The notes under the pieces were generated by a model that was not told the origin of the DNA, searched no databases, and saw only the letters and a list, made by a program, of their open reading frames with translations. From IMG/VR virus record IMGVR_UViG_3300043411_000942, positions 124,001-188,000 of that record: DNA of 64,000 bases, one strand, 5' to 3'. The position numbers and the translations under genes were made by a program. This document shows, one piece after another, positions 1 to 64,000 of this stretch. Positions within the stretch are counted from its first letter, which is position 1. Every line of letters begins with the position of its first letter.

Positions 1-749
1 CTAGCTTTGAGTGCTGCAAGGAGGTCTGTCATAGGAGCCTGAGCCTTCACTGGGGTGTCGATAGCAAGACCTTCCTGCTTCTTGGCTACAGCCTCCTTCA
101 CCCGTTTGGCGTAGTTGTCCTCGTACTTCTGAGGCTCGAAGGTCTTGGTAGCCAGAGCTTCCACGAGCATGCAAGCAACCTTCTCTTCTGCTTCCATCAC
201 TTGAGCTTTGGCAGCAGGGACCTCCCCGAAGTCTCGCACTTCGTTGGCGTAGAACATTTGGTGCATCACCAGACCACCCTCGTAGGGGCGGACAAGCACC
301 AAGTGCTCTCGCCCTCGGTTGGACCACTGAGCCACAGCGATCTTGCCTTGCTTCTTCATGACCTGACTAAGCAGGTAGTAAGACTTGTCACCACCCTTGT
401 TGGGACCCAGGTAGTAGGACTTCTCGACCTGGAAGACGTTGAAGGCTTCTGCGGGGATAAACTCCTTTATCTCCATGCTGTTTGCGTTCTCGCTATCGAG
501 AACAGACAGCTCTTCCTTGCTGAAGCGAACAAGGGTTCCGCCCTTCTCGACTTCGTAACCTCGCCCACATTCGGAGTACTCCACAGGGGCTCCCGTGATG
601 GAGTCGGTATACTTCTGCTTCACCTTGTTGCCAGCAGGAGTGACCATGCACAGGCTTACGGTCTCTGCACTTGCAGAGAGGTAGATTTTGACCGGAACGG
701 AAACCAGCCCGAAGGACAGGGTTGCACTAGCGATGGATCGAATGCTCAT
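1..749 (-). CDS. ku: Ku DNA end-binding protein (3' end runs off window)
   Basis: Manual translation from ATG 749: MSIRSIASATLSFGLVSVPVKIY...GYEVEKG...EKSYYLGP...DKSYYLL...MFYANEVRD...YEDNY...TDLLAALKAS; classic prokaryotic Ku motifs; absent from ORF track because there is no stop in the window. Confidence 0.93.
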   Translation of the reverse strand, partial: MSIRSIASATLSFGLVSVPVKIYLSASAETVSLCMVTPAGNKVKQKYTDSITGAPVEYSECGRGYEVEKGGTLVRFSKEELSVLDSENANSMEIKEFIPAEAFNVFQVEKSYYLGPNKGGDKSYYLLSQVMKKQGKIAVAQWSNRGREHLVLVRPYEGGLVMHQMFYANEVRDFGEVPAAKAQVMEAEEKVACMLVEALATKTFEPQKYEDNYAKRVKEAVAKKQEGLAIDTPVKAQAPMTDLLAALKA

Positions 750-806
750 ATTATCTCTTACGGAAAGGTTTAGGTTCGACTTAACGTGAATCTGCGGAAC
801 CCAGGG

Positions 807-1082
807 TCACAGGTCTTCACGGATACTTTTGCGATCCCAGTTGTACTTGACAGCAAGTACAACCGCCTCTTGTAGAAGCTCGGAGTTCTTGAGAGTGTTG
901 TCCAACCCCAGAACCTGAGGTGGGCTAGAGACAAAGCAAAATGCCTCAATAGCCCTTTCGTAGGACTCCCATCGGTAACTCAGGCAGAGACAGTTGATGA
1001 TTTGAACAAGAAGCTTTCGACGCTCCTTGTTCCCACCCTCCGCGTTAACCCAGGCTACCCAAACGCCTTCCAAGTGACTCAT
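807..1082 (-). CDS. hypothetical protein
   Basis: 91 aa ORF; ATG lies 9 nt after a GTTAA-N18-CGTA motif. Confidence 0.6.
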   Translation of the reverse strand: MSHLEGVWVAWVNAEGGNKERRKLLVQIINCLCLSYRWESYERAIEAFCFVSSPPQVLGLDNTLKNSELLQEAVVLAVKYNWDRKSIREDL

Positions 1083-1233
1083 AGAGTACTATACGGAAAG
1101 ACCTAGGTTCGCCTTAACCCTTACCGACCGTACTCATACACAAAAACAGGGATGTCCCGAAGCTGCTCCTGAATGATTGGTTCAATTACACTCCAATCTA
1201 TCCTCCAATCGAGTTATAGGTAAGTGATTGGCA

Positions 1234-2589
1234 TCAATCAGGACTTTCTGAGTTGAAGTAGCCTCGGAGGACGTTGAAAGAGGATCGAAGGTTGCGGTAA
1301 ACCTGAGCCCAGATTTCTTGGACCTTGTTAATATGCTCAAACTCACCATCCTCCCCATTACGATGAGCTACCTCATGGATAAGGGTAAGCAGGACTTCGT
1401 CTTGTTCGAAGCATCTGTGAGAGATGAGGACCTTACCGTTATTGTACTGACCCAGAAGGTCCGACCTGAATTCGACGATACTGACGTCCGAGAGAGTTAC
1501 AGGCTCAACTTCATTGACGACTTTAATTACGTCCAGGAGCTTAGCTTGCTCATCTGTGCTCAAATCTCCCCAAGAGAACGTACGAGTGACTTCCTTCTCC
1601 AGGGACTTCAGGATCTCTTCCTTGGTTCCAAAAGTCTGAGCCAGAACCGCCCCCAGAGGCTTGGAGACAACGATTCCCCGCTTACCCAAGTGTTCTACGC
1701 TCTTGCTTTCTTCCAAGTTGGAGACTGGGATCGCATTTGAACCATAGCGCTCCTGGAAGTTTCCTTGTACATCGTTTGCAATGGACTTGGAAACACCGTA
1801 GTTTGCCGTAACTTCGTCCAGCCCCTCAGTCTCCAAGGTTGGCAGGTCCAACATCTGGATAAACTTAGGGAAAAGGAGGGATGGCTCCTTATTTACCGAA
1901 CTCAGGAAGATGTTACGGCAGTGGTACTTCAGGTTCCACGATTCGACCATCCTACGGTCACGGTCAAGCTCCACATCCTTCAGGTCATACCCAAAGTTGG
2001 TCTCAGGGGAGTGCATCACGAAGATCCCCTTCACGTAGATTCGACCCTTGAGCTTGGGATCGAGCAAAAGAGTTCCGTTACCCGTGACCACTTCAGACCG
2101 TTTGGCGGTACTCAGGAACAGGAAGCAGTCTCGAAACTTGTCCCATTCAGACTTGGAGATACCACCCACTTCCACTCGGACGCGGTTCTTATCTTCCCGG
2201 CCGGTTTCGATTCGGAACGTAAGAACGTCCTCCTGGAATCGATCATCATGTTCGATGGTAGGAACCCACACCTCGCTACCGTTTCGAATCTTGACGTCAT
2301 GTCCAGCCCGAACAAGAGCTAGCACGCCCAACTTGAGACCCTCCCCAAACTTTCCAATCATGTTGGAATTACCATACTTGGTAGTATGCCCCAACAAGAG
2401 GGCCTTGAGGGGTAGGGTGCACCCTTCGTTCTCGATACGAAGGTTGTTGTTGTACCAGTCAATCTTGACTGGCGCGTTATGTTCGACCTCTGCGTCTCTA
2501 GCGTTCTGTACCAGCTCTCGGATGCCCTCGTAGGCCCCCCAGGTAGGGAGGTAACTCGTTTTAATCGTGAGCGGAATTTTTGTAGCCAT
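1234..2589 (-). CDS. GHKL-type ATPase with C-terminal HExxH metallopeptidase-like motif
   Basis: IRELVQNARDA (N box), NEG, IGKFGEGLKLG (G2 box); C-terminal LIHEVAH; start at ATG 2589, 8 nt after the promoter motif. Confidence 0.8.
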   Translation of the reverse strand: MATKIPLTIKTSYLPTWGAYEGIRELVQNARDAEVEHNAPVKIDWYNNNLRIENEGCTLPLKALLLGHTTKYGNSNMIGKFGEGLKLGVLALVRAGHDVKIRNGSEVWVPTIEHDDRFQEDVLTFRIETGREDKNRVRVEVGGISKSEWDKFRDCFLFLSTAKRSEVVTGNGTLLLDPKLKGRIYVKGIFVMHSPETNFGYDLKDVELDRDRRMVESWNLKYHCRNIFLSSVNKEPSLLFPKFIQMLDLPTLETEGLDEVTANYGVSKSIANDVQGNFQERYGSNAIPVSNLEESKSVEHLGKRGIVVSKPLGAVLAQTFGTKEEILKSLEKEVTRTFSWGDLSTDEQAKLLDVIKVVNEVEPVTLSDVSIVEFRSDLLGQYNNGKVLISHRCFEQDEVLLTLIHEVAHRNGEDGEFEHINKVQEIWAQVYRNLRSSFNVLRGYFNSESPD

Positions 2590-2597
2590 GCCAAACA

Positions 2598-2671
2598 TAC
2601 GAGAGAGGTGGGGCCAGAGTTAACCGAAAAATTCTTTCGTTTGAGGTTAAACCTTCCTCGTTGGCCTCGTA
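2598..2671. promoter_or_regulatory. divergent pair of GTTAA-N17/18-CGTA promoter motifs
   Basis: Minus copy 2624-2598 and plus copy 2646-2671, each 8-9 nt upstream of an ATG; the motif recurs 14 times in intergenic DNA. Confidence 0.75.
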
Positions 2672-2680
2672 AGTAGTGGT

Positions 2681-2908
2681 ATGGATACCGCAGCCAACCT
2701 CGCAAGATTCCTTCAGGAAAACACCGGGTCCGTCTGTGGGACCTGGGAGGGCCACATGCCCGCTGCAAAGCAGCGTGAGCTTCTCGGTCGCTTCCTCGGC
2801 AAGGGGAAGATCTATATCGAGGGGGATCGTGAGGTGGTGAGCTACACAGTGCGCGTGTGCTTCGGTACGGACTACAACAAGACCACTTTTAGTTGGAGGT
2901 CCTTGTAA
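2681..2908 (+). CDS. hypothetical protein
   Basis: 75 aa ORF directly after the promoter motif. Confidence 0.65.
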   Translation: MDTAANLARFLQENTGSVCGTWEGHMPAAKQRELLGRFLGKGKIYIEGDREVVSYTVRVCFGTDYNKTTFSWRSL

Positions 2909-3117
2909 TGAGGTTCCAAGTTGGGGACGCTGTCAAGCACATCGAATGGCCTGACGAGGGGGTTGTAGTCGAAACCCTCTACGGGAAAAACGACCAATCT
3001 CACAAAGGAGTCGGAATGACCGTACGTTTCGCGTACGGAGAGGTGTGGGTTGCTGTAAGTAAAGCAGCCCTTGTGAAAAAAAAAACCCATGATGGGTTAG
3101 GTTTCGGGGTAGAGTGA
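2908..3117 (+). CDS. hypothetical protein (KOW/SH3-like MRFQVGDAVKH)
   Basis: TAATG coupling to upstream gene, GGAGG RBS. Confidence 0.6.
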   Translation: MRFQVGDAVKHIEWPDEGVVVETLYGKNDQSHKGVGMTVRFAYGEVWVAVSKAALVKKKTHDGLGFGVE

Positions 3118-3398
3118 GTGTGTGGATTGAGAGTTGAGAGCGGGACCTGAGTGTACCTGATGTCACAGGTACGGGCACACATCAGTCTGATGTTGACATG
3201 CATCAGACGGTGCACGGTTCGATCCCGTAACCAGGAAGTTCTTGGTAGTGGCTCGGGTCGCGCTTTCAGCTCTCAATCGGCACTGAGTATCCCCTCCGAG
3301 AAAAAAAGACGTCAAGGTGAAAAAACACCTTGACCCCTCCTCGGAGCAGTACTATAGGTAAGGGGAAGGTGCACTCTTGCACCTAAGTGGAAAGTCTA

Positions 3399-3566
3399 AT
3401 GTCTTCAATTGCCATGAACCTACAAGTCACGAAAGAAGCTCAGCAATCGCTGAAGCTCTCTCATGCTTGCATTCAGGGTAGCTTTGCAGCAGGAGATTTG
3501 GCCACCCCCTGGTATCCCACCTCTAAGCGGAACTCCAATCCAGAGGTGGGTAACAAAGGCGACTAG
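3399..3566 (+). CDS. putative leader peptide upstream of tRNA island
   Basis: 55 aa ORF MSSIAMNLQV...GNKGD; its last codons overlap alternative hairpins. Confidence 0.35.
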   Translation: MSSIAMNLQVTKEAQQSLKLSHACIQGSFAAGDLATPWYPTSKRNSNPEVGNKGD

Positions 3567-3690
3567 TAGAGACAGGAAACTCCTGACTCCTCTAAAGGTC
3601 GCCTGGGTAACCAGAGCGGCCTAAAAGCTTTCTGGGGTACGAGAAAACGGTTAAGGGTTCGAGCGGTGTCTACGTAGGGTACGATGATTC

Positions 3691-3769
3691 GGGGTTGTCC
3701 GGCTGGGACCGGAAGATGTCTGTAAAACAACTGGTTATACCTAACTAGGTTCAATTCCTAGCAGCCCCA
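3691..3769 (+). tRNA. tRNA-Tyr(GTA), atypical D arm
   Basis: GGGGTTG/CAGCCCC acceptor, CT-GTA-AA loop, CTAGG-TTCAATT-CCTAG. Confidence 0.75.
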
Positions 3770-3833
3770 CTGGAAAACAAGGAAAGTCATGAAACAGAAG
3801 TCCATGCCCGTGAAAGACGGGCCAAAACAATAC

Positions 3834-3905
3834 GGGGTGTTAGCATCAAGGTGATGCAGGAGGCTTTTAACCTTCGAGAGGCCGGTTCGATTCCGGTGCG
3901 CCCCA
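3834..3905 (+). tRNA. tRNA-Lys(TTT)
   Basis: cloverleaf, GGAGG-CTTTTAA-CCTTC. Confidence 0.9.
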
Positions 3906-3923
3906 CTCCAGCTTTGCTGGTAT

Positions 3924-3998
3924 AGGTGCGTAGTGGTTAATGGTTAACACACTCGACTCTTAATCGATGAAATGCGGGTTCGACTCCCGCCGCACCTA
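3924..3998 (+). tRNA. tRNA-Lys(CTT)
   Basis: AGGTGCG/CGCACCT, CT-CTT-AA loop. Confidence 0.9.
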
Positions 3999-4005
3999 CG
4001 ATTCT

Positions 4006-4076
4006 TCCGGGTTAGCCTAATGGTAAGGCAGTGGTTTCTGATGCCACCCACGAGAGTTCGATTCTCTCATCCGGGA
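4006..4076 (+). tRNA. tRNA-Gln(CTG)
   Basis: GTGGT-TTCTGAT-GCCAC, T arm GAGAG-TTCGATT-CTCTC. Confidence 0.9.
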
Positions 4077-4115
4077 CTAGGACCTACGAAGGTAGGTTTA
4101 GCCTAACAAGGCGAA

Positions 4116-4128
4116 GTTCTTTGACAAT
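4116..4128 (+). promoter_or_regulatory. boxA-like antitermination site
   Basis: GTTCTTTGACAAT, preceded by small hairpins as in rrn boxB-boxA leaders. Confidence 0.55.
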
Positions 4129-4134
4129 CTAACA

Positions 4135-4331
4135 GGACCTTGAGTGACTACACTGACGAGTTTAGGCTCGTGAAGCAGTTAGCCGTGATCGACTCCCGAT
4201 TATACTGGGGGGCTACAGCGACTAGTATGTGAGTGTGTTGCTCTCTCCTGCTACAAATGAAGTGAAACCTGACCTAGGCCTCACAAGGGCTCGGGTTGGG
4301 TTAGGTAGGGGGTTGCGAGCCCCCTAATTTT
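4135..4331 (+). ncRNA. unassigned structured RNA ending in hairpin plus T-run
   Basis: Multiple hairpins, e.g. CGAG/CTCG, AACCTGACCTAGGCC..GGCTCGGGTTGGGTT, AGGGGG-TTGCGAG-CCCCCT. Confidence 0.35.
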
Positions 4332-4403
4332 TCACGGGTAGCCAAGTGGTAAGGCAGAAAGCTGTTAACTTTCCTATCGCAGGTTCGACCCCTGCCCCGT
4401 GAG
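4332..4403 (+). tRNA. tRNA-Asn(GTT)
   Basis: TCACGGG/CCCGTGA, GAAAG-CTGTTAA-CTTTC, G73. Confidence 0.92.
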
Positions 4404-4435
4404 CCGCCTGGTTGGAAGTCTCTGACTGGGCCAAT

Positions 4436-4508
4436 GGGTTGTTAGTTCAGTGGTTAGAACGATAGGTTGTTAACCTATGTGTCGTAGGTTCAAATCCTAC
4501 ACAGCCCT
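4436..4508 (+). tRNA. tRNA with GTT anticodon (Asn?), discriminator T
   Basis: GGGTTGT/ACAGCCC, ATAGG-TTGTTAA-CCTAT. Confidence 0.8.
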
Positions 4509-4517
4509 CTCGTGCGT

Positions 4518-4589
4518 GCCCTCAAAGCGTAAATGGTGACGCGTCTGTTTCGTAGTCAGAAAAAGTCGGTTCGATTCCGACTGAGGGCT
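4518..4589 (+). tRNA. tRNA-Thr(CGT)
   Basis: GCCCTCA/TGAGGGC, TT-CGT-AG loop. Confidence 0.88.
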
Positions 4590-4655
4590 CTATTCTGCGT
4601 TGCTTCTTCTTTCCCCCCTCAGCCTAGTAGTGTAGTACGAGGGTAGACGGTAGAT

Positions 4656-4739
4656 AGAGCGTAGGAGTGCGGTTGTCCGTAAGGTTCGGCCTATCGTTGC
4701 CAACGACAGGTAGGTGGTTCGATTCCACCCGATCGCTCT
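4656..4739 (+). tRNA. degenerate tRNA-Gly(GCC)-like
   Basis: AGAGCG/CGCTCT ends, TT-GCC-AA loop, GGTGG-TTCGATT-CCACC; irregular D arm. Confidence 0.5.
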
Positions 4740-4741
4740 TG

Positions 4742-4810
4742 TGCAGGATGGGACGGTCCCAGTCAGGCCTCATAAGCCAGACTCTCTAAGTTCAATTCTT
4801 AGTCCTGCTC
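4742..4810 (+). tRNA. atypical tRNA(CAT), minimal D loop
   Basis: GCAGGA/TCCTGC, GGGA-CGG-TCCC, CT-CAT-AA loop. Confidence 0.7.
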
Positions 4811-4835
4811 CCAACGTTTCGGTGTAGGTGAGGTA

Positions 4836-5237
4836 GTGCAAACGTTTCTACCCTACACAGACTTCCTGAAGACAGCAGAGGTTCTTGATTACCGTCGTCT
4901 AGGTAAGCAACGAGTCGAAGCTCTTCAGCTCCTTCGAGGGCAATGGAAGAATCACCCGGCATCTAAGATGTGGCAAGGCTACGAGTTCCACCTCAGTGTT
5001 TACGCTGAGTTTATGTGTCGAGAGTGGATTTCCCGTGGGTACAAGGATACCTGTCTGGGGAAGATTCTAGCTGAGCGTCAGAAGTTCTCTGATACGGGTC
5101 AGCCTCACTGGTTCGGGGATGATTCGTTCCATCGCGCACACCGGAGCAATCTGCTTCGGAAGCAACCCCTCTACTACCAGAAGTTCTTTGATGAGCCTCT
5201 AGACCTACCTTATGTGTGGCCATCTGCAAGGCTCTGA
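4836..5237 (+). CDS. pyrimidine-dimer DNA glycosylase/endonuclease V-like (MSMEG_6728 family)
   Basis: MQTFLPY...LDYRRLGKQRVEA...NHPASKMW...HRSNLLRK...PYVWP. Confidence 0.85.
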   Translation: MQTFLPYTDFLKTAEVLDYRRLGKQRVEALQLLRGQWKNHPASKMWQGYEFHLSVYAEFMCREWISRGYKDTCLGKILAERQKFSDTGQPHWFGDDSFHRAHRSNLLRKQPLYYQKFFDEPLDLPYVWPSARL

Positions 5238-5294
5238 ACTTTTCGGTTAAAGTTTTTCCTGACGGTACGTAGGTTACGGTGTAAGACACGATAC

Positions 5295-5380
5295 GGAGAG
5301 TGCCTTAGGCAATGGAAGCCTTAGCTGACTGTAAATCAGTGGCCCTCAAGCAAGTGGTTCGATTCCACCACTCTCCACCA
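5295..5380 (+). tRNA. tRNA-Tyr(GTA)
   Basis: GGAGAGT/ACTCTCC-A-CCA, GCTGA-CTGTAAA-TCAGT. Confidence 0.9.
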
Positions 5381-5585
5381 GACTTGACCCAAACAGAAAG
5401 GTTAATTACCCCTGATTGCAAGTCAAGTCTCTAACTCCCATAGCTCCCCTACCCTATGATAACGAAAGTTCGAGGGGTCAAATAGTGGAGCGACGGAAGC
5501 TCACTGGTCCTTGAGTTGAAATGGTCGGACTACCCTCACGGAAGGGTTGTAATGTCTCTGGTACCGTGCTCTACTAGAGACAAAT

Positions 5586-5666
5586 GCTGGTGTGGCGAAA
5601 TGGCAGACGCAACAGGTTTAGGTCCTGTCGAGTAAAATCGTGGGGGTTCAAGTCCCTTCACCAGCA
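5586..5666 (+). tRNA. tRNA-Leu(TAG)
   Basis: ACAGG-TTTAGGT-CCTGT, long variable arm. Confidence 0.92.
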
Positions 5667-5761
5667 CTAAATACGTTGAATCAGCAGAAGGTCTGTTGAA
5701 TCACAGCGGAAGTCGAGAATTCAACCGGCTACTGGGGCCGTTTCCGTACCAGTGCTTTCTC

Positions 5762-5844
5762 GCTCAAGTGGTGGAATGGCAGACACAGCAGGCTCAGAAC
5801 CTGCCGCCTTCGATGGTGTAGGGGTTCAAGTCCCCTCTTGAGCA
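5762..5844 (+). tRNA. tRNA-Leu(CAG)
   Basis: GCAGG-CTCAGAA-CCTGC, long variable arm. Confidence 0.92.
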
Positions 5845-5883
5845 CAAAGAGCTACGGTGAAAACGTATCAACGTAGATCTTAG

Positions 5884-6020
5884 ATGTCAGAGTCCCGGCT
5901 AGGAGTCCGGCAAAAAGATACTCGGTAAGTGTGGATAACGAGGGGCTTGCTAAGCTCCTTCCCGTTCGACACGGGATAATACGAGTGGGCGTTTGAGGTG
6001 TGTCGCAACACGCTGATATC
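5884..6020 (+). ncRNA. structured RNA with embedded tRNA-like arms
   Basis: Closing GATGTCAG/CTGATATC; inside GGGGC-TTGCTAA-GCTCC and TCCCG-TTCGACA-CGGGA. Confidence 0.45.
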
Positions 6021-6078
6021 GAACCTTTGGTTCATCTAGGAGAGCGGTTCAAGATCTACTTATCGCTTACGCCTAAGT

Positions 6079-6537
6079 ATGGGTCATCCTCGAAAAACCA
6101 GAACTTTGTGTCCGATCTGCGGGAAACTTGTAGGTAACTTGAGATCTACGTTCTGCTCGAACATCTGTCAGAATGAATCTCAGTATCGCTCGTTCATTGA
6201 GCGTTGGAGATTAGGACAGGAGATTGGTAATAAAAGTTCCGGTCGAACCCTTCAAGTATCAAGTCATATTCGCCGTTACCTCCGAGAGAAGTTTGGAGAT
6301 CGCTGCACGAAATGCGGATGGGCTGAGCGGCACCCTACAACGAAGCGGATCCCTCTTAACGTTGAGCATATCAACGGAGATCCATTTGACTCATCAGAGG
6401 GTAATCTCACGCTACTTTGTCCAAATTGCCATTCTTTGACCGTTACATTTGGGATTCTGAATCGCGGACGTGGTAGAACAAGTCGACATGGGGCTGTCGT
6501 CCAACGGGAGGACATGAGACTGGCAGTCTCAGAATAA
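6079..6537 (+). CDS. HNH homing endonuclease
   Basis: CTKCGW...VEHINGD...NLTLLCPNCHSLT; stop lies inside tRNA-Ala(GGC). Confidence 0.88.
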   Translation: MGHPRKTRTLCPICGKLVGNLRSTFCSNICQNESQYRSFIERWRLGQEIGNKSSGRTLQVSSHIRRYLREKFGDRCTKCGWAERHPTTKRIPLNVEHINGDPFDSSEGNLTLLCPNCHSLTVTFGILNRGRGRTSRHGAVVQREDMRLAVSE

Positions 6538-6560
6538 GGGTTCGATTCCCTTCAGCTCCA
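6490..6560 (+). tRNA. tRNA-Ala(GGC)
   Basis: GGGGCTG/CAGCTCC with G3:U70, TGAGA-CTGGCAG-TCTCA. Confidence 0.9.
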
Positions 6561-6772
6561 CTCTTGAACGATAGGATCAAGGAGACCGCCCCCTTGCCAG
6601 GGAGTCGCCGAGTAGGCTGGAAGTGCATGGGTCATATCTATGCTCGTTCAAGAATCATCAAACTCCAACTGGAGCAATGGAATGCAAGGGGCAGATACCC
6701 TTTCATGAAGGTGTTAAATAGGTGTACGGAAGGCTTAACCGTACCCTGGGAGTCCAGTTTAAGCCTGTTTTC

Positions 6773-6847
6773 GGCCCCATAGACTACTGGCGCATAGGTC
6801 GGCAACCTCTCACGTTGCAGGACCGGGATCGATACCCGGTGGGGTCA
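6773..6847 (+). tRNA. tRNA-Glu(CTC)
   Basis: GCAAC-CTCTCAC-GTTGC. Confidence 0.88.
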
Positions 6848-6874
6848 CTAAAGATTGGATACGGTACCTGAGCT

Positions 6875-7132
6875 ATGCTAGTGCAGGTCCAAGTAGGTAG
6901 GTTCAAGATCTCCTTTTCAGGCTCCGAGTTGTACTACATGACCTTCGAGTGTGTGGACTACAATGGAGTCATTCTTGCAGACTCTACGCAGAGGTATGAG
7001 GTTCTGAACGGGGCTCTTGGGGAGAGATTACTCATTACACGGAAACATGAGTTTGGTTTCTGCCAAGACCTACCCTTTCACTTGGGTACTGCCCACTTCC
7101 TCCCAGAAGGAGTGACTGTCGATTTAAGTTAA
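6875..7132 (+). CDS. hypothetical protein
   Basis: 85 aa ORF filling the gap between a tRNA and a promoter motif. Confidence 0.55.
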   Translation: MLVQVQVGRFKISFSGSELYYMTFECVDYNGVILADSTQRYEVLNGALGERLLITRKHEFGFCQDLPFHLGTAHFLPEGVTVDLS

Positions 7133-7239
7133 GACCTGGGTCCTACTTGACGTAGGCACCTAAGACAGGTAAACCACCTACGTAACTAGGTAGGTGCTGA
7201 CCGAACCAGAAGAGTGGTTTCATTCTGGTGTATGTATGG

Positions 7240-7498
7240 AGGTCTTAGTGCCTCTCGGGACAACGGACATCTAGGGTTATGGCTGGTCTGAAATGGTGGG
7301 GAGTTCCCCAAGAAAGACTATCCTGTACCGCTACCTAAGGGTAGTAACTAGATGTTGTCAGTGTGAAACCAGAACTCCCTCTCTTCACGAGAGAGCCTTG
7401 AAGGATGCGGACGGGGAAAGTAACGCGGTCAAGACAACTTTCTTGTAATCAGGCGTAGGTACGGCCTGAGTCTCCTAAGGGAGTACGAATAACGACCT
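7240..7498 (+). ncRNA. unassigned ~260-nt multi-pseudoknot RNA
   Basis: AGGTC/GACCT ends; ACATCTAG/CTAGATGT; long-range GGGAGTTC/GAACTCCC and CAAGAAAG/CTTTCTTG. Confidence 0.55.
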
Positions 7499-7502
7499 GT
7501 TT

Positions 7503-7571
7503 TGCAGGGAGGGACGGTCCCGACTGGGCCTCATAAGCCTAGTTCTGTTGGTTCAATTCCAACCTCTGCAC
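7503..7571 (+). tRNA. atypical tRNA(CAT), minimal D loop, 6-bp anticodon stem
   Basis: TGCAGGG/CTCTGCA, GGGA-CGG-TCCC, CTGGGC-CTCATAA-GCCTAG. Confidence 0.72.
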
Positions 7572-7577
7572 CTTTCT

Positions 7578-7650
7578 GGTCCTGTCTGCTAGCGGTTAGG
7601 CAACCGGCTTTTCACGCCGTGTAACACGGGTTCGAGTCCCGTCAGGATCA
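7578..7650 (+). tRNA. tRNA-Glu(TTC)
   Basis: CGGC-TTTTCAC-GCCG, T arm ACGGG-TTCGAGT-CCCGT. Confidence 0.9.
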
Positions 7651-7663
7651 CTTAGTAAGTTAC

Positions 7664-7739
7664 GCTCAGGTAGCTCAAATGGTAGAGCATTGGACTGAAA
7701 ATCCAAGTGTAGTCGGTTCGATCCCGACCCTGAGCACCA
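7664..7739 (+). tRNA. tRNA-Phe(GAA)
   Basis: canonical cloverleaf with CCA. Confidence 0.95.
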
Positions 7740-7740
7740 A

Positions 7741-7815
7741 GGGTTCTGAGCTAGTTTGGTAATTCAGCGATCCCCTGAAGAGGGATAGAACTCGGTTCGA
7801 TTCCGAGAGGACCCA
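7741..7815 (+). tRNA. tRNA-Phe(GAA) second type
   Basis: ATCCC-CTGAAGA-GGGAT. Confidence 0.88.
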
Positions 7816-7879
7816 CCGTTTACAGGCTTGTGCGTCACTAGTGACGTTGCTGATAATCTTGTTGTCTAACCGTCTAGTC

Positions 7880-8050
7880 ATGACGGTGAAGTACACAAAG
7901 GCAATTCTTGAACAAGCAGTCTCCAGAGCTTACTCTCTTGCGGGGGTGTTAAGGGCCCTTGGGTTTGAAAGCTACTCTGGTGGGACAAGTAGTCACCTTC
8001 GCTCTCGAATTGAGTTGTATGGGATTGACACAAGTCATTTCCTAGGGTTG
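7880..8050 (+). pseudogene. truncated HNH endonuclease N-terminal remnant
   Basis: MTVKYTKAILEQAV...SLAGVLRALG...IDTSHFLG resembles the N-terminus of the 9682-10518 HNH (YTETDFIEAV...QVLRALG...LDTTHWTG); no nuclease domain follows. Confidence 0.7.
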
Positions 8051-8078
8051 CATGTTGGTTCATGCCACGCTCAGATTC

Positions 8079-8147
8079 GGGCTTGTGTAGAAGGCTACAG
8101 TTTTCCCTTGCACGGAGAATTTGCGGGAGCGTTACCCGACAGGTCCA
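8079..8147 (+). tRNA. atypical tRNA-Ala(TGC)
   Basis: GGGCTTG/CAGGTCC G3:U70; short D arm; T loop AGCGTTA. Confidence 0.72.
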
Positions 8148-8163
8148 CTGCGTGATGTAGTAT

Positions 8164-8237
8164 CGGAGTGTAGCGAAGCCTGGTATCGCACTGCGTTCGG
8201 GACGCAGGGATCGGAGGTTCAAATCCTCTCACTCCGA
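8164..8237 (+). tRNA. tRNA-Pro(CGG)
   Basis: CTGCG-TTCGGGA-CGCAG. Confidence 0.93.
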
Positions 8238-8275
8238 CTGGTTCTGGTTGGGTAGTTGACTTCCAGAATCTCTTT

Positions 8276-8344
8276 GGGCTTGTGTAGAAGGCTACAATCA
8301 CCCTTCGCACGGGTGGTGTACGGGAGCGTTACCCGTCAGGTCCA
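8276..8344 (+). tRNA. atypical tRNA-Ala(CGC)
   Basis: same body as 8079 copy; CACCC-TTCGCAC-GGGTG. Confidence 0.75.
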
Positions 8345-8402
8345 CTAGAAAACGGTTAAAGGTTGAGGGGCTGGGTACGTAAGGTAGGGCGGGCCAGGTC
8401 AT

Positions 8403-8473
8403 TCGGGTGTCGTTCAAAGGTAGGACCTGGGACTTTGACTCCCAAGATCGTGGTTCGATTCCACGCGCCCGAA
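8403..8473 (+). tRNA. tRNA-Gln(TTG)
   Basis: TGGGA-CTTTGAC-TCCCA. Confidence 0.92.
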
Positions 8474-8495
8474 CTAGTGAGTATTGAGTAATTTC

Positions 8496-8568
8496 GGGGC
8501 TGTAGCTCATTTGGTAGAGCGCCTGGTTTGCATCCAGGAAGTGGGGGGTTCGAATCCCTTCAGCTCCA
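8496..8568 (+). tRNA. tRNA-Ala(TGC)
   Basis: canonical, G3:U70. Confidence 0.94.
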
Positions 8569-8570
8569 CT

Positions 8571-8668
8571 TCAACACATGATTGGTCGTGGGAGATATCC
8601 CCTACGAGGTTCGATTCCTCAATTTGCCTGGCGGTTAAATGAATCCGTTCGACTCGGCAATGTGTTGA
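8571..8668 (+). ncRNA. RNA with two T-loop hairpins
   Basis: TCAACACAT/ATGTGTTGA ends; GAGG-TTCGATT-CCTC and CCG-TTCGACT-CGG. Confidence 0.55.
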
Positions 8669-8671
8669 TCT

Positions 8672-8744
8672 CGGCATGTATATCAACGGTTAGATAGCTG
8701 CTCTGATAAAGCAGAGGTTGGAGGTTCAATTCCTCTCATGCCGA
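8672..8744 (+). tRNA. tRNA-Ile(GAT)
   Basis: CTGCT-CTGATAA-AGCAG. Confidence 0.9.
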
Positions 8745-8752
8745 CTTGTAAT

Positions 8753-8827
8753 GGCCCTATGGTCCAGCCTGGAGTGGACGTCTGCCTGTCACGCAGAAGA
8801 TCGTGGGTTCAAATCCCACTAGGGTCG
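8753..8827 (+). tRNA. tRNA-Asp(GTC)
   Basis: TCTGC-CTGTCAC-GCAGA, G73. Confidence 0.93.
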
Positions 8828-8891
8828 CGAAATAGTAGTTAACTCCTACCCTCTGGGTGACGTAAGGTCTAACAGAGAGAGGCGGTACAAA

Positions 8892-9170
8892 ATGGGTTGT
8901 GGTTCAGGTCTGCCAACTGCGTTGGGTGTTGGGTTCACTCCTCTCAAGGGGGAGCCCGAGGTTACGATCAAATCCATTCTTGGGATCAACTACGTATGTG
9001 TACGTAGGACCGAGCACTGGAAAGAGGTTATTGCGGAGTTCTCTCAGCTTAGTCATGCTGAGTTCTACGTGATGGCTCTTCAAAAGGGGAGGTTGCAGAT
9101 CCCTATGGACGCTGAAGCAAAGTTGCAGGTACCTAGAGACGCTGAAACCCTTAGGGGTTTGGCTGAGTAA
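8892..9170 (+). CDS. hypothetical protein
   Basis: 92 aa ORF with GAGG RBS after the promoter motif at 8838-8864. Confidence 0.55.
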   Translation: MGCGSGLPTALGVGFTPLKGEPEVTIKSILGINYVCVRRTEHWKEVIAEFSQLSHAEFYVMALQKGRLQIPMDAEAKLQVPRDAETLRGLAE

Positions 9171-9303
9171 AGGTTGTCGGGTGTAAGTCGTTCAACAGAT
9201 CGGTGTTCATGGAAGGACTGGATGACATGAATGCTTCGGCTCAAATTGGTCAACATTGCTAGGTAAGCCGAGCGCCTAGAGTAAGATCAACCAGTCATAA
9301 CTT

Positions 9304-9374
9304 GGGTCAGAGGCAAAGGTTGCCGGGTGGTTTCCAAGTCCACCGTCGATAGGGTTCGATTCCTTACTGGCCCG
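9304..9374 (+). tRNA. atypical tRNA-Trp(CCA)
   Basis: GGGTCAG/CTGGCCC-G73, GGCAA-AGG-TTGCC, GGTGG-T-TTCCAAG-T-CCACC; anticodon register uncertain. Confidence 0.6.
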
Positions 9375-9403
9375 CTAGTGTTTTGGTGTAGTGTGTTGTG
9401 TCT

Positions 9404-9477
9404 CGGGGTGTAGCTCAGCCTGGTAGAGCGTCTGGTTTGGGATCAGAAAGTCGCAAGTTCAAATCCTGTCGCCCCGA
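9404..9477 (+). tRNA. tRNA-Pro(TGG)
   Basis: TCTGG-TTTGGGA-TCAGA. Confidence 0.92.
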
Positions 9478-9618
9478 CTGTGGGGGATCATCGTCCTCCG
9501 GTCTTGTAGAGGTAAGTGGCCAAAACAAGGGAAGGTTGAGTGTTCTCATCACTGAGAGAATCTTGACTAAGATAGCACCCATTAGGACCTCCTGATCAGA
9601 GGTGTGACCGGTGCGATT

Positions 9619-9691
9619 GTGAGGTATCTAGGCTGGTGCTTAGCCCTTCTTGACAAGAAGGTGTTGGAGGGTTCGATCCCCTCACCTCACA
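9619..9691 (+). tRNA. tRNA-Val(GAC)
   Basis: GTGAGGT/ACCTCAC, CCTTC-TTGACAA-GAAGG. Confidence 0.82.
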
Positions 9692-10518
9692 CCTAGCTTC
9701 TTATCTCTACCGTCAGGTAGATTCGTGACTCCTCGCCTTAGGAGATGTTTACGAACTGCATTATCTGAAACCCCAAGAGACTTTGCCACCGCCATGAAGG
9801 ATGATTTACGTAGCTGCGCCAGTAACTCTTCTATAGATGGCCACACAATTACAGTAGGGCCCATCATCATCCGATGACTGGAGTTGCAATCGTGACAGCA
9901 GGCGCTGTGTGGGGATTTAATTTTGTCGCAGTTTGGGCAAACTAGACCCTTCCACGTAGCTACCTTAGTCTTGACACTACAGGGACCACAATGTCGAGAT
10001 TTCTTACTAACAGCTACTTTCTGACATAACTCACAAAACCTAGGCGGTAGCTTAAGTTTTCTTCCTGCGAAGGTGGGTGTCTGAGAGTGACAGTTGGGAC
10101 ATAGTAACCGTAGGTTGTCAATACGGTTATCGTCGTGAGATCCGTTGATGTGATCAAGTTGCAACGAAAGTGGTGCCCCTAACCATTCGGTTAATCCGCA
10201 TACCTTACACTGGTAGGCTAGAAAGCCTTCCCTCACAAGCTGCACCTTCAAACTTTGAGTGTTAGAGTAGAGGCTATTTTCGACTAGGATGGCCGTGAGT
10301 GGGATTTTTTTACTCCGCTTATGTGTTCCCCCTTTCATGTGCCCCTGACCAGTCCAATGGGTAGTGTCTAGTTGTAACTTCTTAATCTTGACCTTCGCCG
10401 TAGTGTAGTTACCCCCTGTAGCTTTCAACCCAAGTGCTCTGAGTACTTGAGCCATAGTGAGACTGGATCTGACAGCTTCAATGAAGTCTGTTTCTGTATA
10501 TGGTGTGGGTTGGACCAT
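9682..10518 (-). CDS. HNH homing endonuclease with Cys-rich repeats and C-terminal HTH
   Basis: LQLDHINGSHDDNRIDNLRLLCPNCHSQT; likely start MVQPT at 10518. Confidence 0.88.
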   Translation of the reverse strand: MVQPTPYTETDFIEAVRSSLTMAQVLRALGLKATGGNYTTAKVKIKKLQLDTTHWTGQGHMKGGTHKRSKKIPLTAILVENSLYSNTQSLKVQLVREGFLAYQCKVCGLTEWLGAPLSLQLDHINGSHDDNRIDNLRLLCPNCHSQTPTFAGRKLKLPPRFCELCQKVAVSKKSRHCGPCSVKTKVATWKGLVCPNCDKIKSPHSACCHDCNSSHRMMMGPTVIVWPSIEELLAQLRKSSFMAVAKSLGVSDNAVRKHLLRRGVTNLPDGRDKKLGVR

Positions 10519-10573
10519 CTGAACCCTCTCTGTAGTAGACGTACAATGTAGGGGGTATAAGTAGAAAACTGAA

Positions 10574-10655
10574 GCGCGAGTGGTGGAATGGCATACACAG
10601 GACACTCAAAAAGTCCCCCGAAAGGATAAGGGTTCAAGTCCCTTCTCGCGCACCA
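10574..10655 (+). tRNA. tRNA-Leu(CAA)
   Basis: GCGCGAG/CTCGCGC-A-CCA, CT-CAA-AA. Confidence 0.9.
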
Positions 10656-10816
10656 TAGAGAGTACCAATCCTGTCAGGCAGGGGTAATCTCTAGTTCAAC
10701 CTTGAACCTGGATATAGGGGTTGGACCTTAGGTGGGAGGTAGGCAATATCTCCCACCTAAGGCGTTTCTCTCAACTCGACTCGCTTGAAGCGAGTCACTC
10801 ACGAGACATAAATCAG

Positions 10817-12703
10817 ATGAACAAAGAAAATCTAGGCCCAGCAGAGCGCATTCTGCAAACGTTGCTTCAGTACACGGATCATGCTGTCCACAACCGACCA
10901 GGGTACACCGTAAAGGACACCTCTGTTGTCGGAGTGAAGTGGCAACCTGTCACTCACAAGGTAGAGGGTGACGAGAAGGTAGTTTACACTCTCTCGAAGG
11001 TGGGCAAGAAGACTGTCCGTACGAGGTTGGGTGTCCTTCAGCCGGACAATCGAATCACGGGCCCTAGGGGGGCCTTGATTGGGGAGTACCGACCAGCCGG
11101 TCTGTTCCCTGAGGTCGTGACCTGGATGTACCGTCAGGTCACGGAGGTGTGGAAGCTGGATAACGAGTTCGCTGCCCGTTGGGCGAGCTACGCTTTCAAG
11201 CAAGAGCATCGAGACCTGAAGGTCATCCTGGCAGCCCTGATGCTTGTACAGTCCCGTAAGGGAGATCCTGTTCTGGATCAAGGCAAGGTAGCCTTCTACG
11301 ATGAAGACTTCCGAGACGTTGGAGAGGCCATGTTGCTGCTCCATGACAAGGACAACAAGGCTGGGTTGAACCCCAAGCTACTTCTTCGTGTCCAGGAGAT
11401 TCTGACCCTTCCTGGAGTGGTTGCAATCAACCGAGAGCTTGGTTTCTCTCGATCCCTACGTAACCCGGCTCTGGGTCGTTGGCCCAAGGCTGTAACTAAG
11501 TGGCTTCGGTTCCGAGAGGAAAACCCCAAGCTGCTTGCAGGACTCGTTAAGGCTGGATTCAAGTCCACCGTAATGGAGTTGGCACGTAAGGTAGGGTACA
11601 AGCCGGAGTCTTCAAAGTTCTTTGAGGCTCTTCGGTGGAAGCAGGGACAAGCCAAGGACGGTCACCGTTCAATTGCCATTGGGCAAGCGGTAACCGCTGC
11701 GGAATCCTGGAATGGTCTGACTGAAGAGCAAGTCTGTCAAAAGATTGCGTCTACTCGACCTAACTGGAAGCGGATCGTAGGTCTTCTTCCCAAGGAGGTT
11801 GGAGTTACCCGAGCAATCGTGGCTGTAGCGATTGAGTCTGGGTCGTTTAGCGACAAGGACTTGATCATTGCAACCCCGACGCTGGAGGAGCTTGGTCTCC
11901 TGGATGTTCAGGACATTCGAGCCCGCTGGGTTCGAGCCACGAAAGAGGCGGATGACATGCGTGCGGCGAACATTGCCACACGAGTCAAGAGCCAAGCGAC
12001 CAAGGAAGTTCTACAGGATGCTGCGGACACAGCAATCAAGAAGGTTGTAGAGCAGGTCATGAAGGGGATTCGAATCTACTTCATGGTTGACATCTCGGGA
12101 TCGATGGAAGGCGCTATTGAGTCCGCAAAGGGCTACATCGGTAAGTTCCTTCAGGCGTTCCCGAAAGACAAGGTCCATGTGAGCGTGTTCAATACTTCTG
12201 GGCGAGAAGTCCAAATCCCACACGCGTCAGCGGCTGGGGTGGAGAATGCGTTCAAGGGCATTAGGGCAGGAGGCGGTACGGACTATGGGGCTGGCGTTCG
12301 AGCCCTCATGAAGTTCAAGCCTCAGGCTGACGAGGATGTCATCTTCTTCTTCGTGGGAGATGAAGAGGCGAGTGAGTTTTCGACTGCGGTTAGAGATTCT
12401 GGCCTTTCTCCAGTTGCTTTCGGATTTGTAAAGGTTCGAGCAACTACTGGAGCTGGGGCTTGGAGAGCTACACAGTACGAAACTTCGGCAGTACGAGACA
12501 CTGCAACGAACTTGGGAGTTCCTTGCTTCATGGTGGACGCAAATACGTTTGACGACCCCTACGCAATTCCACGTACGATGCGGAATCTCATCTCAGCTAC
12601 CCCTGTTGGTGTAGCTCGTAAGCAGACCGAGACCACGCGAGTGGGTCTTGTGGACCTGATTCTAAAGACCGATATCATGCAGAAGCCGACTTGGGCTTCG
12701 TGA
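10817..12703 (+). CDS. helical (Ro60/TROVE-like) domain plus C-terminal vWA domain protein
   Basis: vWA MIDAS VDISGSM, AGGGTDYG, VGDE; ~410 aa basic helical N-terminus; TROVE assignment is inference; start ATG 10817. Confidence 0.75.
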   Translation: MNKENLGPAERILQTLLQYTDHAVHNRPGYTVKDTSVVGVKWQPVTHKVEGDEKVVYTLSKVGKKTVRTRLGVLQPDNRITGPRGALIGEYRPAGLFPEVVTWMYRQVTEVWKLDNEFAARWASYAFKQEHRDLKVILAALMLVQSRKGDPVLDQGKVAFYDEDFRDVGEAMLLLHDKDNKAGLNPKLLLRVQEILTLPGVVAINRELGFSRSLRNPALGRWPKAVTKWLRFREENPKLLAGLVKAGFKSTVMELARKVGYKPESSKFFEALRWKQGQAKDGHRSIAIGQAVTAAESWNGLTEEQVCQKIASTRPNWKRIVGLLPKEVGVTRAIVAVAIESGSFSDKDLIIATPTLEELGLLDVQDIRARWVRATKEADDMRAANIATRVKSQATKEVLQDAADTAIKKVVEQVMKGIRIYFMVDISGSMEGAIESAKGYIGKFLQAFPKDKVHVSVFNTSGREVQIPHASAAGVENAFKGIRAGGGTDYGAGVRALMKFKPQADEDVIFFFVGDEEASEFSTAVRDSGLSPVAFGFVKVRATTGAGAWRATQYETSAVRDTATNLGVPCFMVDANTFDDPYAIPRTMRNLISATPVGVARKQTETTRVGLVDLILKTDIMQKPTWAS

Positions 12704-12717
12704 AAGAGTAGAGCGCC

Positions 12718-13680
12718 ATGGGGTGGAGAGACTTGCTTCCAGAAAAAGAGGAGACTGTAATCTTCCCTTGGGTTGGAGGTAGGTCTCTTCGCTCCGGCTC
12801 TCGTACTTGGAAAATTCAAGGTGCGCTACCAGACGAGCATGGATGGTATGCGTTTCGGATAGTGGGGCGTAATGCCACTCTAGGTGGACCTAGTGGTCCC
12901 GTAGTTGGGATGCTCGATCCTTACAAGGATGTTGGTTACCTAGTAGGGGACCACTTTGTATCTGACTCAATCCAGGCTCAGAGTACTACTCAGGCGTTGC
13001 GCCAGATGAGCCCAGTGGGGCTAGTTGAGCCAGGACTAGATCGGTTCGCTAGGGTCTCCGTAGGGCGAGCGTTTGAGGGCGGCCCTCTTATCTACATGGG
13101 ACTAGAGTTCCCTTTGGGCCCGGAGGAGCAAGTCCTTCAAATGTTCCTAGACCAAGCTCCAACCGTTCGTGAAGTCAAAGGAGTTACTCCAGCGCTCGAA
13201 GCTGCCTTTCAAGTGGAAACTTGGCAACGTCTGGAAACAGAGAGGTTGCGAGTAGAAGCAAACGAGCGTCGCCGATTGGCGGAGGAGCAACGACGTAAGG
13301 AAGAGCAACGTCAACAGATTTTGAACCAGCTTGGGGACGCAGTTGGTCGCCGTCAAATGGCTCAACTCGACTTTGCAGAAGCTGCAAAAGCCTCCCTTGC
13401 GGTAGGGGGCGCTACTTACCTAGACCATCGTAGAGCCGTCACGAGAGGTGAGATGGTTGTAAGGTTCCGGTACATGGACCGTAGGTTCGAATGTGTGTGC
13501 GACGAGAAGACACTACAGATCATTGACTCTGGAGTGTGCCTTACTGCACACAATGATGATGATGGGTTTGACGAGGGAGTGAAAGGAGACCGTTTCTTTA
13601 CTCTTGAGTCCCTGCCATCCGTGTTGAAGGAAGCTCAGGATCTTGGCCGTCTTGTGGTGTATAGGCACGTAGATGGCTAA
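12718..13680 (+). CDS. conserved protein, possible E2-like C-terminal domain
   Basis: Coiled coil followed by IIDSGVCL...TLESLPSVL, reminiscent of the E2 GxxCL catalytic segment; lies in a Ubl operon. Confidence 0.5.
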   Translation: MGWRDLLPEKEETVIFPWVGGRSLRSGSRTWKIQGALPDEHGWYAFRIVGRNATLGGPSGPVVGMLDPYKDVGYLVGDHFVSDSIQAQSTTQALRQMSPVGLVEPGLDRFARVSVGRAFEGGPLIYMGLEFPLGPEEQVLQMFLDQAPTVREVKGVTPALEAAFQVETWQRLETERLRVEANERRRLAEEQRRKEEQRQQILNQLGDAVGRRQMAQLDFAEAAKASLAVGGATYLDHRRAVTRGEMVVRFRYMDRRFECVCDEKTLQIIDSGVCLTAHNDDDGFDEGVKGDRFFTLESLPSVLKEAQDLGRLVVYRHVDG

Positions 13681-14239
13681 CGAAAAAGACCGCTCAGTTT
13701 GGGTTTTCAGGCTGAGTAACGATCCAGTAGGTGTGCGCCCCATCGAGGATGAAGTGCGCCCCATCGAGGATGAAGTCGCGGACGCACTGCAACGACAGGA
13801 CAAAGCCCTCATGGCTAGCAGAGAAGAAGAGCACGTCTCAGCTGTCCCAATCTATGGGGCTCCACTCTACGTGATGCCCGCCAAGGTACCCGTAGGTACT
13901 GGATTTGCAGACCCAGCTTACGAAGAAGAAGTCAACATAAACGTCTCAGCCGTTTCAGCCTATGGCGGGGCTCCACCTTTAGATGATGATCATGACTACG
14001 AGTTTGACGTCTGCTTGGAAGACTACTCTCAAGCCACCCTTACAAAGGTGGTCCAAGTTGTACGTAGGGTGCTCCCCATGGACCTAGCGAAGGCTGTTAC
14101 TCTAGTAAAGAGCACTCCTGTGGTTTTAGCCTCTAAGGTTAGCATCTCAGATGCTTTGGAGCTTGAGTCAGAGTTCACTAAGGTTGGAGCGCAAGTACGA
14201 GTTGTAAACTCGTACACCAAAGAGGTGGTACGAGCATGA
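13673..14239 (+). CDS. ribosomal protein L7/L12 C-terminal domain protein
   Basis: EFDVCLED...KVVQVVRRVLPMDLAKAVTLVKSTPVVL...VSISDALELESEFTKVGAQV. Confidence 0.78.
   Translation: MANEKDRSVWVFRLSNDPVGVRPIEDEVRPIEDEVADALQRQDKALMASREEEHVSAVPIYGAPLYVMPAKVPVGTGFADPAYEEEVNINVSAVSAYGGAPPLDDDHDYEFDVCLEDYSQATLTKVVQVVRRVLPMDLAKAVTLVKSTPVVLASKVSISDALELESEFTKVGAQVRVVNSYTKEVVRA
13733..13774 (+). repeat. perfect 21-nt tandem duplication (VRPIEDE x2)
   Basis: GTGCGCCCCATCGAGGATGAA twice. Confidence 0.9.
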
Positions 14240-14703
14240 GCATAGAAACAGGAGTGGTGGTAAACCTTCAAGGGGAGCCGATTCACTGGCACCTCCCACC
14301 AGGACGGTCTGCTGGGTACCTACCGGATAGTAGAGACCTTTGGGATGTGTTCTGGGAGAATCGTGACAACCTACTCGGGTTTGCACACAGCCACCCAGGG
14401 GCAGGCTACCCTCACCCTTCTCACGAAGATCTTACAACCTTCTCAGCGGTAGAAGCTGGCTTGGGTCGAAGGTTGCTTTGGTGGGTTATGAGTAAGACCT
14501 CGGTAGTGGTGTATAGCTGGGTCGGTCCTGGTTTGTACGACTACCGAGTGAACTCTGACCGAGAGGCTAAGTATGAGAGTGGGGACAGCTCAAGCCAACA
14601 GGAACTAAGTTGGGTTGCGAGGTTGTACTCTCTATCTTACCTAAACAATGAGGGTAGTCCAGAGATGGACTACATGAACGTAGACCTTGGCGGAGATAGA
14701 TAA
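14236..14703 (+). CDS. JAB/JAMM metallopeptidase
   Basis: N-terminal E, then HSHPGAGYPHPSHED (HxH-x-S-xx-D motif). Confidence 0.9.
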   Translation: MSIETGVVVNLQGEPIHWHLPPGRSAGYLPDSRDLWDVFWENRDNLLGFAHSHPGAGYPHPSHEDLTTFSAVEAGLGRRLLWWVMSKTSVVVYSWVGPGLYDYRVNSDREAKYESGDSSSQQELSWVARLYSLSYLNNEGSPEMDYMNVDLGGDR

Positions 14704-14715
14704 GGGGAATTCAAA

Positions 14716-14973
14716 ATGGAAGCAAATGAAGCACGAGTGAATGTTACTTACGCAGGTGCAAACGGAGACCTGCCCGACCCTGTATCGTTTGATGCAGCGG
14801 ACGGAGACATCAAGCAGTGGGTCACTGAGTCTGTAAGGACCGGGGGAATCCCAGGGATTCCTGCCACGGCAACGGCCAACTTCGCAGACTTTGTGGTGGA
14901 CCGGTTCACGGCGAACGAAGCAAGGCCTTACAATGCAATTTTCTTGAGGCCGAAAACCCCATTTGGAGTCTAG
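14716..14973 (+). CDS. ubiquitin-like beta-grasp protein (Ubl)
   Basis: 85 aa ending IFLRPKTPFG-V; lies between JAB and E1 genes. Confidence 0.72.
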   Translation: MEANEARVNVTYAGANGDLPDPVSFDAADGDIKQWVTESVRTGGIPGIPATATANFADFVVDRFTANEARPYNAIFLRPKTPFGV

Positions 14974-14996
14974 TTCTAGTTGACACTCAAGCGGCT

Positions 14997-15218
14997 TTGG
15001 TGAGGCCATTCTTACCAGAGTGTTTTCTCTATAAGATTCAACATGTTAGCCACATTAAGCCCAACCCTTGGTGGCAGCGCTCCCGAAAGCTAACCCCTGA
15101 AGCTGTTCGGGTTATCCGGGCTAGCGGAGCGTCACTCTCGAAGTTGGCTAAAACCTACTCTGTCTCCCGTAGGGTGGTCCAACTGGTCCGTGCTGGGGAG
15201 ACTTACCAAGACGTGTAA
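14997..15218 (+). CDS. small HTH protein (homing-endonuclease C-terminal type)
   Basis: KLTPEAVRVIRASGASLSKLAKTYSVSRRVVQLVRAGETY, similar to the C-terminus of 59136-60236. Confidence 0.55.
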   Translation: MVRPFLPECFLYKIQHVSHIKPNPWWQRSRKLTPEAVRVIRASGASLSKLAKTYSVSRRVVQLVRAGETYQDV

Positions 15219-15272
15219 AAACTCGTTAAAGGTTCCCGTCCTTGGTACGTAAGGTTAGGTAAGGTAGCCAAC

Positions 15273-15506
15273 ATGAACTTCCAGACCCTTACGACTCGAT
15301 TGAAGACAATCGGGGAGATTGTGGAGCCAGCCAACGGACCTAAGGTAGGGGATTCTTACCTAGACCTTCACACTTCCTCAGAGGGAGTAATCTGGAAGGT
15401 CATGGAGGTTGACTGGGTTCACGACACCGTCAAGCTGAAAGGCTTGAAAGGCCATGTTGAGTGGGCTGGGTACTACTCAGTTCTCAACTTGATGAGAAAA
15501 CTCTGA
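15273..15506 (+). CDS. hypothetical protein
   Basis: 77 aa ORF after a promoter motif; TGATG-coupled to E1. Confidence 0.6.
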   Translation: MNFQTLTTRLKTIGEIVEPANGPKVGDSYLDLHTSSEGVIWKVMEVDWVHDTVKLKGLKGHVEWAGYYSVLNLMRKL

Positions 15507-16081
15507 TGAAAAACATAGTAGTAGTGGGAGTAGGGGCTCTTGGTTCACACCTTGTCCCTCTACTCCGTAACCTGGACGCAACTGTAAAGGTTGTGGACTT
15601 TGACCGAGTAGAGACAAAGAACACGATGTCTCAGTTCCACGCAAAGTCTTCTGTCGGTAAGTCGAAGGTTCAAGCCCTTCAAGCTACCATGCAGTTCTTG
15701 TGGGGCGTAAAGCTGCAAGTCATACCCCACAAGCTTACTACAGACAACCAAGAGCAGCTCCTTGGAGGAGCAGACCTTCTTGTCGACTGCCTAGACAACG
15801 GCCCTTCCAGGAGACTTGTACAGGACTATGCGAAGCGTAAAGGTGTCCCATGCCTACATGGGGCGTTAGCAGCGGATGGTTCGTTTGGTAGGGTAATCTG
15901 GACAGAGTCCTTTACCATCGATGAGGCTCCTGGAGTTGGTACTCCAACCTGTGAGAACGGAGAGCACCTAGCGTTCATCTCCATCGTGGCCTCCTATCTA
16001 GCTCAGGTTACCAGTGCTTTTCTTGCTACTGGTACCAAGTTGGGGTATAGTGTTCATGCAGGTGGTGCGGTTAGGACGTAG
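15506..16081 (+). CDS. ThiF/E1-like Ubl-activating adenylyltransferase
   Basis: GVGALG, VDFDRVETKN, GKSKV, VDCLDN, single Cys in PTCE. Confidence 0.9.
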   Translation: MKNIVVVGVGALGSHLVPLLRNLDATVKVVDFDRVETKNTMSQFHAKSSVGKSKVQALQATMQFLWGVKLQVIPHKLTTDNQEQLLGGADLLVDCLDNGPSRRLVQDYAKRKGVPCLHGALAADGSFGRVIWTESFTIDEAPGVGTPTCENGEHLAFISIVASYLAQVTSAFLATGTKLGYSVHAGGAVRT

Positions 16082-16149
16082 GAAAAATCGCACGCTTAGC
16101 AAAAGAAAATCTTGCCCGCCCTCTACTCCTGGTGTAGAGGTACTTAACA

Positions 16150-16207
16150 GGAAGAGGTGACCTAATCGGTAGGTACCTCAGGCTGGTTCGAATCCACCCT
16201 CTTCCCC
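16150..16207 (+). ncRNA. anticodon-armless tRNA-like RNA
   Basis: GGAAGAGG/CCTCTTCC, D arm ACCT-AATCGGT-AGGT, TTCGAAT loop, no anticodon arm. Confidence 0.6.
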
Positions 16208-16208
16208 T

Positions 16209-16341
16209 GCTTCTGTCTACTACCTGAATCTTACAAGCAATGTTGGTTCGAATCCAACTGCCCCTTCGGGGGTATGGCGGAATGGAAAACGCAATCACCC
16301 GATAAGTGATCAATACCCAGATTCAGGACTCAGTCAGAAGC
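16209..16341 (+). ncRNA. Y RNA (YrlA)-like permuted tRNA mimic #1
   Basis: GCTTCTG/CAGAAGC and CCTGAATCT/AGATTCAGG enclose T arm, UUCG-capped acceptor hairpin, then D arm. Confidence 0.78.
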
Positions 16342-16348
16342 TACTTTC

Positions 16349-16476
16349 GCCGCATATGACTCCAGGTGGGGTCACTCCCGTTTAAAGGAATAAACCGACA
16401 CTCCGCTCTCAATCCTCGCAAGAGGGTTAACTTGAAGTGTCTACAAGAATGGTTGGTTCGAGTCCAACATGCGGCA
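16349..16476 (+). ncRNA. tRNA-like RNA #2 with inserted motif stem
   Basis: GCCGCAT/ATGCGGC acceptor, T arm; GACACT...AGTGTC insert carries the shared internal loop. Confidence 0.7.
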
Positions 16477-16478
16477 CT

Positions 16479-16600
16479 AGAGACGGTTACTACGAGGTGT
16501 TTACAAGCATAGTCCAATGGTAGGACATCAGCCCTGATAGCTGACTGTATAGGTTCAATTCCTATTGCAATCAATCCAACACCTCAACTCAATCGTCTCT
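16479..16600 (+). ncRNA. tRNA-like RNA #3 nested in motif stem
   Basis: AGAGACG/CGTCTCT and GAGGTGTT/AACACCTC enclose D, anticodon-like and T arms. Confidence 0.75.
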
Positions 16601-16705
16601 TATATCTATGTTACCATTCAAGATTACCTCTATCTTGCTCTAGGTCGTGTGGTGCAAAGTTAGGAGCAGTGCAGAAAAACCGTATCGTTGCTACTTAGTT
16701 ACTTA

Positions 16706-16836
16706 GCCGGACATAGAGGGTGGGTCCCCTCATTCGTAATGAAGCACGAAAAGCACCAGCATCTCTTCTCGCCCTCTTTACCGAGGGTTCTCTGAGATGC
16801 TTACAAGAAATCTTGGTTCGAGTCCAAGGTCCGGCG
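16706..16836 (+). ncRNA. tRNA-like RNA #4 with inserted motif stem
   Basis: GCCGGAC/GTCCGGC, T arm CTTGG-TTCGAGT-CCAAG, AGCATCTC/GAGATGCT insert. Confidence 0.7.
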
Positions 16837-16838
16837 CT

Positions 16839-16967
16839 AGAGCGATCACTCTGGGATGTTTACACGCTAAAATTGCTCAACTGGTAGAGCAGCCGCCTCA
16901 TAAGCAGCATGTTGCTGGTTCAAGTCCAGCTTTCAGCATCAAAACAACATCCAATCTCGATCGCTCT
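16839..16967 (+). ncRNA. RNA #5: whole tRNA(CAT) cloverleaf (16866-16938) nested in motif stem
   Basis: AGAGCGATC/GATCGCTCT and GGATGTT/AACATCC flank the cloverleaf. Confidence 0.75.
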
Positions 16968-16975
16968 TACTACTT

Positions 16976-17060
16976 GGAATGGAAACCTATCGGGGATAGG
17001 CTTGGTTTTGAAAACCAAAGGAGCGAGAAATCGCCTGGGGGTCGGGACCTCTTCATTCCT
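16976..17060 (+). tRNA. tRNA-Ser(TGA), 8/4 fold
   Basis: GGAATGGA/TTCATTCC, T stem GGGG/CCTC, long variable arm. Confidence 0.82.
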
Positions 17061-17065
17061 CTCTT

Positions 17066-17148
17066 GCGTGGGTGGCGAAATGGCAGACGCAGTAGATTCA
17101 AAATCTACCACCCTTAGAAGTGTACGGGTTCAAGTCCCGTCCCACGCA
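17066..17148 (+). tRNA. tRNA-Leu(CAA)
   Basis: GTAGA-TTCAAAA-TCTAC. Confidence 0.92.
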
Positions 17149-17161
17149 CCGAGGTGACTTC

Positions 17162-17410
17162 ATGGAGCCTGTAAAGAAGGTACACGGTATCGGGTACGCC
17201 TCTCAACCTGATCATCAATTCCGATGCGACGGTAAATGGGGACAGCCTGCATGGGCTGGAGCTAATCAGAGCATGGGGTCGGATGGTCGTATCCGAGATG
17301 GCTCAGGGGAGCCTCTCACTCCAGAGCGTGTGTATCTATCAGATGAAGACGACCGACTCTTCTCGTTTGATGAGTCCCTCGTCACATGTGAAGCTTGTCT
17401 CGGTAAGTAG
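17162..17410 (+). CDS. hypothetical protein
   Basis: GAGGT RBS, ATG 17162, C-terminal VTCEAC. Confidence 0.6.
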   Translation: MEPVKKVHGIGYASQPDHQFRCDGKWGQPAWAGANQSMGSDGRIRDGSGEPLTPERVYLSDEDDRLFSFDESLVTCEACLGK

Positions 17411-17433
17411 GGTAGGGTTTGATTGTGTGTAAT

Positions 17434-17514
17434 GCGAACGTGGTGGAATGGCAGACACGCCAGACTAAGGATCTGGTGCCGTAAGGTGTGAGAGTTCAAG
17501 TCTCTCCGTTCGCA
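17434..17514 (+). tRNA. tRNA-Leu(AAG)
   Basis: GCGAACG/CGTTCGC-A, CCAGA-CTAAGGA-TCTGG, long variable arm. Confidence 0.92.
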
Positions 17515-17526
17515 CTAGGTGTTTCA

Positions 17527-17712
17527 ATGAAGCTGATAGCTGCTATGGTTTTGAGTGACGAAGGAAAACTGCTTCCGTATACGTGCCAGAGTTCCATGTC
17601 TGCTTGCGAAGAGGAAGCAGCTGTAACTCTTCCTTGGTACAGGATGAAAGCACTCGGGGCTAAGGTGGTTCAAGTCGAAATCCGCACCTTAGATTCGCCA
17701 GAAACCGAATAA
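17527..17712 (+). CDS. hypothetical protein
   Basis: AGGT RBS, ATG 17527. Confidence 0.55.
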   Translation: MKLIAAMVLSDEGKLLPYTCQSSMSACEEEAAVTLPWYRMKALGAKVVQVEIRTLDSPETE

Positions 17713-17714
17713 TT

Positions 17715-17801
17715 GGGTTGGTAATCCGTTAGGAACGGAGCCAGTTTCGAAAACTGTGCAGGTCCCGAAAGGGGTCAGGGGTTCGAGTCCTCACCTTCCC
17801 G
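17715..17801 (+). tRNA. tRNA-Ser(CGA), 8/4 fold
   Basis: CAGT-TTCGAAA-ACTG, long variable arm, G73. Confidence 0.8.
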
Positions 17802-17882
17802 CTGGTTGTCCGAGAACCTCATCTCGGAATTAGGTTCCGCCAGTAAGCCTAGAGGGATAAGATCCTTGAAACCTGGCCTCTT

Positions 17883-17967
17883 GGAAGGTGAATCGATCAG
17901 GGATCGGCGCGACTTGGAAAGTCGTTGGGGCTCGAAAGGGTCTGGAGGTCGGGACTTCCTCCTTCCG
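17883..17967 (+). tRNA. tRNA-Ser(GGA), 8/4 fold
   Basis: GCGAC-TTGGAAA-GTCGT, G73. Confidence 0.82.
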
Positions 17968-18595
17968 CTTTAGGTTTTACGCGCCTATCAGGCCTTCCTC
18001 GGCCTTTGTTCAGTGCCCCATAGGTCGGAGTCAGTGAGTGGCAATTAGGGCATAGGAGGCGTAAGTTCTGTTCCGAACTATTGCTCCAATCCCCGTCTAT
18101 GTGGTCAACATGTAGAGGCACCTTTTTGGTGGTTGGGTTTACCCGCGACCAGTTACACTCAGAGCACTTTGAGCTATACTTCTCGAAAAGGTAATGGCGT
18201 ACTCGATACGAGACTGAGGCCCCCTTTATACCCCCTGAGACACTACCGTTCCTCCAGAGCACAATAAATTCTCTGTACTTACCCTCCCAATGGGCGGGTA
18301 CACACTTTTTGGAGCAGTATTGCCGGTCCTCTTTGAAGTGGGTCCTACAAGTAGGGCACTCCTTCTCTTTAGCTCTACCTTTCCCTTGGTCCTTGACTCC
18401 GCCCTTAGGCTTTAGTTGTCGACATACCTCGCAGTATGTCCAGTAAGACCGAATGGGTGCGCTACATACCTTGCACTTGTTCTTGAGCTTTATTTTCGGG
18501 CTTATTGAGTTGTTGTGGCTGTTGGCACAGCTTCTAGAGCAGAACTTGAGGTTACTCGAAAGTGAACCACATACGGGACATACTATTTGACTCAT
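17897..18595 (-). CDS. HNH homing endonuclease
   Basis: Cys-rich N-terminus; LHVDHIDGDWSNSSEQNLRLLCPNCHSLT; 3' end antisense to tRNA-Ser(GGA). Confidence 0.88.
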   Translation of the reverse strand: MSQIVCPVCGSLSSNLKFCSRSCANSHNNSISPKIKLKNKCKVCSAPIRSYWTYCEVCRQLKPKGGVKDQGKGRAKEKECPTCRTHFKEDRQYCSKKCVPAHWEGKYREFIVLWRNGSVSGGIKGASVSYRVRHYLFEKYSSKCSECNWSRVNPTTKKVPLHVDHIDGDWSNSSEQNLRLLCPNCHSLTPTYGALNKGRGRPDRRVKPKAEGGSPDLQTLSSPNDFPSRADP

Positions 18596-18659
18596 TGCCT
18601 ATCGTGCGGTATAAGTTGAATCTCCAACTCCGCATCGCAGTAGGTGTAAATTCTTGCTT

Positions 18660-18742
18660 GGGGAGAAAATCGGGCAGGGCCCGGACTTGCATGCTAGGCA
18701 AAGTGGCGGTAACACGCTGGGGATCAAGACCTCTTCTCTCCG
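18660..18742 (+). tRNA. tRNA-Ser(GCT), 8/4 fold
   Basis: GGGGAGAA/TTCTCTCC, TTGC-ATGCTAG-GCAA. Confidence 0.78.
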
Positions 18743-18776
18743 CTAGTGGTTGTGTTAGTTACGCTAGAGGAAGTCC

Positions 18777-18944
18777 ATGAAGTCTTTTCTACGTAAGCGA
18801 GATCTGCTCGGTCAAGTTATGAGTGCTCACATCAGGCTCTCTAGGGCCATTGAGCTAGAGGTACGTCGTCGAACACCCGTCCAGCAGATCTCCGATGAGA
18901 TGCTTGCCCAGTTTGAGGTCAACCGACAAAACGAGATTAAGTAG
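18777..18944 (+). CDS. small hypothetical protein (55 aa)
   Basis: GAGGA RBS, MKSFLRKRDLL... Confidence 0.5.
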   Translation: MKSFLRKRDLLGQVMSAHIRLSRAIELEVRRRTPVQQISDEMLAQFEVNRQNEIK

Positions 18945-18969
18945 TGGGGAATAGTGGTTGGTGTTCTCT

Positions 18970-19052
18970 GGTAGATGAATCAGTCGGGGACTGAACCGGT
19001 TTACTAAACCGAGGGACGGTAATACGTTGGGGTTCGAGCCCTCCATCTACCT
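18970..19052 (+). tRNA. tRNA-Ser(ACT), 8/4 fold
   Basis: GGTAGATG/CATCTACC, CGGT-TTACTAA-ACCG, long variable arm. Confidence 0.8.
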
Positions 19053-19062
19053 CTTGTGTTAT

Positions 19063-19138
19063 GGTGAGTGTACTCGTTTGGTAACGAGGGTTGTCTGTGA
19101 AACAACGGAAGCGGGTCCGATTCCCGTCACTCACCCCA
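19063..19138 (+). tRNA. tRNA-His(GTG)
   Basis: G-1:C73, GTTGT-CTGTGAA-ACAAC, CCA. Confidence 0.9.
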
Positions 19139-19139
19139 T

Positions 19140-19212
19140 GCCCTTGTAGCCTAGTGGATCAGGCGACACTTTCCTAAAGTGTTTTACGTAGGTTCGAATC
19201 CTACCAAGGGTG
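19140..19212 (+). tRNA. tRNA-Arg(CCT)
   Basis: ACACT-TTCCTAA-AGTGT. Confidence 0.92.
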
Positions 19213-19238
19213 CTAAGTTAGCGGTGTAGTAACAGGCA

Positions 19239-19553
19239 ATGCTGTCTAATCCTGAAGAGCCTATCCCTGAAGAACCTAGTCGAGATGAGCCGGGGTCTCA
19301 GCTCCCCCTCACCAGAAGTGAGTGTCTACCCGATGGGTCCAACAGCAGTAGGCCCTGTGGGTACGTCAAATGTAGGCACCACTTGAACAACTCGAAGCAC
19401 TCCTGCTCCCTAGATCTAGCTGAGCTTGGAGGAATGACCTTAGACGAGGTAGGGCAGGTGATGGGGGTAACCCGAGAGCGTGTCCGTCAGATGGAGGTTG
19501 CTGCCCTTCGTAAGTTTAGGCTTCGGGTAAATTGGGACCCCTCCGATTTTTAG
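19239..19553 (+). CDS. sigma-70 region 4 HTH protein with Cys cluster
   Basis: RPCGYVKCRHHL...CSLDLAELGGMTLDEVGQVMGVTRERVRQME. Confidence 0.85.
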   Translation: MLSNPEEPIPEEPSRDEPGSQLPLTRSECLPDGSNSSRPCGYVKCRHHLNNSKHSCSLDLAELGGMTLDEVGQVMGVTRERVRQMEVAALRKFRLRVNWDPSDF

Positions 19554-19613
19554 TTAAGCCTCTCGGTTGGGTTTTCGTAGGTTCAAGTGTAGGGCGTAGA
19601 GTTCCTACATTAT

Positions 19614-19685
19614 TCGGGTATCGTCCAACGGTTAAGACGGTTGACTTTGAATCAATAGATCGTGGTTCGATTCCACGTACCCGGA
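19614..19685 (+). tRNA. tRNA-Gln(TTG)
   Basis: GTTGA-CTTTGAA-TCAAT. Confidence 0.9.
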
Positions 19686-19689
19686 CTAT

Positions 19690-19793
19690 GGGCACTTAGC
19701 TCAGATTCTCATATACGGTGGCGCCGCTTGTATGTGGGTGGTAGAGCGAGGGGCGAAACCCCTAGGTCACTGGTTCGACCCCAGTAGTGTCCA
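19690..19793 (+). ncRNA. tRNA-like RNA with hairpin inserted in D loop and 5-nt anticodon loop
   Basis: GGGCACT/AGTGTCC; GCTC-AG-[~34 nt hairpin]-TGGTA-GAGC; AGGGG-CGAAA-CCCCT. Confidence 0.72.
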
Positions 19794-19807
19794 CAACAGA
19801 TACGTAA

Positions 19808-19878
19808 GCCCCTAAAGCATTATGGCGATGCACCGCACTTGTAATGCGGAGATGAGAGTTCGATTCTCTCTTGGGGCT
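19808..19878 (+). tRNA. tRNA-Thr(TGT)
   Basis: CCGCA-CTTGTAA-TGCGG. Confidence 0.9.
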
Positions 19879-19897
19879 CTAGGTTACGGAGGTTCGC

Positions 19898-20062
19898 ATG
19901 ACTAAGAAGAAGATTCAACCCAAGGCAACCCCGGAACCGCTTGATGTGTCTATGGGGTGTCATTCAGCCACTCGGTGTGACCACTGCGGTCACGGAAAAC
20001 ACACGGTGGGTCGTTGTCCAGATGAGACCATGAACGGGTACTCGTGTCGGTGTAAGTTGTAA
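19898..20062 (+). CDS. small Cys/His-rich protein (54 aa)
   Basis: GGAGG RBS; CDHCGHGKH...C...CRC. Confidence 0.55.
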   Translation: MTKKKIQPKATPEPLDVSMGCHSATRCDHCGHGKHTVGRCPDETMNGYSCRCKL

Positions 20063-20067
20063 GACTT

Positions 20068-20138
20068 GCGGACGTAGCTCTAAGGCAGAGCAGAGGGTTT
20101 CCAACCCTAGGGAACGAGTTCGATTCTCGTCGTCCGCT
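20068..20138 (+). tRNA. tRNA-Gly(TCC)
   Basis: GCGGACG/CGTCCGC-T, TT-TCC-AA. Confidence 0.9.
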
Positions 20139-20162
20139 CTGGTGTATTCAACACATGGAGAG

Positions 20163-20918
20163 ATGAAAATGAAGCTGAATCAGATTATCGCGGTTGAGAA
20201 GGGTGTTCGTGGTCGAGGAGTGGAGCGACTCACTGGAGTGTACAAGACCCTCCAGCGACAGGACGTTTTTACTGGTCTTCAACGTCGGTATACTCCGATG
20301 AACGATGACGTGGCAACTCCTCAAGGGGAGATGCTCCCTCCGGAAACCAAGAACATCCAGGAGGATGTTCACCTGCTTCTTCAGCAAGTGGCTGAGGCGT
20401 CGAGTGAGATCATCGACGTTACCTGGCAGCGGGACTTGACGAATTGTGTCGCAAAGGCGGATGTGGTTGTGGATGGAAACGTCCTGATCAAGGGAGCCCC
20501 TGTTCCGTTTCTCCTGTCCCTTGAGAAGTACCTCAATGACATTCACAGCGAGGTGAAGAAGATTCCCACGCTGGATGCTAGTGAGAAGTGGACGTTTGAC
20601 TCGCAGCAAGGCTGCTGGGTGTCTGAGGTTACGGAGACGACCCGTACCAAGAAGGTTACGAACGTCCTGGTCCTTCATCCTGCCACGAAGGAGCATCCTG
20701 CTCAAGTGAAGGAAGTCTCGGATGATGTTCGGGTTGGCACTTGGCGTACAACGAAGCAGGCGAAGTCTGTTCCGGTTACCGTGAAGGCTGCCTACCTCTC
20801 CCGAGTGGAGACCCTCCAGAAGGCTGTAAAGTTTGCTCGTGAAGAAGCAAACCAGACGAACGTCGTGGAGGACAATGGGCCAGGAAAGGCGCTTTTCGAG
20901 TACCTCTTCCCCACCTGA
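20163..20918 (+). CDS. conserved uncharacterised helical protein (DUF7873-like from memory)
   Basis: MKLNQIIAVEKG...LPPE...KADVVVDG...VPFLLSLEK...ATKEHPAQV...AVKFAREEAN...YLF. Confidence 0.75.
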   Translation: MKMKLNQIIAVEKGVRGRGVERLTGVYKTLQRQDVFTGLQRRYTPMNDDVATPQGEMLPPETKNIQEDVHLLLQQVAEASSEIIDVTWQRDLTNCVAKADVVVDGNVLIKGAPVPFLLSLEKYLNDIHSEVKKIPTLDASEKWTFDSQQGCWVSEVTETTRTKKVTNVLVLHPATKEHPAQVKEVSDDVRVGTWRTTKQAKSVPVTVKAAYLSRVETLQKAVKFAREEANQTNVVEDNGPGKALFEYLFPT

Positions 20919-20919
20919 A

Positions 20920-21388
20920 AGTTTTGCTTGACCTAGGTTTCGGCCTGAGTTAAGCTGAAAAGTGAGCACTAAGCTCAAGTTGAAGCTGAAGATAACTGGT
21001 TGAGTTTTTCGCCGCAAGGTTTGTAGGTTCGAGTCCTACCCCTCCAACCAAGATTCCGAGTACCCACAGGGTGGTTCGGGGTTTTGGTTGGAGGGTGGTG
21101 AAACGGTAAACACAAACGACTCAATCAACACGAGAATTAAGCTATCGCTCAAATCTCGTAAGACATGCAGAGACTCCAATCGAACGGGACCTAAGTAATT
21201 CTCATCATGCGAGTTCAAATCTCGCCCGAGCCGCTACTCACGTAAAGTGAGTCTTTCAATCAAGGCTCGGTGGACTAACGGTAAGTCGTTGAGGCGTCAA
21301 GATAACTAGGGACCTTAAAAGTCTGTGGAGACTCAAAATAAGCATAACAACGTAGGGGAGCCAATCTAGGCTAGTGTTGGTTCCCCGC
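20920..21388 (+). ncRNA. large structured RNA with two circularly permuted tRNA modules
   Basis: Modules 20998-21126 and 21200-21294 run T arm, closed acceptor, D arm; AAGCTG-type hexamer runs; terminal hairpin GGGGAGCCAA/TTGGTTCCCC. Confidence 0.75.
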
Positions 21389-21392
21389 TTAT

Positions 21393-21464
<72 letters not shown>

Positions 21465-21466
21465 CA

Positions 21467-22084
21467 ATGAAGTCCAGGTACAGCTTAGCAGGAAAGTTAG
21501 GGGCAGTAGAGTCTGCCAAAACAGCTTCGCTTCGGAAGCAGCAGCGTACTCAAGCCTACGACTTAGAGCCTAAGTTCTGTAAGTACTGTAAACTTCCTAT
21601 TGCTTACGAGCAAAGACGAAATGACTTCTGCGGTCATTCCTGTGCAGCTAGTGTCACTAACAAGGGGGTGAAGAGGTCCAAGCTAAAGCCACCACCTTGT
21701 AGGTTATGCTGTGCCACCTTGAAAAGGAACGCAGCAAAGTTCTGCTCTCACACTTGTCAACAAAAATTTACATACGATGCGTTCGTTATTGCTTGGAAGG
21801 CTGGGGTTGAGGTTGGTGGATCTTGGTCGCATGTCTCTAGGTATGTTCGCAAGTGGTTGATTGAGGAGTTCGGGGAAAAGTGCTCTAAGTGTGGTTGGAG
21901 TGAGCGACATACCGTAACTCAAAGAGTTCCCGTTCAGGTGGACCACATCGACGGAGACCCTAACAATCACAGACCGGAGAATCTTCGGCTGCTTTGCCCT
22001 AACTGCCACAGTCTTACAGCGACCTATGGAGGGTTGAATCGAGGTAGAGGTCGAAAAGAGAGGTACCTCAGCGATTCAGGTTAA
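21467..22084 (+). CDS. HNH homing endonuclease
   Basis: VQVDHIDGDPNNHRPENLRLLCPNCHSLT; ATG immediately after tRNA-Thr. Confidence 0.88.
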   Translation: MKSRYSLAGKLGAVESAKTASLRKQQRTQAYDLEPKFCKYCKLPIAYEQRRNDFCGHSCAASVTNKGVKRSKLKPPPCRLCCATLKRNAAKFCSHTCQQKFTYDAFVIAWKAGVEVGGSWSHVSRYVRKWLIEEFGEKCSKCGWSERHTVTQRVPVQVDHIDGDPNNHRPENLRLLCPNCHSLTATYGGLNRGRGRKERYLSDSG

Positions 22085-22117
22085 GGTTCCCACCTCCCGC
22101 TTCGTAGGGTAGGTTAA

Positions 22118-22259
22118 GCAGGAAGGACCTGCAAAAGTTTAAGCGCCGAGTTAGGCGTAGGTCTTCTCGACTCACACTTCGGTGAGTTGTGAAGTGGTGG
22201 AGGGTGGCCGGGAACGGTCGCCCCTACGGGGCTCAGGTAGACCCTGAGCCCCAATTTTT
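22118..22259 (+). ncRNA. small structured RNA with own promoter motif and terminal hairpin
   Basis: Follows motif 22080-22106; four hairpins, last GGGGCTCAGG/CCTGAGCCCC-AATTTTT. Confidence 0.45.
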
Positions 22260-22274
22260 CTCCTTGAGGTAGTT

Positions 22275-22550
22275 GTGTGGATTCGATTCTGGTACAAGGT
22301 AAACTGCTCCTCAGGGTCTACCTCAGTAGAGGCAGATTACGCATGGTACGCCACTCGACCTTCGGAGGAGATCTTGGAGGATACCGCAGAGGAGAACGTC
22401 CCCTCCTGGTGTAGAGAGTCTGAGCGTGGTTACCAGTACGGGTACGATGACGTTGAGGTTCTACTTGACCTAGATAGAGCTAGGCTTGTTGCCAGGTATA
22501 CGAGGCAAAAGGCTTACGCGGAAGAGATGCTACGAGTCCTGGGACAATAG
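22275..22550 (+). CDS. hypothetical protein
   Basis: GAGGT RBS, 91 aa. Confidence 0.6.
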   Translation: MWIRFWYKVNCSSGSTSVEADYAWYATRPSEEILEDTAEENVPSWCRESERGYQYGYDDVEVLLDLDRARLVARYTRQKAYAEEMLRVLGQ

Positions 22551-22614
22551 ATCAATTGGTTAGATCCCCCGGCTCATAACCGGGCTCGTTTCGGTTCGAA
22601 TCCGAATTGTCCTA
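22541..22614 (+). tRNA. tRNA-Met/Ile2(CAT)
   Basis: CCCGG-CTCATAA-CCGGG. Confidence 0.9.
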
Positions 22615-22633
22615 CTAGATAGTGTGAAGACTT

Positions 22634-22705
22634 GCGGGTGTAACTCAGTGGTAGAGTTCTTGCTTGCCAAGCAAGTTGTCGAGGGTTCGAATCCCTTCGC
22701 CCGCT
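22634..22705 (+). tRNA. tRNA-Gly(GCC)
   Basis: canonical. Confidence 0.95.
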
Positions 22706-22794
22706 CTAGTGTATCGACCATGCACTATAACATGAGTATAGGTTGGCAGTGTAACCTACATGTGAACCGAATCTAGATCGGAAAACTGCCCAAT

Positions 22795-22866
22795 GCGGGT
22801 GTAACTCAGTGGTAGAGTGCTGCCTTCCCAAGGCAGTTGTCGAGGGTTCGACCCCCTTCGCCCGCT
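22795..22866 (+). tRNA. tRNA-Gly(CCC)
   Basis: canonical, near-copy of 22634. Confidence 0.95.
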
Positions 22867-22869
22867 CGA

Positions 22870-23079
22870 ATGAAACAGGAACACACGAAGGCACCGGACC
22901 CTCAACGGTACGAAAAGTTTAAGGCCAGACTCGATTGGTGGTTCATCCTTTCGAGGCATGCTTCAATCATCATCGTGGTGCTAGGTACTCTGTACCTAGC
23001 TCACGCTTTGGCCGATGGCCGTCTGGAAGTGTTTAGACTTACGAAGGAAAATCAACAATTACGTGAAAAGTGTCACTGA
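22870..23079 (+). CDS. small membrane protein
   Basis: hydrophobic IIIVVLGTLYLAHAL. Confidence 0.5.
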   Translation: MKQEHTKAPDPQRYEKFKARLDWWFILSRHASIIIVVLGTLYLAHALADGRLEVFRLTKENQQLREKCH

Positions 23080-23084
23080 TACCT

Positions 23085-23156
23085 GTCGAGATGGCTGAAT
23101 GGTAAAGCGTGGAGCTGCAACCTCCATTTTCATCGGTTCGATTCCGATTCTCGACT
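23085..23156 (+). tRNA. tRNA-Cys(GCA)
   Basis: TGGAG-CTGCAAC-CTCCA, U73. Confidence 0.92.
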
Positions 23157-23162
23157 CTCTTT

Positions 23163-23236
23163 GCCCTTGTGGTCTAACGGATTAAGGCACGACACTTCTA
23201 ATGTCGAAGATGGGAGTTCGATTCTCTCCAAGGGTG
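23163..23236 (+). tRNA. tRNA-Arg(TCT)
   Basis: CGACA-CTTCTAA-TGTCG. Confidence 0.92.
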
Positions 23237-23260
23237 CTATAGTGCAGTGCGGGTGTATTT

Positions 23261-23333
23261 ACCCTTGTAGCTCAACAGACAGAGCAGGTGGCTTCGAACC
23301 ACAAGGTTGTAGGTGCAATTCCTACCAAGGGTA
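23261..23333 (+). tRNA. tRNA-Arg(TCG)
   Basis: ACCCTTG/CAAGGGT, CT-TCG-AA. Confidence 0.87.
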
Positions 23334-23364
23334 CTAAGGTTCTACTTGTCAACGGACGGTTAGT

Positions 23365-23766
23365 ATGGCCTACTCCTATGACCGTCGTGTTGCTGCTGGT
23401 CGTGTGACCTTCAAACCGTTTAGTCGAATAGACCCCAACGGTGGTATGGGCTCATCTAAGGTCCTACTGGATGGCGTTGTTGTGGCTTACATCGAACGCG
23501 ATGTGGTTATGGAGTCTGTTGGAGTGATGCAGAAGAAGTACACGGTTAGAGCGTACGTTCCTACCTTGCAGGGGCCAATAGGTTACTTACCAGGGTCAGA
23601 TCTGTTCGAGGATAAAGAGTACCCAGACCTCTCGGAAGTGAAGCGACTCCTTACTGCGTTCCTCAGTAAGATTCCTGAGGTGGTCCCAGAGATCTACACC
23701 CTCTACTGGGCCAAGAAGATTAACTCCACTGAGTGGAAAGACCGTGTCCTGGATGCCTGTAAATGA
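23365..23766 (+). CDS. hypothetical protein (N-terminal AYSYDRR)
   Basis: 133 aa ORF after late-type motif. Confidence 0.7.
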   Translation: MAYSYDRRVAAGRVTFKPFSRIDPNGGMGSSKVLLDGVVVAYIERDVVMESVGVMQKKYTVRAYVPTLQGPIGYLPGSDLFEDKEYPDLSEVKRLLTAFLSKIPEVVPEIYTLYWAKKINSTEWKDRVLDACK

Positions 23767-24278
23767 CCACTAAGCCCTTTGACCCGAAGTTGGACCCGAA
23801 GGTTACTCTAGCCCAAGCTCAAGAGATTCTCCGAGAGCATGCCATGAAGGGGAAGGGTGCGGTCTGCCCTTGTTGTCGGCAAGTTGTGCAGATCGACAGG
23901 AAGTCCATTACATCCTCGATGGCGTACGCTCTCATGGTTCTCTTTCGAGAGAAGACCTTGGAGTGGGTAAGCGTAGCGAAGTACCTGGGTGACATGCAAA
24001 AGTTAGGCTCTCTGAGTAAGGGGGGCGACTGGGCTAGGCTTTGCTACTGGGGCCTCCTCAAGGAGCAAGAAGGTAAGTCTGCTAAAAAAGGCTACTACCA
24101 GCTGACTGAAAAGGGTAAGCTCTTTGCGAGTGGTCAGGTAAAGGTACCTAAAACAGCTCTCTTCTATGACGGGCGCTTGCTAGGCTTCGCCCCAGGAGAC
24201 ACCTCTATCCAAGAGTGCCTTGGGGATCTTGACCACGCGAGCTTACTGGAAGGTAAGTTCTTGCAATTTGCGGTGTGA
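23763..24278 (+). CDS. hypothetical protein, possible winged helix
   Basis: CPCC, then WGLL...GYYQLTEKG. Confidence 0.7.
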   Translation: MTTKPFDPKLDPKVTLAQAQEILREHAMKGKGAVCPCCRQVVQIDRKSITSSMAYALMVLFREKTLEWVSVAKYLGDMQKLGSLSKGGDWARLCYWGLLKEQEGKSAKKGYYQLTEKGKLFASGQVKVPKTALFYDGRLLGFAPGDTSIQECLGDLDHASLLEGKFLQFAV

Positions 24279-24354
24279 CTTTTTTCGAGGGTGTTTGTCG
24301 ATTGTGGTTGAAGAAGTTCCAGCTACTACGTACTAGTAGTAGAGGTGAATTTTT

Positions 24355-25167
24355 ATGACTCGAAAGACAATTGCATTCTTGTTTACGGTACTCGGGGTTG
24401 CGCTCGTGGTTGCGTGCTCTTCCAACCCTGTTGTTCAGGTAGGTGGAGGTCAGGACCCACCACTGACCCTAGACTCTGTGGAGGGTGGAGGGTCGCCTGA
24501 GGGGTCAGTGCCTCCTCCGGATGCGGGGACCTCAGACGCCAACCCAGAAGACTCAAGCGTAGATAGCTCTCCTGACGCTGCTACTGACGGCCCCATCTCG
24601 GATTCGGCTACCGATAGCTCTCCTGACGCTGCTGACAGCGCTTCTGCTTCAGATGGAGGTGCTGACAGTGGGGATGCGGCTCCTGTTTGTACGGTGGGTG
24701 ACACTCAGTGTGTGGGTAAAGTACCTCAGACTTGCGAAGGGGTGGATGGGGGAGTGGCTTGGAAAAGTCAGGCTGCTTGCTCATTTGACTGCTTGGATGG
24801 TCGATGTATTGAGTGCAATCGTGGAGCCGATTGCACCCTACCTTCTGCCCCCTTCTGTGTTGATGGTGCTTGTCGTGAGTGTAACCCTGGTAGTTTGAGG
24901 TTTAGTAGTGTGGGGCAGAATCGTCAGAAGTGTATGGGTGGAGCATGGGAGGTAATTGAGATTTGCCCCTTTGCTTGCCTACCCTCTTCTGTTCGGTGTG
25001 ACGGGAATTGTGTTCCAGGGACTCGTAGGTGTAACCCAGATAAGGTAGATAATGGAGGAGTCTTCTTAGACTCTACCCAAGAGTGTGACCAAGGTGTGTG
25101 GGTGGAGCAACTACGGTGCAACCGTGGCTCCTCTTGTGACATCGCTCGGGTGGTCTGCCTCCCGTAA
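24355..25167 (+). CDS. myxobacterial-style lipoprotein with DAG/DSS low-complexity linker and Cys-rich repeats
   Basis: Lipobox LVVAC, PDAG..DAATDG..DGGADSG linker, repeated CxxGxxxC units. Confidence 0.8.
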   Translation: MTRKTIAFLFTVLGVALVVACSSNPVVQVGGGQDPPLTLDSVEGGGSPEGSVPPPDAGTSDANPEDSSVDSSPDAATDGPISDSATDSSPDAADSASASDGGADSGDAAPVCTVGDTQCVGKVPQTCEGVDGGVAWKSQAACSFDCLDGRCIECNRGADCTLPSAPFCVDGACRECNPGSLRFSSVGQNRQKCMGGAWEVIEICPFACLPSSVRCDGNCVPGTRRCNPDKVDNGGVFLDSTQECDQGVWVEQLRCNRGSSCDIARVVCLP

Positions 25168-25217
25168 GTCTCTCATGAGGTCTTTAGCTAGTATTCCTTT
25201 TATCATTCAATGTAATC

Positions 25218-25463
25218 ATGAAGTTCGCTCCAGCTGAAGACCGTAAGGGCCGCTCTCTAAACCCAGGAGACAAGGTCAGGTTCAAGACTTACCCTCGTGG
25301 GGATGCGGAGGGTGTTGTCATTGTGAGCTTGCGAGCGATGGAGGTCATGCCTGATGGCTCTACTCTCCCCGCACTTGCCATCGAGGTTGAGGGTGGTCGT
25401 TCCTACGGAATGCCGTCCCCAAAGGGTGTACTAAAGCTAGCCTACGACTACGATCGTCGATGA
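25218..25463 (+). CDS. hypothetical SH3/KOW-like protein (C-terminal AYDYDRR)
   Basis: DRKGRSLNPGDKVRF. Confidence 0.65.
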   Translation: MKFAPAEDRKGRSLNPGDKVRFKTYPRGDAEGVVIVSLRAMEVMPDGSTLPALAIEVEGGRSYGMPSPKGVLKLAYDYDRR

Positions 25464-25501
25464 CTTACGGGTCCTTAGCTACTACCTGTAAAGTAGCTTA
25501 C

Positions 25502-25574
25502 GTGCTCATAGCCTAATGGATGAGGCAACAGTCTACGAAGCTGTATTATGTAGGTTCGAGTCCTACTGAGCACA
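25502..25574 (+). tRNA. tRNA-Arg(ACG)
   Basis: ACAGT-CTACGAA-GCTGT. Confidence 0.93.
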
Positions 25575-25619
25575 CAAATTGTTGTGGGATTAGATGTAGA
25601 CCCGGTGTAGAGAACTCCC

Positions 25620-26033
25620 ATGAGTGATCCGAAGCCTTTGCGTATCTCGTTCGACATAGGGGGCGTACTCTCAAAGTACCCCACGATCTTTCGGCCGATG
25701 GTTGCCGCCCTTCAAAAGGGTGGTGCAGAGGTCTTCGTCCTCACGGATATGCACGATCACGCCCAGAGTTGTCGGTTCGTGCAAGGCAACGGCTATGACA
25801 TCCCGGCCGAGCGCATCCTCAACGCCGACTACAAGGAGCATGGCGAGGAGTGCAAGGCTGTAGTCATCGAGAAACACTTGATCGACATCCATGTCGATGA
25901 CTTTCCTGGTTACTGCGCCCACACCAAGGCATTGTCCCTCTTCACATGGCCGAACCCAGAACTCCCTTACTATCACGATGATTTCAAGACGGACGGGTCT
26001 GAGGGAGACTTCGGGAGGCGGCGAAAGCGATGA
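25620..26033 (+). CDS. HAD-superfamily-like protein
   Basis: ISFDIGGVL, VLT, K, IHVDD. Confidence 0.7.
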   Translation: MSDPKPLRISFDIGGVLSKYPTIFRPMVAALQKGGAEVFVLTDMHDHAQSCRFVQGNGYDIPAERILNADYKEHGEECKAVVIEKHLIDIHVDDFPGYCAHTKALSLFTWPNPELPYYHDDFKTDGSEGDFGRRRKR

Positions 26034-26067
26034 GCGGCTGATATCAAGGGTGGCAGCGAGAACTTAC

Positions 26068-26295
26068 ATGCAATTCATCAAAATCACGAATGCAGATAAC
26101 CGGCACGGGCTCCCTTTGGGTGCTGTAGGGGTGCGTACCCCAGAGGGTGGGCCAGCATGGGCACGAGTTATGATGCTCCGCCCACGTCGTCGAGCTTACT
26201 ACCTGAGCGAACGTGACATTGTAGACGTTGAAAGGCCAACGGACCTAACGACGGAAGAAGTTTTTGTTGTGGACAACACCAACTGGGGTATCTGA
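26068..26295 (+). CDS. hypothetical protein
   Basis: ORF from ATG 26068. Confidence 0.5.
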   Translation: MQFIKITNADNRHGLPLGAVGVRTPEGGPAWARVMMLRPRRRAYYLSERDIVDVERPTDLTTEEVFVVDNTNWGI

Positions 26296-26305
26296 GTGTG
26301 TACTA

Positions 26306-26374
26306 CGCGGTAACCATAGGATGGACGGGCCTTTCATACGGGCTTCGGTTGAAGTTCGAATCTTCTTACCGCGA
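26306..26374 (+). tRNA. atypical tRNA(CAT), minimal D loop
   Basis: CGCGGTA/TACCGCG, CCAT-AGG-ATGG, TT-CAT-AC loop. Confidence 0.65.
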
Positions 26375-26387
26375 CAATTGCTAGGGG

Positions 26388-26603
26388 GTGTCTGTGAGCA
26401 TCAAAGTCGGAGATAAGGTCTGCCGTAAGTCCCACCCAGAGATGACCGTTACGAGAATCGTGGATTTCGGGGTTCTTATGGCGGAGTGTACGTGGTTTCG
26501 AAGTCTCGTACACCCACCACACCGTGCGTTGTTCGACATTACCACCCTACAAGTCGTTGTAGAGCCAGAGACCTCGTTTACCCGATGGTTGCCTCTGCGA
26601 TAA
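26388..26603 (+). CDS. YodC-like small protein
   Basis: IKVGDKV..KSHPEMTV...CTWF. Confidence 0.6.
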   Translation: MSVSIKVGDKVCRKSHPEMTVTRIVDFGVLMAECTWFRSLVHPPHRALFDITTLQVVVEPETSFTRWLPLR

Positions 26604-26644
26604 AATCTGGTTAAGCCTTCCTGACCGGTGTACGTAGGTAGGGC

Positions 26645-26872
26645 ATGGACATCACGAAGATCACTTGCAGCCAAGCAGCGAAACTCCTCTACTTCACGGA
26701 GAACGGCACGGATAAGCCTACGCGGGAGATTGCCTTCACCCTGGCTGCGTTTGGCGAGGTCCCGCTTCCTGAGGTCCTTGTGGAGCGGTACGATTGGGAG
26801 CGCATGAACTCAAACTTTGAGCGGCAAGTTCAAAGGGACTCGCAAATGCGAGCTGCGGAAGGTACTCCGTGA
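26645..26872 (+). CDS. hypothetical protein
   Basis: ATG 8 nt after promoter motif. Confidence 0.65.
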   Translation: MDITKITCSQAAKLLYFTENGTDKPTREIAFTLAAFGEVPLPEVLVERYDWERMNSNFERQVQRDSQMRAAEGTP

Positions 26873-27075
26873 AAATCATCCCCTACGTTCTCGTCGCTGT
26901 TACGTTACTTGCCATCCTCTTTTCTTTCCCCCTCTCGTGTACAAACGACCCAGATTCTCATCGAACTCTGGAGAGTTCTGGGTACACTGACATCGCACTT
27001 GAGGGTTACGATTGGTTCGCCTGCGGTAAGGACGACGCCTACCACACGAAGTTTACTGCCATGGTTAAAGAGTAG
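26869..27075 (+). CDS. small exported protein, possibly truncated
   Basis: signal-like N-terminus; GYTDI..GY.WFACGKDD. Confidence 0.6.
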   Translation: MKIIPYVLVAVTLLAILFSFPLSCTNDPDSHRTLESSGYTDIALEGYDWFACGKDDAYHTKFTAMVKE

Positions 27076-27163
27076 GAGGTCTGAGACGTAGTAGAGGTGA
27101 GAGAGGCTTAGGGTATCGAAGAGTGAGACTTACCTACTTGCGTAGACTTGTAAGTCGTGTTAT

Positions 27164-27235
27164 GCTCCTGTAGATCAATGGTAGATTGCCGCTTTTACAA
27201 GGCGGATGTCGGGGGTTCGATTCCCTCCGGGAGTA
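27164..27235 (+). tRNA. tRNA-Val(TAC)
   Basis: CCGCT-TTTACAA-GGCGG. Confidence 0.92.
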
Positions 27236-27241
27236 CTGAAG

Positions 27242-27679
27242 TTGGAAAAAATCTGCCCTAAGTGTAAGCTTTCCAAGGCGTTAGCTGAGTTCCACTGGAG
27301 GAATAAAGCTAAGGGTACTCGACAAGTGTGGTGTAAGCCTTGTGCAATTGGGGCTCGTGTTAACCACTACAAGAAAAATAAGCCTCGTTACCACACCTAC
27401 AACATCGAACGTCGTCGAGACCTTCTTACTAAGGTGTACTCCTACTTGGAGGGGAAAAGCTGTCAGGATTGCCCAGAATCTAACCCTATTGTGCTGGAAT
27501 TCGATCATGTTCGAGGGGTGAAGCTTGCTGGGGTAACTGTACTGGCTAACCGAAATTCCAGTTGGGAAAAGATCCAGAAGGAGATACAGAAGTGCGAGGT
27601 AGTTTGCGCTAACTGTCATCGTAAACGTACTGCGGAGCGTGCTGGGTGGACTAGGTCTGTCCCAAAGATTGAAGTGTAA
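27242..27679 (+). CDS. HNH endonuclease
   Basis: KICPKC...CQDC...VLEFDH...KCEVVCANCHRKRT; start uncertain. Confidence 0.85.
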   Translation: MEKICPKCKLSKALAEFHWRNKAKGTRQVWCKPCAIGARVNHYKKNKPRYHTYNIERRRDLLTKVYSYLEGKSCQDCPESNPIVLEFDHVRGVKLAGVTVLANRNSSWEKIQKEIQKCEVVCANCHRKRTAERAGWTRSVPKIEV

Positions 27680-27687
27680 GTGTGTTT

Positions 27688-27770
27688 GGCCTAGTGAGGG
27701 TAATGGCAAATGGAACAGTCTGCGGATTTAAAATCCGTCCCTTTTGAGGGTTCAATTCCCTCCTGGGCTA
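27688..27770 (+). tRNA. atypical tRNA-Leu(TAA) with enlarged D region and short variable arm
   Basis: GGCCTAG/CTGGGCT, GCGGA-TTTAAAA-TCCGT. Confidence 0.7.
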
Positions 27771-27783
27771 CTGAGGTGAAAAA

Positions 27784-27990
27784 ATGAGTACGCGTTGGTA
27801 TAGAATGTTTGCGGCTGAGTTCATGGTGTCTGAAAGCGCTTCTGAAAGCGCTAGCTCGTCACGTCAGTGTGATATGTGCGATGAAGCAGATAATGACTAC
27901 TGCTTTAAGTGTGGTACTCCACACGGCACAATGCGTGATCTAGTTGAAGGGGAATGGTCGGACCAACTCGACAGGATGTACATGGGGTGA
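27784..27990 (+). CDS. small zinc-finger protein
   Basis: CDMC...CFKCG; GAGGT RBS. Confidence 0.6.
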   Translation: MSTRWYRMFAAEFMVSESASESASSSRQCDMCDEADNDYCFKCGTPHGTMRDLVEGEWSDQLDRMYMG

Positions 27991-27993
27991 GCT

Positions 27994-28161
27994 ATGGAAG
28001 TCTGGAAGAAGCTTGCGAATAGGAAGCGTAACGAAGGTGCTCGCGAGTTACGTCTCTCCTCTAGGATTGGGTACAACGCGCTACGCGGGCGTAAGCGGAA
28101 GTTCAATCGGGCGGCTTTACGGAAAGACGCTAAGTTGGACCTCCAGTTGGGTTTGAACTAG
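27994..28161 (+). CDS. small basic protein (55 aa)
   Basis: MEVWKKLANRKRN... Confidence 0.45.
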   Translation: MEVWKKLANRKRNEGARELRLSSRIGYNALRGRKRKFNRAALRKDAKLDLQLGLN

Positions 28162-28167
28162 AGACTT

Positions 28168-28258
28168 GGGACTGTAGCCTAACGGTTAAGGCACCCGGTT
28201 TATAACCGGTTTAGCGTCTGATAAGCGCGAGATGGGGGTTCAAATCCCTCCAGTCCTA
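28168..28258 (+). tRNA. tRNA-Ile(TAT) with extra arm
   Basis: CCGG-TTTATAA-CCGG; extra hairpin GCGT-CTGATAA-GCGC. Confidence 0.85.
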
Positions 28259-28389
28259 CTAAGGTGCAGGAATCCCCAAAGGGTTCCTCAGAAAGGTAAG
28301 CTGTAAACTTACCAGGTTGGAAGTAACCAAGCACCTCGATCCTTGACATAGTGTGACCTTAGACTGTACTTAACTTGTGTTTGAGAGAC

Positions 28390-28744
28390 GGGGTTGAAAT
28401 AGTTTCGACGTTGGAGAGAAGTAGTGCTTGCATGTAGGCGGTCCTTGACCCGCCTTGACCAATCAAGGAACGTTAATTGCGAACGATAACGCATACGCGA
28501 CTCCCGCTCTCGCAGCGGCTTGAGTAGCTGTCCTCCAGGGAGATCGTCCTGGTACCTGAACGGGGGCATCAATCACTAGGGCTGGTCGAAGAGCTGGGCT
28601 AACCGAGCACGAGATGAGATAAACAGGGTAGATAGGTCCTAGCCGAATCGAGGAACTCAGTTGACGGGGATACGTCAACCAATCATGTGGAAGAAGGCAC
28701 TTACGTATTTCTGGCGGACCCGAGTGCGATCCTCGGCAACTCCA
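28390..28744 (+). ncRNA. ssrA: tmRNA
   Basis: 5' GGGGTTGAAATAGTTTCGAC, 3' GGACCCGAG-TGCGATC-CTCGG-CAACTCC-A, G3:U70; tag 28479-28523 ANDNAYATPALAAA*. Confidence 0.93.
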
Positions 28745-28888
28745 CAGTAATCCCACCCGAAACGGTGGGGTTGAATTTGTAGCAGGCGGTTAAATTGGTT
28801 CGATACTTTTACGTAGAAGAGAGGGACTAGAAGTTCTAGCCCTCGAAAGAGGGTACGGACATGAGGAAGAGGCAAAGGTAGGTGTAAC

Positions 28889-29449
28889 ATGAGCGGAACG
28901 TTACTTCTGAATACGTGGGGTCTCCCCCACGCCATCCTTAGTTGGGAGGAGGCGATTTGTCTCCTCTACCAAGAGAAGGCAATAGTCTTGGAGGATTACG
29001 AGGAGACGGTAAGTTCACCGTCAACAGCGTACTTCATCCCAGCTGTTATGCAGCTCAAGGTACCAGTAAAGGGGTACAAGAAGGGCGTTAAGTTCTCGCG
29101 CATCAACGTGTTCACACGAGACTCGTTCTCCTGTCAGTACTGCGGGGAGCGGAAGTCGATGAAGGACCTGAACTATGACCATGTGCTTCCTCGGAAGCAG
29201 GGTGGTCGTACGAACTGGGAGAACATCGTCACTTCTTGCTACAAGTGCAACGAGAAGAAGGGTGGTCGTACTCCTGAGGAGGCTAGGATGAAGCTCCTCA
29301 AGCGGCCAGCAAAGCCCCACTCTCTGCCACTCCATGCCGTGTTCATCCACTCCATGGACGTTCCTGCTCCTTGGGTGCCGTACCTAGACTTCTCCAAGGC
29401 CTACAAGCATGGGGATGGGTTCTACATGCTGGGTGGGGTAGCTGCGTAG
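28889..29449 (+). CDS. HNH endonuclease (McrA-like)
   Basis: FSRINVFTRDSFSCQYCG...DHVLPRKQGG..NWENIVTSCYKCNEKK. Confidence 0.9.
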   Translation: MSGTLLLNTWGLPHAILSWEEAICLLYQEKAIVLEDYEETVSSPSTAYFIPAVMQLKVPVKGYKKGVKFSRINVFTRDSFSCQYCGERKSMKDLNYDHVLPRKQGGRTNWENIVTSCYKCNEKKGGRTPEEARMKLLKRPAKPHSLPLHAVFIHSMDVPAPWVPYLDFSKAYKHGDGFYMLGGVAA

Positions 29450-29463
29450 CTAGTCTGAGACCG

Positions 29464-29499
29464 AAAAGGGCGAAGTGGGGAAACCTGCTTCGCCCTTTC
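29464..29499 (+). terminator. intrinsic terminator (possibly bidirectional)
   Basis: AAAGGGCGAAG...CTTCGCCCTTT. Confidence 0.7.
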
Positions 29500-29531
29500 T
29501 CGTTTTGTGGTGTATAAAGTTACGGTACTCG

Positions 29532-29969
29532 ATGCACCCTTTTGACCACTCCTCTAACCATACTCTTCGACCTTCTAGCGCCAGAGTAAGTATCACCCCT
29601 CCTGTAGGGGGGTGTGTATTGGCTCTTCAAGCTGAGATTAAGTCTGCTCTCGATCGCGCTTACGACCTAACTAAGGCTGGTAAGCCAATCCTAGCTACCG
29701 ACCTTACCCTAGGTGTTGTAGACCGATGGATTTGGAATCGTAAGTTCGATCAAGTGTCGCTCTTTCTTCAAGAGGCCGATCCGTTTCGACTTCCTCCTGC
29801 GAGTATCACTGGGCTCCTGTGTTTAACCTTACCTAAGAATCTTGGAGCCGATGCTGAGGTGCTGGGAAAAGCTAGGGTTGACTTCTTTGACCGCTCCATG
29901 TTAGCCTTGACGGAAGTCTCACACTGGTCTGAGGAGTCCATCCAGCTCGTTACGTTGAGGTTGAGGTAG
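29532..29969 (+). CDS. hypothetical protein
   Basis: ORF; start uncertain. Confidence 0.55.
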   Translation: MHPFDHSSNHTLRPSSARVSITPPVGGCVLALQAEIKSALDRAYDLTKAGKPILATDLTLGVVDRWIWNRKFDQVSLFLQEADPFRLPPASITGLLCLTLPKNLGADAEVLGKARVDFFDRSMLALTEVSHWSEESIQLVTLRLR

Positions 29970-29973
29970 GTAC

Positions 29974-30156
29974 ATGACAACTCGCTATGACGTCTCCAAC
30001 CGTGCTCTTGAGAAGCAGCGTTCTCGCGAAGAGGATGAGCGCGCTCTAGCGTCCGGAGAGATTGACCGCGATACGCTCAGGGCCCGGAACGGAGCGTTTG
30101 CGTTCCCTCGCCATCGAGCTAGGCCTAGGTTTGACTTGATCAAGCGCTTCGGTTGA
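29974..30156 (+). CDS. small hypothetical protein
   Basis: GAGGT RBS; [16 protein letters not shown]. Confidence 0.6.
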
Positions 30157-30163
30157 GGCGTGT

Positions 30164-30724
30164 ATGGAGATGACTGTGGAAGAAATCTACGTAAGTACGG
30201 ATATTGAGACGGACGGCCCAATTCCTGGACCGAACTCGATGTTGTCGTTTGGCTCTGCTGCTTTCACGTTGAGTGGTGGCTTGGAGGGTACGTTTGAGGC
30301 TAACCTTGAAACCCTACCTGGGGCGACAATGGACCCGATAACAAAGTCTGAGTTCTGGGACAAGAACCCAGAGGCTTGGGCTGCTTGTCGGAAGGACCTT
30401 AAGCCTATCGCTGAGACGATGAGGCAGTATGTCCTGTGGGTTAAGTCCCTACCTGGAAAGCCTGTGTTTGTAGGATACCCAGCAACTTTTGACCACGCCT
30501 TCATGCATTGGTACCTCGTGTACTTCACTGGAGGTGACCCCTTTAGCTGCTCAGCTCTAGATATGAAGTCCTACGCGATGGCGAAGTTGGGGACTTCATT
30601 CAAAGAGACTACGAAGCGAAATATGCCTAGGAGTTGGTTTAACTCGAAGACTAAGCATACTCACGTTGCGTTAGAGGACGCTATCGAGCAAGGGTATCTC
30701 TTCCTAGAGATGCTTAACTATTAA
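30164..30724 (+). CDS. DEDDh 3'-5' exonuclease
   Basis: [21 protein letters not shown]. Confidence 0.88.
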
Positions 30725-30745
30725 GCCATTTGTAGCAGGAGAGGC

Positions 30746-32765
<2,020 letters not shown>

Positions 32766-32766
<1 letters not shown>

Positions 32767-33653
32767 TGGAGGATCCTGAATTAGGTTCAACTAACTACGG
32801 GCGTGCAACACTGGTGAACGGGGATTGTCTTAGGTGGATGCGTGATCGTGCTCCTAATTCGATTCATGCGGTGGTTACTGATCCGCCATACGGCCTGCGC
32901 GAGTTCAGTGAGATCGAGAAGGTTAAGCTCCGCACGGGTCGCGGTGGAGTCTGGCGCATTCCACCTGAGTTCGATGGTTGCAAGCGCATGCCTTTACCAA
33001 GATTTACTACCCTCACGGCGAAGGAGCAGCTCGTGATGAGGGACTTTTTTGCAGAGTGGGCTAGGCATGTTCTGCGTATTTTGGTTCCTGGTGGGCATGT
33101 AATCATTGCTGGTAATCCGCTCGTATCCCATCTCGTCTACATTCCCATGTTGGAGGCTGGATTCGAGAAGCGTGGGGAGATTATTCGACTTGTTCAGACA
33201 TTGAGAGGTGGGGACCGTCCCAAGAACGCACATGAAGAGTTCTCAAATGTGACGGTCATGCCACGATCAGCTTGGGAGCCTTGGGGACTCTTCAGAAAGC
33301 CCTGCGAGGGACTTGTCCAAGATAATCTTAGGAAGTGGAAGACCGGGGGTCTCCGTCGTGAGTCGAAGGAGCGCCCCTTCACTGATGTGATTCAATGCTC
33401 TCCGACAAGACCAGCGGAGCGTAAGATCTCCAACCATCCGTCACTCAAGCCGCAGAGTTATATGAGACAGGTTGTGAGGGCATCCCTTCCACTTGGTGAG
33501 GGTGTAGTGCTCGATCCATTCATGGGAGGTGGTTCCACCATCGCTGCCGCAGAGTTCAATGGTTACCAGAGTGTTGGTATCGAACTTGATTCAATCTACT
33601 TTGACCTTGCGACAAGAGCGATACCTCGTCTTGCACAATACACTAGGCCGTAA
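32766..33653 (+). CDS. N4-C/N6-A DNA methyltransferase (beta class)
   Basis: VTDPPY before HPSLKP and DPFMGGGST. Confidence 0.92.
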
Positions 33654-33661
33654 GGATCAAA

Positions 33662-33970
33662 GTGCAACCTAAGATCAAAATTACCAAGGACTCTCAGGGC
33701 AAACGAGACATCATGTTTTGGTGCCCTGGGTGTAACGGGAGAGTTCACTGCGTTGACGATAAGTGGTCGTTCAATGAGGACTTGGTACTGCCTACAATTC
33801 GTGCAAGTATCCTAGTGACCTATGATGGGTCGGATGCGGGCGTGGACGGATCACCTCCGGCAAGGTGTCACTCTTTTGTGACGGACGGTAAGATAGCTTT
33901 CTGTAGTGACTCTACCCACGAACTTGCAGGCCAAACAGTGGACATCCCTCCTTGGGAGAAGATTCCCTGA
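33662..33970 (+). CDS. DUF6527-like protein
   Basis: FWCPGC..H..WSFN..PTIRASIL..CHSFVTDGKI.F.SDSTH.LAG. Confidence 0.75.
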   Translation: MQPKIKITKDSQGKRDIMFWCPGCNGRVHCVDDKWSFNEDLVLPTIRASILVTYDGSDAGVDGSPPARCHSFVTDGKIAFCSDSTHELAGQTVDIPPWEKIP

Positions 33971-34002
33971 AGCTCAGGATGTAGTTATGCTCCTACGTAA
34001 GA

Positions 34003-34389
34003 GTGGACCAAAGACTACTCGGGAATCCCAGGCCTCATGTGTTACGTAAGAACGATACTCCAGCTCTAGCTAGAGCTATCGTTGCAGTTCAACGAGGTAG
34101 GGCCATCGTTGGACGGTGTGCCATACAGGGAACGGATTGCATCCTCTTTGAGGATAAGCGTACCCACATAAAGCTGCTAGTGCTTGCACAGGATTGGTTG
34201 AAAGTGGTACCGTACTTGAGTGACGGCACCTTCGACCCACTAGTGATTCCGACTTACCATTGGGTCACGGTAAATCAAGACCGTTTTGATTCTGCGGTTA
34301 CGGACATTAGAGACCAAGAGCTATACTCAAGAGTCCTTACAGTGCTAGAGCGACTTTTCCCCGTTGAGTTTCCAACTACCAAGATCTAA
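34003..34389 (+). CDS. hypothetical protein
   Basis: 128 aa ORF in operon. Confidence 0.6.
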   Translation: MDQRLLGNPRPHVLRKNDTPALARAIVAVQRGRAIVGRCAIQGTDCILFEDKRTHIKLLVLAQDWLKVVPYLSDGTFDPLVIPTYHWVTVNQDRFDSAVTDIRDQELYSRVLTVLERLFPVEFPTTKI

Positions 34390-34403
34390 GGAGTGCAGGC
34401 AAG

Positions 34404-34625
34404 ATGAGTTTTGACCCAACAGGTACGAACCCAGGAGTAGAGTCCTCAACCCCTGAGCCGAAGACCCTGAGTTTGAAATGCATGAATAATGGGTGCAAAT
34501 CCATTCAGGCGATTGAGATTGTAGCCGCAGGTACAGACTCAGCGGCTACTCACAGCAGACTCTACCAGTGCGTGAAGTGTAAACACTCGTGGGCTGTTCC
34601 CGTGGGAGGCAGCTTCAACTTCTGA
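34404..34625 (+). CDS. zinc-ribbon protein
   Basis: CMNNGC...RLYQCVKCKHSW. Confidence 0.7.
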   Translation: MSFDPTGTNPGVESSTPEPKTLSLKCMNNGCKSIQAIEIVAAGTDSAATHSRLYQCVKCKHSWAVPVGGSFNF

Positions 34626-34655
34626 TCGCTAGTTCACTTCTGAGCTTCCCTTGGT

Positions 34656-35339
34656 ATGTACTTGCAAGATTTAAGGGCGTTCGAAGCAGACACGTCTAAC
34701 GCGATTCCAGGGTTCAAGGTATGTTGGAAGGACACCTCTAGGTTACAACGTGTACTGGGTTGGCTGGTCAAACCATTCAACCCAGACTACCTAACGAGGT
34801 ACACCACAACTTTGCATCCTAACGTGTGGTTCCCCTCAAGGGAATTTTACGATAGGGACCCGACCCAATCCTTTCTCGTGCTGGCGCATGAGCGGGTCCA
34901 CTTGTCGGATACGCTGAAGCGTTCCGTGTGGTTTAGGGTGTCCTACTTACTACCTCAAGTCTTGGCTATCCCTGCTCTGGTTCTGACTCTAGCTCTAATT
35001 CCGGTCGTTGGCTGGAAGGCATTGGGGTTGCTAGGGTTGGTTGCCCTGTGTTTGGCTCCCTGGGGATCTCCATGGCGAACACATTGGGAGCAACGAGGGT
35101 ATGCCATGACTCTCGCCTGTGCCTATTGGATTAAGGGTGAGTTCAGTCAGGCGACAAAGGATTCGGTCCGTAGGCAGTTTCTGGGTTGGAGTTACTACCG
35201 CATGGCCTGGAGATCTAGCTCTATCGATGCCTGGTTTGTGCAGGTTGAGAAGGATATCCGGAGTGGGGACATCCTAAAGGAAGACGTTTACAACCAAGTC
35301 CACGAGTTCCTTAAAAATAGGGGTATGGCCCGCAAGTGA
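34656..35339 (+). CDS. membrane protein with HExxH motif
   Basis: LAHERVH, two TM segments, WEQRGY. Confidence 0.7.
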   Translation: MYLQDLRAFEADTSNAIPGFKVCWKDTSRLQRVLGWLVKPFNPDYLTRYTTTLHPNVWFPSREFYDRDPTQSFLVLAHERVHLSDTLKRSVWFRVSYLLPQVLAIPALVLTLALIPVVGWKALGLLGLVALCLAPWGSPWRTHWEQRGYAMTLACAYWIKGEFSQATKDSVRRQFLGWSYYRMAWRSSSIDAWFVQVEKDIRSGDILKEDVYNQVHEFLKNRGMARK

Positions 35340-35503
35340 TGACCATGCGGTGTATACGAGAGGGTTGTTCTGGCTACCTTTGCACAAGCGGGCAGGAAGT
35401 GTATCGAATGATTTGCGATAAGTGCGGTCAAAACTACATCGTACGACTCACGTTAGACCCCGTAGAGCCTAAACTACAACCCTTGGTGCTCCTTGCTAAG
35501 TGA
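35339..35503 (+). CDS. small zinc-ribbon protein
   Basis: MTMRCIREGC...ICDKCGQ; TGATG coupling. Confidence 0.5.
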   Translation: MTMRCIREGCSGYLCTSGQEVYRMICDKCGQNYIVRLTLDPVEPKLQPLVLLAK

Positions 35504-36437
35504 CGTCCTGCATCAAGAATATGGCGTACAGAGTCTACAACGTGTAATCACCGGCCAATCCAAGTCCCCTCTACTATGCGTAGGGGCTGAGGGGGTAGGG
35601 AAGAGGTTTGCAGTGATCGAGGCCTTCAAGGAGGCGCTTCAACTCTCGGGGGGCACTGACTCGGACATCTTTCAGGTGGAGCATGGGGTCCATCCGGACC
35701 TGTTGATCGTTGCACCTGAGAGTAAGGGTAAGAGTCTTGGGGTAGATGAGGTACGAAGAGTCGTCACCCAAGCTCTGATGTACCCTACAAGGGCCCCCTA
35801 TCGTTTTTTTGTGCTCGATGATGTCGACCAAATGACCGAAGCAGCCTCGAACGCGCTGCTGAAAACCTTGGAGGAGTTGACGGCCAAGTCTCGGTTCTTC
35901 CTGTTAACTAAGGACTACAATCGAATCCTCCCAACAGTTCGGTCAAGATGCCATCGTATCGACTTTCAACGACTACCTGAAGCCTTTGTCGTGGATTACC
36001 TAGTTAAGGCTGGCACCCTCAACGCAAGTGATGCTCTAGTGTATGCTCGTATGAGCGATGGGTCTATTGGGAAGGCGATTCGATACCATGCCTCCAACCA
36101 CCTTACCCATAGGGATAGGGCTATTGAGGTTTGCCAATGGGTGGGTAAGGACCTCGTCAAGGCCTTCTCAATTGTAGACGAAGAGGAAGACCTTTCGACC
36201 TTTCTAGAGCTACTTTGCATTGTCGTACACGATTGCCTAGTGTATAAGGTAGCCTCGAAACGAGTCGTCAATCAGGATCGGTTGGCATCCATCTCAGAGT
36301 TACATGGGCAAGTAGGTTTTGAGGTGTGGGTTGCCCTTTGGTTAGGTCTCAAGAAGCTGACTGCCCAGTTGGTTCAAACCCCATTGAACGTGTCGTTTCA
36401 GCTCAAGACAGTGCTAGCTTCATCTAGGCTTCAATGA
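35493..36437 (+). CDS. holB: DNA polymerase III delta-prime (clamp loader)
   Basis: GAEGVGK, HPD, MTEAASNALLKTLEE, ILPTVRSRC. Confidence 0.88.
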   Translation: MLSDVLHQEYGVQSLQRVITGQSKSPLLCVGAEGVGKRFAVIEAFKEALQLSGGTDSDIFQVEHGVHPDLLIVAPESKGKSLGVDEVRRVVTQALMYPTRAPYRFFVLDDVDQMTEAASNALLKTLEELTAKSRFFLLTKDYNRILPTVRSRCHRIDFQRLPEAFVVDYLVKAGTLNASDALVYARMSDGSIGKAIRYHASNHLTHRDRAIEVCQWVGKDLVKAFSIVDEEEDLSTFLELLCIVVHDCLVYKVASKRVVNQDRLASISELHGQVGFEVWVALWLGLKKLTAQLVQTPLNVSFQLKTVLASSRLQ

Positions 36438-36608
36438 AGGCCTACGGTTTTTGCCATAGCTTGTACCGTCAAATCGAAGATCGTAAGCGAGGTAAGACTC
36501 TTCGTAGGCCTAACGCTCCTGGCAATCTTGCTATCTATCGCACCCTTCGTAAGAGGGAGCGGCGTGCTTCAAACTTAGAGACAAAGACCCTCACCGAAGA
36601 CGCAAAGT

Positions 36609-37592
36609 GTGCCTAAGCCTCAACTCAAAACTCCAATCACCGTATCATTCGGAGCCGAGAGCTTCTTTGTAACTCAGGACCTACTCCAGTTCCGCAGTCA
36701 ACCAGGTAGGACGGCTATTCTCTTGGAGGGCTCGGACCTTACGGACCAGAGCTTAGTGAACCTATGCTCAAGCCCTCCTATGGACTTTCTGGACCCTGCT
36801 ACAACGAAGCCTTGTGTAGTTGTGGTAGACAATGCTCATAAGTTCAAGCCTGGGAAGGCGCTGAAGGCTTACTTGGAGGAGAAGGAAGACCTAAGCTGCA
36901 TCTTAGCTTTGGCAGTGTACGGTAAACTCCCAACGTTTTGGGCTAAGTTGCCAGAGAAAAAGGTAACTCTGATTGAGCATCCAAAACTCAAGACCTGGGG
37001 TGCCAATGAGGTTGTGAGCTGGATTGAGGTCACAGCGAGAGAGTTGGGGCTAACCCTAGACTCCACAGTCGCAAAGGCGATCTTTCACCTTACGAGTGGA
37101 GATCTATACCGCATAAATAGTGAACTACGCAAGTTGCTCCTACTCGTAGGGGGGTCCACTCCAGTAACCGTCGAACACCTGCAATTGGTCCTATCTCCAG
37201 GCACTACAACTACGCCTTGGGATGTTTCGGATGCAACCTTCAGTAAGAAGCCAAAATCGGCTCTCAACCTAGCGTCTTCGCTCTACCAACATGCCCCTGA
37301 GGATCCTTCTATGGTCATCCTAGGAGCACTCATGAGTCAGGCGGAAAGGCTTTTGATTGTAAGGTCTATGTTGGACTCGGGGGTTGAGTCAGAGGCCATA
37401 GCCTCACGACTGGGTATGCACCCCTATCGATTCAAGATGTCTCAGCTTCCGGCACAGGCAACCTTGTTTACACGGCATAGCTTGATAGCTGGGATGCAGT
37501 TGTTGTGCAATTTAGACGCCAACCTAAAAGGCGGTAGCGGTTGCCAACGGCAAACGAATGTGGAATTAGCGATTCTTACTCTCTCAAGTTGA
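36609..37592 (+). CDS. holA: DNA polymerase III delta (clamp loader)
   Basis: GDLYRINSELRKL, LGMHPYR, LDANLKG. Confidence 0.82.
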   Translation: MPKPQLKTPITVSFGAESFFVTQDLLQFRSQPGRTAILLEGSDLTDQSLVNLCSSPPMDFLDPATTKPCVVVVDNAHKFKPGKALKAYLEEKEDLSCILALAVYGKLPTFWAKLPEKKVTLIEHPKLKTWGANEVVSWIEVTARELGLTLDSTVAKAIFHLTSGDLYRINSELRKLLLLVGGSTPVTVEHLQLVLSPGTTTTPWDVSDATFSKKPKSALNLASSLYQHAPEDPSMVILGALMSQAERLLIVRSMLDSGVESEAIASRLGMHPYRFKMSQLPAQATLFTRHSLIAGMQLLCNLDANLKGGSGCQRQTNVELAILTLSS

Positions 37593-37603
37593 AATAGGAA
37601 GCC

Positions 37604-40486
37604 ATGCCAAGCACTGAATCTACTGCACCTCAGACAAAATCCGAACGGCTAATCACCCGACGCTTCACTCAAGATGGAGTTCCTTGGGATTGTGTTTGGG
37701 AGAAGAGAGAGGCAAAGATCACGGACCCAGACGGTACCGTGGTTTTCCAGTCTGATGCTGAGGTGCCATCCACCTTCTCTCAGCTAGCTACAGATATCGC
37801 AGCTAGTAAGTACTTCCGCAAGGCTGGTGTTGCTGGGGGCGGAGAGGTGTCGTTCAAGCAGGTCGTGTACCGTATAGCTAATACGATACGCAAAGCTGGA
37901 GAGAGTAGGGGTTACTTTTCTGACCTTGAGGAGGCAAACGCTTTCGAGGCAGAGTTGTCCTACATGCTAACGACTCAAATGGGTGCGTTCAACTCGCCAG
38001 TATGGTTCAACTGTGGCCTATGGCAGCGGTATGGGATTAAGGGTGGGGCAGGTTTGTGGGCTTACAACGAAAGCTACAACCCAAGCCTTAACGGTCAAAA
38101 CGAGCACCCAGAGATCATGGGGATGGAGAATGCTTACGAGCGTCCCCAATCCTCAGCGTGCTTTATCCAGAGTGTGGATGACGACCTACGGAGCATCTAC
38201 GACCTAGCCAAGAATGAGGCAATGCTCTTCAAGTACGGGTCTGGTACAGGCTCAAACATGAGCTACCTTCGTAGTAAGTACGAGAAGTTGTCCGGAGGCG
38301 GACTATCTAGCGGTTTGATTAGCTTCCTAGAGATGCTTGACCGGGTAGCGGGCTCCACCAAGTCTGGTGGTACGACTAGGCGAGCTGCCGTTATGCGCTG
38401 CCTAGACATGGACCACCCTGAGATCGTGGACTTCATCGAGTGGAAGTCTAGGGAGGAAAAGAAGGCTAAGGCTCTTATTGCTGCTGGTTGGCCTAGTGAC
38501 TTCAACGGGGAGGCCTATCGAACCGTATCAGGTCAAAACTCAAACAACTCTGTTCGGGTTACTGACGAGTTCATGCGTAACGTTCAATCGGACGGTGACT
38601 GGTCTACTGTGAGTCGTACTACTGGAGAGGTTTTACACACCTACAAGGCTAGAGACTTGTGGAGTAAGATTGCTGAGGCGGCTTGGCAGTGTGCAGACCC
38701 AGGATTGCAGTTCGACACCACCATCAACGAGTGGCATACTTGCTCAAATACAGCGAAGATTAGGGCAAGTAACCCCTGCTCTGAGTTCATGTTCCTTGAC
38801 GAGTCAGCTTGCAACCTGGCCAGCCTAAATCTGACCAAGTTCTTGCAGGATGATGGGACATTTGATGTCGAGGCTTACCGCCACGCTATCCGAGTGTTTC
38901 TACTGGCTCAAGAGATCCTGGTAGACTTCTCGTCTTACCCAACAGAGCGTCTTTGTAAGACGAGTCATGACTATAGGCCTCTAGGTCTGGGGTACGCTAA
39001 CCTAGGCACGTTATTGATGGTATCTGGTATCCCTTACGACTCAGATAAGGGTCGAGCTATCGCAGGGTCTTTGACGGCCATACTCACGGGTCATGCCTAC
39101 AAGGTAAGCGCTCAGATTGCTGCTAAGCGAGGCCCCTTCGCTGGCTACCTTAAGAACAAGGAGCCCATGCTCCAGGTTATTGGTAAGCATCGCTCAGCAG
39201 TGGCAGCCATCAACGATGGACTCACTGGAGTTCTTTTCTCTGAACGGGCGCCAAACTACTTGATCCAAGCAGCCCAGCAAGACTGGGATGATGCCCTACG
39301 GCTAGGGGAGCAGTTCGGTTATCGGAACTCTCAGACCACTGTTCTTGCCCCTACAGGGACAATCGGGCTGTTGATGGATTGCGATACCACGGGCATCGAA
39401 CCCGACTTCTCGCTGGTGAAGTACAAGAAGCTGGCGGGTGGGGGTACGATCAAGATCGTAAACCAGTCCGTCACTAAAGCCCTCAAGAACTTGAAGTTCA
39501 GTGAGGACGATATTCGGTCGGTACTCGCCTACGTAGAGCAGTACGATACGGTTGAAGGTTGCCCGCTTATTACTCCGAGCATGCTTCCAATCTTCGACTG
39601 TGCGAATAGGTGTGGAAAGAATGGTACAAGGTACCTAGCTCCGATGTCGCATGTGCTCATGATGGCTGCGGCTCAACCGTTCCTATCGGGAGCAATTAGC
39701 AAGACAGTCAACCTGCCCAACGAGTCTACGGTCGAGGAAATTAAGGACATTTACGAGCGTAGTTGGAGTCTAGGTCTGAAGGCCGTTGCGTTGTATCGCG
39801 ATGGTTGCAAGTCCAGTCAACCTCTGAACTCCCAGGCAGACAAGACTAAGGAAGTCGAGGTAGCTCCTAGCAAGCCTTCAGAGGTGGCCGTCAAGACTCC
39901 AGAGGTGAAAGCCAAGGAGCCTGCTCAGAGGCCTACAGGGTCAAGGGTGCGGCTACCTACACGCAGGTCTGGGATAACCCAGGAGGCCAGGGTTGGTGGT
40001 CACAAGGTGTTCCTACGCACTGGAGAGTACGAGGATGGTTCGATAGGTGAGATCTTCATCGACATGCACAAGGAAGGAGCCACCTTCCGTAGCATCATGA
40101 ATTGCCTAGCCATGTCTGTAAGTCTGGGGCTACAGCATGGGGTGCCTCTAGCGTCCTATGTGAGGCAGTTCACCTTCACTAAGTTTGAGCCGTCTGGCCC
40201 AGTCCTTGGACACGCTAAGGTGAAGCTGGCAACAAGTGTTGTTGACTATGTCTTTCGAAGCTTGGCTGTTGAGTACCTAGGTCGTGAGGACTTAGCTCAC
40301 GTCAAGTCCGAGGCTTATGCTGACGAAACCCCCAAGGGACCTTTGACCGAGTCAATCTCAGCTGACCAGCACCATGCGGAGATGATGGGGGACGCTCCTG
40401 CTTGTGACGGTTGTGGGCACATTACAGTCCGCAATGGTACCTGCTATAGGTGCTTGAATTGCGGGAATAGTATGGGATGCTCCTAA
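37604..40486 (+). CDS. nrdJ: class II (B12-dependent) ribonucleotide reductase
   Basis: FNSPVWFN, SACFI, SNPCSE, APTGT, YRDG, C-terminal CxxC..CLNCGNSMGCS. Confidence 0.95.
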   Translation: MPSTESTAPQTKSERLITRRFTQDGVPWDCVWEKREAKITDPDGTVVFQSDAEVPSTFSQLATDIAASKYFRKAGVAGGGEVSFKQVVYRIANTIRKAGESRGYFSDLEEANAFEAELSYMLTTQMGAFNSPVWFNCGLWQRYGIKGGAGLWAYNESYNPSLNGQNEHPEIMGMENAYERPQSSACFIQSVDDDLRSIYDLAKNEAMLFKYGSGTGSNMSYLRSKYEKLSGGGLSSGLISFLEMLDRVAGSTKSGGTTRRAAVMRCLDMDHPEIVDFIEWKSREEKKAKALIAAGWPSDFNGEAYRTVSGQNSNNSVRVTDEFMRNVQSDGDWSTVSRTTGEVLHTYKARDLWSKIAEAAWQCADPGLQFDTTINEWHTCSNTAKIRASNPCSEFMFLDESACNLASLNLTKFLQDDGTFDVEAYRHAIRVFLLAQEILVDFSSYPTERLCKTSHDYRPLGLGYANLGTLLMVSGIPYDSDKGRAIAGSLTAILTGHAYKVSAQIAAKRGPFAGYLKNKEPMLQVIGKHRSAVAAINDGLTGVLFSERAPNYLIQAAQQDWDDALRLGEQFGYRNSQTTVLAPTGTIGLLMDCDTTGIEPDFSLVKYKKLAGGGTIKIVNQSVTKALKNLKFSEDDIRSVLAYVEQYDTVEGCPLITPSMLPIFDCANRCGKNGTRYLAPMSHVLMMAAAQPFLSGAISKTVNLPNESTVEEIKDIYERSWSLGLKAVALYRDGCKSSQPLNSQADKTKEVEVAPSKPSEVAVKTPEVKAKEPAQRPTGSRVRLPTRRSGITQEARVGGHKVFLRTGEYEDGSIGEIFIDMHKEGATFRSIMNCLAMSVSLGLQHGVPLASYVRQFTFTKFEPSGPVLGHAKVKLATSVVDYVFRSLAVEYLGREDLAHVKSEAYADETPKGPLTESISADQHHAEMMGDAPACDGCGHITVRNGTCYRCLNCGNSMGCS

Positions 40487-40504
40487 CCTAGTCTCGTAGG
40501 TCGA

Positions 40505-40550
40505 AAAAGAGGAGAGGTGCCCTGAATTTTGAGGGGCACCTCTCCTCTTT
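40505..40550 (+). terminator. intrinsic terminator (possibly bidirectional)
   Basis: AAAGAGGAGAGGTGCCC...GGGCACCTCTCCTCTTT. Confidence 0.75.
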
Positions 40551-40564
40551 GGTGTATAGGAGGT

Positions 40565-40828
40565 ATGTCAGATTCCTACCTAACTAAGGACACTTTCATT
40601 GTAGAAGGCATCGTGGAGCTAGACCCTATGTCGGGGCGTTACGTTATCCGACAAGTAGAGGAGGAGTTCGAGTCTCAATCCAAGATGGTAGGTGTATTCG
40701 ATCCTCAAGCTGCCCTGGCCACCCTACATGGGCAGGAGGTACGAGTTATTGTCGTACCTTTGGCAACCGTTCAGGCTGTGGAGAAAACCCTTCAAGCCCT
40801 TGAGGCTTCTTCCAAAGAAGGGTCCTAG
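40565..40828 (+). CDS. hypothetical protein
   Basis: AGGAGG RBS, ATG 40565. Confidence 0.65.
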   Translation: MSDSYLTKDTFIVEGIVELDPMSGRYVIRQVEEEFESQSKMVGVFDPQAALATLHGQEVRVIVVPLATVQAVEKTLQALEASSKEGS

Positions 40829-40829
40829 T

Positions 40830-43001
40830 GTGGATACGATTACCGGTATAGTTAGCGCTGTAACCTACGTTAGCGGAGATTTTTTCATCTTCTCAGTGGA
40901 GCTTGACAGTGGGAAGGTGTGTACCTGTAAGGGTAATCTACTAGGGGTTAAGGGGTTATCTGCTGGAGTCCCATTAGAGCTTACCGGTAAGTGGGTAAAT
41001 CACCCGAAGTATGGGAGACAGTTGGAGCTACACAGCTGGGATGTTTACCCACTGTCTGAGTCTGGGGCAGACAAATTCCTAACTTGCTGCTTAGGTCTGG
41101 ACTACACCTTAGTTGGTGTGTTGTTATCCACGTTTGGTGTAGGCGTCATTCAAGTAATTCGGGAGACCCCAGAAAAGCTTAACAGTATTGACGGACTAGA
41201 GGAGGGTCAAGTCGAGAGTGTGGTAGAGGCTTGGGCCCTTGTACAAGCAGCAAAAGACCTAGCAGGGTTCTTCTCAGATCACACGGTGACTTCTAGTCAG
41301 GTTCGAGCTATCTTTTCTTTGTTCGGAGCCGACTCGAAGGCAGTTATCACGGAGAATCCATATCGCCTCCTGGAAGCGGACGGGTTTTCCTTCAATCAGG
41401 TAGACTCCATTGCCTCGAACTTGAAAGTCTCTCGTCAGGACTCTCGTAGGTTGGAGGGTGCTGTACTGTGGCTACTACGAGAGTCTGCCCTTTCGGGGCA
41501 CCTTTGCTTGAAGTTGGACTCATTAGCTACACACCTAAAAGAACTACTGAGGCAGTACCCCGAAGTTGACTCGTTTAGAGAGCTTGGTTTGGGGGCGGAT
41601 TTACTCGTAGCTGTCCAACGCTTAGAGTCTCGTGATGTCGTGAAGGTGGATGAGGTTGGGGTTTACCTAGGCGTCCATTACAAACACGAGAGGGACTCCG
41701 CTTCCCACCTAGCTAAGTTCCTGACTCCGCTCAAACTAGAAGTGGATGCTGAGGACTTCCTTAACAACTACGAGATGACGCACCAGATAAAGCTTTCAGA
41801 TGCTCAGCGAGTTGCAGTAGAGCAGCTGACAAAGCATCGAGTGTTGGTCCTTACAGGATTGCCTGGTACGGGTAAAACTACGGTGATTAAGGCCATCGTA
41901 AGTCTATTCGAGAGAGCTGCGATTCAGTTTACTCTGATGGCCCCTACCGGTATTGCGGCAAAACGACTGGCGTCTGTGACGGGGCATCCAGCGGCTACGA
42001 TTCACAGGACACTACGGTACGATGGGGACACCTGGGGTTACGACCACCTCAACAAGTACCCTATTGGAGCTGTAATTGTAGATGAGCTGTCCATGGTCAG
42101 CATGGAGTTGTTCTACCGAGTCCTTACGTCCCTAGATGAGAGTACCATCCTTGTGCTTGTTGGAGATGACGCTCAGCTCCCCTCGGTAGGTCCAGGTAAT
42201 GTGCTGCGAGAGCTGGCAAATTGCCCAGCGTTACCTACAGTGAGGTTGACTCAGATCTTTAGGCAAGCTGAGCAAAGCTCTATCGTCGTCAACTCCCACA
42301 GGGTAAATAGGGGGGAGTCGATCCTTGCTGGCGGTGTAGATTCTGACCTCAGGTTCGTACCCATTGCGGAGGAACCTCAAATTGCAGAGTTGATTGTCCA
42401 GATGGCTGTAAAGTTGAAGCATCGGGACGCCAACTTCCAGGTTCTTACCCCAAAGTATGATGGGGTGGTGGGGGTAAATTCCTTGAATGACCTCCTACGA
42501 GAGGCCTTAAACCCAGAGTCCTCTTACAAGAAAGAATGGTCAAGCGGCTCCCTGAGGTTTCGCGAGGGGGACCGTTTGATGATCATCAAAAACGACTACA
42601 AACTTGGGGTGTACAACGGGGACATGGGTAAGTTGATGGCGGTAAAGACCGACCACTTTATTGTCCGTATTCACGGGATTGGGGAGGGCGGCTTGGATGT
42701 GTACGTAGAGTTCCCCAAAAAGGATGTGCTGCAAAAGCTACGTTTGGCCTATGCAATTACGGTACATAAGAGTCAAGGGTCTGAATTTGACACGGTCATC
42801 CTACCCGTTGTTAGCAGTCAAGGTAGGATGTTGCAACGCAACCTGTTCTACACGGCCATAACGAGAGCCAAGCGTAAAGTTTGGCTCTTGGGTGGAAGTG
42901 ATGCCGTACGCAGAGCAATAGCCAATGACCAGGTAGTTCAACGAAATACTGGGTTGTCTTTGGCAGTCGAGAACTCCTTTAAGCAGTTGACAGGAAACTA
43001 A
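40830..43001 (+). CDS. recD2: RecD2-like helicase
   Basis: HPKYGRQ, ENPYRL, GLPGTGKT, VDELSM, GDDAQLPSVG, AITVHKSQGSE. Confidence 0.93.
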   Translation: MDTITGIVSAVTYVSGDFFIFSVELDSGKVCTCKGNLLGVKGLSAGVPLELTGKWVNHPKYGRQLELHSWDVYPLSESGADKFLTCCLGLDYTLVGVLLSTFGVGVIQVIRETPEKLNSIDGLEEGQVESVVEAWALVQAAKDLAGFFSDHTVTSSQVRAIFSLFGADSKAVITENPYRLLEADGFSFNQVDSIASNLKVSRQDSRRLEGAVLWLLRESALSGHLCLKLDSLATHLKELLRQYPEVDSFRELGLGADLLVAVQRLESRDVVKVDEVGVYLGVHYKHERDSASHLAKFLTPLKLEVDAEDFLNNYEMTHQIKLSDAQRVAVEQLTKHRVLVLTGLPGTGKTTVIKAIVSLFERAAIQFTLMAPTGIAAKRLASVTGHPAATIHRTLRYDGDTWGYDHLNKYPIGAVIVDELSMVSMELFYRVLTSLDESTILVLVGDDAQLPSVGPGNVLRELANCPALPTVRLTQIFRQAEQSSIVVNSHRVNRGESILAGGVDSDLRFVPIAEEPQIAELIVQMAVKLKHRDANFQVLTPKYDGVVGVNSLNDLLREALNPESSYKKEWSSGSLRFREGDRLMIIKNDYKLGVYNGDMGKLMAVKTDHFIVRIHGIGEGGLDVYVEFPKKDVLQKLRLAYAITVHKSQGSEFDTVILPVVSSQGRMLQRNLFYTAITRAKRKVWLLGGSDAVRRAIANDQVVQRNTGLSLAVENSFKQLTGN

Positions 43002-43004
43002 CCC

Positions 43005-44165
43005 ATGGACTCTGATCGTATTGAGCAGGTATACACTGAGCTATTTAGTATGGGTATTGAGCTAGACTCAGACCCTACAATCTCTGGCCCTCGGTACCTG
43101 AATGAGGTTGTGGCTAGGTGCCGCAACTACATGAATAGGGTAACGATGATGTTGCTGGAGTTGCAACGAGAGAATCGTGCGCTTTCTAAGGCGGTTGCTG
43201 GTCTGAAGCTGGAGTTCAAGATCGAGTTTGACCAGCTGATAGCAGAGAATGACTCCATTAAGCGGCTACCCAACATCAAAGATAGGGAGTCTACTGCGAA
43301 TGTGATGCTGGCTGCGAAAAGGAGGGAGATTGCAGATCTGGAGCTACAGATCTCAGACCTAGATACAATCGAGAAGACGGTTCGCCTTAGGCACCAAGAG
43401 TTAGTGCGAACCAGCGATAACATCAAAACTCAACGCTCCTTGTTGCAGACCGATCGTAATACCGGTGCAGGGTACGGAGATGAGAGTAGGGGCGACTCTA
43501 GGGATACTACCGCTAGCTCTATCGACGAGAGTGAGCTAGATAGGCTACTCCAGGAGTTGAGTCCTGGGGCTGCCCCTGCTCCTGCTCCTGTTGAACCAGA
43601 GGCACTCCCAGAGGCCTCTGTGAGGTTCTACGAGACCACCAGAAACGACCTTCTAGACTACGAGCGGACCAGTGCCAATGCTCTAGCCGACGAAGAGGGT
43701 AAGGTCATCGCGGCTACACTGAAGGAGGATCCAACTCCTGAGGTCTCTCCTACCCTTGAGAAGGTTGTCACTGAGGCCTCCTCGCGCCTGATTCAGAGGA
43801 GGTCATTGACCTCGACAAGCTCTTCTACCCCTGAGGCTTCTATCCCTGAGGTCTCTCCTATTCCTGAGGTCTCTCCTACCCCTGAGGTCTCTCCTATCCC
43901 TGAGGCTTCTACCCCTGAGGCTCCTACCCCTGAGGCCCCTACCCCTCCTGCCTCTGAGGCGACCGAAGACTTTGAACTCTCCAGGTTCCTAGATGATGTG
44001 GGGCGCGACACTCCTAACCTTATCGCAACCCCCAAGGACTCCCCCAAGGAGGCGACTACAAGCAGCAAGGCCAAGGCCTCTAAGCCTACTAGTAAGGAGG
44101 TAACGAAGCCAAATATCGACGACTTCTCAGACTTCGACTTTGCGGAAATCTTAAGTAAGATGTAG
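43005..44165 (+). CDS. coiled-coil protein with Pro/Glu/Thr-rich tail
   Basis: helical N-terminus; PEVSP repeats; acidic C-terminus. Confidence 0.75.
   Translation: MDSDRIEQVYTELFSMGIELDSDPTISGPRYLNEVVARCRNYMNRVTMMLLELQRENRALSKAVAGLKLEFKIEFDQLIAENDSIKRLPNIKDRESTANVMLAAKRREIADLELQISDLDTIEKTVRLRHQELVRTSDNIKTQRSLLQTDRNTGAGYGDESRGDSRDTTASSIDESELDRLLQELSPGAAPAPAPVEPEALPEASVRFYETTRNDLLDYERTSANALADEEGKVIAATLKEDPTPEVSPTLEKVVTEASSRLIQRRSLTSTSSSTPEASIPEVSPIPEVSPTPEVSPIPEASTPEAPTPEAPTPPASEATEDFELSRFLDDVGRDTPNLIATPKDSPKEATTSSKAKASKPTSKEVTKPNIDDFSDFDFAEILSKM
43830..43950 (+). repeat. 15-18 nt coding minisatellite (CCTGAGGTCTCTCCTA..)
   Basis: repeated PEVSP[IT]/PEA[SP]T units. Confidence 0.85.
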
Positions 44166-44319
44166 TGGACAAAATGGGACTCGTGTGGTAACCTTCGTGT
44201 AGAGAGTTAACTGGATAGGAAGCTCGTTCTTCTGCCTTAGTAAGCTCTCAACTAACCAGCCTGTTCCTGGCAATATCCTTTGGAATATCCAGGCGGCACG
44301 TTTAATCAGCAAAAGGAAA

Positions 44320-45189
44320 ATGATCATGGGCGATTACGATCTTGAGGATGATGACATTGGTCTTGGCGATGAGGACCGTCATCGTGTCAATAGTACCAAG
44401 ACTGACTGGTACAAGGGTGAAAAGGGTAGAACGGATCGTGTAGCGATCGTCTACTTCAACTCAGTGGAGATGACCTCTCTACGTCGGGCCCTTCGCGCAG
44501 ACCCCAAACTAGCGGATGCTCAAAAACGAGAAGTAGTTGAGCAGGCAAAGCTTTCGGTCGCCAAGAAGTTGAACAAGTCCGCTGACCTCTTGGATGAGGT
44601 GGACTTGTTGGACCTTACCGAGGCACGCTTTAAGCCGGTATCTGGGTACTACTCTAAGACCCCTGGGTTGGGTTACATTGCAGCGCCAAAGGGTACCCTA
44701 AGCGCAGAGGACGCGAAAGTGTTCGAGAAGTTGGGGGAGCGTAAGGATTACCTATGCACTCTCCTTGTGGTTTACCCCACTGACCGAGAGGGTGAGCTTA
44801 CGAGCAAGGAAGACTTGATCCGTAAGTTCAAGATCATGCCTTGGCGATTCCCAGCCGAGAAGTATGAGGTAATCCGCAAGATCAACAAGGGTCTCGTGGA
44901 GAGCAATAGTACGGTATCCTCAGTAGACCTCAGTATCTCTTGTACGGATACCGGGTTCCAGAAGATGACCATTACTCAGTGCGGTCCTGCACTGTACCAG
45001 AGAAACGATAACTTCCGTAGGCTGGTCCTAACGAAGGCGATTGCTTCCTACAAGAAGCTATCCCCCTTCCGTGAGATGAGCGTGGACGACCTACGAGAGA
45101 AGCTTGGGATGTCTTCCGGAGGAGGGGTTGTGTCCCCTGGTTCGGACCTCTCTACAGAAGACTTCACCAACATTCTGAACAACGTCTGA
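44320..45189 (+). CDS. putative single-stranded DNA-binding protein
   Basis: Position before RuvC/RecA, DWYKGEKG..R, acidic termini; inference. Confidence 0.5.
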   Translation: MIMGDYDLEDDDIGLGDEDRHRVNSTKTDWYKGEKGRTDRVAIVYFNSVEMTSLRRALRADPKLADAQKREVVEQAKLSVAKKLNKSADLLDEVDLLDLTEARFKPVSGYYSKTPGLGYIAAPKGTLSAEDAKVFEKLGERKDYLCTLLVVYPTDREGELTSKEDLIRKFKIMPWRFPAEKYEVIRKINKGLVESNSTVSSVDLSISCTDTGFQKMTITQCGPALYQRNDNFRRLVLTKAIASYKKLSPFREMSVDDLREKLGMSSGGGVVSPGSDLSTEDFTNILNNV

Positions 45190-45255
45190 CGTTACCCCCT
45201 AAGGGGAAGGGGCTTTAATGTAGCTCCTTCCCCTTTCGCCTTTGTTTGAGGGGTA

Positions 45256-45897
45256 ATGCTGTCTATTGGTTTAGACCCATCGATGTCTGGGTTTGGTTGG
45301 TGCGTCCACGACTCAAACGCCCTAGGTAAGTCTAGGGTTCTGGATAAGGGTAGGTTCGCAAGTCCATCCTCTGCGGCATTCATTAGTCGCTATATTGGAC
45401 TTAGGGCTTGCGTTTGTGACTTGCTGGATGGTTGGCCAGAGGTGACTCATGTTGGTGTAGAGTCTCCTCCGTTTGGGGAGCTGTGGTCAGAGGGTCTGTA
45501 CGGGCTGTTCTTGTACGTGAATGAGGCTATCTACACGCGTAAGCGGGATGTAGTCTACTTTGATCCTCTCACACTGAAGTACCTAACTAAGGAGGATCCT
45601 ACCCTACGACAAGGTAAGATGTTCAAGGCAGACATGATCGCCTTGGCAAAGGCCGACACTGGCATCGTAAAGTGGAGTGCCGATGAGGCGGATGCTTACC
45701 ACCTAGCTAGATTTGCAGCTAGGTTTTGGAGTTTGATGGACGGGACAATCACCCAAGACGTCCTGTTACCCACTGAGCAACGAGTGTTTCTACGTGAGCA
45801 AACCTTCACCAAAGGCAAGCATAAGGGGGAGACTCACCAGGACGGGACAATATTTCGTGAGAACGACAGATTCTTTAGATTCTCGGAGCGCAAATGA
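45256..45897 (+). CDS. RuvC-like Holliday junction resolvase
   Basis: IGLDPSMSGFG, VGVE, DEADAY. Confidence 0.8.
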   Translation: MLSIGLDPSMSGFGWCVHDSNALGKSRVLDKGRFASPSSAAFISRYIGLRACVCDLLDGWPEVTHVGVESPPFGELWSEGLYGLFLYVNEAIYTRKRDVVYFDPLTLKYLTKEDPTLRQGKMFKADMIALAKADTGIVKWSADEADAYHLARFAARFWSLMDGTITQDVLLPTEQRVFLREQTFTKGKHKGETHQDGTIFRENDRFFRFSERK

Positions 45898-47144
45898 GTA
45901 AGATCGCTGCTACTACGGTAAAGTCTCAACCCAAAGACAAGTCTTCAGTGACTAGGGCGAATGTTCTAGGGGCTTTAGCCGCTATCAAGAAGATAACTGG
46001 GGCAACTCCAGTTGGGTCTACTACGGTTACGTTCCCCCATATCCCATCCAACATCATCCAGATAGACAACCTTTTGGGGGGCAGTCCACTACCAGACGGT
46101 AGTGGACTGACATGTCCAGGCTACGCAAGAGGTCGCATTATCGAGGTGTACGGTGCTGAGTCTAGCGGCAAGACTACCCTAGCTTTGGGGGCAATAGGGA
46201 ATGTGCGTAAGATGGGAGGCACGTCCATGTTCCTGGACTTCGAGAACTCCCTGCACCATGGGTACGCTCAGAAAGTCATTGGAGGTCCCTTCAACGATAC
46301 GGACACAATCTGCTATGCGCCTGACACGCTTGAAGATGGCTTCAAGATGCTGTACATCGCAATCAAGGCTGGATTCGACCTGATTGTTGTTGACTCTGTT
46401 GCGGCTATGATTCCGAAGAAGGAGCTGGACAAGAAGCTAGGGGATGTTGCGGCTATTGGCGCCCTCGCACGAGCTATGTCGGAGAATATCTCTAAGCTCG
46501 TTCAGTGGCAGAAGAAGGCCCCAAACACAGTGGTTATGCTGCTGAATCAGATTCGGTCTACGATTACATCCGGACCTGGGGACAACGAGACTACAGCTGG
46601 TGGAAAGGCAGTGAAGTTCTACGCAACTCACCGTCTCAAGCTCACTCGGATTCGTTCGGACATTATCGAGAGAGTCGATCTAAACACTGGCAAGAAGAAG
46701 AAGGTCCCATTCGGAAACGTCACCCTCGTGAAGGTGGTGAAAAACAAGCTGGACGGTAAGCAGGGACATACGGCTGAAGTCTTCATTCGGTACGGGTACG
46801 GGCTAGACGAGTTCATGTCCCTCATTGAGTGCGGCATCCCAAGGAAAATTATCCACAAGGATGGTGCTACTTACACCTACAATGGTGAGAAGTTCAAGGG
46901 TAAGGATCGACTGCGCAAGTACCTCATTGAGAACCCTAAAGCTGCTGCGGAGCTTCGCGCAAAGATCCACAAGGCCCTACTCCAGGAGAAACCTGAGGCG
47001 GCATCTCAGGAGGAAGACGTAGAGGATGACGACATCCAGTCTGACTCGACGGCTGGAATCTCTGATGATGACCAAGCGGATAGTGGCATTGACGAGGAAG
47101 CGCTAGATGTAGCTATGTCCGCAGAAGAGCTTCCTGAGGGCTAA
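45894..47144 (+). CDS. recA: RecA recombinase
   Basis: GRIIEVYGAESSGKTT, IVVDSVAAM, NQIR, TAGGKAVKFYA, KVVKNK. Confidence 0.94.
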   Translation: MSKIAATTVKSQPKDKSSVTRANVLGALAAIKKITGATPVGSTTVTFPHIPSNIIQIDNLLGGSPLPDGSGLTCPGYARGRIIEVYGAESSGKTTLALGAIGNVRKMGGTSMFLDFENSLHHGYAQKVIGGPFNDTDTICYAPDTLEDGFKMLYIAIKAGFDLIVVDSVAAMIPKKELDKKLGDVAAIGALARAMSENISKLVQWQKKAPNTVVMLLNQIRSTITSGPGDNETTAGGKAVKFYATHRLKLTRIRSDIIERVDLNTGKKKKVPFGNVTLVKVVKNKLDGKQGHTAEVFIRYGYGLDEFMSLIECGIPRKIIHKDGATYTYNGEKFKGKDRLRKYLIENPKAAAELRAKIHKALLQEKPEAASQEEDVEDDDIQSDSTAGISDDDQADSGIDEEALDVAMSAEELPEG

Positions 47145-48365
47145 ATGCTTGAAGTTGAGGTCAGAGGGTTTCAATCGATAGAGCATGTAAAGCTCCAGAT
47201 TGATGGATTTACCGCACTAACGGGTAGGTCTAACATAGGTAAGAGTGCGTTCGTGAGGGCTATGAAAGTGGCCCTCACGAACTCAGGTGGAGTTGCCTTT
47301 GTTCGACACGCTATCGATTGCGCAAGAGCGCTAAGAGGAGCCAAAACCTGTAAGTGTCAATCCTCTGTTCATATCGTAGGTGAAGGCTTCGACTTACTGT
47401 GGGAAAAGGGGGATGCCGTCAACCGGTATGTGTTCAATGGTAACACGTACGATAAACCGGGAGCTGGTACCCCAGATTTCCTTATGTCTAGTGGGTTTGC
47501 GCCTGTGAAGATAGGGGGTAACTCCGTACTGATTCAGGTGTCGGACCAATTTTACCCCATCTTCATGCTAGATCAGTCTGGCCCAGCAGCAGCAGAAGCT
47601 ATCTCTGATGTGGCTAGCCTAGGTAGGGTAAATAGTGCTCTACGACTTGTGGAAAAAGATCGTAGAGAGGCTCTCGCTACTCAAAAGGTGCGGGATAAGG
47701 ACCTAAAGGAGACCCAGGAGCACCTTACGCAATATGTCGACTTAGACCTAGGTTTGAGTTGTGTAGATGCTGTAGTTCAACAGCTCGCTACCGTAAGGGG
47801 GAAGCTCCGAGACCTAGATGAGGTGGATGGGTTCATCCTTGCCCTACAGGGCATCTCAGATAGGTTAAGGACCATATGGCGAATCAGCTCAGTGGTAACC
47901 CCAGAGTCCGAGTCCATCTCAGGTCCCCACCGTAGGCTGCTACAGATTCAGGAGTTTAACTCGGAGGTTGAGAAGCGAGAGGGTAGCCTAGCCAAACTCC
48001 TTCCCCTTCAGGGGCTACTGAACTCGACTAAGCTGGATGTTGACTTGACCCTTGGGCATAAGCAATTACGTCAACTTAGTAACTGGGTACTTCGACTTAA
48101 GGACCTCAAGTTGAAGTTTGCTAGTCTTGAGCGAGCTGGAACGACTTGGCAGGGGGTAGGTGCAGCCGACCTTAACCTCTCTGCCCTTAAGCAGCTCCAG
48201 CAATTTCAAGTGAAGTTGGCCAGCCTACAGAAGACTATTGCAGACATCGAAGCTCAAGTGTCTAACCTCGATCAAGTGGAGGTCGGGTTGCAGGCTGAGT
48301 TGGATGAAATAGGGGCGTGCCCAACCTGCCTACAAGCTATTCACGGAGAGCACCACCATGCCTAG
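47145..48365 (+). CDS. SbcC/Rad50-like ATPase, N-terminal half
   Basis: RGFQS, Walker A GRSNIGKS, Q loop, coiled coil, ends at CPTC hook. Confidence 0.82.
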   Translation: MLEVEVRGFQSIEHVKLQIDGFTALTGRSNIGKSAFVRAMKVALTNSGGVAFVRHAIDCARALRGAKTCKCQSSVHIVGEGFDLLWEKGDAVNRYVFNGNTYDKPGAGTPDFLMSSGFAPVKIGGNSVLIQVSDQFYPIFMLDQSGPAAAEAISDVASLGRVNSALRLVEKDRREALATQKVRDKDLKETQEHLTQYVDLDLGLSCVDAVVQQLATVRGKLRDLDEVDGFILALQGISDRLRTIWRISSVVTPESESISGPHRRLLQIQEFNSEVEKREGSLAKLLPLQGLLNSTKLDVDLTLGHKQLRQLSNWVLRLKDLKLKFASLERAGTTWQGVGAADLNLSALKQLQQFQVKLASLQKTIADIEAQVSNLDQVEVGLQAELDEIGACPTCLQAIHGEHHHA

Positions 48366-49335
48366 GGTTGCATTTGTATGTAGGACTGACACTCACTTGT
48401 CAGATCGAAGCCCCATTTCCTGGAAGGCCGACTACCCAATGGAGGTGTGGTCTAGCCTAGAGCAGGTAGGAGCCCTGGCTAAGAAGTGGGAAGCTAACGC
48501 TGTCCTGGATGCAGGGGATTACTTCCACGTAAAGGCTGCTACAAAGAATCCGCATCGACTAGTGGAGCGCTCTGCCAGGCTGCATCAAGGGTACTCATGT
48601 CCTACGTTCTGTGTGGAGGGTAATCACGACATAGCCTACAACAACCTTGATACGCTCGCGGATCAGCCGCTTGGGGTACTGTACGCCACGAAGGTGTTCC
48701 AGCACCTGCGGGAGGAAGTCTTCCGAGATGGGAACTTACAGGTCCGTGTGGTCGGGGTTCCCTACAGTCCGGTTCGTAAGCTGAGTGAGTTGTTGCAGAT
48801 CCAAAAAAAGCCTGGAGATACTCACCTTATTGCCGTAGTTCACACGCTAGCATCGAAGACCCCTCCACCTCAAGTCGAGGACTTCTGGAACGAGCCAGTC
48901 TTCTCCTACGAGTCTCTAGTGAGTAGGAATGGGCCAGATTGCTGGGTATTTGGGCATTGGCACAAGGATCAGGGTGTCGAAGAGATCTCAGGGGTAAAGT
49001 TCGTGAACAATGGTGCCCTATCGAGAGGTGCGCTCGTTCGAGAGAACCTAACTAGGATCCCTAAAGCCTCCATCATCGAGATCGATAACGGCAAGCTATC
49101 TGTCACGTCCTCTCTAATTTCCGTGGCGTCCGCTGAAGACGTGTTCGACTTGGAGCGAAAAGCTACTCAAGAGCGAGAACGTAAAGATATCGAGCAGTTT
49201 GTTCTACAGTTGATGATGAAGGGTGCTATTGACCCTACGTCTAGCATCGAGGAGAACATTCGAACGCTTGGTTTTGCAGATGAGGTTCGGGATGCTGCTC
49301 TACGCTACTTTGAACTTGTTGACACAGTGGGGTAA
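48358..49335 (+). CDS. SbcD/Mre11 metallophosphoesterase nuclease
   Basis: TDTH, AGDYF, GNHD, FGHWH. Confidence 0.88.
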   Translation: MPRVAFVCRTDTHLSDRSPISWKADYPMEVWSSLEQVGALAKKWEANAVLDAGDYFHVKAATKNPHRLVERSARLHQGYSCPTFCVEGNHDIAYNNLDTLADQPLGVLYATKVFQHLREEVFRDGNLQVRVVGVPYSPVRKLSELLQIQKKPGDTHLIAVVHTLASKTPPPQVEDFWNEPVFSYESLVSRNGPDCWVFGHWHKDQGVEEISGVKFVNNGALSRGALVRENLTRIPKASIIEIDNGKLSVTSSLISVASAEDVFDLERKATQERERKDIEQFVLQLMMKGAIDPTSSIEENIRTLGFADEVRDAALRYFELVDTVG

Positions 49336-49337
49336 TC

Positions 49338-50303
49338 GTGTACATTTCATACTCTGGTTACAAGTCTAACGAGCAGTGCCCGTTGTCCTACTGGCATCGG
49401 TATGTAAACAAGACGGTGCTAACTGCCCCAGATAACGGTGTGAATGCCCTCTACGGGATAATCATTGGCACGGTTTTCGAGATCTTCTATCGAGATCGAA
49501 TTTGGAAGCACGTCAACTACGTAGATAAGTTGCAGGATCTCGTTGAGCCCGTCTACCTTGAGTCCACAAAACCTCAAAAGGGTAGGATTATTGACTGGGG
49601 GGACGAGAGGTCGAACTATGCAAGTAAAGAGGCCTTACTAGTCGATGTTCGAGACTCTATCCCACGGGGCATAGACACTATCCGACGAAATAGGCTCGTT
49701 GGTAGGTATGCGGAGGCTGAGGTAAAGCTTGACACGAAGTTTGGGGAGCATCTTATTGGAGGTAGAGCTGACTTCCTAATCCAGAGGGTGGCTCCTGACG
49801 GTGACCTCGTGTTGCTTGACGGTAAGGGGTCAAAGCACAGAGATAAGTATGTCGATGGGCACGCTAAGAAAGCTGGAAAGCAAGTAGAGGGTGTGCAGCT
49901 CAAGTGGTACGCCTTCCTGCATAGAGCTAAGCTAAATAAGGTCCCTGACCAGCTAGGCTATGTCTTCTGGAGATTTGAGGGGGACGCTGCTATGGAGTGG
50001 ATCCCGTTCACCAAGTTCGATCTAGACCAGCTTCAACACGAGGTGTTGTCAACGGTCGACAGGGTGTCCGGGTCAATCCAGAAGCTTGCTAAGGTGAGCG
50101 GTAAGGCTCAAGAGCACTCGGAGTTGCTACAGGAGTTGTTCCCAGCTCAGCCAGGTTGGCACTGTTCGTTGTGTTCGTACCTTCCGGTGTGTGAGGAGGG
50201 TAAGAAAAAAGTAGCTTCCATTCAAAATCAACAACGAAAACCTAGGCCTACCATACCCCAGAGTGGTGTACTAGAGGATGGCCTGTCTTTAGATGAGGAG
50301 TGA
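49338..50303 (+). CDS. PD-(D/E)XK nuclease (RecB/Cas4-like)
   Basis: ISYS..QCP, GRADF, LLDGK, QLKWY, CSLCSYLPVC. Confidence 0.82.
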   Translation: MYISYSGYKSNEQCPLSYWHRYVNKTVLTAPDNGVNALYGIIIGTVFEIFYRDRIWKHVNYVDKLQDLVEPVYLESTKPQKGRIIDWGDERSNYASKEALLVDVRDSIPRGIDTIRRNRLVGRYAEAEVKLDTKFGEHLIGGRADFLIQRVAPDGDLVLLDGKGSKHRDKYVDGHAKKAGKQVEGVQLKWYAFLHRAKLNKVPDQLGYVFWRFEGDAAMEWIPFTKFDLDQLQHEVLSTVDRVSGSIQKLAKVSGKAQEHSELLQELFPAQPGWHCSLCSYLPVCEEGKKKVASIQNQQRKPRPTIPQSGVLEDGLSLDEE

Positions 50304-50306
50304 GTC

Positions 50307-50585
50307 ATGTTAGCACCCGATGAACTTGAGCGTAAAATTGCAGACCTTATCTCCAGGAACCAGCGGGTTCTTAAGCGTAAGACTGAGCTAGGGGGAGAGT
50401 TGAAGTCTAAGAAGGAGGAGCTGGCGAATCTCGTTGCAGAGATCAAAGCAGCTGGGTACAACCCCAAGACTTTGGTGGAGGACCGAGACAAAACGCAGCA
50501 GGAGCTAGAGACCCTAATGCTCTCCTTTGAGAAGGGGCTGGTTGAAGCTGAGACCACAATCGAGGATTACGACAAGAAGAAGTAG
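50307..50585 (+). CDS. small coiled-coil protein
   Basis: heptad-rich 92 aa. Confidence 0.7.
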   Translation: MLAPDELERKIADLISRNQRVLKRKTELGGELKSKKEELANLVAEIKAAGYNPKTLVEDRDKTQQELETLMLSFEKGLVEAETTIEDYDKKK

Positions 50586-50589
50586 TCCG

Positions 50590-51786
50590 ATGAAATTTGC
50601 AGCAAACATTGCAGACTTATTGGAAGCCGTTAGTCTCGTTGGCATTGTCACCCCAGCGAAGGACTCTGGCTATCTATTCAAGGTAGTGGGCGAGCGTTGC
50701 TACGTCTACTCCAGTGATAGTCTGTGTGTGGCAAGAGCTGAGTTCGCTGTAAGCTCTGACGCGGATGGGGAGTTTATCTACCCCGTTGCGAACATCGACG
50801 CCTTGCGTTTCCTCGGTAAGCATACCGTTAGGTTTGAGACCGTGGAGGAGGAGGGGAAGTTCATTGTACGCTACCAAGCGTCGAATGGGGCCAAGTCTGA
50901 GCGCACCACAAGGAACCCTAAATCCCTATCTACTTGCGACCAGGAGTTGCAAAAAGCAGAGGAAGCTTACACTGTCTCAGCTAAGGTGCTCCAAAAAGCC
51001 CTTGTGCTCAGCAAGCCATTCATGGGTAAGGACGCCCCACAGGAGAAGTTCAGGTCCATACGGTTGCATACAGACCTGGGTGACGGGTACCTTTGCGCCT
51101 CAGATGGGCAGAAGGCATCCTTCTTTTGGTCTGAGGCCTTTCAGGGTAAGGCCTTCTCCGTTCACCAGCTCCACCTAGACAATCTGATAGGGTTTCTGGC
51201 AAAGAGTCCTGGGGAGATTCAGGTCCTCTTTGGGGCCCAGTTTACCTTTGCTCGAAACACGAAAGGTCAAGTGTTTGGCTGGCCAAAGTACGCAAATGCG
51301 GATGGTATTTTCAGCACTTACGCTCTAGATATCGACTACTTTGTTCTTGGGGTTGATCGGCAGCAACTGTACGGGACTCTCCAGTATCTGAAGAAAGAGC
51401 TGGACTCCAATTACGAGAAGGTGCGGATAGTCTACTCTCACGAGCAATGTAACCTTGAGTTTGTGATTGCAGATGGGTCCTCTAAGATCAAGAGCCCCCC
51501 TACAGCCGTGAGGTTAAAGTCAAAACCGGACGGTGAGGTTTGGGCTCTACCTGAAAGTTGGTCTTTCGATATCAGCTTAGACCACCTCATGTCCTTGGTT
51601 AAAGATAACCTCAGCCCTGAAGTGGAGCTGCGAGTGTGGTGGTGTCAAGTAGCCGAAGCTCGAAAACCAACTGGGGTGTTTCGCACTATAGATGAGTTTC
51701 GATTGGACTCCAATGGAGAGTCAGTCCCTGACTCGGAAGGTTCCGTGCTATGTCGAGTCATACGATTCATGTCCTCCCGAATGTAG
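50590..51786 (+). CDS. putative divergent DNA sliding clamp (beta-like)
   Basis: ~398 aa, MKF...DLLEAV, LCASDG, in replisome context. Confidence 0.55.
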   Translation: MKFAANIADLLEAVSLVGIVTPAKDSGYLFKVVGERCYVYSSDSLCVARAEFAVSSDADGEFIYPVANIDALRFLGKHTVRFETVEEEGKFIVRYQASNGAKSERTTRNPKSLSTCDQELQKAEEAYTVSAKVLQKALVLSKPFMGKDAPQEKFRSIRLHTDLGDGYLCASDGQKASFFWSEAFQGKAFSVHQLHLDNLIGFLAKSPGEIQVLFGAQFTFARNTKGQVFGWPKYANADGIFSTYALDIDYFVLGVDRQQLYGTLQYLKKELDSNYEKVRIVYSHEQCNLEFVIADGSSKIKSPPTAVRLKSKPDGEVWALPESWSFDISLDHLMSLVKDNLSPEVELRVWWCQVAEARKPTGVFRTIDEFRLDSNGESVPDSEGSVLCRVIRFMSSRM

Positions 51787-52448
51787 ACGATCTAACCTTG
51801 CGTGTTCGTGCCCTACAGGACAAGGCGTTACGAGCTAAGACCATTCGAGACCAGCTGGTCACTACCGCGACTGCCAGAGAACTTGAGATCCTAGAGCTGA
51901 AAAAGAAGCAGGACATCCTAGTGAAGGTGTCCGAGCTGTACCGAACCCTTATGGATCGACTCGTCCTGCATCAGGTGAAGATGACAGAGGACATCGTTAC
52001 AGAGGGGTTGAAGGCTATCTTTTTCGATCAAGACCTCAAGTTTAAGGCCGAAGTAACGTCCAAGTACAACAAGATAAGCGTTGAGTTCCTTATCTGTATC
52101 GGGGATCCGGACAATGGTGGGTTTGTAGGTGCCCCATTGGAGTCCTTTGGGGGTGGTCCTGCTACGGTTGCCAGTCTCATTCTCCGTATCTTGACGCTTT
52201 TACGTCTCAAACGACAGAAGTTACTGTTACTAGATGAGACGCTTGCTGCGATATCGGATGAGTACATAGAGCCGACTGCTCAGTTCCTATCTAAGCTTGC
52301 AGGTGCAAGTGGATTGAATCTACTCTTAATTGCACACAAAGCTGCTTGGTCGGACTATGCCAATAGCAGCTACCACGGGGATCTTAAGGCTGAGGTTGGC
52401 TCTAAGCCGAAACTCCACCTCAAAAAAGTACGAGGCCCTACGTGTTAA
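51750..52448 (+). CDS. SbcC/Rad50-like ATPase, C-terminal half
   Basis: coiled coil, signature-like SFGGG, Walker B LLLLDE, H loop LIAH. Confidence 0.8.
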   Translation: MSSHTIHVLPNVDDLTLRVRALQDKALRAKTIRDQLVTTATARELEILELKKKQDILVKVSELYRTLMDRLVLHQVKMTEDIVTEGLKAIFFDQDLKFKAEVTSKYNKISVEFLICIGDPDNGGFVGAPLESFGGGPATVASLILRILTLLRLKRQKLLLLDETLAAISDEYIEPTAQFLSKLAGASGLNLLLIAHKAAWSDYANSSYHGDLKAEVGSKPKLHLKKVRGPTC

Positions 52449-53116
52449 AGGTGCAGGTCGAACATAGGTTGAGTGAGTTACTAGCTAGTGCTCGTAATAG
52501 CTACATTGCAGAGTTTACCGAGTGCTTACCTCACCACTGTGTGCACAACTACAGGCACTCCTTAGATCAACGAAAGCTGATTGGGTCAGAGGCTAACCCT
52601 GATTACAATCGGGTTACGTCATCGAAGCGCAGCTTGCCCGTCCTCCAAACAATTGGGCTGTGCATGTTAGGGTCCGACGATCCTGAGAGTTGGAGTGGGA
52701 CTATCTGTGAGGAGCCTCTTGACGCCAAGCGTTGTGGTGACTTCACTTTAGCTCGCTCAGAGAGTGAACTTTTAGGTGAATTCGAGGCGTTGCTTCAGGA
52801 CGATTCTTGGGTGGAGTTGAATCTCCCTCAGGTTCATACCCTACGTTGGGTCCTCTCACTGGAGGGTGGTGCCGACCCTAGCCCGATCCTCGTAGAGGCG
52901 CCACAGGCCACAGTAGAAGCGTCACAGGCCTCAGTTCTGTTCCCTTGTTGCCACTGTGGGGTACCCCTTGAAAACGAGTGGTCCCCTACCTCCTGCTGTC
53001 CCTCCTGCGACAAGACCCCAGAAGCGCTGCCGACTCTTGTAGAGACGTTGCCCCTCGTACCAGTAAGGGTCACCCTATGGGGTCGAATACTTCAATGGTT
53101 TCGGAGCTTTCGCTAG
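52442..53116 (+). CDS. Cys-rich hypothetical protein
   Basis: operon-coupled ORF. Confidence 0.65.
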   Translation: MLKVQVEHRLSELLASARNSYIAEFTECLPHHCVHNYRHSLDQRKLIGSEANPDYNRVTSSKRSLPVLQTIGLCMLGSDDPESWSGTICEEPLDAKRCGDFTLARSESELLGEFEALLQDDSWVELNLPQVHTLRWVLSLEGGADPSPILVEAPQATVEASQASVLFPCCHCGVPLENEWSPTSCCPSCDKTPEALPTLVETLPLVPVRVTLWGRILQWFRSFR

Positions 53117-53701
53117 ATGCTATCTATCCTATCGCAGTTACTCGTTCCTGATCGACATCGACCTAAGTCTGCAAAGGTGGGCTTAGCAGTGCCGATGATG
53201 ATTGAGTTGCCAGGGGTAAGTACAGCCAAACAGGCGCTTGCTACGAATACGAGGGGGGACTTCGTTCAAACTCGTAGGACGGCAGATGGTACTTTACGTC
53301 TAGGGTTGTTCGATTGCCCCTTGGAGGACGAACCCAAGGTACTAGCTAAGCTTTTCCGAACCCTTCAGAGGGAGGCTAAGTTAGAGGGATGGAAGACGTG
53401 CCACCCTGACTTGGTTTCAGCTCTGAGTAAGATGCGGGAGGTTGGTACGACCCCTAAGTCCGTGGTACTGGCTAGTGATCTAGCGAAAGCTGTCACAAAC
53501 CATGAGCTAAAGGAGGGGGAGACTTTGACCTTGAGTGGGTTGAATGTAATCACCACGAACGGATTAGTGGACGGTCAGGCTATGGTGGCAGCTAACCCTA
53601 CAGCTCTTGGGGTTTATGTGCGCATTGGAGACCAGCTTGGTATCCAATTGTACGATGTTCAACATAACCTCTACCTTGTTGACCCTAGCTATGTGGGTTG
53701 A
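53117..53701 (+). CDS. hypothetical protein
   Basis: operon-coupled ORF. Confidence 0.65.
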   Translation: MLSILSQLLVPDRHRPKSAKVGLAVPMMIELPGVSTAKQALATNTRGDFVQTRRTADGTLRLGLFDCPLEDEPKVLAKLFRTLQREAKLEGWKTCHPDLVSALSKMREVGTTPKSVVLASDLAKAVTNHELKEGETLTLSGLNVITTNGLVDGQAMVAANPTALGVYVRIGDQLGIQLYDVQHNLYLVDPSYVG

Positions 53702-54386
53702 TACGTTTACAGCTCACACTCACGAGCTACTCCTTACCTCAGAGCCTGTTCTGGAGTTTCTTTGGGGTAGAGGAGTCTCTAACGATCAGATTGAATCGTT
53801 CAATCTCGGGTACTTTGATGGAGAGTTACCTCCAGCTCAGTACTCCAGCGAGTTCCTAGATTGGGCTAAGGGTGGCCTAAAGCTCAGGCAGACCCTCGTT
53901 TTCCCTTTGACGAATGCGCTAGGCAGTGTAAGAGGAGTTCAAGTACGAGCCTTGGACCGTAGCAAGTACTCTGACTTCTTCTTGACTAGCTCTGAGCCGG
54001 TACTATTCGGACTGGGGCAGGCAATGCCCCATATTTGGAAGGACGAGTCTACGATAGTCGTAGAGGGGGTGTTCGATTTATTCCCTGTCCAAAGAGTCAA
54101 CCCCACGGTTGTATCCACCTTAACTGCAAAAGTCAGTGAGTCTTTTGCTCGCACGCTAAAACGAGTCGCTCACACCATTTACCCGTTCTACGATTCGGAC
54201 GCGAAGGGTAGACATGGTGTAGAGGCTATACGCACCAAGTACGGTAGAGACCTTACTGTACGCCCTATCGAATACCCACTAGGCCTAAAGCTAATTGATG
54301 GTACCCCCATCAAAGATCCTGGTAACCTGTGGGAAGCCTTGGGTGATGAACGTTTCGCTCAATTTTTGACCCAACAACTGGAGTAA
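53691..54386 (+). CDS. DnaG-like primase core (Toprim), no Zn-binding domain
   Basis: FLWGRG..FNLGY, LVFP, VVEGVFD, YDSDAKG, KDP. Confidence 0.82.
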   Translation: MWVDTFTAHTHELLLTSEPVLEFLWGRGVSNDQIESFNLGYFDGELPPAQYSSEFLDWAKGGLKLRQTLVFPLTNALGSVRGVQVRALDRSKYSDFFLTSSEPVLFGLGQAMPHIWKDESTIVVEGVFDLFPVQRVNPTVVSTLTAKVSESFARTLKRVAHTIYPFYDSDAKGRHGVEAIRTKYGRDLTVRPIEYPLGLKLIDGTPIKDPGNLWEALGDERFAQFLTQQLE

Positions 54387-54389
54387 GTT

Positions 54390-54875
54390 ATGCAAGTGTA
54401 CGCTGAGGCTGAGGCTGTTCAGGCCATCGCAAACGACCTAATCGCCACCTACCATCCAACCCTGGCTACGGCCAAGTTCAGGTTCCTCTTCAAGGAGAAG
54501 GCCTCGAAGAAGGGTGGTAAGGTTCAACCTGGGTCAGTGAAAAAACTCTCTGACCAGATGCTCTTCCTGATTGACGCCAACTTCCTAATGGAGATCCCTC
54601 TTGAGACATGGAATGAGATGGATGCCACGAAGCGAGTAGCTCTCATCGACCACCTACTGGAGCGCTGCGTAGGTGAGGAGGATGAAGATGGCGGTGGGGA
54701 TATGAAGTGGTCTGTTCGAGAGCCAGACGTAAATGAGTTTGCTACAATCCTTCGTAGGTATGGGGCTTGGCACGATGACCTTGCCGCCTTTGTGTCTGTT
54801 GGGCAATCCATTGACTTGGGGTACCTAACTGAAGTAGAGTCAAGTACTGAGACCGTGCAAACCACCACAAACTAA
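54390..54875 (+). CDS. phage metallopeptidase-like protein (degenerate motif)
   Basis: ALIDHLLERC, PDVNEF.TILRRYG. Confidence 0.65.
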   Translation: MQVYAEAEAVQAIANDLIATYHPTLATAKFRFLFKEKASKKGGKVQPGSVKKLSDQMLFLIDANFLMEIPLETWNEMDATKRVALIDHLLERCVGEEDEDGGGDMKWSVREPDVNEFATILRRYGAWHDDLAAFVSVGQSIDLGYLTEVESSTETVQTTTN

Positions 54876-54966
54876 AGTTTGCTGGGTAAGCTCGCTAAGA
54901 CAGGAGAGGGAAAGACTACTTCCCCTCTCCTGTCGTCTATGGTAGTAAAGACTTGAGGGGTGAATT

Positions 54967-56418
54967 GTGTGGGATACTCGATATCGTCCACTAGTATTCT
55001 CTGATGTGCTGGGCCAGCAAGGCACAGTGCAGGTGCTTAGAGCTAGGTTAGCCAATGATACAGCTTTGGATACGAGTTACCTCTTCTCCGGGGCTTCTGG
55101 TCAGGGGAAAACCACTCTTGGTCGTATCTTAGCTCGGGCGTTACTTTGCACCCACCTGGACAAGTCTCTCCCAGACCCCTGCAATGCTTGCCCTAATTGC
55201 GTAGCTTGCCTCGAAGACACCTCGTCTGCGTTTGTCGAGAAAGACGCTGCGAACCAGGGCACCACTGAGCACATTCGAAAAATTGTCGAGGACCTACCCT
55301 TCGCTGTGTTCGGCGCCAGAAAGAGGGTTTACCTCTTTGATGAGTGTCATCGCATGAGTCTAGCTGCCCAAGACGGCCTATTGAAGCCTATTGAGGAGAA
55401 GCAGCTTGTAAGTATTCTTTGCACTACCGAGCCTGAAAAGGTTCGACACGCCATTCGTGCTAGGTGTGAAGAGTATGCGATTCGGAGAATCACCAGAGAA
55501 GACATCCTAGGTAGGATGGTGTCTATCCTTCAATCGGAGAAGGTGGACTACGAGGAAGATGCAGTTCTTACCGTGATCGACTTCGCTGGGGGACACGTTC
55601 GAGATGTGTTGAATCGTCTAGAGATGCTAGCGCAAGTTGGGGCAATCACTGTAAGCAGTGCTCGGGCCCATTTGAACTTGTCAGCAGTCACTACCTACTA
55701 CAAGATCCTACTTAGCTTGGTCTCCAATACGCAAGAAGCTCTGGATCTACTAGACTCGCTAGGTGATACAAGTACTCCGGACGAGGTTGCTTCAGGTTTG
55801 ACCGAAGCCGCAATGAACTCCTATCGTTTGGCTATGGGGATGTGTGCTAACTTTAGGTACGCTGACAAGAATCTTGGCTCACGGGTATTCGAAAGTTATG
55901 GTGGTAGTGGGTTAATTGAGTTGGTTAGGGTGCTCACCTCCACGAAGTACTCGACACAAAATGGGCTTGTTTGCGACCTAGTGATCCTCGCTGATAAGTT
56001 GAGTTCGACCGCTCAAGCGCCTGTCCAGGTTCAGATTCAGAGTCCAATCCCGGCCCCTCCTCAGGTCCAGGCGGCCCCTCAGGTCACTGTTCCTGTTGCT
56101 GCCCCTCAGACCCCTACCCCTGCTCCTCAGGTCACTGCTCCTACTCCTGCTCCCGCCCCTCAGGTCCAGGCTCCTGTCACCCAGGATAAAGCCCCTACTC
56201 TGAGCTTCGTACCTCAACCCCCCTTAGGGGATTTAGGGTCTAACGACGTTTGCGCATTGACAGAAGTAGATTCTAAGGCAATGCCTACCGAGAAACCTGG
56301 AGTGGGTCGGATACGAAAACCACTCATCTTTGAAAAGCGAGGTGACAACAATGCCCCTATCCCTCCTAGTACATGGAGAAAGCACTTTGAGGCTCTTTGG
56401 GGCAGGAGACCTAAGTGA
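54967..56418 (+). CDS. dnaX: DNA polymerase III gamma/tau
   Basis: RYRP..FSDVLGQ, GQGKTT, PCNACPNC, FDECH, IRARC. Confidence 0.9.
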   Translation: MWDTRYRPLVFSDVLGQQGTVQVLRARLANDTALDTSYLFSGASGQGKTTLGRILARALLCTHLDKSLPDPCNACPNCVACLEDTSSAFVEKDAANQGTTEHIRKIVEDLPFAVFGARKRVYLFDECHRMSLAAQDGLLKPIEEKQLVSILCTTEPEKVRHAIRARCEEYAIRRITREDILGRMVSILQSEKVDYEEDAVLTVIDFAGGHVRDVLNRLEMLAQVGAITVSSARAHLNLSAVTTYYKILLSLVSNTQEALDLLDSLGDTSTPDEVASGLTEAAMNSYRLAMGMCANFRYADKNLGSRVFESYGGSGLIELVRVLTSTKYSTQNGLVCDLVILADKLSSTAQAPVQVQIQSPIPAPPQVQAAPQVTVPVAAPQTPTPAPQVTAPTPAPAPQVQAPVTQDKAPTLSFVPQPPLGDLGSNDVCALTEVDSKAMPTEKPGVGRIRKPLIFEKRGDNNAPIPPSTWRKHFEALWGRRPK

Positions 56419-58286
56419 CTGCTAGTCCCCTAGATGAGTGGGTTGTCATCGAGCTAAGTGCTCAAGGGGAAGAGGAGGACCCGGATACTATCCTACAGGC
56501 CATACGACGGCTCCTAAAGAGGGAGGTAGAGATTTTCCTTCCGGTGTCTATACGTACTTCCGGAGACAGTAGGGTCGTTCACAAGCTAATTGACAATTAT
56601 GTCTTCGTTCGACGAACTCTACCCGATACAGCGTACCTGAGGTTGGAGGGGACACGGTATATCGACTCAGTCCTCACTAGCAACAAGTCGACTGGCACAT
56701 CAAGAAAAATTACTGGAGTGCGCAACTCTGACATAGAGAAGATGCGACGTCAGATCCATGTGGAGTGCGAACAGGGGATCAATGTTGGGGATGAGGTCCA
56801 GATTACTGGGGGCGCTTACCGCAATATTGTAGGTAAGGTGATAGAGGACATCCCAGAAACAGAGTCCGTTCAAGTTCACATTCAGCTAAGGTCAAAGGAG
56901 GCGATTGTCACACTCCCTCGATCGTTCCTAAGATTTGTCGCTAAGGGTCAGCAGCAAGCAAGCTCAGACTTTGCCCCTTTCGCCAACAAATTGACCCGCA
57001 TTAGGGACTGGATTGAAGGGCTAAGGCCACTTGCTATCGTGCCCGGTAAAGTCTCACCTTTACTTGAGTGCTACGTAAGATGGCGGAGGCTAACTCAATG
57101 GTGGACCTCCCACCAGAGCCTGAAGTTCGATCCAAACCAGCTCCTACGTGGTACCAATCTCTTAGAGACTCAAATCCTATCTAAGTTGGAGGTACTTAGG
57201 CAGCAAGTAGCACTTACGCGCAGTCGTCCTTTCTTTGAGCTTGTGGCTATTAGCAAGGGCTTAGAGCGCGCAGACAACGTGAGGAGTAAGTTGTCCGCTA
57301 CCTTAGGTAAGGTGCGGCAACTCCAGCGACTGCACCAAAGATTGGCTGCGATTAACAGTGAAGTTCGATGGCTAGAGGCTAGCCTGTTGGGTAAAGGTAG
57401 ACATATGGTACAGAATGTAGTCGTAGATGGACTTAACTTGGCGTATCGAGTTTACTATGCGTACGCAGCTTCCCGAGGATATATGGCCCCTGCAACTGAG
57501 GGTACAGTCCTGGCTCAAACCTTCCTCAAGAGTCTAGCTAGCCTTAGAAAGAAGTTCGATCGCGCCAATATCTATGTCGTGTGGGATGGCTCTTCTCAGT
57601 ACCGAAGAGGGTTGTTCTCGGACTACAAGAAGGGTAGATCCTCCCCACCATGGAAAGAATCCGAGATGCAAAGTCTCAGAGAGGTTCTGTCCGGACTAAA
57701 GGTGCAACAAGTCTGTAACCCTACAGAGGAGGCGGATGACGTGATTGCTTGCCTGGTAAGAGGTCCTCTCAAAGGTCAAGCAAACGTCATTGTGTCCACA
57801 GACCGAGACTTCCTACAGCTTGTCACCCACTCCGACTTGTTGCTGGTCCCAAAGCAAGGAGCACGAGCAGAGCTTTTGTACGACCGGGATAAGGTAGTGT
57901 CGGAATTTGGCCTGGCCCCAGAGAGACTCAACCAGTACAAGGCGTTCTGTGGGGACAAGTCCGACAACCTTCCTGGAGTTCCACGCGTACCGAAGAAGGT
58001 ATTCGTCGACCTAATCAATACTTTCCACGACGTCGAAAGTATCTTCGCATCTAGCCTGTCCAACTTGACTGTCAAACAGTGTGCGCAAATGCGAGGTTCC
58101 GAGGCTCAGGTGAAGTTGAACCTACACCTGGTCACGCTACGCTCTGACCTAACCTTTGAATACTTCCCTGAGTTGACGCCAGATGAGACTGAGGGAGTAC
58201 TGACACGACATGGCGTCTCTACTACCCTAGCAAGCAGTGTGCGGCGTAAGTCAGGGTTCGAAAAGTTCGGTACCTCTAACCCATAG
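56415..58286 (+). CDS. NusG-like (NGN+KOW) domain fused to 5'-3' exonuclease
   Basis: EIFLP..IDNYVFV, VGDEVQITGGAY; then VDGLNL, VWDG, EADDVI, STDRD, GDKSDNLPGVP. Confidence 0.85.
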   Translation: MTASPLDEWVVIELSAQGEEEDPDTILQAIRRLLKREVEIFLPVSIRTSGDSRVVHKLIDNYVFVRRTLPDTAYLRLEGTRYIDSVLTSNKSTGTSRKITGVRNSDIEKMRRQIHVECEQGINVGDEVQITGGAYRNIVGKVIEDIPETESVQVHIQLRSKEAIVTLPRSFLRFVAKGQQQASSDFAPFANKLTRIRDWIEGLRPLAIVPGKVSPLLECYVRWRRLTQWWTSHQSLKFDPNQLLRGTNLLETQILSKLEVLRQQVALTRSRPFFELVAISKGLERADNVRSKLSATLGKVRQLQRLHQRLAAINSEVRWLEASLLGKGRHMVQNVVVDGLNLAYRVYYAYAASRGYMAPATEGTVLAQTFLKSLASLRKKFDRANIYVVWDGSSQYRRGLFSDYKKGRSSPPWKESEMQSLREVLSGLKVQQVCNPTEEADDVIACLVRGPLKGQANVIVSTDRDFLQLVTHSDLLLVPKQGARAELLYDRDKVVSEFGLAPERLNQYKAFCGDKSDNLPGVPRVPKKVFVDLINTFHDVESIFASSLSNLTVKQCAQMRGSEAQVKLNLHLVTLRSDLTFEYFPELTPDETEGVLTRHGVSTTLASSVRRKSGFEKFGTSNP

Positions 58287-58432
58287 CATTCCACGTAGAT
58301 TGGTGGAGTATCTGGAGATTATAGACGATTAGCTAATTTTGGTTGGATCTTTTGGGTGTGTTGTGGCAGAGTTACCTCTAGTAGCTTTGAGTGGGTACCT
58401 TTGTGCCTTGCTCGTTACAAGAGGTCTAAACC

Positions 58433-59050
58433 ATGGCAGACGGATATCTTATCCTTGTAGACCCGACCGAGTTAGCTAATCGATTCTCCACTCAGCCAAA
58501 GGAATTTGAGGAGGAAGAAGAGCCCGAAGTAGGCACTAGTATGACTCTGAGCTATGAGAGTCAGATTCAGCCTCTACTAGACCGGATCCCTAAAAGGGAG
58601 GCGGATCTCATGGAGTTGTACTACATGCAAAAGAAACGGCAGGCGGACCTTGCCGAGATCTTTGGGGTGACTCAAGCTGCAATCAGCTATAGGTTGAACC
58701 GAGGATTGCAGAGAATTAGGTTCCTGTTGTCGATCCCAACCCTTAGCGAAGATGGGTTACGTCAGGACCTCCCAGAGGTGCCCTTCAAGCCGACTGACGT
58801 CAACATCCTTGTGGGTATGTGGCAAACAACCTGCCAGTCTGAAGTAGCTTCCAAGTTAGGCCTAACTCAAGGTAGAGTTAGGCATCGTTTTTTTGGGGCT
58901 GTAGTAGTCCTAGAGAAGAGGGCTGCGGAGGACCCTAAGTTCGTCCCCTATTCCAAAGTCTTCAGTTCCATTGCGAATAAAAATTTCAACGTGCTCAGGG
59001 AGGTGCGTCTACCCCAATGGCAGGGGCGTGGTGGAGATGGCTGTTTTTAA
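58433..59050 (+). CDS. sigma-factor-like protein with two region-4 HTH motifs
   Basis: QADLAEIFGVTQAAISYRL and QSEVASKLGLTQGRVRHR. Confidence 0.72.
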   Translation: MADGYLILVDPTELANRFSTQPKEFEEEEEPEVGTSMTLSYESQIQPLLDRIPKREADLMELYYMQKKRQADLAEIFGVTQAAISYRLNRGLQRIRFLLSIPTLSEDGLRQDLPEVPFKPTDVNILVGMWQTTCQSEVASKLGLTQGRVRHRFFGAVVVLEKRAAEDPKFVPYSKVFSSIANKNFNVLREVRLPQWQGRGGDGCF

Positions 59051-59135
59051 GGTGGTTTCCAGGTACACTAGGCACTACTGGTAAATGTTTTGAATTTGAG
59101 TTGCCAAGGCTAAGGAAGTCTGGTATGCTCCACCC

Positions 59136-60236
59136 ATGAATGTGAAACATGGGTATAGTAAACGACCTGAATATGCCTGTTGGTTGCAACTTAAAGCTAG
59201 GTGCTTAGACCAAAACCATCGAATGTACCCAAATTACGGGGGGCGTGGTATTACGGTTTACGAGCCTTGGGTTCATGACTTTCAAGCGTTCTTTGATTAC
59301 GTTGGAGTACGGCCCTCCGCGAAACACTCTTTGGATAGACTTGATAACAACTCAGGGTACTTACCTGGTAACCTAGCCTGGCGGACTCAACAGGAGCAGT
59401 TACGTAATCGTCGTTCCTTTGGGAGTGGGTTGAAGACCTCTCCTCGCAACCCAAACAGAACTACTAACTTTAAGCATGGGATGATTCACACCTCAGAGTA
59501 CGCCTCTTGGTCAACGATGAAAGACCGATGTCTTAACCGTAACTCAAGTAATTACCCTCGTTGGGGAGCCCGTGGGATTAAGGTTTACGAGCCTTGGGTT
59601 CACGACTTTCAAGCCTTCTACACCTACCTTGGGCCAAAACCATCCCCGCAACACTCCCTCGATCGGTTCCCCAATCCAGATGGTAACTACGAGCCTGGTA
59701 ACGTTCGTTGGGCATCCAAGACTGAGCAGAGTCAAAACCGACGACCAACGATTACCGGACCTACTCACGGTAATTTTGACCACGGTTACACGGGCACCCC
59801 AGAATACAAGACCTGGACGAGCATCAAGACCAGGTGCTTCAACGAAAAGCACGACCGGTATGTCTCCTACGGTGGAGCTGGCATCACGATGTGTCAGCGA
59901 TGGAAGAGCAGTTTCCCTGCCTTCTTTGAGGACCTTGGGTCGAAGCCAACCTCAGAGCATAACATCCTCCGAGAGAGCCAAGAGGGGCATTACTCTTGTG
60001 GTGGATGTGTGGAGTGCCTTGAAAATGGCTGGAAGCTCAATGCGCGTTGGGCTACACGAACCGAAGTTAACCAAAACCGCCGTCCTTCTACGAGGTCCGG
60101 TAAGCTCACTTTAGAGAAGGTGCAAGACATCCGTGCTCGTATCCTTAAAGGTGAGACGCACAAGCAACTCGCTGAAGTGTTTATGGTGGGCGTTACCTTG
60201 ATTGGAAAGATAGCTAGACATGAAATCTGGCTTTAG
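59136..60236 (+). CDS. HNH-type endonuclease with three tandem domains
   Basis: three HG..EY..W...K.RC...YGG.GI...W..F units; C-terminal HTH. Confidence 0.82.
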   Translation: MNVKHGYSKRPEYACWLQLKARCLDQNHRMYPNYGGRGITVYEPWVHDFQAFFDYVGVRPSAKHSLDRLDNNSGYLPGNLAWRTQQEQLRNRRSFGSGLKTSPRNPNRTTNFKHGMIHTSEYASWSTMKDRCLNRNSSNYPRWGARGIKVYEPWVHDFQAFYTYLGPKPSPQHSLDRFPNPDGNYEPGNVRWASKTEQSQNRRPTITGPTHGNFDHGYTGTPEYKTWTSIKTRCFNEKHDRYVSYGGAGITMCQRWKSSFPAFFEDLGSKPTSEHNILRESQEGHYSCGGCVECLENGWKLNARWATRTEVNQNRRPSTRSGKLTLEKVQDIRARILKGETHKQLAEVFMVGVTLIGKIARHEIWL

Positions 60237-60247
60237 AGGTAGCATCC

Positions 60248-60373
60248 ATGCCTACAATCTGGCGTATTGTCCACAACGTAGTTGCTCACCCCCTCTTGGA
60301 ACTTCTACCCACTAGCTGGGGGAGTTCGTTTCATGATTGGACCGCCCACAAAGCGTGGGGCAGGGAGGAGTAG
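60248..60373 (+). CDS. small His-rich protein (41 aa)
   Basis: GAGGT RBS; VHNVVAHPL...FHDWTA. Confidence 0.5.
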   Translation: MPTIWRIVHNVVAHPLLELLPTSWGSSFHDWTAHKAWGREE

Positions 60374-60374
60374 G

Positions 60375-60770
60375 TTAAAGGTACTTCAGCGCCAAGCCGT
60401 TGATCAGGATGTGCATCAGGTTGTCCGTGATAATCATTAACCACACTGCCATCCAAACAGGCTTTTCTGGGCCGTAACCAGTGGCTTTACACGTCTCCCA
60501 GGAAGAGGGCCACCCCGTCCTTGGTGCGATAAAGTTCTTGATCCAGCAGATATACCTTGCAAGCCGCCAACGGTCGATAACAAAGTGGGTAGTTAGGATG
60601 ACGGCCAGTGCAGGTATGCTGCGAGTTACGGCTAAGAACGGGATAGTGTACGTTACTACATGAGCAAAGGCGGCTAAAGAGCGTTTCGTTTTTTCTGTAG
60701 CCATCCAATCGCTTTGAAAAACGTAGTCCCCAATGGCGTGAGCAATGAGTTGGTCGGTAGAGATGAGCAT
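60375..60770 (-). CDS. DUF3307 membrane protein
   Basis: AHAIGDYVFQSDWMA..K, H..TY, THFVIDR, DNLMH. Confidence 0.85.
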   Translation of the reverse strand: MLISTDQLIAHAIGDYVFQSDWMATEKTKRSLAAFAHVVTYTIPFLAVTRSIPALAVILTTHFVIDRWRLARYICWIKNFIAPRTGWPSSWETCKATGYGPEKPVWMAVWLMIITDNLMHILINGLALKYL

Positions 60771-60866
60771 GTTTGTAGGTACCCTAGCTTCATAGTTGAG
60801 TCAAGCTCGTATTGAGGTAGGGGTTGTTGAGGTTCCTTTTATGCTATTCTTGTTAAGAGGGACCCT

Positions 60867-61772
60867 GTGCCACTTATCTCAAACTTAAGGTACCACGACT
60901 ACCAGTTTGAATTGCCTGTTTCCAGTGGGAAATGGAAGTGGGTAACTCGACTTGACGTGTCGCAGTCCAGTCCAGCCTTCTACATTAGGGATGTGATCTC
61001 TCCCTACGGGTTGCTGCGAGACTCGATTCCTATCCCTGGGGAAGTTGTCCAGTCGATGGCTCAGTCCATCCAAGACCTTAAGGACAACTTCAAGCCACAC
61101 ATCCTTGTAGGACCTCCAACCTCCTTGACCTTTTTGGTCGATGAGGGTCGGGGGACCTCCTTGCCTCAGACTCTCATTCTCACGAATGATGGAGTTTACG
61201 GTTCGCTACTTGGGATGAGCTTGACTCCGTCAGCTGCTTACGTGAGAGTGACTCCAGGTAGTGTGGGTAACCTAGCGTTCAACGCGTCAGGTCAGATCTC
61301 TGTGGACGTAAACTCCACCAACCTACTATCAGCGAACTCTCCTTATGCTGAGAGCATCACAATTCAGGACTCGACGGCAACAAATAGTCCTCGTAATCTT
61401 CCGATTACCATTGTGGTTAGACCCAAAGCTACAATCCAGGTAACGCCAAGCCTACTCTTCACCTTTACGGTAGCTAAGCCGCTTACTGGGGACTTCCCAG
61501 CTATCCCAGCGCAAACCTTTAACGTGGCCAATATCGGCCTTACCGGGTCGGTACTAGAGTACACGGTCAAGAAACTCTTAGGTCTCTCGGATTGGCTACC
61601 GAGCTTCCTACCCTCTTCTGGTACCCTAACTACCGTAACCTCTGATACGGTTACGGTAACGGTAGCTCCAGCGAGTACGTTATTGGTTGGTACCTATACC
61701 GAGAAGTTGCGTGTTGCTGGGTATAGCTCAAATTCGTACGTCGACGTTGAGATCCGTCTTGTGATTGTGTGA
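60867..61772 (+). CDS. putative virion protein with Ig/BACON-like repeats
   Basis: beta-rich repeats PTSLTF...N.G, after late-type motif. Confidence 0.65.
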   Translation: MPLISNLRYHDYQFELPVSSGKWKWVTRLDVSQSSPAFYIRDVISPYGLLRDSIPIPGEVVQSMAQSIQDLKDNFKPHILVGPPTSLTFLVDEGRGTSLPQTLILTNDGVYGSLLGMSLTPSAAYVRVTPGSVGNLAFNASGQISVDVNSTNLLSANSPYAESITIQDSTATNSPRNLPITIVVRPKATIQVTPSLLFTFTVAKPLTGDFPAIPAQTFNVANIGLTGSVLEYTVKKLLGLSDWLPSFLPSSGTLTTVTSDTVTVTVAPASTLLVGTYTEKLRVAGYSSNSYVDVEIRLVIV

Positions 61773-61778
61773 GGGACT

Positions 61779-62048
61779 ATGACTAAGAACTTCGACCTAG
61801 GTCAATTTCAGGTGCAAGGTGCTACAGGATTCGATGCCTTCTTCTCTCGCGAGGGGGCTCAGATCGTCACCCCTACTCACCGTCGAAAAGTAGCCTCTAT
61901 CCAAGATCTCAAAGAGTTCATACGAGTGGGGGCAGACCAGCTGATCCACAAGTCTGAGCGAGACTTGTGGTCAATCAAAAAAGAGGGGGATGGAAGTCTC
62001 TCGATTGAGCGCCAGTTTGACGACAACGGACAACCTCTAAAGTTTTAA
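61779..62048 (+). CDS. hypothetical protein
   Basis: LIHKSERDLWSI; GAGG RBS. Confidence 0.7.
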   Translation: MTKNFDLGQFQVQGATGFDAFFSREGAQIVTPTHRRKVASIQDLKEFIRVGADQLIHKSERDLWSIKKEGDGSLSIERQFDDNGQPLKF

Positions 62049-62061
62049 GGTACCCACCAAG

Positions 62062-63390
62062 ATGGATGTCCGCAAGAAAGTTCGAGTAATCCTAGCACGG
62101 GAGGAAGCTGAAAACCCGCTTCCTCCAGAGGAGACGTCGTTTGTGGGTAGTGGGAAAAGAGACATTCCCCCTAAGCACAAGTTCGACCCCAAGGCTCTTA
62201 AGCCCCTCTCTAGGACCCTACTTTCTGCTAGCGTTGCGCTTGGGCACTCTGTCACAGCCTTCAAAGAGTTCACTCGAATCAAGTCATCTAGTATCTCTCC
62301 AGATGGTAAGCTTGGGGGTCGGGGTTACGTACTAGAGGTGAAGGACGTACGAGCGAAGTTGCAACAAGCTTGTGAGCTACTGTCTTCCGTGACAGATACG
62401 ATGTTCGATGAGATCAACGCCCCACATTGGACTCCGAGCCTTGGGGAGTTGGATGTGAATGAGGCTGAGGATATCACGGAGCTAGTGGAGGAGGCTGGGG
62501 AGGTTCTGGAGGACCCCGAGAAAGCTGGAGAGAAGGACCTAGACGCCATAGAGAGTAAGAATGATGGGCCTGGAGGGTCATCCAAGAGCACTCTGTGGAA
62601 AGATACAGAGAAGGGTAAGGCCTCAGAGGTACCCAATGGGGGAGCCAAGGAGCAGGGAACTCAAGCAAGACCGTTCGGTCAAGTGAAGCAAGCCAATAGC
62701 TCTCTTCCCGTAGACACTCTTCCTGGCCCTAGGGTAAACCACTTGGACCGTGGAGACCAGTTGGGACCAGAAGGGTCCTATAATCGAGATGAGCCCCTCG
62801 TTGAGGACGCTTGGGGGATGTCGAGCACCCTAGAGCCTATCTACGGGGAGAAGTGGGCTACCGGAGATGCCTGGGGAGAGGCTGCCATCCCTGACGGTAA
62901 CGATGGCGTAGCTACAGACGCAAATGACTTTGGGCTAGGGTTTGGGGCTAAGGGTCAAGGTTCTGGGGGTTACGGAGTTACAGCTCCAGACGGGCGAGGA
63001 GTTTGGGGGCCTTCTAGTGACCTCCCTCAAGACTTGGGAGCCCCTACAACAGCCCCACAAAACGCTCCTTATCTAAATGAGAGTGGGCGGAACGTTTGGG
63101 CGTCAAGTGATGCTTGGGGTGTTGCGAAGCTTCCTACGGACAGTCCTGTTGCACGGTCTGATTACTACGATGGGGACAAGGGTGGGAATCAGTTCAACGT
63201 TCTAACAGGAGACTCTCAGCTACCTGGACAGGATGTCTCTTTCAAAGTAGATGTCAATCTACCTAACGTGGGCTACTCTTATGAGCACCAAGACGTCCCA
63301 TACGCTAAGTACGACTCTAGTACGCACTCTCATCGCCACGATCAACAAGACTTGTGGAATGACGAAAACTTTGATAGGGTAGGTAAGTAA
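62062..63390 (+). CDS. hypothetical (putative virion) protein
   Basis: 442 aa, Gly/Asp-rich C-terminal half. Confidence 0.7.
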   Translation: MDVRKKVRVILAREEAENPLPPEETSFVGSGKRDIPPKHKFDPKALKPLSRTLLSASVALGHSVTAFKEFTRIKSSSISPDGKLGGRGYVLEVKDVRAKLQQACELLSSVTDTMFDEINAPHWTPSLGELDVNEAEDITELVEEAGEVLEDPEKAGEKDLDAIESKNDGPGGSSKSTLWKDTEKGKASEVPNGGAKEQGTQARPFGQVKQANSSLPVDTLPGPRVNHLDRGDQLGPEGSYNRDEPLVEDAWGMSSTLEPIYGEKWATGDAWGEAAIPDGNDGVATDANDFGLGFGAKGQGSGGYGVTAPDGRGVWGPSSDLPQDLGAPTTAPQNAPYLNESGRNVWASSDAWGVAKLPTDSPVARSDYYDGDKGGNQFNVLTGDSQLPGQDVSFKVDVNLPNVGYSYEHQDVPYAKYDSSTHSHRHDQQDLWNDENFDRVGK

Positions 63391-63391
63391 C

Positions 63392-64000
63392 ATGACTGAT
63401 CTAGGTGACATTTCTGACCTCCTAAAGGAGGGTTCGGTATCGGACCTTGATTGGCTCGACGTTAACGAAAAAGACTACCGAGCTTTGGACACCCTACCTA
63501 AGCAGAATCTCGATATAGCTCCTGACTTAGAGGCTATGTGGGCACATGAGGATAAGCCTGCAACAAACTACCTCGTCCCAAATACTGGAGCACCTCGGAC
63601 CCTAAGTGACTTGAGCGAAGCTCATATCAAGAGTGCGTCGGTACCTCAAGTTGCCAAGGTGGCTCGATTTGCAATCATGCAGTCGACAAACGCCAATAAG
63701 ATTGCACATGCCATCACCTCCAGGTTCGATGCAGGTACAATTCTAGTAGCCAAAAGCGCCTTAGGTCAAGTCCTACAGGAAAAAGGCTTGCTAGGTGGGT
63801 ACTACATTGCGGCATCTGACTTTGATGGGTGTAACCAAGCCGCTCAGAAGGTAGTCGCCTTTACTCGTAAGTTTGCAGGTGGGGCTAGATTCGTACTAGC
63901 CAAGGACAAGTGCCAAGGCTGCGTACACAATGCTGGCGGAGCTTGTGGTGTTTTCCAGAAGCAGTTGGTCACTGAGGTTCCCTACACGGAAGAGCTTGCA
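63392..64000 (+). CDS. hypothetical protein (runs off window)
   Basis: open frame MTDLGDISDLLKEGSVSDLDWLDV... to the end of the window. Confidence 0.7.
   Translation, partial: MTDLGDISDLLKEGSVSDLDWLDVNEKDYRALDTLPKQNLDIAPDLEAMWAHEDKPATNYLVPNTGAPRTLSDLSEAHIKSASVPQVAKVARFAIMQSTNANKIAHAITSRFDAGTILVAKSALGQVLQEKGLLGGYYIAASDFDGCNQAAQKVVAFTRKFAGGARFVLAKDKCQGCVHNAGGACGVFQKQLVTEVPYTEELA

What the first reader, a model, noticed from the sequence alone, without database searches (positions are those of the whole stretch)
10764..16967. Phage ubiquitin-like conjugation operon coupled to a Ro/vWA protein and an array of tRNA-mimic RNAs
Seen: a co-oriented run of genes, namely helical+vWA protein (MIDAS DISGS), a protein with an E2-like SGVCL segment, an L7/L12-CTD protein, JAB peptidase, an 85-aa Ubl ending PFG-V, and ThiF/E1. 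It is followed immediately by six tRNA-like non-coding RNAs. Established: Ro60/Rsr is TROVE+vWA and binds tRNA-mimicking Y RNAs; JAB trims Ubl tails to expose Gly and E1 adenylates them; known bacterial E1-E2-JAB systems (CBASS Cap2/3, Bil, Bub) are host-encoded. Inference: a phage RNP in which tRNA decoys held by a Ro-like scaffold recruit tRNA-binding proteins (e.g. host anticodon nucleases or translation factors) for Ubl tagging, or trigger conjugation when cleaved.
Basis: partly seen in the sequence, partly recalled or inferred. Interest (0 to 1): 0.93.

Follow-up and report, generated by a model that had tools for sequence, protein, structure and literature searches.

The report
Huge-phage Ro-like, ubiquitin-like, tRNA-mimic module
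A widespread group of giant phages carries, inside its tRNA gene array, a conserved five-gene set (a distant Ro60-like RNA-binding protein, an unknown cysteine protein, and a small ubiquitin-like protein with its trimming and activating enzymes). Next to it lies a previously undescribed family of tRNA-shaped RNAs that comes in two circularly permuted forms.

Summary
The window is part of a 233-kb fragment of an uncultured huge phage.

**Conserved core.** Five genes keep the same order in about 55 related huge-phage loci:
- a vWA/MIDAS protein
- a 320-aa protein with an invariant cysteine
- a JAMM peptidase
- an 85-aa protein with an invariant RPKTPFG tail
- a minimal ThiF-type E1

The L7/L12 gene is a lineage-specific insertion. 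Other insertions are homing endonucleases.

**Ro-like protein.** Three independent shape and feature searches put TROVE/Ro60 proteins on top, but the Pfam TROVE model finds nothing. I read it as a distant Ro60-like protein.

**"E2".** The label fails every fold and profile test. The protein has two OB-like barrels, a long helix and a small cysteine domain.

**RNAs.** These are the main result. They form a new family of ~130-150-nt tRNA-like RNAs with a giant conserved arm (invariant CUCG and ACAAG). One form has tRNA topology. The other is circularly permuted and resembles a Y RNA. Both show strong covariation, and copies usually start within ~150 nt of the E1 stop or lie just upstream of the vWA gene.

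**Best reading.** A phage Ro-like RNP with its own tRNA-mimic Y RNAs, coupled to Ubl activation. The conjugation step, the targets and RNA binding are all inferred.

The parts
10817..12703 (+). Ro60-like protein: N-terminal beta domain, helical TROVE-like domain, C-terminal vWA domain with a complete MIDAS. The ORF opens at TTG 10721.
12718..13680 (+).
13673..14239 (+). L7/L12 C-terminal-domain protein. A lineage-specific insertion, not part of the core.
   Evidence: Pfam Ribosomal_L12, E = 1.9e-9. NCBIfam L12, E = 6e-11, below cut-off. Found only in the near-identical relative L004/L019.
14236..14703 (+). JAB/JAMM metallopeptidase.
   Evidence: Prok-JAB, E = 2e-5. E4, H51, H53, S62 and D65 invariant in 50 orthologues. 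Present in 57 of 63 loci.
14716..14973 (+). 85-aa ubiquitin-like candidate with the tail RPKTPFG-V.
   Evidence: Tail invariant in 57 orthologues and followed by 0-60 variable residues; 8 end exactly at Gly. Weak language-model lead to Prok_Ub, score 0.55. No Pfam or PDB sequence hit. Fold not tested.
14997..15218 (+). 73-aa HTH-like ORF, probably a remnant of a homing endonuclease. Not core.
   Evidence: Only weak HTH hits. Matches in 4 of 63 loci: 90% identity in the near-identical relative, 29-34% in three others. Recurrent inserts at this position elsewhere are LAGLIDADG-plus-HTH and HNH endonucleases.
15273..15506 (+). 77-aa ORF of unknown function. Not core.
   Evidence: Found only in the near-identical relative. 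No family hit.
15506..16081 (+). Minimal single-domain E1-like adenylating enzyme of the ThiF/MoeB/UbaA type. The ORF opens at GTG 15461.
   Evidence: Pfam ThiF, E = 2.1e-24. PADLOC CBASS E1-E2 models, E = 3e-14. NCBIfam ThiF, UbaA and MoeB all far below cut-off. The GxGxxG motif, D31, R34, K54, D94-C95-x-D97 and C149 are invariant or nearly so in 33 orthologues.
16150..16212 (+). Short tRNA-like element with acceptor, D-arm and T-arm but no anticodon arm. Weak evidence.
   Evidence: Read from the sequence. The fold is not better than shuffles, z = -0.86.
16208..16341 (+). Type P RNA, the permuted member of the family. The 5'/3' ends form a terminal stem with a CUC(A) internal loop. Then come ACAAGC, the T-arm, an acceptor helix closed by UUCG, a D-arm and an anticodon-like arm.
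   Evidence: Model R2, 92.5 bits, E = 1.9e-18. Fold z = -2.68. Family covariation.
16349..16476 (+). Type S RNA, tRNA topology: 7-bp acceptor, D-like arm, anticodon-like arm, a giant variable arm with CUC and a GCAA-capped hairpin, then ACAAG and the T-arm.
   Evidence: Model R1, 80.3 bits, E = 4.5e-19. Fold z = -3.86.
16500..16575 (+). tRNA-like element preceded by UUUACAAGC, with D, anticodon and T arms but only a 3-bp acceptor.
   Evidence: Rfam tRNA 46 bits, model positions 5-66 only. ARAGORN does not call it. Fold not significant.
16706..16836 (+). Type S RNA, second copy.
   Evidence: Model R1, 84.4 bits, E = 3.6e-20. Fold z = -5.58.
16866..16938 (+). Ordinary tRNA-Met(CAU), directly preceded by the UUUACAC leader.
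   Evidence: ARAGORN. Rfam tRNA 58 bits. Leader sequence.

Best explanation
This is a conserved huge-phage module that builds a Ro60-like ribonucleoprotein around phage-encoded tRNA mimics and couples it to a small ubiquitin-like modifier.

**Shown**
- Five genes travel together in a fixed order.
- Beside them lie 1-8 copies of a dedicated tRNA-like RNA family.
- The RNA keeps the tRNA elbow (GG in the D-loop, GGUUCGAnUCC in the T-loop) and a 6-7-bp acceptor helix.
- The RNA also carries a long extra helix with an invariant internal loop (CUCG on one strand, ACAAG at the junction to the T-arm).
- The gene exists in two circular permutations. Type S has tRNA-like ends. Type P has a terminal stem and a capped acceptor, as in bacterial YrlA Y RNAs.

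**Inferred**
- Host RNase P, RNase Z and the CCA-adding enzyme mature the type S units. Because type P units often abut type S units, this processing would also release them.
- The TROVE-like ring or its vWA domain binds the conserved long helix, as Ro60 binds the Y RNA stem.
- The OB-fold protein binds the tRNA-like body.
- JAB trims the residues after Gly84 of the Ubl.
- The E1 adenylates that Gly and probably forms a thioester on its invariant Cys149.
- The Ubl is then passed on, possibly through invariant Cys274 of the OB protein. The recipient is either a component of the RNP or a protein captured by the tRNA mimic, such as host tRNA-directed nucleases or other tRNA-binding factors.
- The purpose is most likely protection or control of the phage's large tRNA pool during infection.
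For: - **Gene order.** Conserved in 53-58 of 63 loci, with only homing endonucleases and lineage-specific genes inserted.
- **Ro60-like architecture.** TROVE/Ro60 structures are the top Foldseek PDB hits, with 544-587 aligned columns and E = 3e-8 to 2e-5, ahead of vWA-only hits. A TROVE-domain and two DUF2828 viral proteins are among the full-length hits in BFVD. TROVE clusters lead the feature search for residues 1-412, which exclude the vWA domain. The MIDAS is complete.
- **RNA family, type S.** 62-sequence seed; 18 of 20 pairs show compensatory changes. On 119 hits, 89.9% of cells are paired, with covariation 0.818 against 0.217 for shuffles and at most 0.20 for slid controls.
- **RNA family, type P.** 49 hits, 95.1% paired, covariation 0.686 against 0.191. 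All 6 pairs of the capped acceptor covary.
- **Linkage.** 86 of 119 type S hits lie downstream of E1, and the first copy is usually 43-140 nt after the stop. Another 30 lie upstream of the vWA gene, and none lies inside the module. In five whole records of 233-619 kb the hits lie at or within ~13 kb of the module. Four of five further contigs that hold the RNA also hold a vWA homologue at 42-67% identity; the fifth is a fragment rated 14% complete.
- **Processing.** 17 of 49 type P units start within 6 nt of the end of a type S unit.
- **Ubl tail, JAMM residues and E1 residues** are conserved.
- **Precedent.** Ro60 genes sit next to tRNA-like Y RNAs in bacteria and phages, and M. smegmatis YrlA has a 7-bp acceptor that RNase P cuts (PMC4201824). 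A phage Ro60 structure has been solved (PMC12135203).
Against: - No physical or expression evidence. Contigs from RNA libraries cover the region evenly and cannot be told apart from DNA carry-over.
- The Pfam TROVE model gives nothing, even at E <= 10. TM-scores to Ro60 are only about 0.2, and VIA-align shows only the vWA domain.
- No E2 or E3 was found. The complex prediction for E1 + Ubl + Cys protein gave no answer.
- The beta-grasp fold of the Ubl is unverified.
- Linkage could partly reflect conserved synteny within one phage clade. In two lineages the RNA cluster lies about 15 kb from the module.
- The RNAs lack the YrlA GNCGAA motif, and no Rfam Y RNA model matches them.
Confidence: 0.5

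Rival explanations
1. Sulfur-relay reading. The small protein is a ThiS/MoaD/TtuB/Urm1-type sulfur carrier. The E1 adenylates it and it is converted to a thiocarboxylate. JAB removes the tail or a covalent adduct. The sulfur is then used to thiolate phage tRNAs or the tRNA-like RNAs, with the Cys protein as the RNA-binding sulfur acceptor. No protein is tagged.
For: - The E1 is closest to ThiF, SAMP-activating UbaA and MoeB.
- No E2 fold is present.
- The module lies inside a tRNA array.
- From established knowledge: TtuB/TtuC in Thermus, and SAMP2/UbaA and Urm1/Uba4, serve tRNA thiolation. JAB partners occur with the CysO and QbsE carriers.
Against: - The tail ends in a single Gly (PFG), not the Gly-Gly typical of sulfur carriers.
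- The E1 has no rhodanese domain; it is 191 aa.
- No TtuA/NcsA-type PP-loop enzyme (PF01171) is found in any of five genomes, four of them at least 92% complete.
- JAB is kept even where the Ubl already ends at Gly, in 8 loci. That suits deconjugation as well as trimming.
Confidence: 0.15
2. Neighbours without a shared function. The RNAs are unusual phage tRNAs or decoys that act alone, for example as bait or substitutes against host anticodon nucleases. The protein module does something unrelated. They are adjacent only because both sit in the conserved early tRNA region of one phage clade.
For: - All loci come from one related clade, and the tRNA array surrounds the module in most of them.
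- In two lineages the RNAs lie about 15 kb from the vWA gene.
- The RNAs keep tRNA-like acceptor, D, anticodon and T arms with varied anticodon-like triplets.
- Their 3' trailers resemble those of ordinary tRNAs in this phage.
Against: - The RNA cluster moved between two positions, after E1 or before the vWA gene, and still abuts the module in most lineages.
- It is confined to that neighbourhood in genomes of 412-619 kb.
- A Ro60-like protein next to tRNA-like RNAs repeats the known rsr/yrlA arrangement (PMC4201824).
- In type P the acceptor is capped, and only 31 of 110 members show a 7-nt loop with U at position 2. The RNAs are therefore not ordinary decoders.
Confidence: 0.2
3. Virion-assembly reading. 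The JAB, Ubl and vWA genes act in particle assembly. Precedents are lambda-type tail proteins with JAB and ubiquitin-like domains, and the MoxR-vWA chaperones of some jumbo phages and archaeal viruses.
For: - The JAB protein hits PHROG 5556, labelled 'tail protein', E = 6.5e-6.
- vWA co-chaperones are described in jumbo phages (PMC7824862).
Against: - The module sits in the tRNA array, far from recognisable structural genes.
- No MoxR ATPase is adjacent.
- The N-terminal part of the vWA protein points to TROVE, not to a chaperone adaptor.
- The presence of an E1 is not explained by this reading.
Confidence: 0.05

Closest known systems
Ro60 (Rsr) with YrlA-type Y RNAs of bacteria and phages (PMC4201824; phage Ro60 structure PMC12135203)
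   Same: - A helical TROVE-like domain followed by a vWA/MIDAS domain.
- The protein gene lies next to one or several ~100-150-nt RNAs that mimic tRNA, with a conserved T-arm and D-arm.
- Type P has the Y RNA layout: a terminal stem made by the 5' and 3' ends plus a capped acceptor-like stem of 6-7 bp.
- RtcB ligase is present elsewhere in all four near-complete relatives.
   Different: - The Pfam TROVE model does not recognise the protein, which also has an extra N-terminal beta domain.
- The long conserved helix leaves from the variable-arm position, and an anticodon-like arm is kept. In YrlA the terminal stem replaces the anticodon stem.
- The conserved motifs are CUCG and ACAAG rather than GNCGAA.
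- A second, tRNA-topology form exists.
- The genes are coupled to Ubl, JAB and E1, which has not been reported for any Ro60 locus.
Bil (BilABCD) and related bacterial ubiquitination-like defence operons (CBASS Cap2/Cap3, Bub) (PMC11601596, PMC10557695)
   Same: - A small modifier with a C-terminal Gly that needs exposure.
- A JAB/JAMM peptidase.
- An E1-type adenylating enzyme; PADLOC Cap2 models hit it at E = 3e-14.
- All are encoded together.
   Different: - This module is phage-encoded rather than a host defence system.
- No UBC-fold E2 is present.
- The E1 is a single 191-aa adenylation domain, not IAD-AAD-CYS and not an E1-E2 fusion.
- The partners are a Ro-like protein and RNAs.
E2-less Ubl systems that double as sulfur carriers: archaeal SAMP/UbaA/HvJAMM1, Thermus TtuB/TtuC, eukaryotic Urm1/Uba4 (own knowledge; NCBIfam UbaA hit)
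   Same: - A minimal ThiF-type E1, a small modifier and a JAMM peptidase, with no E2 or E3.
- A functional link to tRNA.
   Different: - The tail is PFG, not GG.
- No rhodanese domain, and no NcsA/TtuA-type thiolase.
- The Ro-like protein, the Cys protein and the RNAs are additions.
vWA-MoxR 'FtsH ternary' conflict systems with a full Ubl-conjugation set (PMC7159879)
   Same: A vWA protein is encoded with JAB, E1 and a Ubl in one prokaryotic gene cluster.
   Different: - Those systems are bacterial, and they include MoxR, FtsH, a RING E3, a Ubl-E2 fusion and a caspase-like effector.
- None of these is present here.
- They have no TROVE-like domain and no RNAs.
Circularly permuted tRNA-type genes: permuted tRNA genes of the red alga Cyanidioschyzon and two-piece tmRNA genes of alpha-proteobacteria (own knowledge)
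   Same: The 3' half (T-arm plus the 3' acceptor strand, often followed by ACC/ACCA) is encoded upstream of the 5' half (5' acceptor strand plus D-arm).
   Different: - Here both permutations coexist side by side in the same arrays.
- The break lies in the apical loop of a giant variable arm.
- The RNAs do not look like decoding tRNAs.

Membership tests
Ro60/Rsr | TROVE domain recognised by the family profile (Pfam PF05731) | tested here: not met
   No TROVE hit at E <= 1 for the protein. None at E <= 10 in the six-frame search of the phage record, while the control genomes Deinococcus and Bacteroides ring. A profile of 28 orthologues against PDB hits only vWA proteins.
Ro60/Rsr | Helical TROVE-type fold in front of the vWA domain | tested here: inconclusive
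   Foldseek top hits are TROVE/Ro60 (9kop 3.3e-8, 1yvr 1.1e-6, 9l5y 3.8e-6) with 544-587 aligned columns, but TM is about 0.2. A TROVE-domain protein (rank 3) and DUF2828 proteins (ranks 11, 36) are among the full-length hits in the viral library; the top two hits are unnamed. Language-model features of residues 1-412 score 0.85 to TROVE clusters, which is lead level only. VIA-align shows only the vWA domain. The domain was not folded alone.
Ro60/Rsr | C-terminal vWA domain with MIDAS | tested here: met
Ro60/Rsr | Gene lies next to genes for tRNA-like Y RNAs | tested here: met
   Type S and type P RNAs abut the module in 45 of 59 loci.
Ro60/Rsr | Binds Y RNA and misfolded RNA | not testable with these tools
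   Needs RIP/CLIP or in vitro binding.
YrlA-type bacterial Y RNA | Terminal stem from the 5'/3' ends plus a tRNA-like domain ordered T-arm, capped acceptor-like stem, D-arm | tested here: met
   Type P folds and alignment. Covariation includes 6 of 6 pairs of the capped acceptor. This applies to type P only.
YrlA-type bacterial Y RNA | GNCGAAN0-1G motif on the 5' strand, with the terminal stem in place of the anticodon stem | tested here: not met
   The alignments show invariant CUCG and ACAAG instead, and an anticodon-like arm is kept. No Rfam family other than tRNA types matches 16000-17600 at E <= 1.
Canonical tRNA | Recognised by tRNA models (Rfam RF00005 gathering score, ARAGORN) | tested here: not met
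   No call at 16208-16476 or 16706-16836. Ordinary tRNAs score 21 bits or less with the family model R1, against 80-100 bits for members.
Canonical tRNA | 7-nt anticodon loop with U33 and a short or class-II variable arm | tested here: not met
   By MFE, 52 of 110 members have a 7-nt loop, and 31 of those have U at position 2. Both type S copies in the window have 8-nt loops. The variable region is about 65 nt with invariant motifs.
Bil / CBASS-type ubiquitination-like operons | UBC-fold E2 with a catalytic Cys | tested here: not met
Bil / CBASS-type ubiquitination-like operons | Multi-domain E1 (IAD-AAD-CYS) or an E1-E2 fusion | tested here: not met
   The orthologues are 189-219 aa with a single adenylation domain.
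Bil / CBASS-type ubiquitination-like operons | JAB/JAMM peptidase with an intact active site | tested here: met
   E4, H51, H53, S62 and D65 invariant in 50 orthologues.
Ubiquitin-like modifiers | Conserved C-terminal Gly exposed by removal of a variable extension | tested here: met
   RPKTPFG is followed by 0-60 residues in 57 orthologues; G84 is invariant.
Ubiquitin-like modifiers | Beta-grasp fold | not tested
There is only a weak feature lead to Prok_Ub (0.55), and no Pfam or PDB sequence hit. The conservation pattern fits beta-beta-alpha-beta-beta, but that is inference.
SAMP/TtuB/Urm1-type sulfur carriers | Gly-Gly C-terminus and a partner PP-loop thiolase or rhodanese | tested here: not met
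   The tail is PFG. PF01171 is absent from 5 of 5 genomes. The E1 has no extra domain. Host enzymes cannot be excluded.

The most novel reading that the evidence does not exclude
The tRNA-like RNAs are not just bait or scaffold. They are the carriers or targets of the modifier. The E1 activates the Ubl's C-terminal Gly as an acyl-adenylate, exactly as an aminoacyl-tRNA synthetase activates an amino acid. The Ubl is then esterified to the 3' CCA end of the mimic RNA, which stands in for the missing E2. From there it is delivered to a target, or it marks the RNA itself, while the Ro-like ring and the OB protein hold the RNA. This would be a protein-to-RNA ubiquitin-like conjugation system in a virus.
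Probability: 0.07. Interest if true: 0.95.

Novelty: new variant of a known kind. Interest (0 to 1): 0.82.

Why it matters
- **Ubl chemistry in phages.** If the reading holds, ubiquitin-like chemistry is used by phages as well as by bacterial anti-phage defence. It would be wired to a Ro60-type RNP, a link otherwise known only loosely from the human Ro60/Ro52 autoantigen pair.
- **A testable RNA family.** The work defines a new, abundant and easily modelled RNA family: 168 hits in about 1 Mb of loci. Its two circular permutations show directly which parts matter, namely the tRNA elbow, the acceptor helix and the long helix with the CUCG/ACAAG loop.
- **The open Y RNA question.** That gives a direct handle on why bacterial and phage Y RNAs mimic tRNA.
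- **Huge-phage tRNA arrays.** It also gives a concrete lead on why huge phages carry large tRNA arrays and how they protect them.
- **Annotation gap.** The vWA protein alone has at least 120 full-length 90%-identity clusters on contigs up to 659 kb. Near-identical DNA occurs in freshwater, groundwater and wastewater samples. The only GenBank phage record that holds it calls it hypothetical.

Tried and rejected
1. **E2 identity of the 320-aa protein.** Tested with Pfam on 47 orthologues, PADLOC, Foldseek PDB and AFDB, VIA-wide, a VIA second look, the ESM atlas and language-model features. None gave a UBC hit. The weak PADLOC RmrT match (E = 1.6e-4, 54 residues) was not followed further.
2. **Complex prediction of E1 + Ubl(1-84) + Cys protein.** ipSAE was 0.00, reported as 'no answer'. 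It is evidence neither way.
3. **Transcription evidence.** Four RNA-library runs hold contigs at 95-99% identity across both the genes and the RNAs, with even depth. No ends were visible and DNA carry-over cannot be excluded.
4. **L12-CTD protein as a core part.** Rejected: it is absent from 61 of 63 loci.
5. **'UACAAG' as a general tRNA leader or promoter in this phage.** Rejected: among the 46 tRNAs only the cluster at 16231-16860 has it.
6. **Genes inserted inside the module as extra components.** They are HNH and LAGLIDADG homing endonucleases. One lineage has an exoribonuclease and a deaminase.
7. **Neighbouring ORFs in the window.** No RNA-repair genes are nearby; they are HNH endonucleases, DUF7873, a chaperonin and a DNA methylase.
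8. **Sequence profile of the Ubl against PDB and Pfam.** Nothing found.
9. **Loose DNA pattern scan of IMG/VR for the RNA.** Most of the 80 listed loci (114 matching stretches) were ordinary tRNAs. Only loci confirmed by the covariance model were used.
10. **'Dimeric tRNA' artefact as the explanation for type P.** Rejected: the 5' acceptor strand pairs with the upstream 3' strand and not the downstream one. All six pairs covary.

Full report
**Context.** The window is bases 124001-188000 of a 232,937-base IMG/VR virus record that CheckV rates 49% complete, so the phage is huge. Positions 3.7-28.7 kb hold 45 tRNA genes and a tmRNA, all on the + strand. The finding lies in the middle of this array. 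Near-identical DNA occurs in freshwater, groundwater and wastewater metagenomes. The only GenBank phage record with a homologue of the vWA protein is Virus Rctr197k, where it is annotated as hypothetical and again follows a tRNA array.

**The genes.**
- a vWA protein with a DISGS MIDAS
- a 320-aa protein with the SGVCL segment
- an L7/L12 C-terminal-domain protein
- a Prok-JAB peptidase
- an 85-aa protein ending PFG-V
- a ThiF-family protein

Homologues of the vWA protein are very numerous. The best 120 clusters are 62-95% identical over 95% of the length and sit on contigs of up to 659 kb. In 63 IMG/VR loci fetched with the family profile, tblastn finds the genes always in the order vWA, Cys protein, JAB, Ubl, E1. 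The counts are 58, 57, 57 and 53 loci, and the gaps are at contig ends. The L12 gene and the two small ORFs before E1 occur only in the near-identical relative. Genes inserted between core genes elsewhere are HNH and LAGLIDADG homing endonucleases. The core is therefore five genes, and its conservation excludes chance.

**The vWA protein.**
- *Model.* The AlphaFold model (pLDDT 78.5) has a small beta domain (23-92), a helical region (98-410) and a vWA domain (418-595).
- *MIDAS.* Its residues are invariant.
- *Negative results.* Pfam TROVE does not match, either in the protein or in a six-frame search of the record at E <= 10. A 28-sequence profile hits only vWA proteins in PDB.
- *Positive results.* Foldseek's best PDB hits are a TROVE-domain crystal structure, Xenopus Ro60 and the Ro60 of Thermus phage phiLo. 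They align over 544-587 columns, ahead of the vWA-only hits, but TM is only about 0.2. In the viral library, a TROVE-domain protein ranks third and DUF2828 proteins also appear among the full-length hits; the top two are unnamed. The language-model feature search for residues 1-412 alone returns TROVE clusters first (score 0.85, a lead-level value). VIA-align sees only the vWA domain.
- *Conclusion.* I take this as convergent but not conclusive support for a very divergent Ro60-like protein, probability about 0.7.

**Ubl, JAB and E1.**
- *Ubl.* All 57 orthologues carry RPKTPFG followed by 0 to about 60 variable residues, and eight end exactly at the Gly. This is the classic signature of a modifier whose Gly must be exposed. 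A single Gly after Phe recalls Atg8 and Ufm1 rather than the Gly-Gly of sulfur carriers (own knowledge).
- *JAB.* It keeps Glu4, His51, His53, Ser62 and Asp65 in all 50 orthologues.
- *E1.* It is a single adenylation domain of about 190 aa. It has GxGxxG, the DCxDN Mg-ATP motif, and an invariant Cys149 located 55 residues after that motif. By my recollection this is the position of ThiF Cys184 and MoeB Cys187. Its nearest curated families are ThiF, UbaA and MoeB, all far below their cut-offs.
- *Ubl fold.* It was not tested. Only a weak Prok_Ub lead exists.

**The RNAs, type S.** Between E1 and tRNA-Met the sequence holds repeated T-arm motifs preceded by UACAAG. The same pattern recurs just after E1 in many related loci. 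Extending from the T-arm to a complementary 7-nt strand upstream defined 62 units of 123-146 nt. Their architecture, in order, is:
- a 7-bp acceptor
- a D-like arm with GG in its loop (98 of 110 members)
- an anticodon-like arm
- sometimes a small extra hairpin
- a giant variable arm, made of a basal stem, an internal loop with invariant CUCG, and a GC-rich hairpin capped by GNRA or UUCG
- invariant ACAAG
- the T-arm GGUUCGAnUCC and the acceptor 3' strand

RNAalifold finds compensatory changes in 18 of 20 pairs.

A covariance model (R1) gives the following:
- In the window it finds only 16349-16476 (80.3 bits), 16706-16836 (84.4 bits) and a partial match at 16190-16258. Ordinary tRNAs score 21 bits or less.
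- In 59 loci it finds 119 hits. On that alignment 89.9% of cells pair and the covariation score is 0.818, against 0.217 for shuffles and at most 0.20 for slid partners.

**The RNAs, type P.** The partial match turned out to be a circular permutation. In at least 23 places, ACAAGC and the T-arm are followed by the acceptor 3' strand. Then comes a short loop that often begins ACC or ACCA, the complementary 5' strand, a canonical D-arm and an anticodon-like arm. The ends of the unit pair to form a long terminal stem whose 3' strand carries CACUCG. Type P is therefore type S opened at the apical loop of the variable arm and closed at the acceptor.

- *Not an artefact.* The 5' acceptor strand pairs with the upstream 3' strand and not the downstream one, so this is not a tandem-tRNA artefact.
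- *Model R2* finds 49 hits, including the window copy at 16208-16341 (92.5 bits). On these, 95.1% of cells pair, covariation is 0.686 against 0.191, and all six pairs of the capped acceptor covary.
- *Arrangement.* Seventeen of the 49 type P units begin within 6 nt of the end of a type S unit. Several are followed by a GC hairpin and a U run.
- *Likeness to Y RNAs.* The layout is that of bacterial YrlA Y RNAs, including the 7-bp acceptor that RNase P cuts in M. smegmatis (PMC4201824). There are three differences: the terminal stem leaves from the variable-arm position, an anticodon-like arm is kept, and the GNCGAA motif is absent. No Rfam Y RNA family matches.

**Linkage of RNAs and module.**
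- Of the 119 type S hits, 86 lie downstream of E1, and the first copy is typically 43-140 nt after the stop. Thirty lie upstream of the vWA gene, mostly 190-800 nt away. Three lie after the vWA gene in a locus where E1 was not found. None lies inside the module.
- Type P shows the same pattern.
- Forty-five of 59 loci hold at least one unit. Most of those without one have a short flank.
- In whole records of 412-619 kb, the hits lie at or within ~13 kb of the module.
- A loose pattern scan of IMG/VR, filtered with R1, found four new contigs. Two of the three large ones also encode a vWA homologue, at 42-48% identity; the third is a fragment rated 14% complete. Two contigs already known were also searched, and there the RNA cluster lies about 15 kb from the module.
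- The RNA cluster has therefore moved between the two ends of the module and yet stays beside it in most lineages. This argues for selection on linkage, though all the data come from one broad phage clade.

**Mechanism.** The best-supported reading is a phage Ro60-like RNP with dedicated tRNA-mimic Y RNAs, coupled to a minimal Ubl system.
- *Shown:* the conservation, the catalytic residues, the RNA structures and the linkage.
- *Inferred:* maturation by RNase P, RNase Z and CCA addition; binding of the long helix by the Ro-like protein and of the tRNA-like body by the OB protein; trimming by JAB; adenylation and thioester formation by the E1; and transfer of the Ubl, perhaps through Cys274, to an RNP component or to a protein captured by the mimic.
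- *Precedents for a vWA link:* a MIDAS domain binding a ubiquitin-like domain through an acidic residue is known from Rea1 with Rsa4 and Ytm1 (own knowledge), and the Ubl here has an invariant Glu38. Bacterial vWA-MoxR systems with Ubl conjugation also exist (PMC7159879).
- *Rivals:*
  - A sulfur relay for tRNA thiolation. It is weakened by the PFG tail, the lack of a rhodanese domain, and the absence of PF01171 enzymes in five genomes.
  - Mere neighbourhood, with no shared function.
  - A role in virion assembly.
- *RNA repair:* RtcB ligase is present in all four near-complete relatives but lies far from the module.
- *Expression:* the data were uninformative.

**Novelty.** Full-text searches found Ro60/Y RNA work in bacteria and phages, a note that some jumbo phages encode TROVE proteins, and the Bil, Bub and CBASS literature. 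They found nothing that couples a Ro-like protein with Ubl, JAB and E1, and no description of this RNA family. Each component belongs to a known kind. What appears to be new is the combination, the phage setting inside a tRNA array, and the two-topology RNA family.

Noticed in passing
window 20997-21127: Another strongly structured RNA lies 5 kb downstream of the module (MFE -75 kcal/mol, z = -6.1). It has a T-arm preceded by GCAAG, followed by a very long capped acceptor-like hairpin, and enclosed by a terminal stem. It is a weak hit of the permuted model R2 (44 bits) and may be a divergent third form of the family.
   Followed up: partly
window 16476-16506 and 16836-16865: After each type S unit, a ~30-nt stretch resembles the 5' part of a type P unit (stem strand, then UUUACAAGC or UUUACACGC). 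It then runs straight into a tRNA-like element or into tRNA-Met. These look like recombinant or degenerate units. The role of the recurring YUACA(A/C)GC motif is unexplained; it could be a processing site or a protein-binding site.
   Followed up: partly
window 16602-16699: In contigs of related strains from three runs, this 96-nt spacer is replaced by 157 other letters, or the contig diverges here into a sequence that starts like a tRNA. The RNA array therefore varies between strains.
   Followed up: no
window 13068-13147: ARAGORN calls a tRNA-Ser(AGA) inside the coding sequence of the conserved 320-aa protein, and again in the near-identical relative. Rfam does not support it, so it is probably a false positive.
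   Followed up: partly
window 16976-17059: A weak selenocysteine-tRNA-like match (32 bits; gathering score 47) lies between tRNA-Met and tRNA-Leu. It has a long acceptor-type stem. Its status is unclear.
   Followed up: no
window 28390-28747: The phage encodes a tmRNA with tag peptide ANDNAYATPALAAA at the end of the tRNA array.
   Followed up: no
window 9682-10605(-), 17897-18595(-), 21374-22084(+), 28889-29449(+): Four HNH homing-endonuclease genes are scattered through the tRNA array. In relatives, HNH and LAGLIDADG genes also split the module.
   Followed up: partly
window 13673-14239: The L7/L12-CTD protein has an N-terminal part with a direct VRPIEDE repeat and no ribosome-anchoring N-terminal domain. 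It is a free factor-binding domain inserted in the module in this lineage only. It may bind translational GTPases.
   Followed up: no
L023, L024, L030 (between module genes): One lineage carries an Rv2179c-like 3'-5' exoribonuclease and a cytidine/dCMP-type deaminase inside the module. These are RNA-related genes that might be accessory parts.
   Followed up: no
window 31129-32766 and 20142-20918: The phage encodes a Cpn60/GroEL-type chaperonin and a DUF7873 protein (E = 5.7e-85) just beyond the tRNA array.
   Followed up: no
Ubl orthologues in L023, L024, L046, L052: Some Ubl genes carry long C-terminal extensions after the Gly, with Cys-rich, zinc-ribbon-like motifs. These extra cargo domains would be released by JAB.
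   Followed up: no

What the first reader, a model, noticed from the sequence alone, without database searches (positions are those of the whole stretch)
10764..10816. The same RNA motif sits in the 5' leader of the Ro/vWA gene (possible autoregulation)
Seen: GTTTCTCTCA-ACTCGAC-TCGC-TTGAA-GCGA-GTCACTC-ACGAGAC ends 10 nt before ATG 10817. It carries both motif halves (ACTCGAC and GTCACTC) in the hairpin-closed topology of RNAs #2 and #4. Inference: the protein represses its own translation and is titrated by the RNA array. This independently links the protein to the RNAs 5.5 kb downstream.
Basis: partly seen in the sequence, partly recalled or inferred. Interest (0 to 1): 0.75.

Follow-up and report, generated by a model that had tools for sequence, protein, structure and literature searches.

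The report
Y-RNA-like operator before phage Ro gene
Just upstream of a very divergent Ro60-like gene in a huge phage sits a small RNA stem-loop that copies the conserved stem of the tRNA-like RNAs encoded nearby; about a quarter of related phages have it too, which suggests the protein controls its own translation by binding a mimic of its RNA partners.

Summary
The two exact 7-mers are not a repeated motif. What the leader shares with the array is a degenerate structural module:
- an outer helix;
- a 5-nt strand ending in CUC;
- a hairpin that opens with G-C;
- a 5-6-nt strand starting with A (AC in the consensus);
- the outer helix again.

I built a covariance model (R3) from 25 array modules of 15 other phages, using no leaders and nothing from this window. 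Its results:
- It scores this leader at 11.7 bits, rank 3 in the 64-kb window. E is 0.002 for the intergenic stretch and 0.75 for the whole window.
- It finds the same module just upstream of the homologous gene in 13 other loci, so 14 of 59 non-redundant loci (12.0-23.6 bits).
- Only 3 hits that strong lie outside arrays and leaders, in about 631 kb searched without filters.

The hairpin ends 14-30 nt before the start codon in 15 of 17 leaders. The Shine-Dalgarno sequence lies in or beside the 3' strand of the outer helix.

The 628-aa protein has no Pfam TROVE hit, but its AlphaFold model matches Ro60 over its whole length.

Autogenous translational repression with titration by the RNA array is the best reading. 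It remains inferred. Narrower models scored the leader at background, and most homologues lack the element.

The parts
10768..10807 (+). Leader module (candidate operator). Outer helix UCUC 10769-10772 pairs with GAGA 10803-10806. 5' loop strand AACUC 10773-10777. Hairpin GACUCGC-UUGAA-GCGAGUC 10778-10796. 3' loop strand ACUCAC 10797-10802.
   Evidence: Sequence and fold. R3 scores it 11.7 bits. The relatives L009 and run X14 show a compensatory C-G to U-A change in the hairpin.
10803..10819 (+). Ribosome-binding region. GAGA is both Shine-Dalgarno-like and the 3' strand of the outer helix. A 10-nt spacer and ATG 10817 follow.
   Evidence: Sequence. Other genes of this phage use similarly weak purine-rich sites at about -8 to -14. 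Homologues begin at the same Met.
10817..12703 (+). Gene for a 628-aa divergent Ro60-like protein. It has an extra N-terminal beta domain (about residues 29-92), a helical TROVE-like ring, and a vWA domain with an intact MIDAS motif (D425, S427, S429, T488, D515).
   Evidence: Pfam finds vWA only. AlphaFold2 model has pLDDT 87.5. The top Foldseek full-length hits are all Ro60/TROVE. VIA-align gives Z of about 13.5 over about 420 residues. MIDAS residues are invariant.
10726..10762 (+). Strong terminator-like hairpin (16 pairs) directly 5' of the module. Probably not part of the operator.
   Evidence: A related strain in run X14 lacks it but keeps the module.
10574..10655 (+). tRNA-Leu(CAA), the last tRNA before the gene. 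It bounds the leader.
16210..16340 (+). Array RNA1, 'open' YrlA-like. The terminal helix CUUCUGUCU/AGUCAGAAG and the helix CUGAAUCU/AGAUUCAG flank the loop strands ACUAC (5') and GACUC (3'). Inside lie a T-arm, a loop-closed acceptor-like stem and a D-arm-like hairpin.
   Evidence: Sequence and fold.
16349..16476 (+). Array RNA2, 'closed'. It is tRNA-like (acceptor GCCGCAU/AUGCGGC plus a T-arm), with module 16397-16441 in place of the anticodon arm.
16480..16599 (+). Array RNA3, 'open'. 5' end GAGACGGUU-ACUAC-GAGGUGUU; 3' end AACACCUC-AACUC-AAUCGUCUC. The two ends enclose a tRNA-like insert (16507-16568).
16706..16836 (+). Array RNA4, 'closed' and tRNA-like. Module 16758-16801 reads AGCAUCUC-UUCUC-GCCCUC..GAGGGU-UCUCU-GAGAUGCU.
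   Evidence: Fold. R3 scores it 20.4 bits, the top hit of the window.
16840..16966 (+). Array RNA5, 'open'. 5' end GAGCGAUC-ACUCU-GGGAUGUU; 3' end AACAUCC-AAUCUC-GAUCGCUC. The two ends enclose tRNA-Met 16866-16938.

Best explanation
The element at 10768-10807 is a cis-acting operator in the 5' untranslated leader of the Ro60-like gene. It copies, in hairpin-closed form, the internal-loop module found in the stems of the phage's tRNA-like Y-type RNAs. The module is NNCUC, then a helix that opens with G-C, then A(C/U)NNN, closed by an outer helix.

Proposed mechanism, all of it inferred:
- When the Ro-like protein exceeds its RNA partners, it binds the leader module.
- Binding stabilises the outer helix, whose 3' strand is or abuts the Shine-Dalgarno sequence.
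- The 30S subunit is kept off a start codon that lies about 20 nt downstream.
- When the array RNAs are abundant, they compete for the protein and translation resumes.

Shown here:
- the module exists;
- it is related to the array modules;
- it recurs at a fixed position before homologous genes;
- the protein has the Ro60 fold.
For: 1. Model R3 was built from 25 array modules of 15 other phages, with no leaders and nothing from this window. Covariation on A7, an alignment fitted to the model, gives 90.5% of cells paired against 64% in shuffles, and 11 of 12 pairs change on both sides.
2. R3 scores the leader at 11.7 bits. That is E 0.002 in the 175-nt intergenic stretch and rank 3 in the 64-kb window, behind RNA4's module.
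3. R3 finds a module within about 100 nt upstream of the homologous gene in L034 (23.6), L035 (20.4), L057 (18.2), L060 (17.4), L058 (14.9), L045 (14.8), L036 (13.6), L024 (13.5), L007 (13.4), L027 (12.9), L020 (12.8), L048 (12.6) and L009 (12.0).
4. In the filter-off searches, only 3 hits of 11.7 bits or more lie outside arrays and leaders, in about 631 kb. In the unbiased 59-locus scan, 5 leader hits were found where about 0.02 were expected.
5. A model-free descriptor is met by 9 of 59 leaders against 1% expected (P about 1e-8). CUCG followed by a hairpin occurs in 17 of 59 leaders against 6.5% expected.
6. The module is not a genome-wide motif: 26 generic hits in the 233-kb genome against 23 expected.
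7. Position: the hairpin ends 14-30 nt before the start in 15 of 17 leaders, median 22. The Shine-Dalgarno sequence is the 3' strand of the outer helix in L058, L060, L036 and L052, and lies directly 3' of it in L007, L035, L027, L045 and L024.
8. A compensatory C-G to U-A change is seen in close relatives.
9. The protein is Ro60-like by fold. Array modules lie within 8 kb of the gene in at least 31 of 59 loci.
Against: - No binding or expression data exist. The public RNA runs are held only as contigs and do not show transcript ends.
- On a whole-window basis the leader score is not significant (E 0.75). One unrelated site scores higher (26722-26765, minus strand, 13.2 bits).
- Two narrower array-derived models scored the leader at background: R1 gave no hit and R2 gave 6.2 bits.
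- About three quarters of homologues have no detectable leader module, including five checked with filters off and the only GenBank relative. Any such control is therefore optional.
- The Shine-Dalgarno sequence in this window is weak (GAGA), so the occlusion argument is softer here than in L058 or L060.
- A terminator-like hairpin sits directly 5' of the module and no promoter lies between them, so the origin of the mRNA 5' end is unknown.
- That the Ro-like protein, rather than another factor, reads the module rests only on co-location.
Confidence: 0.5

Rival explanations
1. The element is a free-standing minimal Y-like RNA, a decoy, or a decayed leftover of an array unit that happens to lie next to the gene. 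It would be bound by the protein, or by nothing, and would play no part in translation.
For: - Y-like RNAs directly upstream of a phage Ro60 gene are known: Yrl1 and Yrl2 of Thermus phage phiLo (PMC12135203).
- In several relatives whole array units lie 300-1700 nt upstream of the gene.
- The L024 leader flanks are nearly identical to those of its own array modules, as a recent copy would be.
Against: - Leader modules lack the UACAAG box, T-arm and acceptor stem that every array unit has.
- Their distance to the start codon is tightly constrained: 15 of 17 at 14-30 nt.
- In L058, L060, L036 and L052 the Shine-Dalgarno sequence is part of the module, so the module must be on the mRNA.
- In this window, L009, L024, L035 and L045 the arrays lie 4-7 kb downstream and the leader copy is solitary.
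Confidence: 0.2
2. The module is read by a different factor. That factor could be another protein of the same gene cluster, such as the conserved 320-aa product of 12718-13680, or a host or phage RNase. In that case the leader copy would be a processing, stability or operon-control site, not a Ro autoregulatory site.
For: - The link between protein and RNA rests on co-location only.
- The gene follows a tRNA in a co-oriented tRNA-rich region that probably needs processing.
- A conserved gene of unknown function follows directly.
Against: - The Ro60 fold together with neighbouring tRNA-like RNAs is the defining Ro/Y RNA arrangement (PMC4201824).
- In array RNAs the module replaces the anticodon arm or forms the terminal stem, which is where Ro binds YrlA-type RNAs. 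It is not at a tRNA boundary.
Confidence: 0.2
3. The resemblance is chance. The element would be an ordinary leader hairpin, or part of a terminator for the upstream tRNA.
For: - The exact 7-mers are at background frequency.
- R1 and R2 scored the leader at background.
- The generic descriptor is expected about 23 times in the genome.
- The window-level E value is 0.75.
Against: - The module recurs in 13 other loci whose leaders are otherwise unalignable, with very few false positives elsewhere.
- The spacing to the start codon is fixed.
- No U-tract follows the module hairpin; the terminator scan lists only the hairpin upstream of it.
- A compensatory change is seen in close relatives.
Confidence: 0.08

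Closest known systems
Autogenous translational control by molecular mimicry. Examples are the E. coli thrS operator, which mimics the tRNA-Thr anticodon arm, and ribosomal-protein operators (L1, S8, L20) that mimic rRNA sites. This comparison rests on established knowledge, not on a test made here.
   Same: - A copy of the protein's primary RNA ligand lies in its own leader.
- The copy overlaps or abuts the ribosome-binding site.
- The abundant structural RNA would compete with the mRNA for the protein.
   Different: - The protein here is a Ro60-type ring protein and the mimicked ligand is a Y-type or tRNA-like RNA.
- No such circuit turned up for Ro60 in three full-text searches.
- Binding and repression are untested.
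Bacterial and phage Ro60 (Rsr) with YrlA-type Y RNAs (Chen et al. 2014, PMC4201824)
   Same: - The protein has the ring-plus-vWA fold.
- tRNA-like RNAs are encoded within a few kb on the same strand.
- The protein-binding stem emerges where the anticodon arm would be.
- An RtcB ligase gene lies nearby in a relative.
   Different: - Pfam TROVE is not detected, and identity to solved Ro60 structures is about 13%.
- The GNCGAAN0-1G motif is absent.
- No Rfam family other than tRNA-type models matches the array, and none matches the leader.
- The conserved feature is a CUC/AC internal loop instead.
- Half of the RNAs are circularly permuted: true tRNA-like ends with the module closed by a loop.
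- A leader copy has not been described for YrlA systems.
Thermus phage phiLo Ro60 with Yrl1 and Yrl2 (PMC12135203; PDB 9KOP, 9L5Y)
   Same: - It is a phage-encoded Ro60 and among the best structural matches.
- Small Ro-binding RNAs are encoded directly upstream of the gene.
   Different: - The phiLo RNAs carry a CGAA motif and are described as separate noncoding RNAs that recruit PNPase.
- Here the upstream element is a bare 40-nt module that overlaps the ribosome-binding region.

Membership tests
Ro60 / TROVE protein family | TROVE domain recognisable by sequence (Pfam PF05731) | tested here: not met
   Pfam gave no hit at E<=10 on residues 1-428 and none on the full protein. Distant homologues also lack it. 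The six-frame genome search found nothing. A profile against PDB sequences hits only the vWA part.
Ro60 / TROVE protein family | Helical (HEAT-repeat) ring followed by a vWA domain in three dimensions | tested here: met
   The AlphaFold2 model has pLDDT 87.5. The twelve best Foldseek hits are all Ro60/TROVE chains aligned over about 480-570 columns (E 4e-8 to 8e-6, TM 0.33-0.52). VIA-align gives Z of about 13.5 over 416-426 residues, model residues 11-595. Only Ro60 chains align beyond the vWA domain.
Ro60 / TROVE protein family | vWA domain with a MIDAS motif | tested here: met
   Pfam VWA_2 E 2.7e-9. D425, S427 and S429 are invariant and T488 and D515 nearly invariant in 41 homologues.
Ro60 / TROVE protein family | Binds Y-type RNAs | not testable with these tools
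   Complex prediction does not fold protein-RNA jobs. Only co-location is shown.
YrlA / Y RNA family (array RNAs and leader) | GNCGAAN0-1G Ro-binding motif near the 5' end (PMC4201824) | tested here: not met
   A regular-expression search of 10656-10816 and 16100-17000 found none. CGAA occurs only in two T-loops and at 16747.
YrlA / Y RNA family (array RNAs and leader) | Match to an Rfam Y-type RNA model | tested here: not met
   Within the array and its flanks, (E<=10 on 10000-18500) list only tRNA-type models and weak chance-level matches to plastid UTR families on the opposite strand. Nothing matches 10764-10816.
YrlA / Y RNA family (array RNAs and leader) | tRNA-like domain (T-arm, D-arm, acceptor-like stem) joined to a protein-binding stem | tested here: met
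   Met for array RNAs 1-5 (folds; partial tRNA hit 16507-16568; GGUUCGANUCC T-loops). Not met for the leader element, which is the stem module alone.
Autogenous translational operator (mimicry type) | The operator resembles the protein's main RNA ligand | tested here: met
   R3, built from arrays only, scores 14 of 59 leaders at 11.7-23.6 bits. This assumes the array module is the ligand, which is unproven.
Autogenous translational operator (mimicry type) | The operator overlaps or abuts the ribosome-binding site | tested here: met
   The hairpin ends 14-30 nt before the start in 15 of 17 leaders. The Shine-Dalgarno sequence lies within or directly 3' of the outer helix.
Autogenous translational operator (mimicry type) | The protein represses its own translation and its main RNA ligand relieves the repression | not testable with these tools
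   This needs reporter and binding assays.
Intrinsic terminator | G+C-rich hairpin followed by a U-tract | tested here: not met
   The scan lists hairpin 10726-10762 but not the module hairpin, which is followed by ACUCACGAGAC.

The most novel reading that the evidence does not exclude
A large, unannotated lineage of huge phages encodes a Ro60 so divergent that sequence profiles miss it. Alongside it are two circularly permuted classes of tRNA-like Y RNAs that share a new CUC/AC internal-loop recognition module. In about a quarter of these phages the protein also autoregulates its translation through a copy of that module overlapping its ribosome-binding site. As far as my literature searches show, that would be the first Ro60 autoregulatory circuit and a new cis-regulatory RNA class.
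Probability: 0.4. Interest if true: 0.8.

Novelty: new variant of a known kind. Interest (0 to 1): 0.66.

Why it matters
Ro60 and Y RNAs occur from bacteria to humans, and Ro60 is a major autoantigen. How cells or viruses set the ratio of Ro60 to its RNAs is poorly understood.

A leader copy of the RNA module would provide three things:
- a simple feedback mechanism;
- a compact, testable definition of what this Ro lineage recognises (CUC, a G-C-opened helix, then AC);
- an independent computational link between an unannotated protein family and its RNA partners. The family has more than 1,700 metagenomic homologues, many on 200-660-kb phage contigs.

The finding also points to a Ro/Y RNA system embedded in the tRNA arrays of huge phages.

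Tried and rejected
- **Exact 7-mer motifs** (ACTCGAC, GTCACTC): at background frequency and absent from the array modules.
- **R1**: a model built from three near-identical modules found only its own training sequences; there was no leader hit at E<=10.
- **R2**: a model built from four modules with a 4x4 loop gave the leader 6.2 bits and this window's own RNA4 module only 11.5 bits. It was too narrow and served only as a seed for R3.
- **MAFFT alignment of 25 modules** (A2): it did not align the hairpins structurally and was not used for a model.
- **Loose structural descriptor**: 162 hits in the window, so uninformative.
- **Leader versus own-array co-variation**: weak overall (P 0.02) and driven by L024 and L016. 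Not used as evidence.
- **The search for related loci with the 41-sequence alignment**: It was rerun with 18 sequences.
- **Megablast of the gene region against GenBank phages**: no hit. tblastn found only Virus Rctr197k, annotated as hypothetical.
- **Pfam RtcB and TROVE in the window's own 233-kb record**: none.
- **Complex prediction with protein plus leader RNA**: not folded. It gives no evidence either way.
- **Read laying on four RNA-type runs**: contigs only, with no transcript ends. It gave only a strain variant.
- **PHROGs**: nothing for the Ro-like protein or its neighbours.

Full report
**Context**

The window is bases 124001-188000 of a 232,937-bp IMG/VR virus record that CheckV estimates to be 49% complete, so it is a huge phage. 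It carries 39 tRNA hits and a tmRNA on the plus strand. ORF 10817-12703 encodes 628 aa. Pfam recognises only a vWA domain at residues 420-540.

The family is large. More than 1,700 metagenomic homologues were found, many on contigs of 200-660 kb. The 50%-identity library holds 315 representatives. The only GenBank phage relative is annotated as hypothetical. I fetched 65 viral loci, 59 of them non-redundant. In most of them the gene lies among tRNA genes.

**Is the protein Ro-like?**

By sequence it is not. There is no TROVE hit in Pfam, in distant homologues, or in a six-frame genome search. A 41-sequence profile matches PDB chains only through the vWA part. That includes the Ro60 vWA domain at the homologous position.

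By structure it is. The AlphaFold2 model (pLDDT 87.5) has Ro60/TROVE chains as its twelve best Foldseek matches, aligned over about 480-570 columns. They include D. radiodurans Rsr (2NVO), Xenopus and human Ro60, and Thermus phage phiLo Ro60. VIA-align gives Z of about 13.5 over about 420 residues spanning model residues 11-595. Every other chain matches only the vWA domain.

MIDAS residues D425, S427 and S429 are invariant, and T488 and D515 nearly so. An N-terminal beta domain (about residues 29-92) is an addition. A relative has an RtcB ligase gene 4 kb upstream, which recalls bacterial rsr-yrl-rtcBA operons. I call the protein a divergent Ro60-like protein on structural grounds.

**The RNA array**

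Region 16210-16966 holds five RNAs.

- RNAs 1, 3 and 5 are 'open'. Their 5' and 3' ends pair into a long stem interrupted by an internal loop, and they enclose a tRNA-like body. In RNA5 the body is an ARAGORN-called tRNA-Met. In RNA1 it has YrlA-like order: T-arm, a loop-closed acceptor-like stem, then a D-arm-like hairpin.
- RNAs 2 and 4 are 'closed'. They have a 7-bp acceptor stem and a T-arm like a tRNA, but the anticodon arm is replaced by the same kind of stem, capped by a loop.
- In all five, the stem strand that follows the 3' loop strand runs straight into UACA(A/C)G.

Related phages carry the same closed units: CUCG, a hairpin (often with a tetraloop), an A/C-rich strand, a helix, (U)ACAAGC and a T-arm. 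These lie 4-9 kb downstream or 0.3-1.7 kb upstream of the gene.

These RNAs do not fit the known YrlA family. The GNCGAAN0-1G motif is absent, and in the array Rfam gives only tRNA-type matches plus chance-level hits.

**The observation**

The leader sequence is exactly as reported. Its minimum-free-energy fold pairs UCUC 10769-10772 with GAGA 10803-10806 and forms the hairpin 10778-10796.

The real similarity lies in the loop:

| RNA | 5' loop strand | 3' loop strand |
|---|---|---|
| Leader | AACUC | ACUCAC |
| RNA1 | GACUC | ACUAC |
| RNA3 | AACUC | ACUAC |
| RNA5 | AAUCUC | ACUCU |
| RNA4 | UUCUC | UCUCU |

In every case the helix after CUC starts with G.

**Covariance-model test**

- **R1** was built from three near-identical modules. 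It generalised to nothing.
- **R2** was built from four array modules of L007, L042, L056 and L057 that share one geometry. It gave the leader only 6.2 bits and was weak even on this phage's own RNA4.
- **R3** was built from the 25 array hits of R2 in 15 phages. These contained no leaders and no window sequence. On this alignment, which is fitted to the model, 90.5% of cells pair against 64% in shuffles and 34-48% when partners are slid. Eleven of 12 pairs change on both sides. The first hairpin pair is G-C in 23 of 25 rows. The consensus is ucugCc-aCUC-GgcCC..GGgcC-ACca-gGcaga.

R3 results:

- In the window, with filters off, RNA4's module ranks first at 20.4 bits. An unexplained minus-strand site ranks second at 13.2 bits. 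The leader ranks third at 11.7 bits, E 0.75.
- Restricted to the pre-specified intergenic stretch 10656-10830, the leader's E value is 0.002.
- Across all 59 loci with default filters, 5 leaders appear (L034, L057, L060, L058, L048) among about 45 array hits and about 7 stray hits in 2 Mb. About 0.02 leader hits are expected by chance.
- With filters off on ten loci where I had seen a candidate by eye, eight leaders score 12.0-20.4 bits. In the first five loci every hit outside arrays and leaders scores 11.4 bits or less.
- With filters off on five loci where I had seen none, no leader hit appears and every top hit lies in an array.

In total 14 of 59 leaders score 11.7 bits or more. Only 3 other sites outside arrays do so, in about 631 kb of filter-off search.

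**Model-free checks**

- CUCG directly followed by a hairpin of at least 5 bp occurs in the -110 to -10 region of 17 of 59 leaders, against 6.5% expected.
- A strict descriptor that also requires the outer helix is met by 9 of 59 leaders against 1% expected, binomial P about 1e-8. Related sequences are not fully independent, but apart from the window/L009 pair these leaders are otherwise unalignable.
- Genome-wide, the generic descriptor is at its expected frequency (26 hits against 23), so this is not a general promoter- or terminator-like signal.
- Close relatives show a compensatory change. The window has GACUCGC/GCGAGUC. L009 and a strain in run X14 have GACUUG(C)/(G)CAAGUC.
- The X14 strain lacks the big hairpin at 10726-10762 but keeps the module.

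**Position and mechanism**

In 15 of 17 leaders the hairpin ends 14-30 nt before the predicted start codon, with a median of 22 nt.

The Shine-Dalgarno sequence is itself the 3' strand of the outer helix in L058 (GGAGG), L060 (GGAGG), L036 (GGAGAC) and L052 (CAGGAGG). It follows that strand directly in L007, L035, L027, L045 and L024. In those phages the module must therefore lie on the mRNA.

In the window the outer-helix strand GAGA lies 10 nt before the ATG. It resembles the weak purine-rich sites of neighbouring genes.

This is the layout of a classical translational operator. I infer that the protein binds the module, locks the outer helix and excludes the 30S subunit, and that the array RNAs compete for the protein. 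None of these steps is shown.

**Limits**

- Most homologues lack the element.
- The window-level score is modest.
- The assignment of the module to the Ro-like protein rests on co-location.
- The origin of the mRNA 5' end is unknown, because a terminator-like hairpin sits directly upstream.
- The available RNA runs give only contigs.
- Similarity between a leader and its own phage's array is weak overall and striking only in L024.

**Comparison with known systems**

Functionally the closest parallels are the thrS and ribosomal-protein operators (established knowledge). Phylogenetically the closest is Ro60 with YrlA (PMC4201824). Phage phiLo Ro60 has two Yrl RNAs upstream of its gene, described as separate RNAs (PMC12135203).

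Three full-text searches found no report of Ro60 autoregulation through a leader mimic. A jumbo-phage survey notes only that some phages carry a TROVE protein with a tRNA-like partner (PMC7824862).

**Verdict**

The link between gene and array is supported. Autoregulation is the most likely reading but is unproven (confidence 0.5). The case is a new variant of known kinds: mimicry-type autogenous control, and Ro/Y RNA systems.

Noticed in passing
window 16210-16966: The array alternates two circularly permuted topologies of the same parts. 'Open' RNAs (1, 3, 5) have ends that form the module stem around a tRNA-like body. 'Closed' RNAs (2, 4) have tRNA-like ends and carry the module in place of the anticodon arm. 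Closed and open units are joined by CUA (16477-16479, 16837-16839). UACA(A/C)G follows the stem in all five.
   Followed up: partly
window 16135-16215; 16976-17059; 17714-17801: Further tRNA-like pieces. The first has an acceptor stem and T-arm but no anticodon arm. The other two are weak tRNA-Sec-like Rfam matches (about 32 bits, below the gathering score of 47).
   Followed up: no
window 10726-10762: A 16-pair terminator-like hairpin lies directly 5' of the module. A related strain in metatranscriptome run X14 lacks it but keeps the module.
   Followed up: partly
window 12718-16081: Between the Ro-like gene and the array lie a conserved 320-aa protein with no family, a protein with a ribosomal L7/L12 C-terminal domain (13673-14239), a JAB-type peptidase (14236-14703), three small ORFs and a ThiF/E1-like enzyme (15461-16081). 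This looks like a ubiquitin-like conjugation set. ThiF also recurs downstream of the gene in L068 and in Virus Rctr197k.
   Followed up: partly
window 13068-13147: ARAGORN calls a tRNA-Ser(AGA) inside ORF 12718-13680, and at the same place in L009 (10270-10349). Rfam does not support it.
   Followed up: no
P0001 residues about 29-92: The model shows an N-terminal beta-rich domain that Ro60 structures lack. It is confidently predicted (pLDDT about 80-95).
   Followed up: no
L068 4735-6144: An RtcB RNA ligase gene lies about 4 kb upstream of the Ro-like gene in a relative, recalling bacterial rsr-yrl-rtcBA operons. None was found in this window's 233-kb record.
   Followed up: partly
L024 7951-7989 versus L024 13814-14416: The L024 leader module shares its flanks (CAUCGCACCUCG ... 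AAACC) almost exactly with three of its own array modules. That suggests a recent copy between array and leader.
   Followed up: partly
window 26722-26765 (minus strand): This site scores 13.2 bits with R3, above the leader. It was not examined.
   Followed up: no
window 9682-10605 (minus strand): An HNH endonuclease ORF on the opposite strand overlaps the 5' end of tRNA-Leu 10574-10655 by about 30 nt as listed. Its true start is probably further in.
   Followed up: no

What the first reader, a model, noticed from the sequence alone, without database searches (positions are those of the whole stretch)
16209..16967. Five tRNA mimics share one internal-loop motif grafted at different points of the cloverleaf
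Seen: each RNA has a stem - internal loop - 8/9-nt stem strand - TACAA unit. One strand reads GTCTACTA-CCTGAATCT-TACAA (#1), GGTTAACT-TGAAGTGTC-TACAA (#2), GGTTACTA-CGAGGTGTT-TACAA (#3), GGTTCTC-TGAGATGCT-TACAA (#4), GATCACTC-TGGGATGTT-TACAC (#5). The opposite strand reads ACTCAGT, TCTCAAT, ACTCAAT, TCTCGCC, TCTCGAT. Stem sequences differ but keep pairing. The unit closes a permuted T-acceptor-D module (#1, YrlA topology), is an internal insert before the T arm (#2, #4), or wraps a whole cloverleaf (#3, #5). It differs from the canonical bulged-C Ro site. Inference: a modular handle-plus-bait design presenting different tRNA faces.
Basis: partly seen in the sequence, partly recalled or inferred. 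Interest (0 to 1): 0.88.

Follow-up and report, generated by a model that had tools for sequence, protein, structure and literature searches.

The report
Shared RNA handle on phage tRNA mimics
A huge phage carries five neighbouring tRNA-shaped RNAs that share one conserved stem-loop-stem "handle", and the same handle sits beside the same four-gene cassette (one gene has a Ro60-like layout) in over a hundred related phage contigs, so it looks like an undescribed cousin of the Ro/Y-RNA particle.

Summary
All ten quoted strings lie at the stated places, and the five RNAs (16209-16966, + strand) fold as described.

The handle is: stem A, a roughly 5x5 internal loop with a near-invariant CUC on the 3' strand, an 8-9 bp stem B, then YACA(A/C)G.

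It is a real RNA family:
- A covariance model built from other phages finds unit 2 at E 3e-13.
- It finds 129 copies in 70 sources, with strong compensatory change.
- Plain MAFFT plus RNAalifold recovers the long-range stems of the other topologies.

The handle occurs in four settings:
- closing a permuted T-acceptor-D-anticodon body;
- as a giant variable arm of an open cloverleaf, the exact circular permutation of the first;
- wrapping a complete tRNA;
- alone.

The clusters always flank a conserved cassette (vWA protein, orf320, JAB, ThiF/E1), even where no tRNA genes are nearby.

The vWA protein has a helical-plus-vWA layout. Its best structural matches are Ro60/TROVE, but no sequence method confirms TROVE. 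Rfam YrlA does not match the handle.

Best reading: a Y-RNA-like ribonucleoprotein with a new handle. Binding and RNA ends are not shown.

The parts
16209..16341 (+). Unit 1, 'T-first' (YrlA-like) topology. Stem A 16209-16218 / 16332-16341; loop ACUA 16219-16222 / ACUC 16328-16331; stem B 16223-16231 / 16319-16327; UACAAG 16232-16237; T arm 16242-16258; acceptor closed by UUCG 16259-16274; D arm 16277-16292; anticodon-like hairpin 16294-16310.
   Evidence: Sequence; MFE z -4.1. In class alignment A6, plain MAFFT plus RNAalifold recovers all six helices, with compensatory change in 32 of 35 pairs.
16349..16476 (+). Unit 2, 'closed' topology. An open 7-bp acceptor (16349-16355 / 16469-16475), D arm, 8-nt-loop anticodon-like arm, the handle as a giant variable arm (stem B 16397-16405 / 16433-16441, stem A hairpin 16411-16428 closed by GCAA), UACAAG 16442-16447, T arm 16452-16468.
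   Evidence: R1 47.9 bits, E 3e-13, not in the seed; fold z -3.9; segment parse.
16479..16600 (+). Unit 3, 'wrap' topology. Stem A 16480-16488 / 16591-16599, stem B 16494-16501 / 16578-16585, UACAA 16502-16506. It encloses a cloverleaf (16507-16568) with only a 3-bp acceptor and a C33 anticodon loop.
   Evidence: Rfam tRNA 46 bits, model positions 5-66; fold z -5.0; class alignment A7 recovers long-range stem B.
16706..16836 (+). Unit 4, 'closed' topology, paralogue of unit 2. Stem B 16758-16765 / 16794-16801, stem A hairpin 16771-16788, UACAAG 16802-16807, T arm 16812-16828, acceptor 16706-16712 / 16829-16835.
   Evidence: R1 64.6 bits (it is in the seed); fold z -5.6.
16840..16966 (+). Unit 5, 'wrap' topology. 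Stem A 16840-16847 / 16959-16966, loops ACUC / UCUC, stem B 16852-16860 / 16946-16954, UACAC 16861-16865. It encloses tRNA-Met(CAU) 16866-16938.
   Evidence: ARAGORN and Rfam tRNA 58 bits; fold z -3.5; class alignment A7.
10811..12703 (+). vWA protein (about 630 aa; the ORF is open from 10721). N-terminal beta domain, helical-repeat domain, and a C-terminal vWA domain with invariant MIDAS-type residues. It is the first gene of the conserved cassette and the candidate handle-binding protein.
   Evidence: Pfam VWA_2; more than 1692 homologues; invariant residues; AF2 model; best Foldseek hits are TROVE/Ro60; Atlas neighbours are TROVE; no sequence-level TROVE signal.
12718..13680 (+). orf320, the second conserved cassette gene, with no recognisable family.
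   Evidence: No Pfam, PHROG or NCBIfam hit. It follows the vWA gene wherever the held sequence extends that far.
14236..14703 (+). JAB/MPN-type peptidase-like ORF, the third conserved cassette gene.
   Evidence: Pfam Prok-JAB, E 2e-5, 24.9 bits, just under the 25-bit cut-off; conserved position.
15461..16081 (+). ThiF/E1-like adenylyltransferase, the last cassette gene. The RNA cluster begins less than 150 nt downstream.
   Evidence: Pfam ThiF 2e-24; nearest solved relatives are Uba4, TcdA and MoeB; RNAs directly follow it in most loci.
16100..16207 (+). Unit 0: a hairpin followed by an armless tRNA-like RNA (8-bp acceptor, D arm, T arm, no anticodon arm) and no handle. It lies directly upstream of unit 1 and is probably part of the same transcript.
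   Evidence: Sequence and fold. It shares metatranscriptome contigs with unit 1.

Best explanation
The five RNAs belong to a widespread, undescribed family of huge-phage non-coding RNAs built from two modules.

Module 1 is a constant handle. It reads: stem A, an internal loop with near-invariant CUC followed by G on the 3' strand and an A-start 5' strand, an 8-9 bp stem B, then single-stranded YACA(A/C)GC on one side and an A/C-rich strand ending in C on the other.

Module 2 is a tRNA or tRNA-shaped body joined to the handle in different ways:
- at the variable-arm position with the acceptor open ('closed' units 2 and 4);
- the same RNA circularly permuted, with the acceptor capped and the handle open ('T-first' unit 1);
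- at the acceptor ends of a complete tRNA ('wrap' units 3 and 5);
- or with no tRNA body at all ('mini', seen in relatives).

I infer that the units are co-transcribed after the cassette. A closed unit is almost always followed within 1-3 nt by an open unit, so tRNA end-processing would separate them.

I also infer that the handle is the docking site for a cassette-encoded protein, most likely the vWA protein with its Ro60-like helical-plus-vWA layout. That would give a Y-RNA-like particle in which the handle holds the protein and the tRNA-shaped part engages tRNA-binding factors, or is itself held or checked.

Shown: the structure, the covariation, the family, the topologies and the gene linkage. 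Inferred: transcription units, processing, protein binding and function.
For: Structure and family:
- R1 hits: unit 2 at E 3e-13, and 129 copies at E<1e-6 in 70 sources.
- In those copies 91.7% of cells pair against 59.7% in shuffles and 37-50% when partners are slid. There are 780 double-change cells against 232 in shuffles.
- T-first class: all six helices come from an unguided alignment, 92.7% paired against 65.8% in shuffles.
- Wrap class: long-range stem B is recovered.
- Near-invariant CUC, ACA-G and a preceding C across contigs of very different base composition (loci 46-73% GC; one copy 26%).
- GNRA/UNCG-type tetraloops cap stem A.

Autonomy of the handle: mini forms and a closed handle without a T arm exist.

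Linkage:
- 110 of 136 descriptor hits lie in the 22.8% of sequence just upstream of the vWA gene or downstream of ThiF (p 2e-46).
- A DNA pattern taken from the RNA alone finds 29 stretches on 27 contigs among 2.9 million viral contigs. At least 15 of those contigs were already known to carry the vWA gene, and two more carry 23-30% identical vWA relatives, one about 300 nt from the RNAs.
- In Myxococcota-binned contigs the RNAs sit 100-900 nt upstream of the vWA gene. L108 and L110 have no tRNA gene within 8 kb.

Ro-likeness:
- Top Foldseek PDB hits are phage phiLo TROVE/Ro60 and Xenopus Ro60 (E 3e-7 to 4e-5, about 550 aligned columns).
- The top Swiss-Prot model is C. elegans RO60.
- 58 of the 100 nearest Atlas clusters fall in one TROVE-annotated set, and several smaller sets also carry TROVE.
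- A relative's T-first core gives a partial YrlA match.
- Phage Ro60 proteins with adjacent Y-like RNAs are documented (PMC4201824, PMC12135203).

Weak expression hint: in low-depth metatranscriptome assemblies, contigs cover units 0-1, 3 and 4 far more than the flanking ORFs.
Against: - No binding data.
- TROVE is not detectable by Pfam even at E<=10 in 29 members, by a profile against PDB sequences, or transitively through remote relatives.
- The isolated helical domain gives no significant structural hit. Its best TM is 0.34 to Ro60, at E about 1. Whole-protein TM to Ro60 is only about 0.2.
- The handle lacks the GNCGAA / CGAA-in-bulge feature of bacterial and phage Y RNAs (PMC4201824, PMC12135203).
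- The RNAs are as tightly linked to ThiF, JAB and orf320 as to the vWA gene. In most loci they abut ThiF, 3-6 kb from the vWA gene.
- Many wrap units contain apparently normal tRNAs with canonical anticodon loops, which would also fit a maturation role.
- RNA ends are unknown. The metatranscriptome data are assembled contigs and could include DNA.
Confidence: 0.45

Rival explanations
1. The handle is a processing or maturation signal. A host or phage endonuclease (RNase III-like, or a splicing-type enzyme) would cut in the symmetric internal loop. That would release, circularise or re-open unusual tRNA precursors (leader-trailer stems, permuted genes, an 'intron' in the variable region) from the polycistronic transcript.
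For: - Wrap units hold tRNAs with canonical 7-nt U33 anticodon loops and many different anticodons.
- Leader and trailer pair as in rRNA and T7 RNase III processing stems (my own knowledge).
- Closed and T-first forms are exact circular permutations, as in permuted tRNA genes of Cyanidioschyzon (my own knowledge).
- Units abut each other.
Against: - Removing the handle from closed or T-first units would leave about 18 nt between the anticodon and T stems, not a normal tRNA.
- Many bodies are not decoding tRNAs. They have 8-nt or C33 loops, capped acceptors or 3-bp acceptors.
- Mini forms have nothing to mature.
- The loop is not a bulge-helix-bulge (3-nt bulges 4 bp apart). It has invariant bases, which RNase III sites do not need.
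- Simple processing stems would not track one protein cassette in loci that lack tRNA arrays.
Confidence: 0.18
2. The handle recruits a different cassette protein, and the RNAs are substrates or cofactors rather than scaffolds. For example, the ThiF/E1-like adenylyltransferase (with JAB and orf320) could modify or tag the attached tRNA or tRNA mimic, or use it to target ubiquitin-like chemistry. The vWA protein would play another role.
For: - In most loci the RNA cluster starts directly after ThiF.
- The nearest solved ThiF relatives include Uba4 (Urm1 / tRNA thiolation) and TcdA (tRNA ct6A).
- The cassette is conserved as a unit in 49 of the non-redundant viral loci and in the genome-bin loci long enough to show it.
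Against: - In several divergent viral loci and in the genome-bin loci the RNAs lie immediately upstream of the vWA gene, far from ThiF.
- In L075 a 30%-identical vWA relative is directly followed by the RNAs with no JAB or ThiF between them, although only 4 kb is held.
- No ubiquitin-like or E2 gene, and no tRNA-modifying catalytic partner such as a TtuA-type enzyme, was recognised in the cassette.
- Wrap-tRNA anticodons do not fit the TcdA substrate set.
Confidence: 0.2
3. The RNAs act on their own as decoys or sponges for host tRNA-targeting factors such as anticodon nucleases or tRNA-binding defence proteins. The handle would be only a stabilising or tertiary-structure element, and linkage to the cassette would reflect shared regulation.
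For: - Every body keeps the tRNA elbow: T loop GUUCRA and a D loop with GG.
- Copy number is high, up to 7 per locus.
- Phage tRNAs are known to counter tRNA-cleaving defences (my own knowledge).
Against: - Mini forms lack any tRNA body yet keep the handle.
- Invariant single-stranded bases in a loop and junction across contigs of very different base composition suggest a specific partner.
- Linkage persists in both gene orders and without tRNA arrays.
Confidence: 0.1
4. There is no RNA function. The similarity would come from recent duplication, or from a DNA-level repeat or mobile element inside a tRNA array.
For: - Units 2-3 and 4-5 look like a recently duplicated dimer.
- HNH endonuclease genes are scattered through the array.
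Against: - Compensatory changes, including strand-specific G-U pairs, occur in more than 120 copies from phages whose vWA proteins are 51-70% identical.
- Descriptor hits are 280 on the cassette strand against 105 on the opposite strand.
- Stable tetraloops cap stem A.
Confidence: 0.02

Closest known systems
Bacterial and phage Y RNAs of the YrlA type with Ro60/Rsr (Rfam RF02553; PMC4201824; Thermus phage phiLo Ro60 with Yrl1/Yrl2, PMC12135203)
   Same: - Several small RNAs are encoded next to a gene for a helical-repeat plus vWA protein.
- The design is modular: a 5'/3' stem-loop-stem plus a tRNA-like domain.
- Unit 1 has the YrlA order (T arm, capped acceptor, D arm), and a relative's core gives a partial YrlA hit.
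- A handle-only 'mini' form parallels YrlB.
   Different: - The handle sequence and shape differ: a CUC / A-start 5x5 loop plus YACAAGC, not GNCGAA or a CGAA bulge.
- No Rfam match on the handle.
- The protein has an extra N-terminal beta domain and no detectable TROVE signature.
- The bodies include an anticodon arm, whole tRNAs and the unpermuted cloverleaf form.
- The RNAs travel with an E1-like / JAB / orf320 cassette, not with RtcB/RtcA.
Circularly permuted and intron-containing tRNA genes processed at bulge-helix-bulge motifs (Cyanidioschyzon merolae, archaea; my own knowledge)
   Same: The same tRNA-shaped RNA exists in two circular permutations, one with the acceptor ends joined by a short loop. 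A stem-loop-stem sits at the junction.
   Different: - The junction lies in the variable region, not in the usual anticodon- or T-loop positions.
- The loop is not a 3-4-3 bulge-helix-bulge.
- Excision would not give a canonical tRNA.
- No splicing endonuclease or RtcB gene was seen in the ORFs scanned.
Class II tRNAs and tRNA-Sec with long variable arms
   Same: Closed units have a 7-bp acceptor, D, anticodon and T arms, and a long extra arm between the anticodon and T arms.
   Different: - The extra arm is about 45 nt with a conserved internal loop. It is followed by a roughly 10-nt conserved single strand before the T stem.
- The anticodon loops of units 2 and 4, and of several relatives, are 8 nt.
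- Not called by ARAGORN or by Rfam tRNA.
RNase III processing stems flanking rRNAs and phage T7 early RNAs (my own knowledge)
   Same: In wrap units the leader and trailer pair into a two-stem helix with an internal loop around a stable RNA.
   Different: The loop and junction bases are invariant. The same module also occurs inside cloverleaves and on its own, and it is genetically tied to one protein cassette.

Membership tests
YrlA / Y RNA (Rfam RF02553, RF00019) | Matches the family covariance model at or above its gathering score | tested here: not met
   No Y_RNA or YrlA hit at E<=10 on window 15900-17300. In L013 there is only a 26.5-bit partial hit (gathering score 69) to model positions 30-81, the tRNA-like core.
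YrlA / Y RNA | Ro-binding motif (GNCGAAN0-1G near the 5' end, or CGAA in the bulge; GGUCCGA with a bulged C in animals) | tested here: not met
   The handle consensus from 129 copies has CUC, an A-start loop and YACAAGC, and no CGAA motif. The motif definitions come from PMC4201824 and PMC12135203.
YrlA / Y RNA | tRNA-like domain with T arm, capped acceptor-like stem and D arm, between the two strands of a terminal stem | tested here: met
   Unit 1 and 20 relatives: all helices covary.
YrlA / Y RNA | Encoded next to a Ro60/Rsr (TROVE) gene | tested here: inconclusive
   The RNAs are tightly linked to a vWA-protein cassette, but that protein is not shown to be TROVE (see the Ro60/TROVE rows).
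YrlA / Y RNA | Bound by Ro60 in vivo or in vitro | not testable with these tools
   Complex prediction did not fold the protein-RNA job.
Ro60 / TROVE proteins | TROVE domain (PF05731) recognisable by sequence profile | tested here: not met
   - No TROVE hit in 29 members at E<=10.
- A profile against PDB sequences finds only vWA proteins.
- The helical-domain profile finds only 157 proteins in 1.84 billion, and ten remote ones show no TROVE.
Ro60 / TROVE proteins | HEAT-like helical ring closed by a C-terminal vWA domain with a MIDAS site | tested here: inconclusive
   - The helical domain plus vWA domain and invariant D-x-S-x-S, T, D residues are present.
- Foldseek top hits are TROVE/Ro60 (E 3e-7), but TM is about 0.2.
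- The helical domain alone gives TM 0.34 at E about 1.
- Atlas neighbours are mostly TROVE.
- The model's pTM of 0.48 leaves the ring geometry unresolved.
Canonical tRNA | Cloverleaf detected by ARAGORN or Rfam, with a 7-nt anticodon loop | tested here: met
   Met only by the inner part of unit 5 (tRNA-Met, 58 bits) and partly by unit 3 (46 bits, truncated acceptor, C33). Units 1, 2 and 4 are not called.
Permuted / BHB-spliced tRNA genes | Bulge-helix-bulge (3-nt bulges separated by 4 bp) at the junction, with excision giving a canonical tRNA | tested here: not met
   The loop is a roughly 5x5 internal loop between a 6-bp and a 9-bp stem. Excision would leave about 18 nt between the anticodon and T stems.

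The most novel reading that the evidence does not exclude
The handle is the address tag of a new kind of phage ribonucleoprotein machine that is unrelated to Ro. The four-gene cassette (helical-vWA protein, orf320, JAB peptidase, E1-like adenylyltransferase) would use one universal RNA handle to capture tRNAs and tRNA mimics presented in several circular permutations. It could then cage, modify or conjugate them, or use them to steer E1/JAB-type chemistry toward the translation apparatus.
Probability: 0.25. Interest if true: 0.92.

Novelty: new variant of a known kind. Interest (0 to 1): 0.8.

Why it matters
What the tRNA-like part of bacterial Y RNAs does is still unknown. This family offers a natural experiment: one constant handle joined to a tRNA body in at least three connectivities, including two circular permutations of the same RNA side by side, plus handle-only forms. 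That variety should show which tRNA face matters.

It also ties a Ro60-like-layout protein to an E1-like / JAB cassette, an association I found in no paper. It would add a conserved RNA-protein module to huge phages. Their Myxococcota-binned relatives hint at the hosts.

Practically, it gives an RNA family with more than 150 members ready for a covariance-model entry. It also flags that some 'tRNA genes' in huge-phage arrays are embedded in larger RNAs.

Tried and rejected
- **Loose descriptor.** A structure-only descriptor was not specific: 57 hits in the window against about 50 in shuffles. Adding the CUC anchor still gave about 6 chance hits per 64 kb. I therefore relied on the covariance model, the extra features and the genomic position.
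- **Rfam.** No family explains the handle.
- **megablast to GenBank phages.** No match. The protein search found only the metagenomic Virus Rctr197k, so no cultured phage system was found in that collection.
- **TROVE homology.** Pfam at E<=10, a profile against PDB sequences, folding the helical domain alone, VIA-align, the Atlas structure search, AFDB clusters and a transitive profile search all failed to give a significant TROVE link.
- **Complex prediction.** It does not handle protein-RNA jobs, so it gave no evidence either way.
- **Metatranscriptomes.** Only assembled contigs of about 95% relatives were available, with no read ends.
- **orf320 and the small ORFs between JAB and ThiF.** No family, and no ubiquitin-like signal.
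- **Intron / BHB and RNase III readings.** Considered and judged unlikely, for the reasons given under the rival explanations.
- **Promoter/terminator scan.** One weak promoter-like site at 16023-16051 and no + strand terminator inside the cluster; uninformative.
Full report
**Setting.** The window is part of a huge-phage contig (IMG/VR UViG_3300043411_000942, 232,937 bp). It has about 51% GC, and nearly all long ORFs and every tRNA gene are on the + strand. ARAGORN finds 45 tRNA genes and a tmRNA between 3.6 and 28.7 kb. HNH endonuclease genes are interspersed, and replication and repair genes (chaperonin, class II RNR, RecA, RecD2-like helicase, clamp-loader subunits) follow. The finding lies at 16209-16967, directly after a ThiF-like ORF.

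Thermodynamic folds of the five units reproduce the proposed architectures, with z-scores of -3.5 to -5.6 against dinucleotide shuffles. I make two refinements:
- Unit 1 contains an anticodon-like hairpin as well as the T arm, the UUCG-capped acceptor and the D arm, so it is a permutation of a whole cloverleaf.

Units 2 and 4 are cloverleaves with perfect 7-bp acceptors whose variable-arm position carries the handle closed by a hairpin. Units 3 and 5 are cloverleaves whose 5' leader and 3' trailer form the handle. Unit 5 holds a 58-bit tRNA-Met(CAU). Unit 3 holds a 46-bit match with only a 3-bp acceptor and C33.

**It is a real family, not chance.** Structure alone is not specific, so I looked for relatives.
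- The upstream vWA ORF has more than 1692 homologues on contigs of up to 659 kb. Sixty-four viral loci were fetched with it.
- blastn and a descriptor scan showed the same module in most of them.
- Forty non-redundant 'closed' RNAs were parsed. All have a 7-bp acceptor (perfect in 39 of 40), D and anticodon arms, the handle, YACAAG plus 1-9 nt, and a GUUCRA T arm. None of these features except the handle and YACAHG was part of the search.
- Stem A is usually 6 bp capped by GNRA- or UNCG-type tetraloops.
- Covariance model R1 was built from 13 of these, with unit 4 the only one from the window. It scores unit 2 at 47.9 bits (E 3e-13), while no ordinary tRNA of the window passes 20 bits.
- R1 finds 129 copies at E<1e-6 in 70 sources, up to seven per locus.
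- On that model-fitted alignment 91.7% of cells pair, against 59.7% in shuffles and 37-50% when partners are slid. There are 780 double-change cells against 232.

The consensus has a near-invariant C before stem B, CUC then G at the 3' loop/stem A junction, an A-start 5' loop, and invariant A-C-A, then A/C, then G after stem B. These bases persist across contigs of very different base composition (loci 46-73% GC; one copy 26%).

**Topologies.** Open-form hits fall into three classes:
- T-first, about 25 clear copies, including unit 1;
- wrap, about 22 copies, including units 3 and 5;
- mini, about a dozen copies, in which the handle closes only 25-55 nt with no tRNA body.

For 21 T-first RNAs, plain MAFFT plus RNAalifold recovered both long-range handle stems and the T, capped-acceptor, D and anticodon-like helices. 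Compensatory change occurs in 32 of 35 pairs. Pairing is 92.7%, against 65.8% in shuffles and 30-48% when slid. The selection required handle pairing, but the four inner helices were not selected and covary equally. For 22 wrap RNAs the same procedure recovered long-range stem B and three tRNA arms.

T-first and closed forms have the same order of elements read around a circle. They are circular permutations, as expected from a tandem duplication followed by loss of the ends (inference). A closed unit is almost always followed about 60 nt later by an open unit, so the open unit starts 1-3 nt after the closed unit's discriminator. Wrap-type inner tRNAs mostly have canonical U33 7-nt loops with many different anticodons. 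Units 2 and 4 and several relatives have 8-nt loops.

**Linkage.** tblastn shows a conserved cassette: vWA protein, orf320, JAB, ThiF/E1. It is complete in 49 of the non-redundant viral loci and in the genome-bin loci long enough to show it.
- The RNA cluster begins just after ThiF in the majority of loci and just before the vWA gene in a divergent minority.
- In 49 non-redundant loci, 110 of 136 descriptor hits fall in the 2.5-kb zones at the two cassette ends, which make up 22.8% of the sequence (p 2e-46).
- Starting from the RNA instead, a 19-base pattern from the linker and T loop finds only 29 stretches on 27 of 2.9 million viral contigs. At least 15 of those contigs were already in the vWA set. 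Two others carry vWA relatives of 23-30% identity; in L075 the RNAs start about 300 nt after that gene.
- In the species-representative genome collection the cassette occurs in 25 loci, mostly Myxococcota bins plus the isolate Paraliomyxa miuraensis.
- R1 hits sit 100-900 nt upstream of the vWA gene in eight of those loci. L108 and L110 have no tRNA gene within 8 kb.

The linkage is therefore to the cassette and is not a by-product of the tRNA array.

**The candidate partner.** The vWA protein model (pLDDT 79) has a small beta domain, a helical-repeat domain of about 300 residues and a vWA domain with invariant MIDAS-type residues.
- In favour of a Ro60 relationship: Foldseek's best PDB matches are the TROVE domain / Ro60 of Thermus phage phiLo and Xenopus Ro60 (E 3e-7 to 4e-5 over about 550 columns). 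The best Swiss-Prot model is C. elegans RO60. 58 of the 100 nearest Atlas clusters fall in one TROVE-annotated set.
- Against: global TM is only about 0.2. The helical domain alone gives nothing significant; Ro60 entries have the highest TM, 0.34. No sequence method detects TROVE. A profile of the helical domain finds only 157 proteins among 1.84 billion, none of the ten remote ones tested being TROVE.

I therefore call it Ro60-like in layout and leave homology open.

The ThiF ORF is a generic E1-like adenylyltransferase. Its nearest solved relatives are Uba4, an unnamed ThiF-type protein (PDB 9egc), TcdA and MoeB. orf320 has no recognisable family.

**Comparison with what is known.** Phage and bacterial Ro60 genes with adjacent Y RNAs, some with a tRNA-like T-acceptor-D domain, are established (PMC4201824; PMC12135203; PMC7824862). 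Unit 1 shares that topology, and a relative's core gives a sub-threshold YrlA match confined to the tRNA-like part. The handle itself fails both defining tests: the Rfam model and the CGAA-type motif. I found no paper describing this handle or the cassette association.

**Expression.** Assembled metatranscriptome contigs from about 95% identical relatives cover units 0-1 (16058-16326), unit 3 (16437-16588) and unit 4 (16699-16839). These come from low-depth runs in which the flanking ORFs are barely or not at all covered. This hints at abundant stable RNA, but the contigs carry no end information and could include DNA.

**Verdict.** The most likely mechanism is a Y-RNA-like particle in which the handle binds a cassette protein, most plausibly the vWA protein, and presents or holds a tRNA-shaped module. 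Rivals remain open: a processing signal, a substrate or cofactor of the E1/JAB proteins, or a protein-free decoy. Nothing about binding, RNA ends or function has been shown.

Noticed in passing
window 16976-17059 (+): A cloverleaf that ARAGORN does not call. It resembles tRNA-Sec in shape (Rfam tRNA-Sec 32.4 bits, below the gathering score of 47), with a 6-bp D stem, a long variable arm and the anticodon loop UUUGAAA (anticodon UGA, which reads the Ser codon UCA).
   Followed up: partly
window 16100-16207 (+): A 7-bp hairpin followed by an 'armless' tRNA-like RNA (8-bp acceptor, D arm, T arm, no anticodon arm), directly upstream of unit 1. It shares metatranscriptome contigs with unit 1.
   Followed up: partly
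L013 16461-16850 (- strand): Rfam freshwater-1 (RF02979) gives three weak, in-register minus-strand hits (20, 15 and 15 bits; gathering score 72) over the D and anticodon arms of three closed units. That orphan motif may be the antisense image of a relative of this family.
   Followed up: partly
window 13673-14239 (+): An ORF with a ribosomal L7/L12 C-terminal domain sits inside the cassette. It was found only in this phage and its 95% relative L015.
   Followed up: partly
L015 16540-16610, against window 16601-16705: The 95%-identical relative carries a handle-only 'mini' unit between units 3 and 4, where the window has unrelated sequence. Metatranscriptome contigs show the same replacement (157 other letters).
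   Followed up: partly
L095-L119 (genome contigs): The whole cassette and its RNAs occur on contigs binned as Myxococcota (Kofleriaceae, Polyangiaceae and others) with 63-73% GC. The cassette also occurs on a 799-kb scaffold of the isolate Paraliomyxa miuraensis, where no clear handle RNA was found. These could be host hints, mis-binned phage or a cellular copy.
   Followed up: partly
window 28390-28747 (+) and 3691-28259: A phage-encoded tmRNA (tag ANDNAYATPALAAA) and 45 tRNA genes, including odd anticodon calls such as Ser(AGA) and Ser(ACU). HNH endonuclease ORFs lie between them.
   Followed up: no
window 16433-16441 / 16578-16585 and L015 16295 / 16431: Within a closed-open dimer, the 5' strand of the closed unit's stem B can also pair with the 3' strand of the next unit's stem B. 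This could be an alternative inter-unit pairing or a trace of recent duplication. It is not general in other loci.
   Followed up: partly
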